From positions 1-44,453 of the forward strand of contig CBDDUX010000022.1 of assembly GCA_965234725.1 (NCBI GenBank): DNA of 44,453 nucleotides, given 5' to 3'. The stretch's first letter is position 1. Each line of letters opens with the position of its first letter. Position numbers and translations under genes: made by a program. Source of the stretch: Thermoplasmatota archaeon. Its GTDB lineage: Archaea; Thermoplasmatota; Penumbrarchaeia; Penumbrarchaeales; Penumbrarchaeaceae. The notes beneath the pieces were generated by a model, which did no database searches, was not told where the DNA came from, and saw only the letters and a program-made list of their open reading frames with translations. This document shows positions 1 through 44,453 of this stretch, piece by piece.

Positions 1-37
1 ACCAACCGATTTTCATCCTTATGTGTGGCCCGTAGGG

Positions 38-1222
38 TCATGAGTGCTTCTTTTGTTTATAAGCACTCCTGTCAGCATATAATTCTTTCCAGTAATCATA
101 TTCATTCATGGCGAATCTTGTTATGATCACAGTTTTCCCTTTAGGAGCCATTGTAGGATCGGTAGCGTAATTTCTGAACCGGATATGGTCAAATTTCGTA
201 TCTCCCACGATCAATGTCTCGGATGTTGGGATCATGTTCATCAAACAATCCGTCTCATTAGTCATGTCCATTTCAACACCAAGCGAGACCTGAACACAGG
301 AAGGTGAAAGCGTCTCTTCTTTGAACAATTTCACATGATCGGGATCTAAAAATTTTCCCTCAAGCATGGAATACAGGGTTGCATGCATATCTGCCGCGCT
401 GATAACATAATCGGATCTATGTTCGGTCCCATCTTCCAATTTTATTCCTGCAGCTTTATTGTTTTTTACAAGTATCTTCTCAACCTTGCTGTTATAATGG
501 ATCTCTCCTCCAAGATCAGTAAACCTTTTTTCGATCCTTCTCACCAATTCACCAGAGCCACCTATCGTGTATCCTCCGGATTTCGCACATAAAAAACCCA
601 ATGGAAAAATAAAAGCAAATAATGAATAATCCCCCGATGCAAACATAATTTTGAGTGATTCTCTTATAAGAGGATCCCTAAATGAATCAGCAAATTCCTT
701 GGTAGTGATTTTATTAAGTTTTTTCAGATCTTTCATTACAGGAATCATTTTGAATATAAATTTTGTGTAATCAACGAAATTGTATAGTTCAACTGCCTTC
801 TCCATCTGAGGAGAGAATTTGGAAACATTTCTGATCCATTTACACAATTGCTTGATCTGTTTCTCATCGTCAGGTGAAGTCTCCAGCATGTGTTTCTCCA
901 GACGATCCGCATCTGTAAAGAGTGAAAATTGACGGCCATCTTTTCCTTCGAATCGGGTGAACACTTCGTGATTAATAATCTGACTATCATTAAAAGCGTT
1001 TACCTCCTTCCAGAATTGATACAGATCACTTCCGGGGCCCGATCCCATGAGCCAGTCAAAACATCCATCAAAAGTATAGTCCCCTCTTTTCCATGATGTG
1101 CATAATCCGCCTGATCTTGAGTGTGACTCAAAAATATCAGCCTCGAAACCATTCATCCTTGCATAACAACCGGCTGTCAATCCTGCAATTCCTGCTCCGA
1201 TTACTGCTATTTTCTTGCTAAT
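38..1222 (-). pseudogene. Phytoene desaturase (CrtI)-family NAD(P)/FAD-dependent oxidoreductase, 3'-truncated, with apparent ATT start
   Basis: The frame extends 42 nt upstream of the called TTG to ATT at 1222, giving ISKKIAVIGAGIAGLTAG (Rossmann GxGxxG), with SD GGGGTGA 6 nt upstream. Family motifs GGLCTSWKRGDYTFDGC and DPTMAPKGKT are present. It stops at YKQKKHS, about 100 aa short of typical ~490-aa members. Confidence 0.7.
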
Positions 1223-1262
1223 GGCTGCTCACCCCTTGGTCCCCTCGAGGATGCGGATATAT

Positions 1263-4200
1263 TCAATACTCTTCCCCTGATGGATCTATCCCACCAGACA
1301 AAGATGGAGGGCCAGAATCATATTGATATCCTTCACCCTCTGGTACCAATCCCAAATCGAATTGATCCTGATCCGAAATATCATTCTGTTCAAGATCGGT
1401 AGAAGATGGTCCCTTCTTTGCAAAAAGGAACAGCAACCATACTAGTACTATGATTAAAACTACAAATCCAGCAGATAATGCAAACAGCATGCCATAATTC
1501 ACGGAAATCTCATGATTGTCCTCACCAATATCAAATAATATTGGTTTTACATAGAAAGTTATGGTTTCAAATTCCGTTTCGATACCGGAGGAGGTCATTT
1601 CTTTAGCTACTATCTTCACTTGATAGTATCCTTCAACCAATTGACTGATATTCCAGGTGAAATTGGTTTCAGTCAATTGAGAAGCTCCCGGAATAATCTC
1701 CCATTCATTATCTCCTTTCATTCGATAATAGAGAGAGTAGGAAACTGGGTCACCATCTGGATCAGATGAAGTCCACCTGAAGGTTATCTCATTGGAATAT
1801 GTCAAATCGGCTGAGAGATTACTGTCGAGTTCTATCGTAGGTGGATCATTGATGTTGTTGACGATAATCTGTTGGGGAAAAAGTGCTTCGTTTGTCATAT
1901 TGTCATCACCCGGCTGACAGTCTGAAACAAGGATCTTCACATAATAGGACAAATCCTCCAGGCCGGTTACATTCATTTTGTATTCATTTTCATTTGGAAT
2001 TCCGGATTCAATCTCTACCCATGTTAAATTATCATGTGAAATAAAAATCCAAATCTTGAGGTTTTCACTCTCCCCAGGATCAGGATCACTTACCCTCCAC
2101 TCGAAATATGCTTTACCATTCCTGATAGGTTCATGAGGCCCTATCATATAGGGTAGCTTTATGACCGGAGCATCTGGATTATAAACATAGAAGTTGATAA
2201 AATCCGAATTTGAAATCCCATCATGAGGATCCCTTAAGATCATCTGTAATTCATACTTACCATCCCCCTCAATGAGTGAAAGAGTATTAAGGGAGTATGA
2301 ACCTAAATTTAGTCCTTCCCTAACGAGTTCCTTCCAGATAGAGGATTCTTCAAACCGATAATATAGTGTAAAGGTCATTTCTTCTGATTCATTTTCTTGG
2401 TCCTCTGATATCCAGGTCACCTCATAAATACCTCTTAAGGTTTGATTCTCTACGGGAGTGAGGAATTTAACCGAGGGATTATCATTATTGAAGATGGAGA
2501 AATTACCTGATAAAATTGAGGTCGTGACTCCATCAGTATCTGTGACATTGATCATCAATCGATATCCATCTGCATCTGGATATTTGGTTGTATTGAATTG
2601 AAAGTATCCTGTACTATTAACGTCATCTACCAATAGAATGTAGGATTTTTCTCCATTAGTTAGCCAAATATCAGTTTCTAGGCCATTTTTCAAATCTTGA
2701 GGATCATTTGAATCCCAAACGATTGCATACAGACCGGAAATAATTTCGTTTTCAATAGGTTTGAATATTTCAACACTTGGTTGATTTTGGATTTGAAATC
2801 TATCAGATATCGAATAATTCATCATTCCATCTGTGTACTTGACAATTAGCTTGACCCTGTATCTCTCACCATCTGGATAGTTGATTGAATTAAAGAGGTA
2901 GGTCCCAGTATTCTCGGTATTTTCGATCAGGATCGAATAATTCTCTCCGTCATCATCTGATATCCAGATATTAACAGATAGATCTTCGGTTTTATCTTCT
3001 CCATCTTGAGTTTCCCATTCAATATTATAAGATCTGCTGACAATCTGGTACTGTAAGGGGTTCAATATTGAAATTAAGGGAGGATCTGGATTATTGATCT
3101 CAAACCTGAAGAAGGTCCTGATTATTCTTGATTTATTATTGGAATCTTTTGCCTTGATCAGGATTGAATATCCATTTCCATCCGGAACCCTAGGAGAGGT
3201 AGTATTCCAGATATAGGTCCCGCTATTAGTGGTATATTCGATAATCGGTTCTTTCGGTTCCGATCCTCTTTGATAATAAATGCTCACTTCAAGATTCGAA
3301 ACATCCTCGAAAAAGTTGGTTTCCCACCTGATCTCAAGGTCACCTTTTAAGGTAAGATTGGTCATCTGGCTAAGGATGAAATCATTTTCAAAAGCCAAAT
3401 GGGGACCCCTACCACCACCAAAGATGAGATATGTCTGTCCTGATCCATTTCCACTCTCATCGTTCCCATTTGCTCCAATAAGAATGTCATAGAACCCATC
3501 TCCATTCAGGTCACCGGCACTTGATACTGAAGACCCGGAATGATCCTGAGAATATTCACCTATGAAGGATGCGTCGGCCGATGAAAGGTTCATATCCATC
3601 GACCATTCAGAGGCCTTCCCCAAGATCAAATATATCTGGCCCATCCCTTCACTACTCTCATCATTCTCATCTACCCCAATGAGTATGTCGTCGAAGCCAT
3701 CACCGTTCACATCACCGGCACTTGAAACGGAAGACCCGGAATAATCCAAGGAAGCTTCGCCGATGAACGACGCGTCAGCTGATGATAAGCTTGTATCCAT
3801 TGACCATCCTGAGGACTTTCCAAAGATGAGATATGTTTGCCCTGCCCTGTCACCGCCTTCATTATTCTCATTTGCTCCAATTAGTATGTCATGGACCCCA
3901 TCTCCATTTATGTCGCCGGCACCTGAGACTGAGGACCCGGAATGATCCTGAGAGTTTTCGCCGATGAACGACGCGTCAGCTGATGATAAGCTTGTATCCA
4001 TTGACCATCCTGAGGACTTTCCAAAGATGAGATATGTCTGTCCTGACCTGTCACCGCCTTCATCATTCTCATCTGCTCCAATGAGTATATCGTGGAACCC
4101 ATCTCCATTCAGGTCACCGGCAATTGATACTGAAGACCCGGAATAATCCAAAGGATTTTCGCCAATGAAGGATGCGTCAGCTGATGATAAGCTTGTATCC

Positions 4201-6341
4201 ATTGACCATCCTGAGGACTTTCCGAAGATGAGATATGTCTGTCCTGATCTGTCACCCCCCTCATCATTCTCATTAGCTCCAATGAGGAAGTCCTCGAATC
4301 CATCACCGTTTACATCACCGGCACCAGATATTGAAGATCCGGAAAAATCCAAAGAATTTTCACCAATGAAGGATGCGTCAACGGATGATAAGCTTGTATC
4401 CATTGACCATCCTGACGACTTCCCGAAGATGAGATATGTTTGCCCTGCCCTGTCACCACCCTCATCGTTATCATTAGCTCCTATGAGTATGTCATCGAAT
4501 CCATCTCCATTGACATCTCCTCCACCGGATATGCAATACCCAGAATGATCAGCAATTTCCTCACCGATGAATGACGCATCCGCTGAGGAAAGGCTAATAT
4601 CCATTGACCATCCTGAGGACTTTCCGAAGATGAGATATGTTTGCCCTGCCAAATTATTGCCCTCAGAGTTTCCATATGCCCCTATGAGGATGTCGTCGAA
4701 ACCGTCTCCGTTCACGTCACCGACACCTGTTACCGAAAACCCTGATTCATCACCTGCAGTCTCGCCAATAAAGGATGAGTCGGATTCAGAAAGATCGGTA
4801 TCCATTATCCAAAAAGTAGACCATCCGAATATCAGGTATGTTTGCCCTGCTCCATTTCCTCCCTCATCGTTCTGATAAGCACCAATGAGTAAGTCATCGA
4901 ATCCGTCGCCGTTAACATCAGCTCCGCTGGATATTGAATACCCAGACACATCAGAGGCAACCTCGCCGATGAATGATCCGTCGGCCGAAGATAGGCTGGT
5001 ATCCATAGCCCATCCTGAGGACTTTCCGAAGATGAGATATGTCTGACCCGCGGAATCCCCACCTTCATCGTTCTGATGGACCCCTATGATGATATCGTTG
5101 AAACCGTCAAAATTGATATCGCCGGTACCGCTTACGGAATTTCCGGATTGATCCAAAGTTGCCTCTCCGATGAAGGACCCATCCGCATTAGACAGGTCAA
5201 TATCCATTGACCATCCTGAGGACTTCCCCAAGATCAGATATGTCTGCCCCGCTCTATCACCTCCCTCATCATTCCCATATGCTCCTATGAGGAAGTCATC
5301 GAAACCATCTCCATTTACATCACCCGCACCGGATAAGGAGTATCCTGAATAATCTGCAATATTCTCACCGATGAAAGATGCGTCAGCATTAGACAGCTTG
5401 ATATCCATCGACCATCCGGAAGGCTTCCCAAAGATCAGATATGTCTGCCCCGCTCTATCACCTCCCTCATCATTCCCATATGCTCCTATGAGGAAGTCAT
5501 CGAAACCATCTCCGTTCACGTCACCCGTACCGGACACTGAGAAACCAGACATATCGGAGACATCCTCGCCAAGGAATGACGCATCAGCTGAAGAGAGGCT
5601 TATGTCCATTGACCATCCCGAGGATTTTCCGAAGATGAGATATGTTTGCCCTGTCGTACCACCTCCCTCATCGTTCTCATTCGCTCCTATAAGGAAGTCG
5701 TCGAAACCATCTCCATTTACATCACCAGCACCGGATATAGTTATAGCAGATTGATCTCCGGCAACCTCTCCGATGAAAGATGCATCAGCTGAAGAGAGGC
5801 TTGTGTCCATTGACCATCCCGAGGATTTTCCGAAGATGAGATATGTTTGCCCTGCATCTATCCCTCCCTCACTATTCCTATTCGATCCTATTAAAATATC
5901 ATCAAAACCGTCTCCGTTCACATCACCCGCACCGGTTATGGAACTTCCAGCCCAATCGAAAGCAGACTCACCGATGAAGGAAGCGTCTGCAGAAGAGAGA
6001 CTGGTATCCATCGACCATCCGGAAGATTTCCCCAAGAACAGAAAAGTCTGGCCTGCCTTATCGCCAGCTTCATCGTTATAAATCGCTCCTATTAGGACAT
6101 CGTCGAAGCCATCACCATTCACATCACCAGGATAGGTTACGGAATACCCCGATGCATCACCAACACCCTCTCCGATAAATGAAGCAGATGACACATTAGA
6201 AATATTCATGCCCATGGTACTTTCGCCAACTCCCCGAGTTGGACCTCCAATTGCTTCAAATGATGGAATTTCTTCAGGAAACAAAGAAAAACCTGTCGTT
6301 AGCAGGGCAAATACAATTATGGTTGAGTAACTCTTTTTCAT
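1263..6341 (-). CDS. Membrane-anchored surface protein: signal peptide, 14 FG-GAP (integrin-alpha-type) repeats, about 6 Ig/Fn3-like domains, TM helix, acidic tail
   Basis: 14 copies of (G/A)D(V/I/L)NxDG..D.(L/I)IG...GQ.YL..G. Beta-sandwich repeats (W..D...Y...W....L..G.Y). TM segment YGMLFALSAGFVVLIIVLVWLLFLFAKK. Confidence 0.92.
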   Translation of the reverse strand: MKKSYSTIIVFALLTTGFSLFPEEIPSFEAIGGPTRGVGESTMGMNISNVSSASFIGEGVGDASGYSVTYPGDVNGDGFDDVLIGAIYNDEAGDKAGQTFLFLGKSSGWSMDTSLSSADASFIGESAFDWAGSSITGAGDVNGDGFDDILIGSNRNSEGGIDAGQTYLIFGKSSGWSMDTSLSSADASFIGEVAGDQSAITISGAGDVNGDGFDDFLIGANENDEGGGTTGQTYLIFGKSSGWSMDISLSSADASFLGEDVSDMSGFSVSGTGDVNGDGFDDFLIGAYGNDEGGDRAGQTYLIFGKPSGWSMDIKLSNADASFIGENIADYSGYSLSGAGDVNGDGFDDFLIGAYGNDEGGDRAGQTYLILGKSSGWSMDIDLSNADGSFIGEATLDQSGNSVSGTGDINFDGFNDIIIGVHQNDEGGDSAGQTYLIFGKSSGWAMDTSLSSADGSFIGEVASDVSGYSISSGADVNGDGFDDLLIGAYQNDEGGNGAGQTYLIFGWSTFWIMDTDLSESDSSFIGETAGDESGFSVTGVGDVNGDGFDDILIGAYGNSEGNNLAGQTYLIFGKSSGWSMDISLSSADASFIGEEIADHSGYCISGGGDVNGDGFDDILIGANDNDEGGDRAGQTYLIFGKSSGWSMDTSLSSVDASFIGENSLDFSGSSISGAGDVNGDGFEDFLIGANENDEGGDRSGQTYLIFGKSSGWSMDTSLSSADASFIGENPLDYSGSSVSIAGDLNGDGFHDILIGADENDEGGDRSGQTYLIFGKSSGWSMDTSLSSADASFIGENSQDHSGSSVSGAGDINGDGVHDILIGANENNEGGDRAGQTYLIFGKSSGWSMDTSLSSADASFIGEASLDYSGSSVSSAGDVNGDGFDDILIGVDENDESSEGMGQIYLILGKASEWSMDMNLSSADASFIGEYSQDHSGSSVSSAGDLNGDGFYDILIGANGNDESGNGSGQTYLIFGGGRGPHLAFENDFILSQMTNLTLKGDLEIRWETNFFEDVSNLEVSIYYQRGSEPKEPIIEYTTNSGTYIWNTTSPRVPDGNGYSILIKAKDSNNKSRIIRTFFRFEINNPDPPLISILNPLQYQIVSRSYNIEWETQDGEDKTEDLSVNIWISDDDGENYSILIENTENTGTYLFNSINYPDGERYRVKLIVKYTDGMMNYSISDRFQIQNQPSVEIFKPIENEIISGLYAIVWDSNDPQDLKNGLETDIWLTNGEKSYILLVDDVNSTGYFQFNTTKYPDADGYRLMINVTDTDGVTTSILSGNFSIFNNDNPSVKFLTPVENQTLRGIYEVTWISEDQENESEEMTFTLYYRFEESSIWKELVREGLNLGSYSLNTLSLIEGDGKYELQMILRDPHDGISNSDFINFYVYNPDAPVIKLPYMIGPHEPIRNGKAYFEWRVSDPDPGESENLKIWIFISHDNLTWVEIESGIPNENEYKMNVTGLEDLSYYVKILVSDCQPGDDNMTNEALFPQQIIVNNINDPPTIELDSNLSADLTYSNEITFRWTSSDPDGDPVSYSLYYRMKGDNEWEIIPGASQLTETNFTWNISQLVEGYYQVKIVAKEMTSSGIETEFETITFYVKPILFDIGEDNHEISVNYGMLFALSAGFVVLIIVLVWLLFLFAKKGPSSTDLEQNDISDQDQFDLGLVPEGEGYQYDSGPPSLSGGIDPSGEEY
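3415..6190 (-). repeat. Intragenic tandem repeat, 14 x 201 bp (67 aa), encoding FG-GAP blades
   Basis: The period is 201 nt. For example, 5231-5312 is identical to 5432-5513, and shadow ORFs on the + strand recur at 3562, 3763, 3964 and 4165. Confidence 0.95.
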
Positions 6342-6730
6342 TTATTTGTCCCCATTATCAATTTGATTGAGTTTCTCCAAGACCAGATCTTCCAGAATTT
6401 GGTGCCTGTTAGTCCCATTATTATCCGATCCTATCACTCATGAAATAAGGTTTCATTTATAAGAGGGTGTGGATTTCAATTCTAAACCTTTCATTGATAA
6501 TTACATCCATCGTGTGGTTCCCACAGATTCCGGAAACCAGTAGGTTATTTTCCTTAACTCCAAAGCATCTCTCTTGAAGGCATCCAAAATAGATTCTTTC
6601 ATTTTGGGTATCGTTTTTGACAGTTTTCAGGATCTTTCAAACCCCGTCCTCGACACTTCATTCAGTTTTGTTTTAAATAATTCATTTTTTATATGCTTTT
6701 GTTAATGTTCTTGTAAAAAGAGGTGTTGAA

Positions 6731-7285
6731 GTGAACGAAGTCTTGAAAGTGATCAAAAGAAGAAGGAGCATTAGAGATTTTAAGACAGAGCAGATCAAAC
6801 CAGAAGAACTGGATATGATCCTTGGAGCAGGTACTTTTGCTCCATCTGGTCATAATACACAACCCTGGTATTTCACTATTATTCAGGACCAAGATCTTAT
6901 CGATCGTATTAATGAGATATCAAGAGAGAATATGGCAAGGTCCGAGGTGGAATGGATCAAAAAACTCGGATCAAGATCAGATTATCGCGTCACATATAAT
7001 GCACCTACGGTTGTAATTGTATCAGGGAATATATCCGCAATAAGTTGGAAAGCGGATTGTTCTGCAGCTATTCAGAATATGCTGCTTGCCGCAGAAAGCT
7101 TGAACATAGGTTCTGTCTGGCTTGGATTGATAAGGTTCTGGTTTCAGGAACCTGAAGAAGTTGAAAGACTTGGTCTTCCTGAGGATTATGAAGCTTACTA
7201 TGGAGTATCTTTTGGATACAAGAAGCAGCAAGGAACTGTTGTGGGACCTGAAAGAAGAAAAGGTGTGATCCATTTCCTGAAATAG
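6731..7285 (+). CDS. Nitroreductase family protein (FMN-dependent)
   Basis: Motifs IKRRRSIRDF, APSGHNTQPW and AIQNMLLAAESLNIGSVW. SD GAGGTG precedes the GTG start. Confidence 0.93.
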   Translation: MNEVLKVIKRRRSIRDFKTEQIKPEELDMILGAGTFAPSGHNTQPWYFTIIQDQDLIDRINEISRENMARSEVEWIKKLGSRSDYRVTYNAPTVVIVSGNISAISWKADCSAAIQNMLLAAESLNIGSVWLGLIRFWFQEPEEVERLGLPEDYEAYYGVSFGYKKQQGTVVGPERRKGVIHFLK

Positions 7286-7552
7286 GAAAATGATATTGAT
7301 ATCATTAGAATCAATAGAAAATAGAAGATTCCATGTTCAAATAGAAGACATCCCATTACTATCTACTATGCTATATAAGAAGCCCTTTTCCAATAAACCC
7401 AATAATCTCTCCTGAAGACATGTAAATGAAATACTATCATCGTTGAAGTTATCCTCGGAGATATTACACTGCTTTATTATATTTCAAATGGCTACCCCCT
7501 TTTACAATTCATACATTTACTACCATGGGTAATTCTGGAAGTGTGATATTTC

Positions 7553-10500
7553 ATGGAATCTACAGAACCTAAAGATCCCAATACATGTGAACTCGAACCG
7601 ATTGAGTCGGAGACATTTCGAGATCTGAATGATACACTCCTATCCGAAGAAATGTACAACAAGAATTTGGCTGCAGTTTCAGCATGGATCGAGCAAGCAG
7701 GTGGGGATCCTCAAAAGGCCTTTGCCCGTGTTCTGATAGTTAATAATGGCCTTTCAGCATTGCGGATCATTCAGGGAATCTCATCTCTATCCAATCTGAT
7801 CTCCCAGGGTAAAGATCCTACTCTAATTCAGGCCGTGGCCATCGCCTCTGACGCAGATTGGGTTGGCGATTGCCTAGAAGAGGCACAGCAGCGCCCCAAC
7901 TATCTTAAAGAACCCGATATTATCATTGCCCGCATTGCAGGATTACGGCCAAAAGACACCTATCAAAACCAGGATGAGGTCATTGCAATCGCCCGGAAAT
8001 ACAAGTGTGACGCAATTGCCGTAGGATGGGGACATCTAGCTGAGAATATAACCTTTGCATCCCGCGTAGAGAAGGAGGGGTTCGTCTTCATTGGACCACA
8101 TGCAGAGGCAATGAGCCTGATGGGCGACAAGATCATGTCAAAACTGATCATGGAAGAAGCGGAGGTTCCCATGCTTCCTTGGAACGGTTCTGACATATCC
8201 CTATCTGATATCCGAGCGGATGCAAAGGATCTGGTCTCAGCTCGTGAAAAAAAGGAAGGTCCTCTTTCCGAAACAGATCGGTATCGTATGTTATTTGATC
8301 TTGCTTATGAACGGGTTGGGATCAATTCTATCGAAGAGGCCCGGTCGGTTGTTGACAACATTAACATTCCTGTGGTCATCAAAGCTACCGCTGGTGGCGG
8401 TGGTCGTGGTATTCGCTTCGTCACCGATGAAAAGGATCTTGGGTCCGGCCTGCAGGCTGCCATTTCAGAGGCATCGGCAGCGTTCGGAAACGGTACGGTA
8501 TTCATTGAAAAGGCCGCCGATCCCGGCTCTCGGCATGTCGAGGTCCAGATCCTGGCAGATACTGCAGGGACTGTAATAGCTCTTGGCGAGCGTGAATGCT
8601 CTATCCAGCGTCATAATCAGAAACTGATAGAGGAAAGCGGTGATGACATCCCCATAAGCAATGCAACCCGGCAGATCCTTAGAAAGGCTGCGGTAGCTGC
8701 GGCAAAAGCTGCGAAATATGTGAATGCCGGTACCGTAGAATTTCTTGTGGATAAAGATGGCAATCCATATTTCATGGAGATGAACACAAGGTTGCAGGTA
8801 GAACACATAGCTACAGAGGCAGTGTGTCCCGGACTCGACCTTGTGGTAGAGCAGCTGAAAATTGCCATGGGCATTCCCCTCGATCAAGAATTGATATCAT
8901 TAAGCGGGTCACTCACTACGGGTAAGCACAGCATTTCCGTTAGAATAACGGCTGAGAATCCCAATGCTGGTTTCAGTTCTCAAACCGGCACTATCGAATC
9001 GCTCGATATTCCTAATCTTGGTCCCAACACCCCTCGCGCATATTTCAGCTTCGGAGAGGGAGGAACCGTTCATTCCTTTGCGGACAGTCAGATAGGTCAT
9101 GTGGTTGTAAGTGCACCTACTCGTGAGGTAGCACGACAGTATATGGTGGCCTTTCTGAATAAATTACGTATCAAAGGCATCCTGACAACCCTCCAGTTTT
9201 CATCCACAATAATGCAAGATGCAGAATATATTGACGGAGGGGACATCCACGTTAATTGGCTCAAGCAGCGACTCGATCACGCACGATCGAAAGAGGGTGC
9301 GTCCCTTGGCAGTTCCAAGGTGCAACCCGAGCTAGGACTGGCAGCGGTGGCAATACTCGACTATCTTTTCCAGAAGGCAGAATCACAGAACAAATTCCAT
9401 GCGAACCTCATTTCATCGCGGTCTATCTCTCCCAAACTCCTGGCGAATACCGGCCTTACCCGTGTGAAATTCGGGAACCATCATTATACTGTTATTGTTC
9501 GTGAGATCGCAGATGAGCTTTATGAATTGATACTGGACAATGACTCGATGCTTGTACGGTTCTGGGAACGGTTGGGCCCATCTCGTTTCATGATGGAATA
9601 TAACGGGATCGTCTACCAGGTTCACCGGACAAATGAGACTTCCATAACCCATATAGAATTGGGCGGGCATACCATCACCTTCGAACGAGACCTTGACCCG
9701 GATGTTTTTCGTGCCCCTCTCGCTGGTATTATTTCATCTGTCGATGTCCAGCCTGGTCAAATAGTTGGGTTGGATGATACATTATTTACCATGGAAGCCA
9801 TGAAAATGATCTCATCACTCGATTCTCCACGAGCTGCAGCCATTGCAAATGTGTATGTTGATGCAGGTTCTATTGTTGAAGCGGGAACACCGTTACTGAA
9901 ATTCTCTGAAGCAAAAACTTCAGAGGTGGAAGAGGGACCGGTCCCATCCGGAGATGAAATAGAGGTAAAGGAATCCCGTTTACAATTCAAGCATGATGAA
10001 ACACACCTGGATTCCAAGCTCTATCGAAAGTGGTGCGAGAATGGTAGATTAAAGAGTCACTCGGCCGGTAGATCCGGCCCTGGCTGGAAGAAAGATTTGG
10101 AAAGTAGTCCTCACTCCCGTAGAAGGGAAACGCAGGACCAGACCCTTGAACAAAAGGAACAGGTTGCCATAAATGATAACGATATCAAGACCGTGATCGC
10201 CAATATCATGCGTGGATATCAGTTTTCAAACTACTTTTTAGACCTTCTGACAGAAGAGTTCACCGATATGAAAAAGCGACTCAGTGAAGAACAGTGGATC
10301 GCTCTCGTCAGCGAAACCATAGAAGCGTTCCACAAGGATGAGCGATTCTTCAAAGGGTCCATATCTCTAGTAGAGGGACTCGCCATTGCAGAAGAAGAGA
10401 CTGGAATAACTGATGCCGAAAAATATGATCTTGCCCGTTCTCACGCGAATTTGCACTCTAAGAAGACAGTGCTGTTAGCGCTACTTGAGCCCATTTCTTC

Positions 10501-13500
10501 AATGGATTTCAAATCTATAGTGTCCGACCTGGAAAAGCTAACAGACCTGGGATACTCTGATGAATACCGTGACCTATCCGCTCGAGCGGAAGAGCTCATA
10601 CATCTAATTCACCCTCTCCATGAGCGACCGATCGATCTTCAACAAGTTATGGAAGATATCGTTTCAGCACACGAATCGGGAGAACTCTCCGTTCAGGATG
10701 AATTAATGAAGAATGTAATGGCCACCACGGAATCCATGCTCTCTCAACTGATCGATTATCTTGTGACCGGATCGGGTTTTGCCCGAAAGATAGCAGGAAA
10801 GCTAATTGTCATGCGCGCCTACCGACGCCACAAGGGACTGACATGCGATTATGAACATATCGAGGGTGGGAAACGGCTCTACATATGGCGTTTAGTTGAT
10901 GCTGATACTGATATGGATCGTATGGGTCTTGTTAGCTTGGTAGAGCCCGGCGAGAATATCATGCAAAGCCTGACCCTTATGTATGAGCGTCTTCAGCGGC
11001 TCTGGGAGGAATATCCCGAAAGAACGGATCATACGGGAGATACCCTTGAACTGCTCATCCAATGGCCCCCTGATATCAAGAGCAGCGATGAGCTGTCACA
11101 GCACTTGAGTGTTATTGTAAATAAGGTTCTTGCAAATGAATGTCTGAAGCGTGTCACATTCGTTGTTCAAACCCTTCATGACCACATTCCCGGATTCTTT
11201 ACATTCCGGCCTGAGGAGGAGGGGAGCAGCTCGTATTGTGAGGATACCCTATGCAGGAACCTTCATCCTTCCTTGGCATACATGCTTGACCTGAAACAGC
11301 TTGAATACCTCAAAACAAACATTATCAAACTACCATCTGCAGATCCGTTGGTACATATTTTTCATCATCGTATACCGAATCCTCGCGGGTCGGAGCTACC
11401 GGATATTGAGAACCGTATCTTTGTAAGGACCATAATTAGAAACTCCGAGATAATCATGGGTCCTGAGGGCCCCTCCTTCCCGGCAGCGGAAGAGGCGTTT
11501 GCCAACTCCCTGCGACATCTGCGGGTCTCATATACTGCAACCGGAGCTCGGTCCCATAATAATCAGATTTATCTGGCATTTGCAAAACCTATAGAACTAT
11601 CTCTAGTGGAGTTCCAGAAGATCGTCAATGGAATGACCCGGAACATGAGTGAATATGCCGATGTTGACCTGACAAGAATGGAAATACGAGGCCGTGTCGA
11701 TTCCTGGCAGGCAACCGGTAGGAGGATCGATATGCTCCTCGTGGTTGACAATCCAACAGGATTGCTAACGGAGATGAAAGAATTTGTTATTGACACCTCT
11801 GGTTCCAAAGGTGCCAAGAAGACACGTATGCTCCTTCCCTACAGTGAGTTTATCAAGCAGCATCACAAGGGAGAACCCACAACTTCCGAAAATTCATGGA
11901 TACCTTTAAGCGACCTGATCAAACCAATGACAGCAGTGGACAAGAAACGAGTTATCTGTCGTCAAAAAGGGAAAGCTTACGTTTATGACAGGCTCTCACT
12001 TTTAAGAAATAAATTGGAAAACATCTGGTCCTCCTCTGGAAAAGCTATGCCCGATGAGATACTGACAGCTCAGGAGCTGATTACCGACCCCCAAGGGGCG
12101 ATTGTTCCGATCGACCGGCCAGCTGGTGAGAATGATCTGTCAATTGTGGCATGGCGTGTACGTATCAAGTCACCTGAGGCTGATTCTGGCCGGGAATTGA
12201 TTGTGGTTTCCGGAGATATGACACACCAAGGCGGTTCGGTTTCCATGGAGGAAGATATTCTCTTCTGGGAAGCAGCACGGATGGCCCGTGATGATGGTAT
12301 TCCATTCGTGTATTTCGCGGAAGGGAGCGGAGCTCGGATAGGCCTTGCGACGATCGTAACCCAGCGGTTGTCATATGATGACAAGAAAGATGTGTTCTTC
12401 GTAAACAAAAAAACGTACTCCCTTCTGAAACCAATAGTTATTGGCCACCGGGATCCAGCCAGGAGATCGCGTTTCATCATCACCTCCATTCTCGGCGGTC
12501 TACCCGGTATCAATGTGGCAGAAGAGGATGAATATCTCTATGTTTCTGAGGCCACCTATAACCGGTTCAAAGACAGAATGACCGCGCATCCAACTACTGT
12601 CAATACCGGCTCGAAAGATAAGGTCCGCTGGGTGATCGATTCAATTGAAAAACAGTATCCCCTGATCAATTTCGAGAACCTGTCCGGTTCGGCACTGATG
12701 GCACGGGCATGTTCATTGACCTATCACAGTGTTCCCACAATGGCCGTTGTAACCGATACATGTACCGGGATCATTGCATACAATGTTCGTCTGTTAAAAC
12801 GTATCATTCAAACCAAGAACTCGGAGATCATATTGACCGGCTACAGGGCCTTGAACTCTCTCTATGGCGGCGATGACGTATATTCCAGCAATCGTGAGCT
12901 TGGAGGGCCACAGATCATGGGTCCCAACGGGGTGTCTCACCATATAGTGGATGATGAAAGCCATGCCTGCAAAACCGTTCTATCATGGCTTGCGGGCGTT
13001 CCGATCAAGCGGGGATATCCATCTCCCGAAATGGAAACGGCAGACCCGATAGAGCGGGACATTTCAGGCGCCCTCCTTGGGCCGCATGGTCTGATCGAAC
13101 CACCCGGACCCGAAGCCGAACGTCCTGTCCCCTATGATTCGATGAAGCTTGTTCGTGCTATTTTTGATGAGGATTCTACTGAGGAGGCCATGGAAGAGTG
13201 GGGTGGCACAGTTCATGTAGGCCGAGCAACCATTGGTGGTTATCCCGTAGGTTTCATCACAGTCGAGACCAGAAAGGTGGAAAAGGAGGTGCCTGCCGAT
13301 CCTTCAATTGAGGGGTCAGCACCGGTTGAGATCAACCAGTTCGGACAGGTCTGGTATCCTGATTCTGCGTTTAAGACCTCCCAGTGGATACAGTTCATGA
13401 AATATGAGCAACGACCGGTAATTATCCTGCCCAACTGGCGTGGTTTTGCTGGTGGAAAGATCGACTTGTATAATGAGGTTGTTAAATTTGGTGCCATGAT

Positions 13501-13990
13501 CGTGGACGAACTGGTCCACTTTGACCTACCTGTTATCCTCTATATTCCTCCATATGCTGAGCTGCGGGGAGGGGCCTGGGTGGTTGTCGATCCACAGATC
13601 AATCCTGACCGTATCGTTCTCATTGCCGATGAGCATGCCACCGGATCGATCCTGGAACCCTCCGGAATGGAGTCTGTCCCCCTTATCCAGAGGCAGATCA
13701 AACGTGACATGATACAGCAGGACCCCATACTATCAAAATTGTACAGGAACCGGACAAAGTATGCAACACAGATGGAACGTATCAAACATATTGACCAGCA
13801 GATCGAGGAACGCGAGACAGAGATCTGGCCGGAATATCTTAAAAAATGGACCAAGATCTTTCGGCTGCACAATACTGCAGAGCGCATGGGCGCTCTTGGA
13901 ATTGCGAGTGAGGTAGTTCCAACGTCAAAAGCCCGTGAGGCCATCTTCAGGAATCTCAAGAATGGTCTGGAAAGGATAGTTAAAGAGTAA
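7553..13990 (+). CDS. Single-chain eukaryote-type acetyl-CoA carboxylase (ACC1/ACACA-like): BC ~7720-9280, BT, BCCP ~9700-9905, ACC central ~10190-11800, CT ~11950-13960
   Basis: BC motifs VLIVNNG, GWGHLAEN, GGGGRGIR, EMNTRLQVEH, HSFADSQIGH. Biotin site EAMKM (Lys751, within nt 9791-9808). Central motifs NIMRGY, SHANLHSK, RAYR, RVTF, RIFVRTIIR. CT motifs SGARIGLA, ENLSGS, LGGPQIMGPNGVSH, GQVWYPDSAFKT, NWRGF, ELRGGAWVVVDP. Confidence 0.95.
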   Translation: MESTEPKDPNTCELEPIESETFRDLNDTLLSEEMYNKNLAAVSAWIEQAGGDPQKAFARVLIVNNGLSALRIIQGISSLSNLISQGKDPTLIQAVAIASDADWVGDCLEEAQQRPNYLKEPDIIIARIAGLRPKDTYQNQDEVIAIARKYKCDAIAVGWGHLAENITFASRVEKEGFVFIGPHAEAMSLMGDKIMSKLIMEEAEVPMLPWNGSDISLSDIRADAKDLVSAREKKEGPLSETDRYRMLFDLAYERVGINSIEEARSVVDNINIPVVIKATAGGGGRGIRFVTDEKDLGSGLQAAISEASAAFGNGTVFIEKAADPGSRHVEVQILADTAGTVIALGERECSIQRHNQKLIEESGDDIPISNATRQILRKAAVAAAKAAKYVNAGTVEFLVDKDGNPYFMEMNTRLQVEHIATEAVCPGLDLVVEQLKIAMGIPLDQELISLSGSLTTGKHSISVRITAENPNAGFSSQTGTIESLDIPNLGPNTPRAYFSFGEGGTVHSFADSQIGHVVVSAPTREVARQYMVAFLNKLRIKGILTTLQFSSTIMQDAEYIDGGDIHVNWLKQRLDHARSKEGASLGSSKVQPELGLAAVAILDYLFQKAESQNKFHANLISSRSISPKLLANTGLTRVKFGNHHYTVIVREIADELYELILDNDSMLVRFWERLGPSRFMMEYNGIVYQVHRTNETSITHIELGGHTITFERDLDPDVFRAPLAGIISSVDVQPGQIVGLDDTLFTMEAMKMISSLDSPRAAAIANVYVDAGSIVEAGTPLLKFSEAKTSEVEEGPVPSGDEIEVKESRLQFKHDETHLDSKLYRKWCENGRLKSHSAGRSGPGWKKDLESSPHSRRRETQDQTLEQKEQVAINDNDIKTVIANIMRGYQFSNYFLDLLTEEFTDMKKRLSEEQWIALVSETIEAFHKDERFFKGSISLVEGLAIAEEETGITDAEKYDLARSHANLHSKKTVLLALLEPISSMDFKSIVSDLEKLTDLGYSDEYRDLSARAEELIHLIHPLHERPIDLQQVMEDIVSAHESGELSVQDELMKNVMATTESMLSQLIDYLVTGSGFARKIAGKLIVMRAYRRHKGLTCDYEHIEGGKRLYIWRLVDADTDMDRMGLVSLVEPGENIMQSLTLMYERLQRLWEEYPERTDHTGDTLELLIQWPPDIKSSDELSQHLSVIVNKVLANECLKRVTFVVQTLHDHIPGFFTFRPEEEGSSSYCEDTLCRNLHPSLAYMLDLKQLEYLKTNIIKLPSADPLVHIFHHRIPNPRGSELPDIENRIFVRTIIRNSEIIMGPEGPSFPAAEEAFANSLRHLRVSYTATGARSHNNQIYLAFAKPIELSLVEFQKIVNGMTRNMSEYADVDLTRMEIRGRVDSWQATGRRIDMLLVVDNPTGLLTEMKEFVIDTSGSKGAKKTRMLLPYSEFIKQHHKGEPTTSENSWIPLSDLIKPMTAVDKKRVICRQKGKAYVYDRLSLLRNKLENIWSSSGKAMPDEILTAQELITDPQGAIVPIDRPAGENDLSIVAWRVRIKSPEADSGRELIVVSGDMTHQGGSVSMEEDILFWEAARMARDDGIPFVYFAEGSGARIGLATIVTQRLSYDDKKDVFFVNKKTYSLLKPIVIGHRDPARRSRFIITSILGGLPGINVAEEDEYLYVSEATYNRFKDRMTAHPTTVNTGSKDKVRWVIDSIEKQYPLINFENLSGSALMARACSLTYHSVPTMAVVTDTCTGIIAYNVRLLKRIIQTKNSEIILTGYRALNSLYGGDDVYSSNRELGGPQIMGPNGVSHHIVDDESHACKTVLSWLAGVPIKRGYPSPEMETADPIERDISGALLGPHGLIEPPGPEAERPVPYDSMKLVRAIFDEDSTEEAMEEWGGTVHVGRATIGGYPVGFITVETRKVEKEVPADPSIEGSAPVEINQFGQVWYPDSAFKTSQWIQFMKYEQRPVIILPNWRGFAGGKIDLYNEVVKFGAMIVDELVHFDLPVILYIPPYAELRGGAWVVVDPQINPDRIVLIADEHATGSILEPSGMESVPLIQRQIKRDMIQQDPILSKLYRNRTKYATQMERIKHIDQQIEERETEIWPEYLKKWTKIFRLHNTAERMGALGIASEVVPTSKAREAIFRNLKNGLERIVKE

Positions 13991-14032
13991 TCAAACAACT
14001 TTCGATGTAAATATTATCAGATACCAGTATGG

Positions 14033-14075
14033 GGCCTTTCTACGCTATAATGAGGACCTCAATAGAGGCCTTTTT
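14033..14075 (+). terminator. Possible hairpin plus T-tract terminator downstream of the ACC gene
   Basis: Imperfect stem GGCCT(TT)CTA...TAGAGGCC with inner TGAGG-A-CCTCA, followed by TTTTT, about 40 nt after the ACC stop. Confidence 0.35.
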
Positions 14076-14273
14076 CATCTAATCCGGATCTCTCTTAGAT
14101 CGGCATCCAGAAGAGGTCCTTTCATTTTCGGTATCGAATTTGACATCTTGGAGGTTACTACCTCCAAGGTAAGGAAGATCTTTGATTTTCTGGATGTTTT
14201 CAGGTTTTTTTCAAAAACTGTCCCAGATTCACTTGATTTGGTATCAGGCGCTTTTTGATTCTCTTTTTTCACA

Positions 14274-17200
14274 TCATTGGATCGAGGATTTATCTGCAAT
14301 ATTATCAGATCTGATCTCTCCCTCCTGGACCGCATCCGGTCCAGGTTCGGTTGTAGCAGTCTCAACCTCAGGATCAATTTCATTTTGACCATTGAGTTCA
14401 ACCTTTTCAAGGTCGTTTACTGTCTCTCTGATAGTTTCCCGGAGTTCTCTGGTAGCCTCCTCCCTGTCCACCTCTTCATTATTTTTTGGTCTCCTTCGGG
14501 TCAGTATGATTATTTGGAGAATGATAATAATAATAAAGAGTATAGCAAGTCCAACCATTCCAAAATATATGGGATTGATCCCTCCCTCCTTTTCTTCGAC
14601 TACCTCTATCTTGAAAGTGGAAGTGAATACATCCAGACCATCGCTGACGGACACAGTCACAGAATGCACACCCACCTGATCATTTTCGGGTTCCCAAAGG
14701 ATCATACCATCATTTTCGGATATCTGGATACCCTCAGGTCCATTTAATATACTGAAAAATAGGTTTCCGATATCATCTCCATCACTATCGGTTCCAGCTA
14801 CTTTAAATCTGAAACTTGAACCAGCATTCACTTTTTGTTGAGGTATGTTATTGATCGAAGGAACGTTGTTGACCGTGAATGAGCCCATATTATCATTGCA
14901 TACACCAAATGTACATTGATCGAAGGGGATAACGGTCCAATAATAGGTCTTGCCCTTTTCCAGTTCTCCAAGTTCCAGAGAATTCCCTTCATATTCTGCT
15001 ATGTAGAGTGATTCTGTCCTCAATGTCTCAACGAATTGTTTATTCTCTGATAAATATACCCAAAAGGTCAATGTTTCTCCTTCGGGGTCATTTCCCTCCC
15101 ATTCAAGGACCGTCATCTTTGAGGAGGTTTTACCTTTCTCCTCCGGACCTGAGAACCATGCACTTGGTGATTCCGTCGGTAAGACTGTGATCTTGAAGAC
15201 ATGGTTTGTGAAGGCTGCGGCATTATCGGAGACCCTTATATTGACCTCCAGTTCATTTTTATCACCGTCGAAAATCGTGTAATCGGCCGTCCATTCGACA
15301 AGACCTGTCCTTTTATTGATCTCCAGGCCGGATTCTGGTTCGGTCCAGACTGAGAATTCCAGCTCATCTCCAATGTCCGGATCAGTTGCATTGACATCGA
15401 AAATGAAGGTACTGCCGTGAAGGATCTCAAGATCATCCGGTATATCACTCCAAATCGGTTTATCATTCACGTTCTCGATCGTAAGCACAAATTCATGGCT
15501 GTTCATCAATCCCCCCGGATCCTTTACGGTCACATTCACAGACCAAGCTCCAACATCCCAAATACCGGGAGTTCCTGACAGCGTTCCTGTATTATTGTTG
15601 ATCGTAAGGAATGAAGCATCCGTGAAAAGCTCCCAGTGAAATTTTTCATCCCCGTCAGGGTCCAGAGCCACATAGTTCATTTGATATTTTTGTCCCTGCT
15701 TTCCTGTTGTAATATCTGTACTTGTGATCCTCGGTGGCTGGTTGAAATTTATCACTGTAAGCATGAAAGTTATGGATCCGGTCCCACCGTTTCCGTCATT
15801 CACCATAACAGTTATGTTCACGGTTCCTGCGTCGTCGTAAAGAGGGGTACCTGATAGGATCCCGCTGTTTTCCTCGATGGAAAACCATGAGTTGTCAGGG
15901 ATAACTGACCAAGATATCTCACCCTGTGTGTCATCAGAAGAATTGTAATCGACATAGTATTCCATTCCTTCTTTAGCAAACAGGATGTTTTCGGTTGTAA
16001 TATCTGGGGGTGTATTCACAACATTGATCCGGAACTCATGCTTATCCTTATGACCCAATTCATCACTTATCTCGATCCTAACATCACAAGGAAAGATATG
16101 ATTGTTGTTCGGAATCCCGTGGAGTATCTTGTTTTCCTCATCCCAACTGAGCCAATCAGAGGTGAAATACACATCCCAACTTTCCACCTCATAGCCGAAA
16201 TTCCAGTAATCCACCCTGTATTCCTGGTCTTCTAAAACTGTCGTGACATCAACAAAGGGTCTGAGCTGAAGAGGTGTGTGAACCATTATTTTAACTTGGA
16301 TAGAAAGTGTTTCCAGGGAGGTTATGGTAACATTCTCGAAATAATCCATATCCGCGGGTACCTCGAAATTTCCAATGTACTCACCAGAGCTCAGACCTGT
16401 CTCCATTAAAACGATCGGATTATTGAAAACCGTCTTACCATCTGAACTAAGATTGACAAATGCTTTGTCAATTGAGGATGGATTTGAGTCTGATCCCCTG
16501 GCCTTGAATATTATCTTCTGACCGAGGTCCATCTTGTCCAGGGTTGATAGGTTGAACCTATCGGTATGGACAGTTATGGAGTTTATTGAATTTGGCCTAT
16601 AGGGATAATCAACAACCATGTCTACCTTTACATATGGATCCTTCCATGAGGAAAATTCAATCATGTCGAAATATTCCATGGATAAGGGAACCCTGAAGTA
16701 TCCTCGATGAATACCGGAATCGCTTTGTGTCTCAAGCAATGTGATCTGCTGTGGAGAGAGAGACCCTCCAGGAAATACAACATCTACTTTTGCCCCGCTC
16801 CTGATACTTGTATTCGCGTCGGTTCCGGAAAGCTCGATGTAAACCCTTTGTCCAATGTCGAATTTGTAACCTTCATCGAAATAATTAATGTCATTGAAGA
16901 GTTTGATGGATTCAACCTCAAGTGGCTCCAGCCATGGAGTAATATCCAATGCCATGAGGAAAGAATCCGTCGCACCACTGTTATACATCTGGTATGGATC
17001 AAGAACGGTTAGATCGGTTGAGGAAGTATACCCGGTAAACACGGCTCTTCCATATGGATCGATAGCGATCCTCCCCATTATGGAATCGTTTTCCGACCCT
17101 CCGAAATAAGTGGAATATTCCAAACCGGACAGATCGCTTTCCAGGATGGATATGAATCCATCTCTGTTTCCTGAATTCGATGTATTTATTGCATTTGAGG

Positions 17201-19049
17201 TTGTATTAAGATCGCTGGAAGATGTGTATCCTGCAATGATATAATTTCCCAAAGGATCGATGTTTATACAATTGACTAAATCAATGGAATCACCACCAAT
17301 GTAGGTTGAGGCCACCAATTGGGATAGATTGGAATTGAATTCTATTACATAACCTTCGGAATAACCATCAAATTCGTTTCTAATCGCACCATTTGTGATC
17401 GGGAAATCGTTGGAATATGTATCTCCGACAATGGCAATATTTCCCTCATCCCCTAAGATCATAGAATAAACCCTCTCAGTGCCAGCACCTCCGAAGAATG
17501 TTGAGTAAATAATGTCGGAAAGATCATTCTTTAATATGGTCACAAAACAGTCCGAGTAACCATTGCATGTTTCAGAGTATGCACCTGAAGTAGTCGGAAA
17601 ATCTGTGGAATAGGTTGATCCTGTAACAATTATATCATGATTCGGAGATTCAACGAGATGATAGACATTGTCCTGATAAGAGGAACCACCGATGAATGTG
17701 GATATCAAGAGGGTGTCGCCCGTACTCTTGAATTTGGAAATATATCCATCCATTGTCCCGGATATTGTGACCCCATATGCACCACTTGTAGTGGGAAAAT
17801 CGCTAGAATATGTGTAGCCGTAGACAAAAAAATCATTGTTGGAAGATCCAAGTATGCCTCGGGCAACCTCTAAGCTTCCACTTCCTCCAAGGTAGGATGA
17901 GAAGAGCAGGTCTTCACCGTCGAGATCCAATTTGAGAAAAAACGTGTCATAGTAACCCTCCAAGGAGTTATCATAACAACCATCAGTTGTTGGAAAATCT
18001 GATGAAGCGGTGGTTCCTGTCATTAATATTCCATCATTTACGACATCGATATAATTGTCATAGTATCCGTCATTTCCCGAACCTCCTATGTATGTGGAAA
18101 AGAGAAGTCCAGAACAATCCTGATCGAATTTTGAAATAAAATAATCTGTATAGCCGACATAGGATGTATTATAGGATCCTATCTGTGTGGGGAAATCAGA
18201 TGAGGAGGTGACACCTGCCATTACAACATTTCCCTCAGGATCAAGGTCAACAGAAAGTCCTTTATCATCTGCAGTTCCACCGAAATATGTGGATGTTATC
18301 AGAGGATCTATCATTATCGTTTCTTCGGGTCTGTAACCGTTCAGTTTGAAACCGTATGTGTTTTCAGAGAGAAGGACGAACCTTGAATCGATTTTCTTAG
18401 TTGGTTGATCTAAGTAGAACACGTCCAATCCCTCATCCATCAGGGTTATTTCTCCCATATTCACTGTCAATGAATTTCGATCTTCCGATGCAATTCTATC
18501 GGAACCTTCGACCTTGATACGGATATCCTCGATGGAGGACCCTGGTTCCAGTATCAGATCGTATTTCAGACCTTCTTCTCCGAAATGATATTGCATATCT
18601 ATTCCATTCCATAGATCCTTGAAAACAACGGTTTTAAAACTCTTCGCACCTGTGATCCATCGATCTGGATCGTTCCCAAGGAAATAGTTAGTTGAATGTG
18701 GTAAAGGATCAACACCACATGGTTCAATGGCATCACCTCCCGGAAAATGATATCTCAACACATGACCATCAACATTCATCCGATCCTCTCCGGTTCGGAT
18801 ATCATAATATACGGATCCCAGGCCGAAACCGACTTTGCCGAAATTGGTTTCTGCTACAAAAGATATGCATTCATCCCATTGTCCCAAGTTCTCAGTGAAA
18901 TACCCTGTGAAAAGTGGATCTTCTCCATAGTGATTGGAACAAGAAGTGGTGGGGGTCGATTTTTCGCTGTCGACCAAACCCACCATGCCCGGTAAGATAA
19001 GACAGAGTGATATTATTAACATTTTTAAATTTGCAGACATCATACTCAC
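14274..19049 (-). CDS. Membrane-anchored surface protein: DUF7948-like N-terminal domain, SBBP beta-propeller repeats, cadherin/He_PIG-type Ig domains, TM helix
   Basis: N-terminal motifs FTENLGQW and NYFLGNDPDRW. Repeated STY(F/I)GG...G.T.S.DFPTT.GAY. Ig repeats with WS...SGILSGTP. TM segment IYFGMVGLAILFIIIIILQIIILTRRR. The true start may be ATG 19043 or 19040. Confidence 0.9.
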   Translation of the reverse strand: MSMMSANLKMLIISLCLILPGMVGLVDSEKSTPTTSCSNHYGEDPLFTGYFTENLGQWDECISFVAETNFGKVGFGLGSVYYDIRTGEDRMNVDGHVLRYHFPGGDAIEPCGVDPLPHSTNYFLGNDPDRWITGAKSFKTVVFKDLWNGIDMQYHFGEEGLKYDLILEPGSSIEDIRIKVEGSDRIASEDRNSLTVNMGEITLMDEGLDVFYLDQPTKKIDSRFVLLSENTYGFKLNGYRPEETIMIDPLITSTYFGGTADDKGLSVDLDPEGNVVMAGVTSSSDFPTQIGSYNTSYVGYTDYFISKFDQDCSGLLFSTYIGGSGNDGYYDNYIDVVNDGILMTGTTASSDFPTTDGCYDNSLEGYYDTFFLKLDLDGEDLLFSSYLGGSGSLEVARGILGSSNNDFFVYGYTYSSDFPTTSGAYGVTISGTMDGYISKFKSTGDTLLISTFIGGSSYQDNVYHLVESPNHDIIVTGSTYSTDFPTTSGAYSETCNGYSDCFVTILKNDLSDIIYSTFFGGAGTERVYSMILGDEGNIAIVGDTYSNDFPITNGAIRNEFDGYSEGYVIEFNSNLSQLVASTYIGGDSIDLVNCINIDPLGNYIIAGYTSSSDLNTTSNAINTSNSGNRDGFISILESDLSGLEYSTYFGGSENDSIMGRIAIDPYGRAVFTGYTSSTDLTVLDPYQMYNSGATDSFLMALDITPWLEPLEVESIKLFNDINYFDEGYKFDIGQRVYIELSGTDANTSIRSGAKVDVVFPGGSLSPQQITLLETQSDSGIHRGYFRVPLSMEYFDMIEFSSWKDPYVKVDMVVDYPYRPNSINSITVHTDRFNLSTLDKMDLGQKIIFKARGSDSNPSSIDKAFVNLSSDGKTVFNNPIVLMETGLSSGEYIGNFEVPADMDYFENVTITSLETLSIQVKIMVHTPLQLRPFVDVTTVLEDQEYRVDYWNFGYEVESWDVYFTSDWLSWDEENKILHGIPNNNHIFPCDVRIEISDELGHKDKHEFRINVVNTPPDITTENILFAKEGMEYYVDYNSSDDTQGEISWSVIPDNSWFSIEENSGILSGTPLYDDAGTVNITVMVNDGNGGTGSITFMLTVINFNQPPRITSTDITTGKQGQKYQMNYVALDPDGDEKFHWELFTDASFLTINNNTGTLSGTPGIWDVGAWSVNVTVKDPGGLMNSHEFVLTIENVNDKPIWSDIPDDLEILHGSTFIFDVNATDPDIGDELEFSVWTEPESGLEINKRTGLVEWTADYTIFDGDKNELEVNIRVSDNAAAFTNHVFKITVLPTESPSAWFSGPEEKGKTSSKMTVLEWEGNDPEGETLTFWVYLSENKQFVETLRTESLYIAEYEGNSLELGELEKGKTYYWTVIPFDQCTFGVCNDNMGSFTVNNVPSINNIPQQKVNAGSSFRFKVAGTDSDGDDIGNLFFSILNGPEGIQISENDGMILWEPENDQVGVHSVTVSVSDGLDVFTSTFKIEVVEEKEGGINPIYFGMVGLAILFIIIIILQIIILTRRRPKNNEEVDREEATRELRETIRETVNDLEKVELNGQNEIDPEVETATTEPGPDAVQEGEIRSDNIADKSSIQ

Positions 19050-19368
19050 TTCCTATAATTTAACCTAATAGAGATTAGCCTAATAGATCTAAACAGGCGA
19101 ACCACTCCGTTGCATTCATGGGTTATTTTTCTATAAAATATTTTCTGGTTCAACTGTAAATTGTAACTGGAGGTGTGATCCAATGCACTCTAAAATAATT
19201 GAGACTCTCTCAAGGGGCTTTTTTTAAAATCGCACCATTCATCTCTCTTGAAGTAATTCATTACAGATCCTTTCATTTTCAAGCTGATTTTTGATCATAG
19301 CTTCATCTATACATCCCGGGATCTGTTACCCGTGGAGTGGAGGTCATTTCTTTTATTTTTGGTATATT

Positions 19369-20562
19369 CTACCTTGCCATGGCCCTTTTAAAGAGAGGGA
19401 TGGCAACTATCAGCATCACGGTCCCGAAAATTATCATTACACCTAATTCCAAAGTGACATCACCAATCCCGCCTCCAAGCACTATGACCTTTCTCATCGC
19501 CTGGGCTGCATAGGTCAATGGGAGGGCTTTGGAAAGATATTGAAGGACCTTGGGCATCTGCTCCAGCGGGAAGAATATCCCGGACAGGAACATCATGGGG
19601 AACTGGAGGATCATCATGAATGTCTGTGCTGTCTCCTCATCCCGGGCAGCAGCCGTTATTGCTATTCCAATACCTATAAAACTGTATATTCCCAGGAGTA
19701 GAAGGAAAGCGACAAGCAGGATCGAACCATGGATAACGACCCCGAAGAGGACTATGGCAAGCAACAGCACTACTCCTCCTTGTATCATCCCCCTCACACT
19801 CTGAGCGATCGTCTTACCAAGTATTATCGAGAACCTGCTGGTGGGAGCTGCAAGGATACCATCAAAGGTCCCTGCCTCCTTTTCGTGTGATATCGCCCTT
19901 GGCAGACCCAACATCACAGAGAACATGACAACCATCATCATCATACCCGGAGCCAGGAACTCGAAATAACTTGGATTTCCAGGTACTGTGCCCTTGTTCT
20001 CGATCTTGTAAGGTGTGACAATGGCTATGGAGGAATTGATATCTCCTCCCATTGTCTCGTTAATGGTAGCTACCGCTTTGCCGGTCCCCATTTTGGATAT
20101 TACATTATCGAGGATCCCCATCAACTGGGTGGATATCTGTGGTTTGGACTGGTCGTAAAGCACCGTGACACGTCCCTGCTTCCCGGATTCCAGATTTCCT
20201 GAGAAGTCCTCGCTGATGATGACAGCCCCATAACGACCTCCTTTGGTGATCTGTTCCCTTGCAGAAGCCTCTGATCCGGAGGTCTTGAGCTTGAAATATC
20301 CAGTTCCCTGATTCATCTCCTTGAGGTCCTGGATGAAAACAATGCTTTCATTACCCGGAATGCCGTCATGGACATCTTCGTTCACTATCGAAATGGGCAT
20401 ATCCTCTATAGAGTTCCCCGACGGGAAGATGTATCCGAACATGACCATCATGAACAATGGGAAGATGAAAAGCATGACAAGGAGGACCCTGTTCCGGGAG
20501 AACTCAAGGAGGTCCTTATGAGCGATCCAGAGAGAATGTTTTATCGCAGTTATTACGCTCAT
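19369..20562 (-). CDS. ABC-2 type transporter permease
   Basis: An N-terminal TM helix, a large extracytoplasmic loop, then EKEAGTFDGILAAP, LSGIFFPLEQMP and LPLTYA. Confidence 0.93.
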   Translation of the reverse strand: MSVITAIKHSLWIAHKDLLEFSRNRVLLVMLFIFPLFMMVMFGYIFPSGNSIEDMPISIVNEDVHDGIPGNESIVFIQDLKEMNQGTGYFKLKTSGSEASAREQITKGGRYGAVIISEDFSGNLESGKQGRVTVLYDQSKPQISTQLMGILDNVISKMGTGKAVATINETMGGDINSSIAIVTPYKIENKGTVPGNPSYFEFLAPGMMMMVVMFSVMLGLPRAISHEKEAGTFDGILAAPTSRFSIILGKTIAQSVRGMIQGGVVLLLAIVLFGVVIHGSILLVAFLLLLGIYSFIGIGIAITAAARDEETAQTFMMILQFPMMFLSGIFFPLEQMPKVLQYLSKALPLTYAAQAMRKVIVLGGGIGDVTLELGVMIIFGTVMLIVAIPLFKRAMAR

Positions 20563-20563
20563 T

Positions 20564-21595
20564 TCACCTCACCCTCCCTCTTAACCTTCCCATCGGTCCA
20601 TGTCTCCCCTGGTTGGGGACCTTCTCCTTTACTTCATCGACCATTTCCCTTCCGGTGAAATGGAGGAACACATCCTCTAGAGAAGGCTGGTTCACACTGG
20701 CGTTCCTTAGCCTGAGACCCAAGCTTGAGGATGCTGTGATGATTTCCTGGAAAGCATCATCCTTGGAAGCTATCACTTTGATCCTGTTCTCGTTCTGAGA
20801 AGCGGTCTTGACCCCATCCAGCCGTCTGAAAAGTTCGAAAGCGTTTGGGGGCGGGTCGATAAGCTCGAGGTCCACGATAGTGTTACCTCTTTCAGTGATC
20901 ATGGTCTTCAGTTCAGAAGGTGATCCCACAGCGGATATGGATCCACGATCGATCAATCCTATCCTGTCACAAAGGACGTCGGCCTCGTTCATGATATGGG
21001 TGGTCAAGACGATGGTGAGACCCTGCTCATCGTTCAATTTCCTTATCAGTTTCCTGATCTCGGTTGTGCTCTGCGGGTCCAATCCAAGTGTGGGTTCGTC
21101 CATGAATACCACATGAGGCATGCTTACAAGGGCCCTGATCACATTGATCCTCTGCTTCATGCCTGTGGAGAACTTTCCTATTTGGGTATCTGCCCATTTC
21201 GTCATTTTCACAACTTTGAGTAGATCCGCTATACGTTCGTCCATCTCCTTTTTTGGAACATTATAGAGTTTTGAAAAAAGTCTGAGATTCTCATATGCTG
21301 TCAATCTCTCATACATGATCATTTTCTCAGAAACGATCCCCACCACTTTCCTGACCATCTCAGCATCTTTGACTATGTCGTAACCACTAATAATGGCGGA
21401 CCCGTCAGAAGGTCTCGATAAGGTGGTAAGCATTCGGATCATTGTGGATTTGCCTGCTCCGTTGGGACCCAGGAGTCCGTAGACCTCTCCTTCTTCAACC
21501 TTCATGTCTATCTTGTTCACTGCAGTGAATGAATTGAACCGTTTCGTCAGACTCCTGGTCTCGATGATATAGTTACTATCGGCCATTATCATCAC
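20564..21595 (-). CDS. ABC transporter ATP-binding protein (DrrA-like exporter)
   Basis: Walker A GPNGAGKST, signature FSTGMKQR, Walker B VVFMDEPTLGLDP, LTTH, and C-terminal PSLEDVFLHFTG. Confidence 0.95.
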   Translation of the reverse strand: MMIMADSNYIIETRSLTKRFNSFTAVNKIDMKVEEGEVYGLLGPNGAGKSTMIRMLTTLSRPSDGSAIISGYDIVKDAEMVRKVVGIVSEKMIMYERLTAYENLRLFSKLYNVPKKEMDERIADLLKVVKMTKWADTQIGKFSTGMKQRINVIRALVSMPHVVFMDEPTLGLDPQSTTEIRKLIRKLNDEQGLTIVLTTHIMNEADVLCDRIGLIDRGSISAVGSPSELKTMITERGNTIVDLELIDPPPNAFELFRRLDGVKTASQNENRIKVIASKDDAFQEIITASSSLGLRLRNASVNQPSLEDVFLHFTGREMVDEVKEKVPNQGRHGPMGRLRGRVR

Positions 21596-21849
21596 TTCCC
21601 GTTCATCTTTTCGCTTTTATCGGTGATGAGGGAGCGGATCCTGTTACTGGTCCCTTCCATATGATCGAGGAAGGATGCCATCTCGGATGCTTTCATCAGA
21701 GTAACGGTCCAACAACCAGGTCCGGGCCTGGCCATGACGATGACAGTGTCCCCTTCCGCTATACCACATCTTTTTCTTATATCAACGGGAAGGACTATTT
21801 GACCCCTTGATCCGACCTTTGCACTGCCGATCACTGGTTCCTTTTCCAT
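21592..21849 (-). CDS. AbrB/MazE/SpoVT-family DNA-binding protein
   Basis: Swapped-hairpin signature AKVGSRGQIVLPVDIRKRCGIAEGD. It is the first gene of the ABC operon. Confidence 0.9.
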   Translation of the reverse strand: MEKEPVIGSAKVGSRGQIVLPVDIRKRCGIAEGDTVIVMARPGPGCWTVTLMKASEMASFLDHMEGTSNRIRSLITDKSEKMNGK

Positions 21850-21881
21850 GGTATCACAGGAAGCGGGGAAGGTATCCGGTT

Positions 21882-21924
21882 ATTTCATACTTTTCATACT
21901 TATCATACAAATGAATTTAAAAAA
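21882..21924 (-). promoter_or_regulatory. Putative TATA box and 3 x 9-bp direct-repeat operator upstream of the AbrB-ABC operon
   Basis: On the minus strand, TTTTTTAAAT (21924-21915) is followed by GTATGATAA-GTATGAAAA-GTATGAAAT (21908-21882). Confidence 0.6.
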
Positions 21925-22117
21925 CAGACAAGGTCCTTCCCCTCAATTTCAAAAGGTATTACTATTGATCCGTTGATATTCCAGGGTATATTCTCGTCGC
22001 CGTACTACCCTTTAAATCATAGTGTTGAAATTTATTATTCTGATGATAGATCATGATATGTTTCGGATGATAATATTGAATATATGAGCTTTAATGTAAA
22101 TCAAATCAAATTATTTT

Positions 22118-22657
22118 TCAAATCTTATCAAGCTTATCCTTCAGTGTCCTGAAACGTTCAAGACTGAGCTCTCCTTTCAGAAAGCGGTCAACAAGTATCT
22201 TGAACATCTCGTCCTTGAACGTGTCACGGGTTATCATTTCGTATCCCTGTCCGTTCCCGGTTTCTACCTTCCAGATCAGTTTCAGGTCCTTCAACCTTTT
22301 CAATGAGTAATTGAGCTCTCTCCTCGAAAATCTGGATCTAATTAACAGGTCCTTCCTCGTCGCACCTGGAAAATCACCAATCAGGTCGAGGAGCATTCTC
22401 TGATTGGAACTCAATTCAACATTCAAGTAGCAATCGGGATGGTTCTTTTTGAACTTGGAATAATAACCAAGGTTTCTTCCATTTTTCTCCTTGACTATCC
22501 TGTTGGATCTTTGAAGTTGCTGGAGGTGGTATCTTAATGTCCCTTCGGGGATCTTCATTGCATGTCGGATGAGATGAAAGGAGATGCCGGGATTATCGAT
22601 TATGAACTGATAAAGGATCTTTCTGGTTGGATGACCGAGTGAGGAGTTCTCATTCAT
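22118..22657 (-). CDS. Winged helix-turn-helix regulator (tandem wHTH, COG3398-like) with a SHOCT-like C-terminus
   Basis: HPTRKILYQFIIDNPGISF...GTLRYHLQQL, then a second wHTH. SD GGAGGTGA at 22670-22663 favours ATG 22657 over 22681. Confidence 0.85.
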   Translation of the reverse strand: MNENSSLGHPTRKILYQFIIDNPGISFHLIRHAMKIPEGTLRYHLQQLQRSNRIVKEKNGRNLGYYSKFKKNHPDCYLNVELSSNQRMLLDLIGDFPGATRKDLLIRSRFSRRELNYSLKRLKDLKLIWKVETGNGQGYEMITRDTFKDEMFKILVDRFLKGELSLERFRTLKDKLDKI

Positions 22658-22687
22658 TTCCTTCACCTCCTTTTCCTTCATGACAAT

Positions 22688-25600
22688 TTATTTGATTTTA
22701 TCATATTTATTCATATTGTTCAGCTTTCGTTTTATCTCCGAATAGTCCTTTTCCGGTATCTCCCTTTTCATTCGAGCATTTTCGAGGCGGTCTAGAAGTC
22801 TGATATTTGAAGGAGTGTTTTTTCTTCCCTCTATAACTTCATTGAAAAGACTAAAAAGATATCCCCTGTCCTCATGGAGATCGATCTTCCCCGGAAAATC
22901 ATCGGTTGACTGATTATCATCCAGTTTACCCCCATTGACCAAGTCGTTATTTACGGCAAGGTCCTGGTCCGGATGGAGAATGTGCGTATCGGATACGGAT
23001 AATGGATCCAGGACCTTGCCTATGAGTGGGGTAGGGCCATTGTTATCAAAGATCACCGGGTTCCAGACTTCAAATGCCTGGTTTCTTTCCTCTATCTTGG
23101 ATTTCCTTCTTCTGTAGATGAAGAAAGAAAGTGTAATGATGACCAAAAGAACCGTGAAGACACATCCTGTGATGAATAAAAACAAAAATGATCCCGCATT
23201 TGAAGGATCATCATCATGAGGTATAACGTCCGATACCGGTAATACCATTATCCGAATGGATGTTTCGGAGTCATCGCCGAATGTATCGATCACTCTCAGG
23301 ATCAATGTGTAATTTCCGGCAGGGAGGTCAAGGTCTGTGCTATTACCGGTCCCGATGATCCCTATTCCTTCCACGATCCATTCGTAGGTAAGAGAATCAC
23401 CTGTATCAATATCCAGGGCAGATGCCGAGACCTTCTGTGAGTTGTTCTCCCTGAATTCCTCAGAGATAACCATGATCTCTAATTTTGATGGTGCATCGTT
23501 CACATTCAGTACTGATATCTCTATTATCGTGGAGGCTGTGAATTCTCCATCACTTGCAGAGGCAGTAAAGATAGCCTTACCGTTCCAATCCGGTGAGGGT
23601 CTGAACGTTATCGTCCCTGAATCAGAGATCTGGGATGAAATATCATCATGCGAACTGATTTCGTGATCGAGGAAGTCGCCATCGATATCATAGAACATTT
23701 CGAAAATATTCAACGATGAATCTGTACCGTCCTCCATCATCTCGATATTCCATTTTTCTTTGGATGCCACGGGTGGAATGTTCACTCTAAGGACCTCAAG
23801 TTTGAATATATGTGAATCGAAACCTCCGTTGCCGTCGGATACCGTAACGTTGACATCGTAGACTCCGGCGTCATCTTGTTCCGGTATCCCGCTTAAAATT
23901 CCGGTATAGCCATCCATATTGATGAAACTGCAGTCCGAAACCAGGGACCAATAGAGTTCATCCATTGTGGGATCAATATCAATAGCCAAGTACTGTACGG
24001 AATATAGTTCCCCCTCCTTCACTGATAGAATATCATTAGTCATGATCTCTGGCCTGTCATTGGTGTTTATCACCTCGAGTGTGAATTCGGATTCATCTCT
24101 GGCCCGATCATTCTTTGCAGATATCAGCACATTGAAAGAACCTACATCATCATTTCCAGGGATGCCGGAGAGGACTCCGGTTGAAGGATCCATTGAAAGA
24201 AAACCTGCATCCGTTGCAAGTTCCCATGTAAGATCGGCACCATTATACGCCTGGTATTGAACGATATAATCCTCGTCCTCGGTGCAGGTGGGTACATTCA
24301 CGGTGATTATTTGAAGTGGTGGATTTGGATCGATCACTTTCAGGGTGAAATTCGAAAAATCCATTGACTGTTCATCCCTCACAGTAATATTTACCCAGTA
24401 TGATGATGTCGGGACCTGAGGTGTTCCGTACAATACCTGGCTTGAGGAGAAACTCAGGAAGCTTGCATTCGTCTCCATCGACCAGGTCAGCTTGGTCGAA
24501 TCCCAGTCGTATGCTTTATACTGGACCGAGTAATTTTCGCTCCTATTGACTGATGTAACATCTTTGGTAACCAATTCTACAGGATTCAGGAATTCAAGTT
24601 GGGAGGGGAAGGGTTTGTAATCCTTTGCATCACCCTGGCCGTTGATAGTGTAGGGTGAGTCAGCAAATCCATCCTTGTCCCAATCAATGTTGTTGTGATC
24701 CGACCAGTAATTTCCTCCCGCAGGAGAGCTCCAGATATTTCCCTCGTAATAATCGAATGCTTGATGGTAGTCTCCACCGTTTCCTATGAAGTTGTTGAAT
24801 ATTATCTCATTGTCAGCAGTGTTCCACCCTGAATGTTCGATCAGAATGCCGTAATCCTCGCTGTTGATGAAATCGTTGTATCTGATGGAACAGTTGTCGG
24901 AGCCGATAATTCGCAGCCCATTGAGGAGATTATCCTTGAATGTGTTGTTCGAAATAATCAGCCTGTCCGAAACGTAGATGTACATTCCATTCCATAAATT
25001 CGATTCTATTATGTTCCCGTCGATCCTGTTGTCATTTCCGGAGATCCGAATTCCAGTACCGTTGATGTCATGGAGAAAACATTCTCGAACGATATTGCCT
25101 TCACCCAATATGTCCACTCCAATTCCTGTTCCCTGCTTTCCAAAATTTGATGCAGTGCAGTTCTCAACGATATTATTGTCTCCTTCGATGAATATTGCTC
25201 CACCGTTCAAACCCAGATTATTCTTAAGGATAGTATCGGCTGTATTTGAAAATGAACCACATTTTCCGTTTTGAATGATGTTATCCATTATTCTATGTCC
25301 ATTGGAAAATCCTATGGATATCGCCTTTGTGTTGGTGAATTCACACTTTGCTACCTTAATTCTATTGCCGCCGGTTGTGTTCAACCCATTTGCTTTGATC
25401 CCTATTGATTCAAGAAGACTGTTTCCCTCGAAGCCCATGTTCTTGATCGTCACATCATTTGCCGTTATCCAGATGATTGTGGAAGTTGCAGTGTGGTTGA
25501 TTACCGAGGTTTTGGAACTGTTCCCCTCCAATGTAATGGATTTCGATATGGTCATTGATTCGTAATATATCCCTGAGTATACTCTGATCGTATCTCCGTT

Positions 25601-25795
25601 TCCGGCTGCTTTTATAGCGGAATTGATGGTCTTGTAGAGTTGATCCTGACCGACATAAAGGGTGGAACTCCTGGTATCCTCTCCATTCACATTGATCTCA
25701 TTCCCGATCATATGGGTTCCAGAGAATAATACTATGATTGCCAGCAGGACGCAGAAACTTAATTCCCCAATTTTTTCCATGTTCTTCTCCTCCAT
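22688..25795 (-). CDS. Membrane-anchored surface protein: NosD/right-handed beta-helix, cadherin-like Ig and PKD-like domains, TM helix, cytoplasmic tail
   Basis: YKTINSAIKAAGNGDTIRVYSGIYYE, Asn-ladder repeats and GGNYWSD. Ig repeats with TGVLSGIP. TM segment FLFLFITGCVFTVLLVIITLSFFIYRRRK. Confidence 0.9.
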   Translation of the reverse strand: MEEKNMEKIGELSFCVLLAIIVLFSGTHMIGNEINVNGEDTRSSTLYVGQDQLYKTINSAIKAAGNGDTIRVYSGIYYESMTISKSITLEGNSSKTSVINHTATSTIIWITANDVTIKNMGFEGNSLLESIGIKANGLNTTGGNRIKVAKCEFTNTKAISIGFSNGHRIMDNIIQNGKCGSFSNTADTILKNNLGLNGGAIFIEGDNNIVENCTASNFGKQGTGIGVDILGEGNIVRECFLHDINGTGIRISGNDNRIDGNIIESNLWNGMYIYVSDRLIISNNTFKDNLLNGLRIIGSDNCSIRYNDFINSEDYGILIEHSGWNTADNEIIFNNFIGNGGDYHQAFDYYEGNIWSSPAGGNYWSDHNNIDWDKDGFADSPYTINGQGDAKDYKPFPSQLEFLNPVELVTKDVTSVNRSENYSVQYKAYDWDSTKLTWSMETNASFLSFSSSQVLYGTPQVPTSSYWVNITVRDEQSMDFSNFTLKVIDPNPPLQIITVNVPTCTEDEDYIVQYQAYNGADLTWELATDAGFLSMDPSTGVLSGIPGNDDVGSFNVLISAKNDRARDESEFTLEVINTNDRPEIMTNDILSVKEGELYSVQYLAIDIDPTMDELYWSLVSDCSFINMDGYTGILSGIPEQDDAGVYDVNVTVSDGNGGFDSHIFKLEVLRVNIPPVASKEKWNIEMMEDGTDSSLNIFEMFYDIDGDFLDHEISSHDDISSQISDSGTITFRPSPDWNGKAIFTASASDGEFTASTIIEISVLNVNDAPSKLEIMVISEEFRENNSQKVSASALDIDTGDSLTYEWIVEGIGIIGTGNSTDLDLPAGNYTLILRVIDTFGDDSETSIRIMVLPVSDVIPHDDDPSNAGSFLFLFITGCVFTVLLVIITLSFFIYRRRKSKIEERNQAFEVWNPVIFDNNGPTPLIGKVLDPLSVSDTHILHPDQDLAVNNDLVNGGKLDDNQSTDDFPGKIDLHEDRGYLFSLFNEVIEGRKNTPSNIRLLDRLENARMKREIPEKDYSEIKRKLNNMNKYDKIK

Positions 25796-26153
25796 CTCGG
25801 ATCAGGATTCTTTTCCCTTTACCTGATCCTCAGGTTTTCTTGAACCGGTTAGACCCTTTTCTTGTGGATTCTTAGCAGGTACCGATTCTCGGTTCATATT
25901 ATGAAAAATACGGCAAATATTAGAAGTGTTTTGACGGATAGGATTCGATATCTGGCTCTTTGGATAAATATAAATGTTTTGGAGTTTGCTTTGTACTAAT
26001 TTTGGAACACGATATCTGCTGTGCGCATACTTACGATGGGTTTGTTTTGACCTTTCAGGTCTACCATAGAATTCAAGAAGTTATTATTATCAAACAGACC
26101 ATACCATTTCTAATCATTCCCCCAAATCCCGGGATCAGTCCTGAGGTAGTACC

Positions 26154-28163
26154 ATGTCTTTCAAATATGTAATCAGCAAAGGTCCAGATAGAGCTTACAT
26201 GATTGCTAATGAGGCAATTGTGAGGGCGGCTCTTGAATCGGATATCAAGGTATATGCAACCTATCCCGGGTCCCCTACGGTGGAGATCCTGAATGCCTTT
26301 GATAAAGCATCAAAGGTCCTTGACGATCTGAAATGTGAGATATCGGTCAATGAAAAGGTGGCCTTGGAAGTTGGTGCTGGCGCTGCAATGGTAGGTCAGA
26401 GGTCCTTTGTATCGATGAAGAGTGTGGGCACGAATGTAGCTTCCGACGCCCTTTATGTGATGGCATACACCGGTGTAAAGAAGGGAATGGTCATGCTCCT
26501 TGCTGACGACCCCCATGCTCATTCATCACAGTCAGAACAGGACGGCAGATGGTTCGGATATACCGGTTATTTCCCCATGATGGACCCCTCCAGTCCTCAG
26601 GAAGCATATGATATGATGAAATGGGCCTATCCGTTCTCGGAGAAACATGGGACAATGGTACTTATGAGGACCACCACCAGGATCAACCATCAATCCAGTA
26701 TCGTCAATACATCGGAATTGAAGAGGACCCCATTTAAAAAGGTCAGGTTCGATGATGACAGGAGGAATTACTCCGCGGTCGGTGAAACTGCAAGAAGGGG
26801 TAAATTGAGGATACTGGAACGTATGAAGGAAATGAAAACCGATTCCGAGTCCAATCCCTTCAATCATGAGTTCTATTTCGATGGGTCCGAGATCCATGAG
26901 GGGATCCCAGATGGAGAGGGGTATGATCTTGGAATGCTGGTGTCAGGTGTGACCTTCAATTATTCCATCGAGGCTTTGAGGGAGATGGGATTGAAGGCCA
27001 GATTGTTCAAGCCAGGACTGATCAATCCGCTTCCGGAGAAGAGGATCAAGGATTTCATGAGGGGAATCGAGACATTGATGGTGGTGGAGGAATTGTCCCC
27101 CTATCTGGAAGGATTTGCCAAGCAGTTTGCAAAGGAAGATGATATCTCGGTGAAGATCCTGGGAAAAGGGTTCGGTCCTTTCACAGAGTTCTCGGAATAT
27201 AACGTTCCGATCCTGGTAAATGCACTGGCCCTTACCTCGGGTAAGAAACCACCCCTGGACCATCTTGCCCACAAGGAAAAGATGGATGCATTGACTGATA
27301 TTCTTCCTCCCAGACCACCGGGATTCTGCGCTGGATGCCCGCATAGAGGGACCTTTACAGCTCTGAGGAGGGCTATCGGAAAGACTCCCATTTACTTCTC
27401 CAATGATATCGGATGCTATACCATGTTGGTATTGCCACCTCTGGAGTTCTCTGATTCCCAGTTATGTATGGGCGCCTCGCTTGGAATAGGGGCCGGAGTG
27501 AACATTGCAGCCGAAGAGAAGGTGGTAGTTGCTATCGGGGATTCGACCCTGTTCCATGCCGGACTCCCGGGTATCGTGAATGCTGTCCACAACAAACGCG
27601 ATATGACGATCATAGTGCTCCATAATTCCGTCACAGCAATGACCGGACAGCAAACGCATCCGGGTGAATCGGGAACCATCGGTGGAAAGGAAGGTATCGC
27701 GATAGATATCGAGGGAATGCTGAAAGCCCTGGGTGTTGGGAAGATAGTCAATATGAATTCCTTCGAGATAAAGAAGAACAGAACAAAGATCAAGGAGGCA
27801 CTTGACCACAAAGGTGTTTCTGCCATAATCTCCAACGGAGAGTGTGCTTTATACCATTTCAGGAACCTGAGAAGGCAGGGAGCCAAACCCGTTCCATTCT
27901 TCGTTGATAAGGATAAATGTCAGGCCCCCTACAACTGTATCAAGGATTTCCTCTGTCCTGCAATATCCATCGATCCGAGCGATGAAAAGTCCAGGATTGA
28001 CCCTTCCGTTTGCGTTGGCTGCGGGGAATGTGCCCAGATGTGCGGATTTGGAGCGATAAGGTCCACTGCGACACTGAAGGGTGGAGAGGATAAGGTATAC
28101 TATACAAAAGAGGACTATGATGAATTTCTCAAGATAAATTCAAAGAAGGAGGTGGTGGAATGA
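26154..28163 (+). CDS. iorA: Indolepyruvate:ferredoxin oxidoreductase alpha subunit
   Basis: YPGSP, NEKVALE, SSQSEQD, RPPGFCAGCPHR, DIGCY, the TPP motif IGDST...N..TAMTGQQ, and a C-terminal ferredoxin CVGCGECAQMC. Confidence 0.95.
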   Translation: MSFKYVISKGPDRAYMIANEAIVRAALESDIKVYATYPGSPTVEILNAFDKASKVLDDLKCEISVNEKVALEVGAGAAMVGQRSFVSMKSVGTNVASDALYVMAYTGVKKGMVMLLADDPHAHSSQSEQDGRWFGYTGYFPMMDPSSPQEAYDMMKWAYPFSEKHGTMVLMRTTTRINHQSSIVNTSELKRTPFKKVRFDDDRRNYSAVGETARRGKLRILERMKEMKTDSESNPFNHEFYFDGSEIHEGIPDGEGYDLGMLVSGVTFNYSIEALREMGLKARLFKPGLINPLPEKRIKDFMRGIETLMVVEELSPYLEGFAKQFAKEDDISVKILGKGFGPFTEFSEYNVPILVNALALTSGKKPPLDHLAHKEKMDALTDILPPRPPGFCAGCPHRGTFTALRRAIGKTPIYFSNDIGCYTMLVLPPLEFSDSQLCMGASLGIGAGVNIAAEEKVVVAIGDSTLFHAGLPGIVNAVHNKRDMTIIVLHNSVTAMTGQQTHPGESGTIGGKEGIAIDIEGMLKALGVGKIVNMNSFEIKKNRTKIKEALDHKGVSAIISNGECALYHFRNLRRQGAKPVPFFVDKDKCQAPYNCIKDFLCPAISIDPSDEKSRIDPSVCVGCGECAQMCGFGAIRSTATLKGGEDKVYYTKEDYDEFLKINSKKEVVE

Positions 28164-28768
28164 ACAAAGGTATTTTCAATATGATCGATTGCGGAGTAGG
28201 GGGACAGGGAGTCGTATTGATGGCAAACATCGTTGGTGAAGCATGTGCCAGGTCAGGACTGAACGTGGTCTCCGGTGAGCTTCACGGTCTCTCCCAGAGG
28301 GGTGGTTCCGTCATTGCCCATCAGAGGATCGGTAACGATGTCATGTCACCCCTGGTCCCATTTGGGGAAGCGGATGTGATCCTGTCCCTTGAACCGATGG
28401 AGGCGTTACGGTACATTTCCTTTCTCAAAGAGGGTGGTATGGTCATTACCAACACCAAGATGGACCACCCACCTCTGGAAACACAGCAGGTTGCCAAGGG
28501 TGAAAAGAAATCTTATGTTACCTATGAAGAGGTCCTTGAAAGGATCAGATCGACAGGTGCCAAAGTGGTCGAGATCGATGCGATGGTACTGGCCAGAAAA
28601 GCTGGTAATCCCCAGACCGTGAACGTTGTGATGGTAGGTGCTCTTGCGGCTTCTCCCAATTTCCCTGTCGGCAAGGAGCATATGTTAGAAGCTGTAAAGG
28701 ACAATGTCCCGAAGAAGGCACTCGATGTGAACATCAAAGCTTTCGAAATGGGTTTCGATTCATTGTGA
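28160..28768 (+). CDS. iorB: Indolepyruvate:ferredoxin oxidoreductase beta subunit
   Basis: GVGGQGVVL, ELHGLSQRGGSV, LEPMEALR and NIKAFEMG. It overlaps iorA by ATGA. Confidence 0.95.
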   Translation: MNKGIFNMIDCGVGGQGVVLMANIVGEACARSGLNVVSGELHGLSQRGGSVIAHQRIGNDVMSPLVPFGEADVILSLEPMEALRYISFLKEGGMVITNTKMDHPPLETQQVAKGEKKSYVTYEEVLERIRSTGAKVVEIDAMVLARKAGNPQTVNVVMVGALAASPNFPVGKEHMLEAVKDNVPKKALDVNIKAFEMGFDSL

Positions 28769-29209
28769 ATACTCTTCTCAGAGATACTAGCCCCCATCGA
28801 TCGGTTGGATAATTCAAGTACTTACAAGGCACAAGGTTTCTTCACTTGGTCGGATATGGACGGGGCGGAAATATATGGAATGACAGTTCATTTCAACGGA
28901 AATGACCCGGGTCCAATGTTTTAGAGCAATGACAGACCATATGTTTATCAAGATGGTGTTATGGCGAAGAAATATGCGAATTCCAATCAGATGCCTGAAG
29001 GTGAACTTAAGGGTTGGAGCGTGGGTTTGGATGATCACAAGGATGATTACCTTGTGATGATGGGTGGGGCCGATCTGGAATTTGAAGATGGTCAATGGGA
29101 ACAATCCGAGATAGATACTGCAATTGCCGAGAACAGGACGATCTCCCAGGACTATTCCGATGGGTGGACATGCGACGTGAAAGCTGTTCCTGATGATAGA
29201 AGATTTTGA
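28769..29209 (+). pseudogene. Probable gene fragment: about 146 codons in one frame, interrupted by a single TAG (28922-28924)
   Basis: The frame is open from the iorB stop to the TAG and continues into ORF 28961..29209. The composition is acidic and protein-like, but no family was recognised. Confidence 0.4.
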
Positions 29210-29335
29210 TAACAACTTGTTGGTTCAACTATAATCTAATGTCCAAAATGTAATGAAATATGGGTGAAATTGTCCGAAATCAACCCATATCTATTTAGCA
29301 TATGCTCATTTACATGAACCTCTGGAAGTATTATT

Positions 29336-29842
29336 ATGGACAATGAATTCTTTTCTGTTACAATTCAAGAGACAAATGGCACAAAGGTTTGGGAATCGGA
29401 TGACCTCCCAAGACCCAATGATGTAAACTCCGGTACTGCTCATTATAGCGGTCAAAAGAATGTGGAATACCTCTTGAAGCTGATGAATCAGAAAGCCTTC
29501 ATCAACCACGAAGAGCGTTTCGTAGACCCTTTCTTCTCGATATTCGAAAGCAGCCTTGAGCAGGGTGTGGAGAATGAGGGAACGATCCAGTGGGATGACC
29601 GTTCCTTCTATACCAGGATCAGCTGGGCAAGTTACACGTGGAAGCTTCCTCCCGAGATCAAGAAAAGGATCGTCCAGATAGATATTTCCAAGGCCGGGGA
29701 AGAGGATCCTGTAAGCAGGATAAAGGTCCCCATCAGCAAGATAGCAAATGATGGCGGAGACATAATAATCTCCCCCAGGATCATTTCCAAATTGAAATTG
29801 AAGAATGGAAGTCCGGTCTCGGTACGGTTAAGATTTGCCTGA
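29336..29842 (+). CDS. Hypothetical protein, 168 aa
   Basis: Clean ATG ORF with host-like codons. The C-terminal IIISPRIISKLKLKNGSPVSVRL resembles an AbrB-like or double-psi barrel hairpin. Confidence 0.7.
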   Translation: MDNEFFSVTIQETNGTKVWESDDLPRPNDVNSGTAHYSGQKNVEYLLKLMNQKAFINHEERFVDPFFSIFESSLEQGVENEGTIQWDDRSFYTRISWASYTWKLPPEIKKRIVQIDISKAGEEDPVSRIKVPISKIANDGGDIIISPRIISKLKLKNGSPVSVRLRFA

Positions 29843-29923
29843 ACCGGATCGATCGTAATTGATATTGGATCTTTTTGGGAAAAATTCCCATTTTTAATTT
29901 TTAGTATAGCTAGATGTATCTAT

Positions 29924-29976
29924 AAAAGAAAAAAAAAAGAGAAAGAAAACGGACCCAGTTTCTTCTTAGGTCCGTT
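29924..29976 (-). terminator. Intrinsic terminator of the RRM gene
   Basis: Stem AACGGACC (29948-29955) / GGTCCGTT (29969-29976), followed on the minus strand by a long U-rich tract (29947-29924). Confidence 0.8.
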
Positions 29977-30003
29977 CCTTAAGATTGGTTATCTTTTTAA
30001 GGA

Positions 30004-30267
30004 TTACCAGGAATTGCTTCTCTCTTCACGTGGACGGGCCACATTCACTTTAAGAGCCCTTCCCATTAGGTCCTTGCCATCGAGTTCGGCTATGGCTAAT
30101 TTAGCCTCATCATCGTTTTCCATTTCAACGAATCCGAAACCCTTGGATCTTTCGGAATATTTGTCAATGATTATCTTGACGGAATCCACGGAACCGAATT
30201 CTTCAAAAGCCTTTCTCACATCATTTTCTCCTGCATCAAAGGAGAGATTTCCAACGTATATGTTCAT
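30004..30267 (-). CDS. Single-RRM RNA-binding protein (bacterial RbpA-like)
   Basis: RNP2 IYVGNL, RNP1 KGFGFVEM, and GRALKVNVARPR. Confidence 0.95.
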   Translation of the reverse strand: MNIYVGNLSFDAGENDVRKAFEEFGSVDSVKIIIDKYSERSKGFGFVEMENDDEAKLAIAELDGKDLMGRALKVNVARPREERSNSW

Positions 30268-30647
30268 TCAAGTACCCCCTTTGCCTGACATCGGGGGCAT
30301 AAAGCACCGGATCACAAGCTTAGAGCAAATGTGCCAGGAGATGATCGTACTTAAAATCTTCGGTAAATATCCAGGGGAGAATCCCTCGTTTTTAGTTAAT
30401 TCATTGAATATTCAAATATTGTAGGGGATTATTTTCCATTGAAATATTTTCCCATCTTATACAAGATTATTATTGAAATTATGTTCATGAAACCAGATAA
30501 AGCCCAAATGGATCAATAGAAAGTCAATCTGCCCCTTTCCTTTATTCTGTTCATTTTTCATGGATTCCTGGGATAACAGCGGCAAAGTAGTTATAATACC
30601 GGGTTATGGGAGAGATGTCACCTTTTAGAGGTGTAAGGAAATATAGT

Positions 30648-30812
30648 ATGTATGACGATAGGCGTGGAGGAGGCTTCAATAGGCCCCCTCGTGAAATGTT
30701 CGATGCAGTATGTGCAGAATGTAAGCAGAAGACCCAGGTTCCCTTTAAACCATCAGAAGACAGACCGGTTTATTGCAGGGAATGTTATCAGAAGAAAAGA
30801 CCGAGATATTGA
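30648..30812 (+). CDS. CxxC-x17-CxxC zinc-binding protein
   Basis: REMFDAVCAEC-(17 aa, including VPFKP)-CREC, preceded by an RGGG-containing N-terminus. ATG 30648 lies downstream of purine-rich SD-like sequence. Confidence 0.88.
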   Translation: MYDDRRGGGFNRPPREMFDAVCAECKQKTQVPFKPSEDRPVYCRECYQKKRPRY

Positions 30813-31049
30813 TAGTTCCAACAATTGATGGTTCAATTCAATAAAACGATATTTTTCCATGATAGTTTAAAACATATGAACAATGGGATCGGATCTCTGA
30901 AATTGCTCTGAGATCTGGTCCCTGTCTTTTCTTTTAAGTATCTCCCTTGGAGATATTTTTCATTTTTTTTTCCTTTTAGTACTTTCATTACCGGAATTGA
31001 TAGCTTAATAATGATGGTCCTCATCGTTCGGTATAAGGAAGGAATCCAG

Positions 31050-34000
31050 ATGAAGAGGACCGTATATTCCCTCTGTGCAATTTTGGTTCTAATGATAGCT
31101 TCATTTTTCACCGGCTATGGAATGAGGTTGGATACGGTTGCAGGTCCTGGAACCTACCTGTCAGATGGTTCAAAGACCCGGGAACTCAATGAATCCTATG
31201 TGAAAGAGGATGCAAATGAGATCTCCATAGGAAATGACAATATCGAGATCGTTCTGGCAAAGAATGTAAAAGGTGGAATAGACCGGATAATAGACAGATC
31301 CACAGGTATCGATCTCAGGGGGAACAAGGTGCCTCCTCCGGTGATACTGATGATATACTACTGGACAGGCAGCTCGTTTGATATCGTGATCCAATGGGAC
31401 GCATTGACCGTAATTTATACCAATGAGACCACAACGGGGAGATCCACGGTTACAATGAGATACGAACAGTTCAGAGGCAAAAACCTGAATGCAACGGTGA
31501 CAATAACCCTGGAAAGCGATGCCAGAATGGCCGAGTTCGGATTGGAGATAGAAAATGATGAGGATTTCACTGTAAGGTCCCTTTATTTTCCCGTAGTTTG
31601 GGGGTTAGGAACCATTGGAGATAATGCGGATGATGACAAGATATTCTATCCCGTTGGGGACGGAATGGTCCTGAATGATCCTCTCTCATATTATGATGGC
31701 ATCCATATGACAGAGTTCTATCCATCGACTGCTTCCATGCAGGTCATGTGCCACTACGATCCTGATGAGACAGGATTGTATATGTCAACAGATGATGTCA
31801 ATGGATATCCCAAACGGCCCTCCCTCGATTGGATGGAATGGAGCGGTATCAAACATTTTGCCGGTTTCTATCAACACCTGGTCCCTGAATATGTCGGAAA
31901 TGATCCGGCACTTGATTATGATTGTCTGGTTGGAACCTTCCAAGGGGATTGGATGGATGCAGCCGAGATCTATAAGGAATGGGCCGAGTCGACACAGTTT
32001 GTGTCCGGGGGCAAGGTCTTTGAAGAGAAGGATACGCCAGATTGGTTCTCAAAGACATCGGTAGTATCTTCTTCCAACAGGGATGGTGATATCATCCACC
32101 GGTCACTGAATGATATCGTCAATATAACTGAAGATTTCTCGGAGCTGACGGGAGTGGATACCACTCACCTGATATTCGCGTGGGCAAAGAACGGTGCATG
32201 GATCGGACCTGACTACTTTCCTCCTGCTGCGGGGGAGGATAACTTCAAGGAAGCAACTGCTGCAATGAGTGATAATGACGACCATTCCTTCGTCTATATT
32301 TCCGGGAGCGTCTGGAGGATAACCAGGGATGATCTGGGATATGAGGATTGGGAATATTTCAACACATCCGGGAAACAGTGGGTATGCATCAACGAATATG
32401 GACAACCCACCCTTGACCAAGGGTATCTGAGCATCGGCTGGACCAGTGCCAGGATGGATCCAATGACTGATCTCTGGCATGATACCGTTGTTGATAACTT
32501 CCTCTCATGTGTGGACCTTGGAGTGGATGTCATCCAGATCGATGAATTCCCTATAGGTTCGATCTATCCCTGTTACAATAGTTCTCATGGACACCCCCTT
32601 GGATACAGCAAGAACATCACGGCATCATATCTCTCCATTCTCGAAGATGCCAGGACCTCTGGAAGAGCTCTCAATCCCGATATCATCATGTCCATGGAGG
32701 AACCCAGCGAGTTCTATATCCCATTCATGGATACCTACGTCAGCCGTGACAACTCCCCAGAGTTCATGATATATCCCATAGCAATTGAGATGTATGGAGA
32801 TGATGTCGACATGGTCCCGTTCTTTCCCCATGTCTATCATGAATACATAACGGCATTCGGGGAACCCATCCCCATGAACAAGGATTATCCGGTGGATTTC
32901 ACCAAACAGATGAGAAGGTCCATCGCAAGGGCTTTCGTCACCGGTGAGATAGTATCCGGGAGCGGAGATGACAGTGAGAACCTCAGGTCCGATGTGATAT
33001 CACTTTACAACAGGACCGTCAGGGCATCTGCCGGATATGCCAATGATTATCTTCTGAAAGGAAAACCTCTGAGACCTCCACGTATCGATGTGGAGGATAC
33101 ACTTGTGGAATGGTATTTCTACTCCAATGAGACCATGGGACGACCGTTCCATGACCGATCGGTCCTCAATTCTGCCTGGGAGGATGATGAGGGAAGGATC
33201 GGACATGTTCTGGTCAATTGGGACCTTCAGGAGAGGTCCTTCGAAATGGAAATTCCCGGATATGATCTGGATGAAGGGAACTGGTCCGTGGTAATGACAA
33301 GGAACGGGGATCGGGAGGTCCTCCTGAGGAGTACCACGCTTCCTGTAACCATTGATCTGACCCTGGCCGCCGATGATGTCTGTCTTATTGAGGTCCTAAG
33401 ATCGCCTGATATCTCCATTGGATCTGCTGATATCGAGATTCCTGCCGGTCCAATTCTTACAGGAGAGGAGCATTCCATCGATGTTACATTTCACAATACC
33501 GGCACCTCATCTTTCCAGTTCCTGAACCTGGCCCTGGAACACAATGGGTCCGTAATCTCTTCATCTCAGGTCGAAGATGAGGTTGTTCCGGGCGGGTCCA
33601 TGTCTACAACTCTGGAGTTGAATACCACCGGTCTTGAAGGTATGACAGATCTTAGGGTCGTTGTTGACCCGGGAAATGAGATCTTGGAACTCTCGGAGGA
33701 TGATAATTCAGTTTCCTTTTCCATTGAGATTCTTGAAAGACCCAGAGCCAACCTCTCAATTCTTGTACTGGATGATCTGACCGGGTCACCGATCTCCAAC
33801 GCTTCCCTCCGGCTTCTACAGGGATCGGAACTGCAGATGGAGAGGAATACCACCGAGTTTGGGACGATCTCAATTCATGGTATCGTTGCAGGTGATTACA
33901 GTTTGGTGATCAATGCGGGAAATTACATCGGTAAGACCATATCAGTAACTCTTGGAGAAGGTCAGCAAGGTGACCTTGAGGTTCGGCTTGAGAGAATTTT

Positions 34001-34922
34001 CTATTCATTCAGACTGCGGGGGACCGTGTTTGAAAATAACACGGAGGATCCTGTTTTTGGCGTTCTGGTAGAGATGAGATCCTGGAATAATGATACCATG
34101 ATTGCATCGTTGGTAACTGACAGTAATGGGACCTTCTCCTTTGAGACTGTACCCATCGGTGCGATCAACATAACTGCTTCAAAGGAAGGATACATTCCCA
34201 TCAATATTAGAATCGATCAAGCAACGCCAGATGAACTGACGACACTGGACATTTATTTGGAAAGGGAACAGGTGATCGAGGAAAAAGGATCCATACATGG
34301 TACAATTACCGATTCCGAAACAGGAGAGGTCATTCCAGGGGTAACTGTCGATCTTGGTGAGATCTCAATTATTTCAGATGAGAATGGTGAATTCAATATC
34401 TCGGAACTTGAACCGGGTCCCTATTACATCTCGGTGAGTAAGGAGGGATTTTCTTCCGGTAATGTAACTGTCACAGTGGTCCCGGGTAAGATAATGTTTG
34501 CGAACATAACATTGGATAGGATCGAAGAGCCAGTGGTGTTGAAGGGATCATTAAGGGGAAAGGTGTTGAATGAAGAGGGAGAACCGGTCCAAGGGGCTAA
34601 AGTATCCATTATTGGATCGAACCGTACAGTTCTTACAGGAGCAGATGGATCATTTTCATTCGAAGAACTTGATGAGGGATCATATGTTCTGAATGCAACT
34701 GCTCAAGGTTATATTGAGAGCAATTCTTCCGAGATCACGGTCGGAGAAGGTGAGGATGCTGTCTATAATTTCACTCTTTCCAGGATAGTAAAGGAAAAGG
34801 AAAGTGATGATCCCTCCTCCATGGTTTTTCTGATAGTTTTATTGGTGATCATCTTGGCGGTGATTGTGGGATCTATCATCTTCTTTGCATCCAGGAAGAA
34901 GGTGGAATGGTATGAGGAATGA
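31050..34922 (+). CDS. Membrane-anchored DUF6259-like (putative glycoside-hydrolase-type barrel) protein with CARDB and four carboxypeptidase-regulatory-like domains
   Basis: Signal peptide from MKRTVYS. Motifs GDWMDAAEIYKEW, PDYFP, GVDVIQIDE and SMEEPSE. CARDB motif VVVDPGNEILELSEDDN. Repeats of G.V......P..GA.V.....T..NG.F....L..G.Y.......GY. C-terminal TM helix. Confidence 0.8.
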   Translation: MKRTVYSLCAILVLMIASFFTGYGMRLDTVAGPGTYLSDGSKTRELNESYVKEDANEISIGNDNIEIVLAKNVKGGIDRIIDRSTGIDLRGNKVPPPVILMIYYWTGSSFDIVIQWDALTVIYTNETTTGRSTVTMRYEQFRGKNLNATVTITLESDARMAEFGLEIENDEDFTVRSLYFPVVWGLGTIGDNADDDKIFYPVGDGMVLNDPLSYYDGIHMTEFYPSTASMQVMCHYDPDETGLYMSTDDVNGYPKRPSLDWMEWSGIKHFAGFYQHLVPEYVGNDPALDYDCLVGTFQGDWMDAAEIYKEWAESTQFVSGGKVFEEKDTPDWFSKTSVVSSSNRDGDIIHRSLNDIVNITEDFSELTGVDTTHLIFAWAKNGAWIGPDYFPPAAGEDNFKEATAAMSDNDDHSFVYISGSVWRITRDDLGYEDWEYFNTSGKQWVCINEYGQPTLDQGYLSIGWTSARMDPMTDLWHDTVVDNFLSCVDLGVDVIQIDEFPIGSIYPCYNSSHGHPLGYSKNITASYLSILEDARTSGRALNPDIIMSMEEPSEFYIPFMDTYVSRDNSPEFMIYPIAIEMYGDDVDMVPFFPHVYHEYITAFGEPIPMNKDYPVDFTKQMRRSIARAFVTGEIVSGSGDDSENLRSDVISLYNRTVRASAGYANDYLLKGKPLRPPRIDVEDTLVEWYFYSNETMGRPFHDRSVLNSAWEDDEGRIGHVLVNWDLQERSFEMEIPGYDLDEGNWSVVMTRNGDREVLLRSTTLPVTIDLTLAADDVCLIEVLRSPDISIGSADIEIPAGPILTGEEHSIDVTFHNTGTSSFQFLNLALEHNGSVISSSQVEDEVVPGGSMSTTLELNTTGLEGMTDLRVVVDPGNEILELSEDDNSVSFSIEILERPRANLSILVLDDLTGSPISNASLRLLQGSELQMERNTTEFGTISIHGIVAGDYSLVINAGNYIGKTISVTLGEGQQGDLEVRLERIFYSFRLRGTVFENNTEDPVFGVLVEMRSWNNDTMIASLVTDSNGTFSFETVPIGAINITASKEGYIPINIRIDQATPDELTTLDIYLEREQVIEEKGSIHGTITDSETGEVIPGVTVDLGEISIISDENGEFNISELEPGPYYISVSKEGFSSGNVTVTVVPGKIMFANITLDRIEEPVVLKGSLRGKVLNEEGEPVQGAKVSIIGSNRTVLTGADGSFSFEELDEGSYVLNATAQGYIESNSSEITVGEGEDAVYNFTLSRIVKEKESDDPSSMVFLIVLLVIILAVIVGSIIFFASRKKVEWYEE

Positions 34923-34958
34923 TCGAAATACGAACACAACCGATCATTAAGTCTAAGT

Positions 34959-36794
34959 TCAATTCCTTGTCTTTCTTCTACCAGCTTTATGGGTCCTCTT
35001 CCTCTCTCCCTTCTTGTTCCATTCCTCATTGGCCTTTCTCACCAGAGGCTCCTTTCCCATCAGGGACTTCCTGAAAGATTTGAGTATTGATTTCCCATCC
35101 CTTGAGGGAACTGTTACGAATGAGAAATCACCGTGGATCTCGATGTCGCCGATCCTATCCTCGCTGATGTCGTTCCTCTCCCGTATCATCTCTATGATCC
35201 TGAACCTGTTCATTTTTTGTTTCTTTCCCAATGCGATGAACAATCTCATCTCTCTTTTACCTGTAATGTCATCCTCGCTGGGAACATTATCATCTGTTCT
35301 CATGACCTTTTCATAAGGTTTTTTAATCCTTTTATCGGTCATATCATCCGATCTTGGACCACTGTCACCTGTTCTCTGGATCCTCTCAAAAGGTTTTTTG
35401 ATCCTTTCATCGGTCCTTCGTTCATATTCGACGGGTTGAGGAGGTCTTTCTTCTCCTTTGGTCCATTTCTTGAAATCGTTCTTCCCTCTTCTGAAATGAT
35501 CGGATCCTTCTTCCAGGTCCTTTCCGAAGGAATATTTCAGCAACGCAGAAATCAGGTCCTCTTCAGAGCTTCCTTCCATGAGCTCCCTGGCCCAGGTCCT
35601 GTACCCCTCGGATTCCTTCGTCTCCAGTATCTTTCCCAGATGTTCTTCCACCCTCTTCTTCTTGATGCCGATCATTTCATTTTTATTTGGAACACCCTTC
35701 TTTCTGATATCCGCTTTGGTGAACCTCTTTATGAAATCCATCTTCTTGAACTCTGTGGGAGTGACGAATGTTATGGCCGTCCCCTTCTTTCCGGCCCTGC
35801 CGGTCCTTCCTATCCTGTGGACGTATGCTTCCGGATTGTTGGGAATGGAGTAGTTGATCACATGGGTGAGGTCCTCCACGTCTATTCCCCTGGCTGCCAC
35901 GTCCGTTGCCACAAGGATGTTGATCTTCCTGTTCCTGAACTTGCCAAGGATCTTTTCCCGGAGCGGTTGAGAGATATCACCGTGGAGGTTGTCAACCTTG
36001 TATCCCTTCTCCTGGAGGTTTGTATTGAGCTCATCCACATCTGCTTTGGTCTTGCAGAAGATTATACCATAGAAGTCGGTCTCGATGTCCAGGATCCTTG
36101 AAAGGGCCTCCATCTTGTCCCTTCTGGATACCTCGAAATAGATCTGTTCTGTCAGGTCCGTTGTGATACTTATCTCGGATCGAACATGGTCATATTCCCC
36201 CATGTAGCTCTCCGCAAGCTTCTTGATCCTCTTTGGCATGGTAGCGGAGAAAAGGAGTATCCTCTTCTCTTTCGGTGTTCCCTTCAGGATCTCCTCGATA
36301 TCATCGATAAAACCCATGTTCAGCATCTCATCCGCCTCGTCCAGGATGAAATATCTTATGTTAGAAAGGACCAGGCTTCCTCTTCTTATATGATCTTGGA
36401 CCCTCCCTGGTGTGCCAACCACAATTGAAACCCCATCTCTCAATTTCCTCAGCTGCACCTGTATGAACTGTCCTCCGTAAATGGCAGCGGTTGTTATTCC
36501 GCTGTCGCCTTTTAGGGAATCTATCTCTTCTGTGACCTGGATGACAAGCTCTCTGGTGGGGGCCAGGATAATTGCCTGGACATCTCTGCTTCTTGGGTCG
36601 AGCTTCTCGATGAGAGGAAGTCCGAATACGGCTGTCTTTCCGGTTCCTGTCTGCGCCTGGGCAATGATGTCCTTCTTATCCGCCATCAACAGGGGAATGG
36701 CCAGTAACTGGATCTCTGTTGGGATATTGTATCCCTTCTTATCAAGGGTTCTCAGAGTCTTATCCGAAAGCCCTAGTGAACTGAATCCTTCCAT
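34959..36794 (-). CDS. deaD: DEAD-box RNA helicase (DeaD/CsdA-like) with a C-terminal DbpA-type RNA-binding domain
   Basis: Q-motif PTEIQ, AQTGTGKT, PTREL, DEAD, SAT, ARGID and HRIGRTGRAG. C-terminal RLFIALGKKQ...IGDIEIHGDFSFV. The start is ATG 36794 or GTG 36815. Confidence 0.92.
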   Translation of the reverse strand: MEGFSSLGLSDKTLRTLDKKGYNIPTEIQLLAIPLLMADKKDIIAQAQTGTGKTAVFGLPLIEKLDPRSRDVQAIILAPTRELVIQVTEEIDSLKGDSGITTAAIYGGQFIQVQLRKLRDGVSIVVGTPGRVQDHIRRGSLVLSNIRYFILDEADEMLNMGFIDDIEEILKGTPKEKRILLFSATMPKRIKKLAESYMGEYDHVRSEISITTDLTEQIYFEVSRRDKMEALSRILDIETDFYGIIFCKTKADVDELNTNLQEKGYKVDNLHGDISQPLREKILGKFRNRKINILVATDVAARGIDVEDLTHVINYSIPNNPEAYVHRIGRTGRAGKKGTAITFVTPTEFKKMDFIKRFTKADIRKKGVPNKNEMIGIKKKRVEEHLGKILETKESEGYRTWARELMEGSSEEDLISALLKYSFGKDLEEGSDHFRRGKNDFKKWTKGEERPPQPVEYERRTDERIKKPFERIQRTGDSGPRSDDMTDKRIKKPYEKVMRTDDNVPSEDDITGKREMRLFIALGKKQKMNRFRIIEMIRERNDISEDRIGDIEIHGDFSFVTVPSRDGKSILKSFRKSLMGKEPLVRKANEEWNKKGERKRTHKAGRRKTRN

Positions 36795-36864
36795 GTTTCT
36801 CTTGGTCGGCGACACCCGGAACTAGTATTAATTACTTGTACTGGAAATTGAAGGATCGGTCCTA

Positions 36865-37437
36865 TTAACCGCCCTTTTGCTGTTCAACAATATCCATCAT
36901 GAGGGCTGCCGTCACTATCAGTCTGGGATCGACCCTTTTATCCTTGATATTGAGTGTCCAGGTATCCCCAATGATCTGGAACTTCTGTATGGCTTCCGCC
37001 AATTCACCTGACCCGTCAGAGAAATCGTATTTCTTTGGAACGAACTTCAAGACTCCGATCAATCTTCTTAATATGGAGAACACATCTCCCCTCTCTTTCA
37101 CCGTCCCGATCTCGTTCTTCTTGGCATCGAATATCTTCCAAGTGTCTCTTAAAATGGATTTCAGAGCCTTTCTGCCTACATAACCAATGGCCTTGCCGGA
37201 TTTCGGGTCGGAAACCTTGAATGTCCCGGACCAGTCAAGGATCTGTTCCTGTTTGATCAGGAGAAGCTCCTTTGACAGGGAGTCATCCGTGTATATTCTG
37301 ATATCTTCTTTGAGTTTGAACAATTTCTGCTTGCAGAAACCTATTCGGTTTCCACTACCGTCCTCTATGAAATATTTCCTGCCAACTGTCAGTACCTTCT
37401 GCTTGATGACATATTTATCCCCTTTCCAGACATCCAT
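36865..37437 (-). CDS. LURP-one-related/scramblase (tubby C-terminal-like) family protein
   Basis: YVIKQKVLTVGRKYFIED, KQKLFKLKEDIRIY and DPRLIVTAALMMD. Start ATG 37437 is preferred over the called 37458. Confidence 0.8.
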   Translation of the reverse strand: MDVWKGDKYVIKQKVLTVGRKYFIEDGSGNRIGFCKQKLFKLKEDIRIYTDDSLSKELLLIKQEQILDWSGTFKVSDPKSGKAIGYVGRKALKSILRDTWKIFDAKKNEIGTVKERGDVFSILRRLIGVLKFVPKKYDFSDGSGELAEAIQKFQIIGDTWTLNIKDKRVDPRLIVTAALMMDIVEQQKGG

Positions 37438-37528
37438 TGGATAACCCTGGGGGAACAATGAGAGATGGATATTACTACCTTTTCATTTTAATTTTTCATC
37501 AAATGATATGGCACAAGCTTGATTGTAT

Positions 37529-39379
37529 TTACAGAGTTGAGATCTTTCTCTTCCTGATCATTATTACTGACGCCGATAAAACTCCAAGCACAGTCGTGAC
37601 GAACGTCATGGGGGTGTCCCTTTTTTCAACAACCTTCACCGGAAATTCCTTCACTTCTATGTCGATTGATCCTTCATCGGAAAGCCCATTTGCTTTCACA
37701 ATTACCGAAATGAAGTAATTTCCTGGTTGGTCCGGAGCTGTCCATTGAATGGAATTACCATTTCCGTCTATCTTCCCACCCTCCGCTGTCCATTGATAGG
37801 ATATTGGATCATTATCAGGGTCCTCTGCCGAGACGGTGATGGTGACAGTTTCTCCTGGTTTGGCTAGATCCTTGTCTGATGTCAACGTGATGATCTCGGG
37901 AGGTTCGTCTATGTCAATATCATCTGATACCACAGTTATGGATTCCGATCTTTGAATCGATTCCTGGTTGTCTCCTACCGAAGCGGTCAGTATATAGTCT
38001 CCAGGGGTCTGAGGAGCCTTGATGGTGATCGTCGGTCCTTGCTGCGAAATCAATTCTCCATCAAGAAAATAGGAGTAATCCATTATATCATGGTCAGGAT
38101 CGAATGCATCAACTGAAACACTGATATCATCTCCCTGGTGGACCATTTTGGGGTTTACATCCATTGAAACGATCACAGGAGATCTGTTCTCGATTATGGT
38201 CATGAAAGCGGATCTATCACTTATTTCCCCAAGGTATTCCGTATGCGTATCCTTAGATCCTCCAGATGCATCCATTCTTATCTTACTTTCCTCGGAGGTC
38301 TGAAGTTCCGATGTGACTTTGAGAAAATGCTGGCTGATCCCTCCTTCGTATAAATTGACCTCTGAATAACCGATGGGATACTGGATGATGGATCCGATGC
38401 TGGAGTGATACCTCATATTCTTTTCCACGATCTTGTTCTTGTGATTATGGCCTGCTACCACGGATATGATCTGTCCATTCCTATCCATCAGGTCGTTTAA
38501 CCTGGATTTCGACAAGTCATCCAATGTGAATACCCCTGTTTCTTCCATCGGGTGATGCATAAAGAGCAATGTCGGAGAACCCTCATTTCCAGATAGGTCC
38601 TCTTCCAGCCATGTGAATTGGTCATCATCCAATGTCCCTCCTATCTCTCCGTAAACAGAGGAATCCAGTATGATGAAATGGTATCCAGATCTGTCGAATG
38701 AGTAATAGGTATGTTCCACATCCATGTATGAGGAGGCTATCTCCTCCCAGTTCTCCAGGTTTTTTTCCCAGTTGCCAAACGTGAATACCCATGGATGGGT
38801 CAATGATCCGACAATATCGAAGAATTCGGCGTAGTCTTCCGGATCACCGTTGACCATATCCCCCAGGAATACGACCATGTCGATCTCTTGGTCCTGGTTT
38901 AACTGTGAAACGGCTGATCTGAAAAGGAGAGGGGAATCCTGGTACATTGAACCTCCTCCGTTATTCTGACCGTCCATATCTATATGGGCATCACCCATCA
39001 GTACCATTGTGAAACCTTTATCTTCACCTTTGGTGGAAAGTGTTGTGAAATTTCGGATTTGCGTCCATTTATCGCCAGAACCCAACCTGTATAGGTATGT
39101 TGTGTCAGCTTGGAGCTCTTCCGTGTAAATGGAATGGAACATTGTCGCCTCATCCAGCACAACTTCCGAATCCAGGTTATCTGTCGTTCCGTATTCGAGC
39201 TTTGTGTCTGTGGGTATGTTTGTGATCCATGTCCATCCGGCTTCATTCTCGCTAACAGTGACCAGTTCAACCTGTGTGATGATCACTGCAGACATCTCCT
39301 GAGAGGAAACGATGTCTATGATCGATACCGTAAGAACAAGAAATATCGACACGGTTGTGATCAACCTTGTTATCCTCAT
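37529..39379 (-). CDS. Secreted calcineurin-like metallophosphoesterase with an N-terminal Fn3 (purple-acid-phosphatase-like) domain, two PKD/Ig domains and a C-terminal anchor
   Basis: Metal motifs GDAH, GDMV, GNWE, HHP and GHNH. Signal peptide from MRITR, with a G-rich SD upstream. C-terminal DTP + hydrophobic helix + RKRK. Confidence 0.87.
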   Translation of the reverse strand: MRITRLITTVSIFLVLTVSIIDIVSSQEMSAVIITQVELVTVSENEAGWTWITNIPTDTKLEYGTTDNLDSEVVLDEATMFHSIYTEELQADTTYLYRLGSGDKWTQIRNFTTLSTKGEDKGFTMVLMGDAHIDMDGQNNGGGSMYQDSPLLFRSAVSQLNQDQEIDMVVFLGDMVNGDPEDYAEFFDIVGSLTHPWVFTFGNWEKNLENWEEIASSYMDVEHTYYSFDRSGYHFIILDSSVYGEIGGTLDDDQFTWLEEDLSGNEGSPTLLFMHHPMEETGVFTLDDLSKSRLNDLMDRNGQIISVVAGHNHKNKIVEKNMRYHSSIGSIIQYPIGYSEVNLYEGGISQHFLKVTSELQTSEESKIRMDASGGSKDTHTEYLGEISDRSAFMTIIENRSPVIVSMDVNPKMVHQGDDISVSVDAFDPDHDIMDYSYFLDGELISQQGPTITIKAPQTPGDYILTASVGDNQESIQRSESITVVSDDIDIDEPPEIITLTSDKDLAKPGETVTITVSAEDPDNDPISYQWTAEGGKIDGNGNSIQWTAPDQPGNYFISVIVKANGLSDEGSIDIEVKEFPVKVVEKRDTPMTFVTTVLGVLSASVIMIRKRKISTL

Positions 39380-39479
39380 GGTAAGACCCCCCAATATAAA
39401 TAATCAATAAGATGGTTAAATCTTATGGTTATTTATTGCAAAGGAACAGCCTCTCCTCGAATTTGATAAATCAATTTAA

Positions 39480-39599
39480 GAGTGTGTCCGAGAAATAATA
39501 AACAATCTCATCGGAGGGTATATTCAACCTTCAAACTCCCCGTTTTTCAAGGAATAGTTACCCCTCCGTGTGAATGAAAGTCATTTCTCGGACAGGCTC
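39480..39599. mobile_element. 120-bp MITE (non-autonomous IS derivative) with 17-bp terminal inverted repeats and TTAA flanks
   Basis: Left end GAGTGTGTCCGAGAAAT (39480-39496) and right end ATTTCTCGGACAGGCTC (39583-39599) match at 15/17 as inverted repeats. TTAA lies at 39476-39479 and 39600-39603. There is no room for a transposase. Confidence 0.82.
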
Positions 39600-39951
39600 T
39601 TAAATCATGATTTTTTCATAACCAATCATGATATGTGGATGTAAATGCCACCGAAAATATCTTTGTTCAAGATTTGATTTCAATTCCTTAAAATTTTTTT
39701 TAAAAATAAAGGATAGAAAATGTTCCCTCGAAAGGACCTTTTGGGTTTATTTTTCTGAAAGTCTTTCGGAATAATCATCATGTAAGGGTATGGCTCTCGA
39801 ATAAGCAGTTGGGGAACCGAGATTTTTCAAGAGAAAATGGAGATCAATAATGAAAGGATCAAGGAAGATGAAAAATACACATGTGCAATTGGAATTCTCA
39901 TGAACAGGTCCTTCTAATATCCTTGCCTGCTGTTATATTATCGGGTTTAAA

Positions 39952-42249
39952 ATGAATGATGGAGATGGCAGGTCCGGAATTTTCCTCATTTCATTCCTAT
40001 TCTTGATCTCAATAGTAATGCCTGCACTATTTGCCAGTATCGGGAAAGCAACAACTTCCGATGATGTCATCACAATAGAGATCGATAATGAAAGTTTCTT
40101 CCGGCAACTGGACCAGGGAACGATGATAGATGCGGTTTCACTCTATTGGTCAATTAGCCATGATGGAAGTTCCGGTGTAACCGTTTCAATATACATTGGA
40201 CAGGATGGAGAAGGTTGGGTGTCTCTTGCAAGCAATATATTGGTTGAGGGAGAGATCTTGATCGATCCGATCGAGATGGGTATTGAAAATGGAGATGGAT
40301 ACTGTCTGAGGATCCTTGCGATCAACGATGAAGGTCGATACACCGAGGAGTTCCTGAGTGGAAAATTCAGTGTTGATATTGAAAGGGACTTGAATATAAC
40401 CGTCAGATCATTGGATGAAAATAGTTATGTGAAGGACAGACTGGAGATCGAATGGGAGATCACTGGACAATATGTGGAACCTCTTGAACTTGACCTTAAG
40501 ATCCTGCATGGGTACCCTGGAACGATCATCGATAATGTGATCATGCCCATGAGTACCACCCATGCATCCATAGATACCAGGAACCTTGAAGATTATAAGG
40601 AATACTGGTTGATAATGACGGTCAAGGACAACAATGGATTGACCGCATCTTCAGATCAACTCCATTTCACCAAATGCAGTGTAATCCAGTTTGAACCGGG
40701 ATTGACAGGGATCAAGGAAGGTGATATTCTCTGGGAACCTCTGAAGATCCGATTCATCCCACATCCGAACCCTGATGCTTTGACCCTATGTAAAACAGAT
40801 ATATATTTTCAAAGAACGGATAGCGATGAACGAGTATACATTATTCGAGATACCAATTCCACAAAGGAGTTCGAATGGGAACCCTACCGTTTCGATCAGG
40901 GATCCTATACCATGTTCCAGGTTTCCGAGGGAAATGGATATAAGTTCAGGGGAGTGGTGAATTTTACAATATGTGACGGGACCATTCCAATGATCGAAGA
41001 TGTCATCTGCACCTCATGCAATGTAGATGAGTCTATAGAGGTCCTTTACAAGGTAAGGTTGATAGGTCCTTCAGGACACGATATGATCAGGGCAAATCTC
41101 TCCTACATGGATCAGGAAGGGGACTGGGTGGAGATCGGGACACAGATCGAATATAGCGAACAAATTGTTGGCCATACGGAGTATATGTCGTCCGGGACCT
41201 ATGTATTCAGAATATGTGTCTACAACGGGATAGCGCCTTCAATATTCTCCGAATTTTACATTAATGATGTTGAGGTCCATCATAACGATCCTCCCTTTAT
41301 CGGCTTGAAATCTTCTCCTGCAAAAGGTGAGACAATTGACAAGGAGGTCAATCTCTCCTGGTTCGCAATGGATATTGATGGAAGTGAGGTCATTGTAGAC
41401 CTTTATTACAGGTATGGGGACGGAGAGTGGGTCCATATCGATACCTTGAATGGCAGCGGACATAGATCCTATGTCTGGAACGTCTCGAAAATGGAAGGTG
41501 GCCCTTATGACATCAGACTGGTCGTAAAGGAGATAACAGCAGAGGGACTCTTCTCCCAACAGATCACCCCCACATTCAATATTACAGGGAAAGGTGAAAG
41601 GAAGGATGTGAGAGTGGATCCGGATGCCTCTTTCATTTTGAGTAATTATCTTCCATCAACGGCAATTTTCATTTTAGGAATCATTTTCATATCTTCGTTG
41701 GTTGCTTTGATAGTCATCAGAAATAAACGGAAGGTTTTAAAAAATAGGGAAAAGGAAAGGTCTTCTGATCTTCGATCTTCGAATCTCTTGAAGAAGGTGC
41801 TGGATAGAGCAAATGAATTCCGTACAGCACTTCCAGCGATCGGTGGTTCTTCGGTCCAGAATGAAGGTGGAGATGCCGAAAGGAATATTTCCCCAAAGGA
41901 TGGATCGATCGAGGAATTGATAGATATACTCGGATGCAGAGGAGATGATGATGTTGGTGAATCCGATCTGAATTCTTACAAGGTCCTTGGACTATCCATG
42001 AATGCAACCAATGATCAGGTGAAGAATGCTTACCTTCATTATGTGAAAAGATACCATCCCGATAAGTTTGCACATATCAGTGAGGACCTGAGAAGGAAAG
42101 CGGAATTGGAGTTGGAGAGGAAGAACCGGGCAAAGGAGGTATTGTTGGATCATCAGAAGAGGGCGATCCTTGATATGATGTTAAGGGAGGGTGAGCTGAA
42201 GATGATAAGAGATAGCTCCATGAATTCACGGATCCGGAAATTGAGATGA
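39952..42249 (+). CDS. Type I membrane protein with extracellular Ig-like repeats and a cytoplasmic C-terminal J-domain
   Basis: N-terminal hydrophobic signal, about 5 beta-sandwich repeats, TM segment TAIFILGIIFISSLVALIVIRNKRK, then YKVLGLSMNATNDQVKNAY...YHPDK...A.EVL.D..KR...D. Confidence 0.88.
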   Translation: MNDGDGRSGIFLISFLFLISIVMPALFASIGKATTSDDVITIEIDNESFFRQLDQGTMIDAVSLYWSISHDGSSGVTVSIYIGQDGEGWVSLASNILVEGEILIDPIEMGIENGDGYCLRILAINDEGRYTEEFLSGKFSVDIERDLNITVRSLDENSYVKDRLEIEWEITGQYVEPLELDLKILHGYPGTIIDNVIMPMSTTHASIDTRNLEDYKEYWLIMTVKDNNGLTASSDQLHFTKCSVIQFEPGLTGIKEGDILWEPLKIRFIPHPNPDALTLCKTDIYFQRTDSDERVYIIRDTNSTKEFEWEPYRFDQGSYTMFQVSEGNGYKFRGVVNFTICDGTIPMIEDVICTSCNVDESIEVLYKVRLIGPSGHDMIRANLSYMDQEGDWVEIGTQIEYSEQIVGHTEYMSSGTYVFRICVYNGIAPSIFSEFYINDVEVHHNDPPFIGLKSSPAKGETIDKEVNLSWFAMDIDGSEVIVDLYYRYGDGEWVHIDTLNGSGHRSYVWNVSKMEGGPYDIRLVVKEITAEGLFSQQITPTFNITGKGERKDVRVDPDASFILSNYLPSTAIFILGIIFISSLVALIVIRNKRKVLKNREKERSSDLRSSNLLKKVLDRANEFRTALPAIGGSSVQNEGGDAERNISPKDGSIEELIDILGCRGDDDVGESDLNSYKVLGLSMNATNDQVKNAYLHYVKRYHPDKFAHISEDLRRKAELELERKNRAKEVLLDHQKRAILDMMLREGELKMIRDSSMNSRIRKLR

Positions 42250-42594
42250 GGGATGATTCGGAATGAAAAAGTAGTGTTATGAGAAAATAGGGTAGGCCAG
42301 CCAACAGGGATATTTCACAAGATAGGACCGATCCTCTCTACTTCGAGATCTGAAATATTATGATCATTATTCCATCTATCTTTGGAACACTCATTTAAAT
42401 ATCCCAATTCTTTCACTTTTCTTTTCAGTGTAGAAAAGCAAACCTATCACTTTATTCGAAAATTCCTCATTCCCATTCAGTTCGGATAGAGAGTTCACTC
42501 GCGGACGAGGAAGTCTCTCTATCCTCTTTGATTCCATTTGGGGTTGGGGTTGGGTGTTTTCCAGATTCAACAAAATGATCATTAAGAGATATCC

Positions 42595-43152
42595 TCAGGG
42601 CTTCCTTAGTGGAGGAGCCTCTAAAATGTCGTTGAGGTGATCAGAAGTTATATTCAACACCACCATGTCCCCGACATTCCTTACGTTTTTTAATGAAATG
42701 GCAATGTCATTGCCGCTGAGAATAATTGATTTCATTTTCAAAGCTTCCCTTTCCTCGGAGTTCACTTTTATCCGGATCGAGGGGATCTTCCATGTATCTT
42801 TTGCGATCATCATATTTTCGACGGTTCCAATGGAATCTCCTTTGGTGTCGGTGACATCCATTCCTATCAGCCGATCTGCATCGAATTTCTCATTGTGCGG
42901 TTGGAAATGCTTTGCCAATCCGTCCAGCGGGAGATTCAACAATAATTTGTCTGTTATTCCTGCGATGTTGTTTACTCCTATGTCCTGTCGAAGGTTTGGC
43001 TTGGTCTTCAGACCAGAGACCACATCCTTCTCCAACTTCACAGAAAGGAAATCTACATTCCCTTTGGTACTGACTATGGCACCTTCGATCTTCCCGATGA
43101 CATTCCCATCCGAGGTCACAACATCCATCTTGCTCAGTTCCTTTAAATTCAT
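42595..43152 (-). CDS. Tandem PRC-barrel domain protein
   Basis: Two repeats: ELSKMDVVTSDGNVIGKIEG and RLIGMDVTDTKGDSIGTVEN...VRNVGDMVVLN. Start ATG 43152 is preferred. Confidence 0.85.
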   Translation of the reverse strand: MNLKELSKMDVVTSDGNVIGKIEGAIVSTKGNVDFLSVKLEKDVVSGLKTKPNLRQDIGVNNIAGITDKLLLNLPLDGLAKHFQPHNEKFDADRLIGMDVTDTKGDSIGTVENMMIAKDTWKIPSIRIKVNSEEREALKMKSIILSGNDIAISLKNVRNVGDMVVLNITSDHLNDILEAPPLRKP

Positions 43153-43411
43153 GGTTGACAAATAAATCACCTTATGACACATATCCTCTCTCTTACGGTT
43201 AAATCCTCACCCAAGCTCTGTGACGGAAATGGACTTTTTTAGTATTCTTAGTCCGAACCTCCATGTGTTGATGGGATATATGGTCACCAGACGATCTTGA
43301 TATAAAGATCATGGATTTCACATATATTCAATTGGAAAACGGATGCATTCCGTATTGGGGTATCAATTCCTGTGGATTTTGAAAGGAGGAACGGATCTTT
43401 ATAGGAGCTTT

Positions 43412-43636
43412 TCAATAGGAAAATTGCCAGTTGTCCACTTCACCTATTTCCCTACTTTTTGAAATGTTCATGAGAGGATATCTGAAGAGGAAGATCTTTC
43501 TTGTTCCGAGATCATCATTATCTCCCAGTTTGCCGAAATAATCTTGACCCTTGATTGAAAGAAGACTGCTCCTTTCCACATCAAGTGGGAATACTCTTTT
43601 TTCTACCAATTGTATCACTTTCATTTCCAAACTCAA
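43412..43636 (-). CDS. Possible small hypothetical protein
   Basis: A 74-codon ORF in otherwise unassigned sequence, with no recognisable motif. Confidence 0.25.
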   Translation of the reverse strand: MSLEMKVIQLVEKRVFPLDVERSSLLSIKGQDYFGKLGDNDDLGTRKIFLFRYPLMNISKSREIGEVDNWQFSY

Positions 43637-43725
43637 AACTTACGGTTATTACCATCCCTAATCTTTGTGTGATTTCTGGACAATTAGTAATATCCCGAGT
43701 CCAAATTGCCATCGGTGTTTAGGTA

Positions 43726-43998
43726 ATGCGGTCACCGGACGACCTTGATATCCAGATCATCAAAGCGATGGCGTCCCCCCATTCATTCCAATGGGATGTT
43801 CGGATCTCCAATGCGCGCGTGGCAAAAGGGCTTGATGTTGACGAAGAGACGGTCCGGAACCGGCTGAGGCACATGAAATATGTTGGGTTCCTGCAGGGAT
43901 GGCAGCTCATTCTCAATCCGGTCCTCCTTGCTGGCAAGGCTGCGATCGTGGAGCTTGGTGTCAACAATACGGGATCGAAAATGGAAAGCCGAAAATAA
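43726..43998 (+). pseudogene. Lrp/AsnC-family regulator N-terminal fragment
   Basis: DDLDIQIIKAM...RISNARVAKGLDVDEETVRNRLRHM...GFLQGW...NP is an AsnC-type HTH. It ends after 90 aa, before a ligand-binding domain. Confidence 0.7.
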
Positions 43999-44054
43999 GA
44001 ATGAGGTTGGAGATCTCAATGATATGAATTTTGATCATCATTGCCCTTGTTGTA

Positions 44055-44246
44055 CTATTTTATTATCCTGCCCAGACCCCAGCTGACTGACAAGCTTATC
44101 ACAAGAGAGGCGATCAATGCAACGAAGAAATATGAAGGTCCGATGGTCTCCGGGATCGATGTGGTGGGCAGGAGGAAATAGAAGATCCCTATAAGGACCG
44201 CAAATGTGATCCCAACGATCAGTAGCCACCTGAGCATTCGATTCAT
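44055..44246 (-). CDS. Small two-TM membrane protein
   Basis: 63 aa with two hydrophobic helices and basic termini. Confidence 0.55.
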   Translation of the reverse strand: MNRMLRWLLIVGITFAVLIGIFYFLLPTTSIPETIGPSYFFVALIASLVISLSVSWGLGRIIK

Positions 44247-44453
44247 ATGATTTTAAAAGGTGCAGTGATATTATTATCTTGTTCAATATCATGCAAAGAT
44301 GTGGATGTGTAGGAGACTGGTTTATAACTCCCAAATGTTCGATCTCCAATCTTTCTTTTCTTTTCAAGGACCAGCGATTCTGCCTCTCCAATGCCAACGT
44401 TTTTTTTTGTACCCCTTTAGGAAGATTGAAAGGGTTAAGAGAGCAAGTTTTAA

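Follow-up and report, generated by a model that had tools for sequence, protein, structure and literature searches.

This locus raises the question of whether an archaeal genome encodes a eukaryote-type, single-chain acetyl-CoA carboxylase (ACC) and, if so, how that enzyme is related to its eukaryotic counterpart and what it is used for. Homomeric ACC is given as absent from prokaryotes in Table 1 of PMC4489017, the origin of the eukaryotic ACC polypeptide is called unresolved in PMC3199775, and an actinobacterial origin was proposed for it in 2019 (PMC6491548). The window analyzed is a whole contig of 44,453 nt from a Thermoplasmatota genome, here termed G000. The host is an uncultured marine-sediment archaeon. 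It is probable, in our judgment, that the gene encodes a functional ACC1-type homomeric ACC that supplies a megasynthase, was gained horizontally and is the nearest sampled prokaryotic relative of the eukaryotic ACCs.

Gene, domain architecture and conserved residues

The open reading frame starts with ATG and encodes 2145 amino acids with zero internal stops, according to both the ORF listing and the translation (Table 1). All Pfam matches exceed their curated cut-offs: Biotin_carb_N (residues 57-187), CPSase_L_D2 (257-445), Biotin_carb_C (463-571), Biotin_lipoyl (720-783), ACC_central (PF08326; 119.7 bits against a cut-off of 23.2, best stretch 1120-1408) and Carboxyl_trans (1707-2133; 290 bits). 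The first-pass annotation had described a single ORF of this length with BC, BCCP, central and CT regions in ACC1 order, and the ORF call and Pfam coordinates place the domains in that order in one polypeptide. Among solved structures the protein scores highest against human ACC1 (735 bits) and yeast Acc1 (665 bits); a separate bacterial BC subunit reaches at most ~257 bits, on the BC domain alone. A search with just the central region hits human ACC1 at E 8e-11 and 5cs4, the chain of the yeast ACC central domain, at E 3e-4, and we regard this region on these scores as homologous to ACC_central. No NCBIfam model scored above its own cut-off for the protein, and the homologs in related genomes are named merely "carboxyl transferase domain-containing protein" in public annotation. 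A TATA-like TTTATTATAT at ~7474-7483 lies in the upstream spacer, which is the presumed location of the promoter.

Table 1. Features of the ACC locus in the 44,453-nt window
Feature	Position	Strand	Basis
Whole ACC gene, 2145 codons plus stop, uninterrupted	7553..13990	+	ORF listing, translation, Pfam, structure-chain matches
AT-rich 267-nt spacer 5' of the ACC gene	7286..7552	+	Sequence inspection; bridged by contig
BC domain, residues 57-571 (Biotin_carb_N, ATP-grasp CPSase_L_D2, Biotin_carb_C)	7721..9265	+	Pfam; contains FMEMNTRLQVEH motif
BCCP (biotinyl) domain, residues 720-783	9710..9901	+	Pfam and alignment
Predicted biotin-attachment Lys751 codon, within EAMKM	9803-9805	+	Alignment
Central non-catalytic region, residues ~785-1480	9905..11992	+	ACC_central matches 10298-10888 and 10910-11776
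CT region, residues ~1481-2145	11993..13987	+	Pfam Carboxyl_trans match 12671-13951; CT tree

In an alignment of 15 archaeal, eukaryotic and bacterial sequences, E748, M750, K751 and M752 of EAMKM (residues 748-752) are invariant in 15 of 15, and Lys751, lying within the (A/V)MKM motif of the BCCP domain, is the sequence-predicted site of biotin attachment. GGGG(R/K)GIR (282-288), E396 and R464 are likewise invariant across the three groups, as are the BC columns E409, N411, R413, Q415, E417 and H418; we take these conserved ATP-grasp and BC residues to be active-site motifs with the catalytic roles assumed for the family. By family analogy, the BC domain would use ATP and bicarbonate to carboxylate biotin on Lys751, and carboxybiotin would then swing to the CT domain, where the carboxyl group would be placed on acetyl-CoA to form malonyl-CoA. 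Propionyl-CoA may also be a CT substrate. The central region of ~700 residues would serve as a scaffold with no catalytic role, and the enzyme is probably active as a dimer.

Nine segments that the first-pass annotation had described as yeast-like were compared, together with EAMKM, with the carp, Dictyostelium, budding yeast, Porphyridium and Coccomyxa sequences. Nine of the ten align with the same or a near-identical eukaryotic motif; the resemblance of NIMRGY (884-889) was not confirmed, this segment sitting in a poorly aligned linker. The archaeal YFSFGEGGTVHSFADSQIGH aligns with eukaryotic YFSVG..GGIHEFADSQFGH, GQVWYPDSAFKT is identical in Porphyridium, and ELRGGAWVVVDP also aligns with its eukaryotic counterpart. 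Bacterial single-chain ACCs differ at three sites, where they read DTGVEEG..IPSEFDSMIAK, GTLFPLSSKKV and RYHGGAYVVFSR.

Assembly integrity and distribution

An ORF joined artificially to archaeal flanks, through chimeric assembly or mis-binning, might be suspected from the GC content of the gene (0.47-0.50), which is somewhat higher than that of the immediate flanks (0.40-0.46), and from a gene order around ACC that differs even within the genus. However, other long genes of the window have the same GC content, and two Logan contigs from run X1, which may be the source sample and so is not independent of the assembly, span 6931-10796 (3866 nt, word depth 1795) and 10864-14416 (3553 nt, word depth 1728) with 0 differences, so that both junctions, 7285-7553 and 13990-14274, are bridged at even depth. 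A second study yielded contigs from a related strain that extend to 92 nt before the ATG and to 212 nt after the stop codon, relatives bear the gene on contigs of up to 116.7 kb, and NCBI carries relatives as Thermoplasmatota archaeon. A chimera is, on this evidence, barely credible.

Intact orthologs of 2075-2191 amino acids with PF08326 are encoded by 15 of 41 related Thermoplasmatota genomes, G000 included. These are species-level genomes from seven genera, and they are the only bearers among 401 genomes sampled across the phylum, falling in two families of one class. Identity to the G000 protein tracks kinship, being 89% and 77% in the same genus, 71-81% in the same family and 43-51% in the other family. 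Because the gene is limited to two families of one class, it was most simply acquired horizontally rather than being ancestral in archaea; it would have entered the ancestor of a subgroup of that class and been retained since. We found no report in the literature of an archaeal single-chain ACC with a central domain, and this archaeal member of the homomeric family, as judged from its sequence, is a real novelty.

Carboxyl_trans has a single match in G000, the gene described here, which is the sole acyl-CoA carboxylase of the genome. A second BC/BCCP locus, on contig C40, encodes HMGL-like, PYC_OADA and biotinyl domains followed by BC, and is by its predicted domains a PycB/PycA-type pyruvate carboxylase. 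There are three BPL_LplA_LipB candidates, a superfamily match that does not distinguish biotin from lipoate ligases. No PccB-type CT turned up in G000 or family f1; the multi-subunit form of the enzyme is present in the class's other families, as PccB-type CT frames of 508-571 amino acids.

A PfaA-type megasynthase as the probable malonyl-CoA sink

The malonyl-CoA sink that had been predicted from the ACC gene is represented in G000 by a PfaA-type megasynthase of 3740 amino acids (G000:C54:15325-26547), encoded on a contig other than that of ACC. Its domain order is KS-AT-6xACP-KR-DH-PPTase, and it passes the NCBIfam model TIGR02813 PfaA with 1210.5 bits against a cut-off of 1010.1. This one ORF holds all six PP-binding matches, the sole Acyl_transf_1 match and the two strong KS matches of the genome. 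Neither a type III PKS domain nor a PfaC-like KS gene was found in G000, the other KS matches being weak and in frames of 409-425 amino acids. The close relatives of the megasynthase are archaeal; they come from Thermoplasmatota and also, at 57-58% identity, from MAGs labelled Heimdallarchaeota and Asgard group.

The megasynthase co-occurs with ACC in all 15 ACC-bearing genomes. In two genera (genomes G006 and G012) it immediately precedes ACC on the same strand, with 87 and 118 nt between the genes; the two adjoin in 2 of 14 ACC contexts examined, which comprise the G000 locus, nine relatives' loci and four metagenome loci, some of them near-duplicates. Within the same family, the genera g5-g7 have Carboxyl_trans in 0 of 11 genomes and the megasynthase in 10 of 11. 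Since these ten genomes keep the megasynthase without any CT, ACC is not obligatory for it and the coupling is not strict. This would suit an ACC that serves some other pathway or substrate, such as the conversion of propionyl-CoA to methylmalonyl-CoA, carbon fixation or an anaplerotic route, with the megasynthase link being incidental. ACC may also have replaced the PccB-type CT of the class's other families, because family f1 is without it. Nevertheless, the constant co-occurrence, the operon-like adjacency in two genera, and the confinement of all ACP and malonyl-transferase-type domains of G000 to the megasynthase, with no type III PKS domain found, make such an alternative unlikely. The role that we favor for ACC is the supply of malonyl-CoA to the PfaA-type megasynthase, the product of which would be a fatty-acyl or polyene lipid.

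Phylogenetic position relative to eukaryotic ACC

Trees of the BC domain (68 rows x 466 columns, LG+C20+F+G4, 28 outgroup rows) and the CT domain (60 rows x 541 columns, 20 PccB-like outgroup rows) were rooted on other carboxylases. In the BC tree the outgroup split has support of 97/93, the eukaryotic and archaeal clades 100/100 each, and the group formed by these two clades and one orphan protein, P0217, 100/99. The CT tree has the same backbone, with 87/99 for eukaryotes and 81/93 for the larger group. There the PccB-like rows split off at 100/99 and the G000 CT sits with eukaryotic CTs, in agreement with the prokaryotic ACC1 lineage that the first-pass annotation had claimed; neither a junction chimera, nor a non-archaeal contig, nor a PccB-like CT, which it had named as grounds for abandoning the claim, was encountered. 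The bacterial ACC type of ~1870 amino acids forms a 100/100 clade without archaeal sequences in both trees.

The eukaryotic ACCs, sampled with no named Discoba and no named Metamonada, form a clade of their own that leaves out the archaeal sequences, with support of 100/100 in the BC tree, 87/99 in the CT tree and 0.998 in a FastTree of 216 sequences. A placement of the G000 enzyme within the eukaryotic crown clade was rejected on these three trees. Recent transfer of a crown eukaryotic ACC1 into an archaeal genome, or contamination of the bin by one, could be argued from the top non-archaeal matches, which are all eukaryotic ACCs at ~30% identity, and from the eukaryote-like length, central domain and motif states. 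However, identity to any eukaryote is merely ~27-38%, the ORF is intronless and stands among prokaryote-style genes on a 44-kb contig, and the orthologs in 15 species-level genomes of seven genera follow host kinship. Together with the tree topologies, this makes a crown-eukaryote origin very improbable.

Long stems (0.45-3.4 changes per column) lead to the archaeal, eukaryotic and bacterial groups alike, and meeting long branches were flagged in the CT tree; long-branch artifacts could therefore affect the backbone. The archaeal ACC might then derive from the bacterial single-chain radiation (the SACE_4237 type or the Deltaproteobacteria PRO3 type) with no special affinity to eukaryotes, as would be consistent with support of merely 81/93 for the key CT node and with a FastTree of the central plus CT region, in which the archaeal clade joins P0086/P0217 and then bacteria. 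In contrast, the BC and CT domains, analyzed separately under a site-heterogeneous model, agree in their backbone, and an AU test on BC, for a group defined post hoc once the tree had been seen, rejects the grouping of all prokaryotic single-chain ACCs (p 0.0158, delta lnL 56.9). Discrete motif states are common to archaea and eukaryotes, unlike bacteria, and the G000 protein scores 743 bits to eukaryotes against ~400 to bacteria. We consider a long-branch explanation distinctly improbable, and the archaeal lineage is found here, on sequence comparison, to be the nearest sampled prokaryotic relative of all eukaryotic ACCs.

A stronger proposition is that the Thermoplasmatota ACC is the true sister of all eukaryotic ACCs, and that the eukaryotic enzyme came not directly from the actinobacterial type but from full-length single-chain ACCs of an archaeal or archaea-associated pool, which worked with PfaA-type megasynthases of the kind also present in MAGs labelled Heimdallarchaeota or Asgard. 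We put this forward tentatively, as a conceivable but doubtful scenario. A shared bacterial-type donor, transfer from a stem eukaryote to an archaeon, and transfer from an archaeon to a stem eukaryote are candidate histories of the gene. The relevance to the eukaryotic enzyme's origin that was claimed at first pass is qualified by the two-family spread.

Implications

Whether judged by score, by length, by motif states or by either domain tree, the archaeal ACC clade is by sequence much closer to the eukaryotic enzyme than is the actinobacterial type, and would therefore supply the missing near outgroup for eukaryotic ACC. Such an outgroup would root and date the eukaryotic enzyme, and allows one to ask which traits of the central domain are older than eukaryotes. 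Archaea normally build isoprenoid ether lipids. Some archaea hold genes predicted to provide a complete malonyl-CoA supply alongside a PUFA-synthase-like megasynthase, and the question of whether such archaea make fatty-acyl lipids, and why, becomes directly testable. If the sister relationship is true, malonyl-CoA-based fatty-acyl synthesis would survive in archaea in a form close to the machinery inherited by eukaryotes. This would bear directly on the lipid divide.

Comparison with known carboxylases and synthases

Eukaryotic ACC (human ACC1, PDB 6g2d/6g2i/8xkz; yeast Acc1, PDB 5csk/5csl) is a single chain of ~2100-2400 amino acids with the order BC-BT-BCCP-central-CT, as in the G000 enzyme, and the two have in common NNG, YFS.G..G..H.FADSQ.GH, GQVWYPDSAFKT and ELRGGAWVV. 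The archaeal enzyme differs in its host, its intronless gene, its identity of ~27-38% and its clade outside all sampled eukaryotes. Eukaryotic ACC is regulated through a phosphorylation loop and citrate-driven filaments.

The first-pass annotation started from the view that homomeric ACC with a CT of this type is regarded as eukaryotic, which is outdated. Since 2019 bacteria have been known to possess single-chain ACCs with a central domain: SACE_4237 of Saccharopolyspora erythraea is a homodimeric multidomain ACC with a central region and was shown to provide the malonyl-CoA used in fatty acid synthesis (Livieri et al. 2019, PMC6491548). Such homologs are common in bacteria, and ACC_central was above its cut-off in those from Propionibacteriales, Nonomuraea, Terracoccus, Xanthomonadales and Terriglobales. 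The SACE_4237 family and the G000 enzyme are alike in being prokaryotic single-chain ACCs with a homologous central region. The family proteins, however, are ~1830-1910 amino acids long and score ~400 bits to the 2145-residue G000 protein, they form their own 100/100 clade outside archaea plus eukaryotes, and ACC_central profile positions ~455-654 are matched in three bacterial proteins scanned, against 157-700 in the G000 protein. At sites on which archaea and eukaryotes agree, the bacterial proteins instead have NRG, DTGVEEG..IPSEFDSMIAK and RYHGGAYVVFSR. Assignment of the G000 enzyme to the SACE_4237 type was rejected on the bacterial clade without archaea and on the differences in motif states and length.

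The archaeal multi-subunit acyl-CoA carboxylase would, by family, perform the same chemistry, but has separate BC, BCCP and PccB-type CT subunits and no central domain; the PccB-type CT is distantly related to the G000 CT (20-47 bits). The LCC type (e.g. SACE_3154) has an N-terminal CT and no central region, forms hexamers and is an independent fusion (PMC6491548). Compared by description only, LCC and the G000 enzyme are both single chains with BC, BCCP and CT, and differ in their opposite domain order and in the central region present in the latter. The G000 megasynthase resembles the PfaA of polyketide-type PUFA synthases in its KS-AT, six tandem ACPs, KR and DH; unlike PfaA, it has a C-terminally fused PPTase and a second KS-like piece before the ACPs.

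An archaeal single-chain acetyl-CoA carboxylase of eukaryotic type

The complete eukaryote-type single-chain acetyl-CoA carboxylase (ACC) that the first-pass annotation had read at 7553-13990 is confirmed by its open reading frame, by the order of its Pfam domains, by its matches to sequences of solved structures and by its motifs. The encoded protein, P0001, begins with ATG and is translated without a stop through all of the domains listed in the table. Human ACC1 (6g2i) is its top match among solved-structure sequences, with 735 bits and an E value of 1e-219, and yeast Acc1 (5csk) scores 665 bits; among separate bacterial biotin carboxylase (BC) subunits the highest score is about 257 bits, and that match covers the BC part only. 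When searched on their own, the central 701 residues still find human ACC1 at E 8e-11 and 5cs4, a chain of the yeast central domain, at E 3e-4.

Features of the window and of a locus on contig C54 of the same genome (G000)
Feature	Location	Strand or position	Description
Predicted surface protein	1263-6341	-	1692 aa, 14 FG-GAP repeats; flanks ACC region
ACC gene (P0001)	7553-13990	+	One frame, 2145 aa, ATG start
Biotin_carb_N	P0001 residues 57-187		Pfam
CPSase_L_D2 (ATP-grasp)	P0001 residues 257-445		Pfam
Biotin_carb_C	P0001 residues 463-571		Pfam
Biotin_lipoyl	P0001 residues 720-783		Pfam
ACC_central	P0001	Between Biotin_lipoyl and Carboxyl_trans	Pfam, 119.7 bits (cut-off 23.2)
Carboxyl_trans	P0001 residues 1707-2133		Pfam, 290 bits
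Predicted surface protein	14274-19049	-	1591 aa, DUF7948, He_PIG, Big_9; flanks ACC region
IOR-like pair, paralogue 1	26154-28768	+	Alpha subunit (TPP, 4Fe-4S) and POR-gamma-like beta subunit
J-domain-tailed protein	39952-42249	+	765 aa; sole Pfam match is C-terminal DnaJ, residues 675-741
Megasynthase	G000:C54:15325-26547 (locus L123:325-11547)	Outside window	3740-aa ORF
IOR-like pair, paralogue 2	G000:C54:26586-29161	Directly after megasynthase	Alpha subunit (TPP, 4Fe-4S) and POR-gamma-like beta subunit

The eukaryote-like segments had been aligned by eye with yeast Acc1, and they were checked here against database sequences of eukaryotic ACCs. Ten motifs were compared, the nine named segments and the predicted biotinylation motif EAMKM, and nine of them have an identical or almost identical counterpart in the eukaryotic proteins; the exception is NIMRGY, which does not align with a eukaryotic counterpart. 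Bacterial single-chain ACCs differ at several of these sites, with NRG in place of NNG, DTGVEEG..IPSEFDSMIAK, GTLFPLSSKKV and RYHGGAYVVFSR, and the motif states at the sites where they differ are common to the archaeal and eukaryotic proteins.

The ACC gene belongs to its archaeal genome. The G000 assembly comprises 3.54 Mb in 114 contigs, with completeness of 97.65% and contamination of 2.54%, and the window is one of these contigs, C22, in full length. In sequencing run X1, possibly the source sample of the assembly, one Logan contig spans window positions 6931-10796 (word depth 1795) and a second spans 10864-14416 (word depth 1728), each with 0 differences, and both junctions at which the first-pass annotation had asked for an assembly check are therefore bridged. 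In runs X2-X4 the stretch is covered in pieces only, and the gaps are uninformative. A second marine-sediment study yielded contigs from a related strain (90-99% alike) that reach 92 nt ahead of the ATG and 212 nt past the stop. One run X3 contig, from a related strain in a separate study, diverges from the window upstream of position 7382, so that strain has a different gene ahead of ACC. Close homologues of the protein are named by NCBI as carboxyl transferase domain-containing protein [Thermoplasmatota archaeon]. The flanks are prokaryote-style, with a nitroreductase, giant FG-GAP/He_PIG surface proteins, an ABC transporter, an HVO_0163-type HTH protein and a surface protein that ends in a J-domain. 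The bridged junctions, the orthologues in related genomes, the Thermoplasmatota names and these flanks led us to reject a chimera or contamination as the source of the gene. None of the runs listed as holding the ACC sequence is an RNA run. Contig C54 encodes a further protein with a DnaJ domain at its end, of 494 aa and with HEAT/Arm repeats.

G000 contains a single Carboxyl_trans match, the ACC gene itself. Its other BC and biotin carboxyl carrier locus, on contig C40, combines HMGL-like, PYC_OADA and biotinyl domains with a BC protein that comes after them, and is by its domain content a two-subunit pyruvate carboxylase. Because there is only one Carboxyl_trans match and the C40 locus is assigned to pyruvate carboxylase, ACC is the sole acyl-CoA carboxylase found in G000. 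Three candidates belong to the biotin/lipoate ligase superfamily (BPL_LplA_LipB), a match that does not distinguish biotin from lipoate ligases.

Distribution within the Thermoplasmatota

Of the 41 related genomes, 15, G000 included, have the ACC_central domain (PF08326), with intact frames of 2075-2191 aa; some relatives' frames end at contig ends. In a phylum sample of 401 genomes it is confined to the same 15, all from one class: besides G000, 10 of 23 genomes of its own family, f1, and all four of a second family, f7. A carboxyltransferase of the ordinary PccB type, 508-571 aa long, is encoded in other families of the class but not in f1, and three of the four f7 genomes encode both types, the fourth (G032) having ACC alone. 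Identity to P0001 tracks kinship, at 89% and 77% within the genus, 71-81% within the family and 43-51% in the other family of the class. The distribution is so narrow that it is most simply explained by horizontal acquisition of ACC followed by vertical inheritance, and not by an ancient archaeal gene.

The ACC copy of relative G004 (G004:C13:31797-35439) appears broken, with two open frames that measure 1033 and 332 aa; the break is due to a frameshift or to an error in the assembly. Genome G001 has two ACC loci, G001:C92:8295-9842 and G001:C132:16146-22538, one complete and the other truncated by a contig end; they could represent a paralogue or strain heterogeneity. Gene order around ACC varies even within the genus of G000. 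A metagenome scan with an archaeal-only alignment produced 65 distinct loci, six of which (L150-L155) are of the archaeal type, and four of the five examined (L150-L154) contain the full ACC gene.

Bacterial single-chain ACCs

Bacterial single-chain ACCs are common. A genome scan with a mixed alignment used two BC-domain motifs and so returned mostly ordinary biotin carboxylases; the best 80 of 599 relatives include at least five bacterial single-chain ACC loci. The loci come from Propionibacteriales, Nonomuraea, Terracoccus, an Actinomycetota MAG and a Xanthomonadales MAG, with stop-to-stop frames of 1873-1913 aa, and proteins labelled Terriglobales are roughly 1865 aa long. ACC_central scored above its cut-off in all of the bacterial ACCs scanned, namely two of the loci and the Terriglobales protein. 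A 2506-aa single-chain ACC, P0086, is labelled 'Deltaproteobacteria bacterium PRO3' and carries an N-terminal extension of roughly 450 aa.

Phylogenetic position of the archaeal ACC

A word-indexed search with P0001 returned first 20 proteins of the archaeal type (43-89% identity), next the eukaryotic ACCs, at about 30% identity and up to 743 bits, and then bacterial proteins at about 400 bits. When residues 946-2145 were searched exhaustively with phmmer in 1.84 billion representatives, there were 2254 hits at E <= 1e-3, 357 of them at E <= 1e-30, and scores fell from 1125 bits, for the other archaeal sub-clade, to 491 bits, for Cyanophora, with none between.

In a FastTree built from 121 sequences in full length, over 1872 columns, the bacteria come first, then P0086, and then the archaea next to all eukaryotes. 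In a second FastTree, of 216 central and carboxyltransferase (CT) regions (1038 columns), all eukaryote-type sequences are split with support of 0.998 from a set made up of bacteria, archaea, P0086 and P0217, a 2053-aa singleton from a 27-kb contig whose best non-self match is the archaeal clade (677 bits); P0091 groups with a eukaryote-type sequence. Rooted BC and CT trees were built with IQ-TREE under LG+C20+F+G4 (PMSF) in careful mode, with other carboxylases as the outgroup. All stems in these trees are long. In the BC tree (68 rows, 466 columns) the outgroup split has support of 97/93, the eukaryotes, the archaea and the bacterial type are each recovered at 100/100, and eukaryotes, archaea and P0217 form one group at 100/99. 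In the CT tree (60 rows, 541 columns), where meeting long branches were flagged, the bacterial type separates first, followed by P0086 (82/81 for P0086 with the remainder); the remainder (81/93) is composed of P0217 with the archaea (62/42) and the eukaryotes (87/99). An AU test on the BC data, with a group defined only after inspection of the tree, rejected a topology that constrains all prokaryotic single-chain ACCs to one group (p 0.0158, delta lnL 56.9). In the BC tree as in the CT tree, P0217 falls with the archaeal and eukaryotic sequences. P0086 sits between these and the common bacterial type; the two represent unexplored deep single-chain ACC lineages.

Our reading of these trees is that the archaeal clade is the nearest sampled prokaryotic relative of eukaryotic ACC, and that it lies outside the crown eukaryotes and is not nested among them. 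The data fit either direction of transfer. The sampling included no named Discoba or Metamonada, and at the base of the eukaryotic clade lie P0163, P0173 and P0294, eukaryotic or possibly prokaryotic, which like P0217 are sequences without an organism assignment; a metagenome scan with P0163 returned no relative.

A PfaA-type megasynthase as a probable malonyl-CoA sink

The first-pass annotation had predicted an unrecognised malonyl-CoA sink in this organism, and a search of G000 for malonyl-CoA users led to the PfaA-type megasynthase of contig C54. This one protein accounts for both of the genome's strong ketosynthase (KS) matches, for its sole Acyl_transf_1 (FabD-like) match and for all six of its PP-binding matches, and is arranged as KS-AT, a second KS-like piece, six tandem ACPs, KR, DH and a fused C-terminal 4'-phosphopantetheinyl transferase (PPTase). 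It scores 1210.5 bits with the NCBIfam PfaA model (cut-off 1010.1). A stand-alone FabK/PfaD-like NMO gene is present on contig C103, and a search of G000 for a type III PKS domain found none. The product of the megasynthase pathway would be a fatty-acyl or polyene lipid.

The megasynthase is widespread in this Thermoplasmatota family, being encoded in 28 of the 41 relatives, including all 15 ACC-bearing genomes. In G006 and G012, which belong to different genera, ACC directly follows it on the same strand, after gaps of 87 and 118 nt. This co-occurrence and this adjacency are good evidence that ACC and the megasynthase are a supply-and-consumer pair. Two findings count against strict coupling, however: the genes adjoin in only two of the 14 contexts examined, and genera g5-g7, which belong to the same family as G000, have the megasynthase in 10 of 11 genomes and a carboxyltransferase in none. 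A role of ACC in carbon fixation, in cycles of the 3-hydroxypropionate type, is a less likely alternative. No megasynthase was seen adjoining ACC in metagenome loci L150-L154. Genomes with the megasynthase and without any Carboxyl_trans are G008-G010, G013, G014, G017, G018 and G021-G023, two of them 95-97% complete.

The slot downstream of the megasynthase is variable. It is occupied by ACC in G006 and G012, whereas G000 and G008 have an IOR-like 2-oxoacid:ferredoxin oxidoreductase pair there; G003 and G023 have no insertion, and a conserved 503-aa thymidine-phosphorylase-like gene comes directly. The IOR-like pair of C54 may supply an acyl-CoA starter or extender. Outside the Thermoplasmatota, close megasynthase homologues carry the labels Candidatus Heimdallarchaeota and Asgard group archaeon, with 57-58% identity over KS-AT, and the next are Streptomyces type I PKSs at about 29%.

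Relation to known homomeric ACCs

Homomeric ACC is tabulated as absent from prokaryotes by Huerlimann et al. 2015 (PMC4489017), and the text of Lombard and Moreira 2011 (PMC3199775) on the eukaryotic ACC polypeptide calls its origin unresolved. The account of SACE_4237 from Saccharopolyspora erythraea by Livieri et al. 2019 (PMC6491548) presents it as the first homodimeric multidomain ACC from a prokaryote to have a central region, an essential enzyme that acts on acetyl- and propionyl-CoA, and proposes an actinobacterial origin of the eukaryote-type fusion. SACE_4237 has been put to a complementation test in the E. coli accB(ts) strain L8. Because of SACE_4237 and the common bacterial proteins described here, the premise of the first-pass annotation that a homomeric ACC with such a CT domain is regarded as eukaryotic is outdated. 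Our literature search found no published report of an archaeal single-chain ACC, the supplements of PMC6491548 and PMC3199775, which possibly list more homologues, lying outside it, and none of an archaeal PfaA-type synthase.

The ACC described here is a genuine, conserved homomeric enzyme of eukaryotic type in a marine-sediment Thermoplasmatota lineage. Sequence comparison is enough to place it in this family, and it is probably active; its substrate preference and oligomeric state are predictions. Its interest is evolutionary and physiological, as the closest prokaryotic relative found of eukaryotic ACC and as the partner of an archaeal PfaA-type lipid megasynthase. As an enzyme, it belongs to the kind of homomeric ACC that is already known.

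Follow-up and report, generated by a model that had tools for sequence, protein, structure and literature searches.

A single-chain acetyl-CoA carboxylase of eukaryotic domain order in a Thermoplasmatota archaeon has a mosaic biotin carboxylase domain and most likely branches beside the eukaryotic enzymes

The window analyzed here, a stretch of 44,453 nucleotides, belongs to an uncultured marine-sediment Thermoplasmatota archaeon; the sequencing runs that contain this DNA are marine-sediment metagenomes, with no RNA run listed among them. A reading frame on its plus strand (7553..13990, stop codon included) is open throughout and codes for a 2,145-residue single-chain acetyl-CoA carboxylase (ACC) with the layout BC-BT-BCCP-central-CT, BC and CT being the biotin carboxylase and carboxyltransferase domains. 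The gene sits in an archaeal genome context and contains no introns. Its product matches six Pfam domains that stand in the eukaryotic order, three of them in the BC part (Biotin_carb_N, residues 57-187; CPSase_L_D2, 257-445; Biotin_carb_C, 463-571), followed by Biotin_lipoyl (720-783), ACC_central (1120-1408; E value, 1.6e-34), and Carboxyl_trans (1707-2133; E value, 4e-86). Aligned end-to-end, the archaeal protein scores 735 bits against human ACC1 (6g2i) and 665 bits against yeast ACC (5csk), with human residues 40-808, 1196-1603, and 1660-2137 covered in three stretches. The Atlas clusters nearest to its central and CT parts are eukaryotic ACCs (0.95).

A preliminary description of the sequence had presented the BC domain as a prokaryote/eukaryote mosaic, and the motifs on which it relied all fall in the interval 7720-9110. 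The ATP-grasp core (residues 257-450; 8321..8902) carries the four prokaryote-type motifs reported for it, KATAGGGGRG (277-286; nucleotides 8381-8410), GERECSIQR (345-353; 8585-8611), YVNAGTVEFL (389-398; 8717-8746), and YFMEMNTRLQVEH (406-418; 8768-8806). The eukaryotic consensus motifs with which they had been contrasted agree with the human ACC1 alignment and with 25 eukaryote-length sequences. In the N-terminal subdomain (residues 56-210; 7718..8182), NNG (64-66) replaces NRGE and stands close to SALRIIQG (68-75), which bears R71, Q74, and G75; W159, H161, and the P-W motif (LPW, 208-210) follow. The C-terminal subdomain (residues 451-580; 8903..9292) contains the eukaryote-type block PRAYFSF...VHSFADSQIGH (PRAYFSF, 494-500; HSFADSQIGH, 507-516), including R495. 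NNG and HSFADSQ.GH, both proposed as eukaryote-like flank motifs, are therefore present. All of these features, like those given below, are on the plus strand.

A census of the BC domain used the 44 columns at which eukaryotes (consensus, ≥80%) and prokaryotes (consensus, ≥60%) have different consensus residues. In the archaeal clade, 20 of these columns show the prokaryotic state, 15 the eukaryotic state, and 9 another residue. The ratio of prokaryotic to eukaryotic states is 6:5 in the N part (residues 40-190), 11:1 in the core (257-450), and 3:8 in the C part (451-580). The core differs from the rest of the domain (11:1 versus 9:14; Fisher test, P = 0.0039), a comparison in which the derived states outside the core are not independent, because 7 of the 14 sit in one 20-residue block. 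A runs test on the 35 columns with an ancestral or derived state gave no significant clustering along the domain (P = 0.42). Mean identities do not mark the N part as more eukaryote-like (0.32 to eukaryotes versus 0.36 to BC/PCC-type rows), and the eukaryote-like signal of the C part comes mostly from residues 496-535 (0.50 to eukaryotes versus 0.28). Within both parts, ancestral and derived states are interleaved residue by residue, NNG lying beside ALR and R495 beside YFS. When the core was searched against the PDB, the best match was Staphylococcus aureus BC (2vpq, 183 bits), prokaryote-type BCs scored 140-183 bits, and a eukaryotic ACC (2yl2, 130 bits) first appeared at rank 59 among the best 60 listed; for the C piece, yeast ACC scored 63.5 bits versus 41 for the top prokaryote-type chain. 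Census, motifs, and piecewise searches all confirm the mosaic pattern.

Between the P-W motif and the core lies a lineage-specific insert (residues 211-256; 8183..8320). The earlier view of this insert as eukaryote-like holds for its site, which is that of the eukaryotic insert, but not for its length or distribution. The gap from W210 to K277 is 66 residues long (65-67 between the W and K columns across the archaeal rows) versus 45 in eukaryotes and 24 in prokaryotes. The insert is absent from the bacterial multidomain and ordinary BC rows and also from P0028 and P0032, the two metagenomic proteins nearest to the archaeal clade, and because these relatives lack it, it is not a safe shared character. 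Both proteins show the same pattern of prokaryotic and eukaryotic states (P0028, 8:2 in the core and 4:9 in the C part; P0032, 11:1 and 5:8).

The BT linker and BCCP domain (residues 581-810; 9293..9982) contain the Biotin_lipoyl match and are covered by the human ACC1 alignment through residue 808. The codon of K751 (9803..9805), the presumed biotinylated lysine in E-A-M-K-M, was read from the translation. A set of 16 archaeal sequences, reaching down to 44% identity, shows no variation at E748, A749, M750, K751, or M752 or in the catalytic motifs. The Gly-rich ATP loop, E-x-N-x-R-L-Q-V-E-H, and A-M-K-M are all intact; the roles of individual residues in the catalytic motifs are those given in the BC literature. 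The noncatalytic central domain (residues 830-1650; 10040..12502), which includes the ACC_central match, scores 60-184 bits against eukaryote-length proteins versus 21-84 bits against bacterial multidomain forms, two of which gave no match to this domain. The CT domain (residues 1655-2145; 12515..13987), with the Carboxyl_trans match, scores mostly 270-320 bits against eukaryote-length proteins versus 49-97 bits against bacterial multidomain forms, and ordinary archaeal CTs match it at E values of 1e-4 to 1e-8 only.

Among known carboxylases, eukaryotic homomeric ACCs (yeast Acc1, 5CSK/5CSL; human ACC1, 6G2D/6G2I) have in common with the archaeal enzyme the domain order, the length class, a true central domain, the BC characters NNG, W159/H161, and YFS...ADSQ.GH, and the AMKM biotin site. 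Its CT likewise belongs with those of eukaryotic ACCs (422 bits to human ACC2 CT) and not with the PCC-beta/AccD type. Unlike the eukaryotic enzymes, it has prokaryote-type residues at 20 of the 44 diagnostic BC columns, including 11 of 12 in the core, and lacks the eukaryote-specific core residues KASEGGGGKG, GRDCSVQR, and ELNPRLQVEH. Its post-P-W insert is longer, its gene has no introns, it falls outside the clade of sampled eukaryotes, and it reads R71/Q74/G75/R495 where yeast has K73/R76/S77/W487.

The single-chain BC-BT-BCCP-central-CT layout also occurs in prokaryotes, in actinobacterial ACCs of the SACE_4237 type; in its account of Saccharopolyspora erythraea, the study of Livieri et al. 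(2019; PMC6491548) describes SACE_4237 as an essential homodimeric multidomain ACC. Bacterial multidomain ACCs and the archaeal enzyme share a prokaryote-type BC core and the P-W motif, but the bacterial proteins (~1,850 residues) keep NRGE and F/YDSM.AK, lack the insert, and are far more distant from the archaeal ACC in the CT and central domains than eukaryotes are. Their separate clade (SH-aLRT, 100) and different motifs rule out that the archaeal enzyme is of the SACE_4237 type. AccC (Escherichia coli, 1BNC; S. aureus, 2VPQ) and PCC/MCC alpha have an ATP-grasp core of the same motif type as the archaeal ACC. AccC is, however, a stand-alone protein of ~450 residues with unlike N- and C-subdomain motifs (NRGE, GVRVDS, YDSMI.K), and in the BC tree the AccC/PCC/MCC-alpha rows are separated from the archaeal ACC by a branch with an SH-aLRT of 100. 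Long-chain acyl-CoA carboxylase was also ruled out: its CT is N-terminal, its BC-BCCP part is C-terminal, and it has no central domain (as described in PMC6491548), whereas in the archaeal protein BC comes first, CT comes last, and a central domain is present.

Trees were built from the BC, CT, and central domains and from the whole protein, most of them by quick searches with SH-aLRT support only. In the BC tree (77 rows), the archaeal, eukaryote-length, and odd rows were grouped at 100, and crown eukaryotes (17 rows plus P0034, P0275, and P0339) formed a clade at 99 that left the archaea, P0028, and P0032 outside. The BC flanks alone gave the same groupings at 100 and 99, with the bacterial multidomain forms joining at 97. 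In the central-domain tree, archaea, P0028, and P0032 were united at 97 as sister to crown eukaryotes at 98, and in the whole-protein tree (1,790 columns) the two groups received 95 and 100, respectively. The 29 crown rows of the CT tree occupied one side of a branch at 69, which agrees weakly with the sister position; this tree was rooted solely on the distant bacterial multidomain forms, whose branch is very long (5 changes per column), and its backbone is a polytomy. The bacterial rows of ~1,850 residues formed their own clade at 100 in the BC, CT, central, and whole-protein trees. The stem of the archaeal clade itself measures 0.7-1.1 changes per column, to which the CT tree adds another 1.58 below it, a length that makes a pull toward the outgroup possible.

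Of the rows treated as eukaryotic, 5 of 17 (6 of 28 in the CT tree) bear the name of a eukaryote, the others being metagenome proteins classed by length and clustering. The named rows are from Hydra, Hondaea, Catenaria, Cyanidiococcus, one MMETSP transcript, and one EukProt transcript, with no labelled Discoba, Metamonada, or Amoebozoa, and P0028 and P0032 were moved from the "eukaryote-length" to the "odd" class once the CT tree had been inspected. A protein homologue search with residues 900-2053 of P0028 found nothing beyond P0028. A contig scan with the patterns FMEMNTRL and ..AVGWG. returned at least 600 stretches, mainly ordinary biotin carboxylases; the 80 loci kept included no Thermoplasmatota eukaryote-type ACC, and no genome for P0028 or P0032 was found among the matches listed.

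From these sequence comparisons, the archaeal clade together with P0028 and P0032 most likely branches as sister to every eukaryotic ACC sampled. The proposal that this is a deep-branching or ancestral-like ACC, not a recent capture from a eukaryote, is borne out, as eukaryotes exclude the archaea at 99 in the BC, 98 in the central-domain, 100 in the whole-protein, and 69 in the CT tree. The separate domain trees are congruent: the archaeal clade lies outside eukaryotes in each, and nesting inside one eukaryotic clade was not seen.

We consider it probable that the enzyme is a stem relative of eukaryotic ACC with a single origin, its mosaic being a pattern of characters with no chimera involved. 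NNG, W.H, YFS...ADSQ.GH, the central domain, and the CT type would have arisen on the stem common to the archaeal clade and eukaryotes. The ATP-grasp core changes KASEGGGGKG, GRDCSVQR, ELNPRLQVEH, and others would have come later, on the eukaryotic stem alone, so that the archaeal core would retain ancestral, prokaryote-like states. The gene would have one origin throughout. To judge from its Arg codons, which are rich in CGN in a genome that uses AGR, it is foreign to its archaeal host: AGR makes up 25 of 126 Arg codons in the ACC gene (20%) versus 329 of 411 in 17 other reading frames of the window (80%), and CGN dominates in every ACC domain (7 of 9 in the core).

The core is also where a chimeric origin has to be weighed. 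The preliminary description had offered a recombinant as an alternative, and an ancient event in the ancestor of the archaeal clade (with P0028 and P0032), in which a prokaryotic BC core replaced the ATP-grasp core of a eukaryote-type ACC, would account for the concentration of prokaryotic states in the core (11:1 versus 9:14; P = 0.0039) and for the scores of prokaryote-type BCs (140-183 bits) above that of the first eukaryotic ACC (130 bits). The quick core-only tree proved to be a local optimum, a constrained tree being 32 lnL better, and the search was redone as a careful one and the AU test rerun. The careful tree places the archaeal clade on the side of the ordinary BC and PCC-type rows (UFBoot, 97; SH-aLRT, 79), as expected from such a replacement, but a tree constrained to group archaeal, eukaryote, and odd rows lies 1.25 lnL above it, and this grouping is not rejected (p-AU, 0.51). 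Nor is the core nested in any sampled prokaryotic group. The median identity of the P0001 core is 51% to BC, 50% to PCC/MCC-like, and 51% to bacterial multidomain rows, and with a maximum of 56% no close donor was found among the sampled prokaryotic groups, which are as distant from one another (BC versus bacterial multidomain, 51%; BC versus PCC-like, 53%). The eukaryotic core, in turn, is 43-45% identical to every other group; on these identities, the eukaryotic core is the diverged one, and the archaeal core lies at ordinary background distance. The genome's own BC (C40) is only 38% identical, Arg codon usage is as foreign in the core as in the flanks, and the residue-level interleaving in the N and C parts and the nonsignificant runs test also speak against replacement. 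An event so old that all donor signal has been erased would leave such data; even so, we regard recombination as unlikely.

Two further histories are less probable still. A native archaeal ACC passed to eukaryotes from an archaeal ancestor, with the Thermoplasmatota copies as relics, would fit the archaeal host and the position as sister to all sampled eukaryotes. It is at odds with the distribution of the gene, since the CT domain occurs in 15 of 401 sampled genomes of the phylum and in two families only (f1, 10 of 23 without G000; f7, 4 of 4), and with Arg codons unlike those of the host (AGR, 0.20 versus 0.80). Nor are Thermoplasmatota generally accepted as the sister of eukaryotes, and we hold this history to be improbable. 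Slightly more remote is the possibility that the gene was captured from a crown eukaryote and then evolved fast, with the outside position due to long-branch attraction and the prokaryote-like residues to reversion. The long archaeal stem, the foreign codon usage, the few named eukaryotes sampled, and the unresolved CT backbone, with its eukaryote-only clade at just 69, are all compatible with capture. Against it, crown eukaryotes exclude the archaea at 98 to 100 in the BC, central-domain, and whole-protein trees, and about 20 exact reversions would be needed at columns where at least 80% of the eukaryote rows share another state. P0028 and P0032 carry the same states, and the gene was already present when two archaeal families, whose copies are 44-52% identical, diverged. 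The single-origin stem relative thus remains our preferred reading.

The preliminary description had further suggested that the enzyme may not need the BC dimer of eukaryotic ACCs, from residues that read R, Q, and non-Trp at yeast K73, R76, and W487. Those readings are correct: in the alignment to 5csk_A, with a chain offset that we take to be 21, K73 corresponds to R71, R76 to Q74, S77 to G75, and W487 to R495. The suggestion itself fared less well, as a BC homodimer (residues 58-557) was predicted through the usual interface with an ipSAE of 0.47 versus 0.00 for the top control, although the pass may reflect likeness to, or memory of, BC dimers that have already been solved. Among proteins solved as one-chain pairs, 20 of 30 reached the mark for a dimer; among those solved as single chains, 1 of 23 did. 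Runs agreed in at least 98% of contacts, with a partner pLDDT of at least 87. The predicted interface includes residues 71, 74-75, 77-78, 488-493, 495, and 497, that is, exactly the helix and loop that bear R71, Q74, G75, and R495. The archaeal ACC probably acts as a homodimer in which the usual BC-BC surface is built from different residues. The soraphen A site, which we take to be K73, R76, S77, and W487 in yeast numbering, differs at all four positions, and with such residues at this surface soraphen A binding is unlikely.

The intact, conserved motifs point to ACC chemistry: the BC domain would carboxylate biotin on K751 with ATP, and the CT domain would hand the carboxyl group to acetyl-CoA, yielding malonyl-CoA. 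A candidate user of this product is encoded by a 3,740-residue reading frame (G000:C54), a PfaA-like megasynthase with the layout KS-AT-ACPx4-KR-DH-PPTase. In genome G006, the megasynthase orthologue ends 88 nucleotides upstream of the ACC start, on the same strand. The megasynthase is present in 22 of 23 genomes of family f1, all 4 of f7, and the single genome of f5, and was found in none of the 12 genomes of ten other families searched. The archaeal ACC probably feeds this megasynthase, which occurs in the same lineages and, as a user of malonyl-CoA, lends indirect support to the carboxylation of acetyl-CoA.

Where Lombard and Moreira (2011; PMC3199775) treat the one-piece eukaryotic ACC, its origin is not placed, because the eukaryotic BC and CT domains form "extremely divergent" groups, and Livieri et al. 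(2019; PMC6491548), in discussing its source, propose actinobacteria. In a literature search that covered few subscription journals, neither a eukaryote-type ACC from archaea nor its megasynthase was found described. Eukaryotic ACC has a much nearer relative in the archaeal clade than in the bacterial family proposed as its source, as the CT scores given above indicate, and the archaeal clade is sister to eukaryotes in three trees. With its ancestral BC core, this clade makes the long branch leading to eukaryotes shorter. It also suggests an order of events: changes to architecture, central domain, CT type, and the surfaces of the BC N and C subdomains would have come first, and those to the catalytic core would have followed in eukaryotes alone. 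Where the one-piece eukaryotic ACC came from thereby becomes testable with sequences and purified enzyme. Tentatively, the archaeal clade and P0028/P0032 may preserve a pre-LECA enzyme, eukaryotic ACC having come from, or been shared with, such a prokaryotic lineage, not actinobacteria. If so, they would represent surviving intermediate forms that divide the long branch to eukaryotes, and the malonyl-CoA supply for eukaryotic fatty-acid membranes would have the same source as ACC. For the archaea themselves, the finding points to the making of malonyl-CoA for a PfaA-like megasynthase and bears on fatty-acid-type lipid synthesis in archaea.

The acetyl-CoA carboxylase (ACC) gene is a single open frame of 2,145 codons at window positions 7553-13990 (+). 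Its product matches, in order, the Pfam families Biotin_carb_N (aa 57-187), CPSase_L_D2 (aa 257-445), Biotin_carb_C (aa 463-571), Biotin_lipoyl (aa 720-783), ACC_central (aa 1120-1408), and Carboxyl_trans (aa 1707-2133). The top solved relative of the full chain is human ACC1 (6g2i; 735 bits), with three aligned segments between residues 40 and 2137; yeast ACC (5csk) scored 665 bits. Neighboring genes are prokaryotic or archaeal in style, coding for an HVO_0163-type HTH protein, indolepyruvate:ferredoxin oxidoreductase subunits, a PRC-barrel protein, and several giant surface proteins. Four giant repeat proteins, on both sides of the ACC gene, take up about one-third of the window: an FG-GAP protein with Kre9/KNH and NTR matches (1263-6341, -), a DUF7948/He_PIG/Big_9 protein (14274-19049, -), a beta-helix/He_PIG/cadherin-like protein (22688-25795, -), and a DUF6259/CarboxypepD_reg protein (31011-34922, +). 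The sole Pfam match of a 765-aa protein encoded at 39952-42249 (+) is a C-terminal DnaJ domain (aa 675-741). The public sequencing runs that contain this DNA are marine-sediment metagenomes.

A search of 5.8 billion proteins gave 19 close relatives of the query (P0002-P0020; 43 to 89% identity), most of them full-length, with P0013 and P0014 as cut forms; those with names are proteins of "Thermoplasmatota archaeon" MAGs. Eukaryotic ACCs rank next (Hydra, Hondaea, Catenaria, and others; ~30% identity, E ~1e-200), followed by a bacterial multidomain family of ~1,850 aa (Acidobacteriota, Acidimicrobiia, Nocardioides; E ~1e-119), which is the one treated by Livieri et al. 2019 (PMC6491548). Scores of the carboxyltransferase (CT) domain were mostly 270 to 320 bits for eukaryote-length proteins versus 49 to 97 bits for the bacterial family, those of the central domain 60 to 184 versus 21 to 84 bits (two without a match), and those of the biotin carboxylase (BC) domain ~250 bits for both. 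Searched against 1.84 billion representatives, residues 1-620 were, outside their own clade, nearly equidistant (245 to 280 bits) from PCC/MCC-alpha-like proteins, stand-alone BCs, eukaryote-length ACCs, and bacterial multidomain ACCs. Two metagenomic proteins, P0034 (1,467 aa) and P0339 (1,447 aa), have BC and CT with the central domain almost absent; P0034 sits at the base of the eukaryote clade and has intermediate motifs (KAANGGGGRG, no Trp at the place of yeast W487). Two others, P0028 and P0032, cluster with the archaeal clade.

Row choice for the separate domain trees was governed by computing time and was not random. The archaeal clade was represented by 8 or 9 of its 20 members (the query plus its relatives) and the eukaryote-length group by 17 to 28 proteins, 5 or 6 of them with eukaryotic names; the other rows were 9 to 15 of the ~90 multidomain proteins from bacteria, 21 stand-alone BCs, and 14 PCC-like proteins. 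The CT set omits P0035, whose match was too short, and P0028 and P0032 were relabeled "odd" once the first tree was known. Support is SH-aLRT. The BC tree (458 columns, insert removed) united archaea, eukaryotes, and the odd rows (100); within it, the crown, i.e., the clade of sampled eukaryotic ACCs, joined P0034, P0275, and P0339 (99), leaving the archaea, P0028, and P0032 outside, and the bacterial multidomain rows formed a separate clade (100). The BC flanks alone gave the same two clades (100 and 99) and united all multidomain forms (97). In the central-domain tree, rooted on bacterial forms, archaea with P0028 and P0032 (97) were sister to the crown (98), and the same two clades were recovered at 95 and 100 in the whole-protein tree (1,790 columns). 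The backbone of the CT tree was unresolved, with its 29 crown rows on one side of a branch at 69. On these trees, the domains are congruent, with the archaeal clade beside the sampled eukaryotes. This supports the "deep-branching, ancestral-like" ACC of the preliminary description; nesting inside eukaryotes, the arrangement at odds with it, was found in none of the separate trees.

The BC domain had also been described as a prokaryote/eukaryote mosaic. All motifs quoted for it were found where they had been placed, the eukaryotic consensus given there is borne out by the human alignment and 25 eukaryote-length rows, and R71, Q74, G75, and R495 align with yeast K73, R76, S77, and W487 (chains 1w93 and 5csk), a numbering that assumes a chain offset of 21. 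Diagnostic columns were defined by a residue present in at least 80% of eukaryote rows and an unlike residue in at least 60% of 66 prokaryote-type rows. Of the 44 such columns, the archaeal clade has 20 with the prokaryotic state, here taken as ancestral, 15 with the eukaryotic one, and 9 with another residue. The ratio of prokaryotic to eukaryotic states is 11:1 in the ATP-grasp core (aa 257-450), 3:8 in the C part (451-580), and 6:5 in the N part (40-190) (core versus remaining columns, Fisher p=0.0039). In PDB searches, the N piece matched yeast ACC at 72 bits versus 69 for a bacterial PC N-domain; the core matched Staphylococcus aureus BC at 183 bits, with the first eukaryotic ACC only at rank 59 (130 bits); and the C piece matched yeast ACC at 63.5 bits versus 41 and 32 for prokaryote-type chains. 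As the three-piece searches and the column census agree, the mosaic is real, yet softer than the motif list implies. Mean identities to eukaryotes versus BC/PCC-type rows are 0.32 versus 0.36 (N part), 0.43 versus 0.50 (core), and 0.37 versus 0.28 (C part), the gaps between the comparisons being only 7 to 9 points except in the stretch 496-535 (0.50 versus 0.28). Derived and ancestral residues adjoin (NNG by ALR, R495 by YFS), and a runs test for clustering of ancestral and derived BC columns was not significant.

The archaeal ACC may conceivably be a chimera whose core came from a prokaryotic BC, by a swap so ancient that no donor signal survives. The best evidence for this is a careful core-only tree (192 columns), in which the archaea adjoin ordinary BC and PCC-type rows (UFBoot 97, SH-aLRT 79). 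However, the best core tree uniting archaea, eukaryotes, and odd rows lies 1.25 lnL above the free tree (p-AU 0.51), showing that the core signal is too small to choose a topology, and the archaeal core nests in no prokaryotic group of the core-only tree. Its median identity is 51% to BC cores, 50% to PCC-like cores, and 51% to bacterial multidomain cores (maximum, 56%), equal to that of these groups to each other (49 to 53%), and eukaryotic cores are 43 to 45% identical to everything, the archaeal core included. With the archaeal core at the intergroup background, these values point to the eukaryotic core, not the archaeal one, as that which has diverged. A foreign core also fits poorly with the genome's own BC (contig C40), only 38% identical, with the same core/flank split in P0028 and P0032, and with an independent marker, the predominance of CGN among Arg codons in every ACC domain, the core included. 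A single origin of the entire gene is the most parsimonious interpretation, and the earlier label "recombinant" finds no support in these data. Thus, the protein is probably a deep-branching, ancestral-like archaeal sister of the sampled eukaryotic ACCs, of single origin and not recombinant.

Codon usage sets the gene apart from its surroundings. AGR accounts for 25 of its 126 Arg codons, whereas 17 other window ORFs use it for 329 of 411 (per-ORF range, 0.50 to 0.94). CGN accounts for 101 of the 126, distributed as 7/7 in the N part, 5/5 in the insert, 7/9 in the core, 6/7 in the C part, 11/11 in BT/BCCP, 42/57 in the central domain, and 22/29 in CT. The deviation is smaller in the ACC gene of a related genome, G006 (AGR, 0.57). 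The patchy distribution of the ACC gene, like its foreign codon usage, is an argument for its acquisition by the Thermoplasmatota, with an unsampled prokaryote or a pre-LECA eukaryote lineage as possible donors. The foreign Arg usage persists, with no drift to that of the host, though the ACC predates the split of two families (44 to 52% identity).

At the eukaryotic site after the P-W motif, the archaeal protein has an insert of 66 residues; eukaryotes have 45 there, and prokaryote-type rows uniformly 24. The insert is missing from P0028 and P0032 and short in P0034; given its absence from the former two, it is not to be counted as a shared derived character, and two gains or a single loss could explain its distribution. 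The bacterial multidomain family shares the W of the motif. The suggestion that the enzyme may not need the BC dimer was not borne out by a dimer model of residues 58-557, built with an alignment of 16 archaeal sequences (ipSAE, 0.47 versus 0.00 for the best control; contact agreement between runs, at least 98%; pLDDT, at least 87). Of proteins solved as pairs of one chain, 20 of 30 attain the mark that this model reached, versus 1 of 23 single-chain structures; as BC dimers are already among solved structures, the pass shows likeness, from which it may stem, and not proof. The modeled interface (residues 71, 74-75, 77-78, 81-82, 488-493, 495, 497, and others) is the surface bearing R71, Q74, G75, and R495. 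All four soraphen-contact positions, which we take to be K73, R76, S77, and W487 in yeast numbering, are changed, and it is reasonable to infer that the enzyme would be insensitive to soraphen A.

Neither the catalytic motifs nor the AMKM site vary among 16 archaeal sequences with identities down to 44%, and the gene is thus under constraint. Contig C54 of the same genome (L091:7326-18548) carries a 3,740-aa ORF, KS-AT-(KS-like)-ACPx4-KR-DH-PPTase, a PfaA-like iterative megasynthase in an archaeon; the ORF has host-like Arg usage (AGR, 0.83), and we infer that the ACC would make malonyl-CoA for its product. The two genes lie on different contigs here; on contig C17 of G006, only 88 nt separate the megasynthase orthologue (L092:819-10745) from the ACC gene (10833-17261) that follows it on the same strand. 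Genome counts describe a pattern only, because related genomes are not independent: among 40 relatives searched, the window's genome aside, the megasynthase was found in 22/23 genomes of family f1, 4/4 of f7, and 1/1 of f5, and in none of 12 genomes of the other ten families, and the CT domain was found in 15 of 401 genomes sampled across the phylum, all f1 or f7. Full ACC was found in f1 genera g1 to g4, in one g6 genome, and in f7; three g5 genomes (80 to 97% complete), all with the megasynthase, gave no ACC match. Genome G001 has an apparent second, partial ACC copy (C92:5766-9986; 76 to 83% identical, 1,410-aa frame) besides its full one. The ACC of G004 (C13:31755-38082) is fragmented, and a TAG and a TGA fall within its matches, which may reflect a broken gene or an assembly error.

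Single-chain ACC is the textbook enzyme of eukaryotes. Bacterial single-chain ACCs have been on record since 2019 (PMC6491548), and Lombard and Moreira 2011 (PMC3199775) left the origin of eukaryotic ACC open owing to its divergence. A literature search, with most subscription journals outside it, found no account of an archaeal eukaryote-type ACC. The ACC described here is the nearest prokaryotic relative of the eukaryotic enzyme found in this work, and it retains the ancestral BC core.
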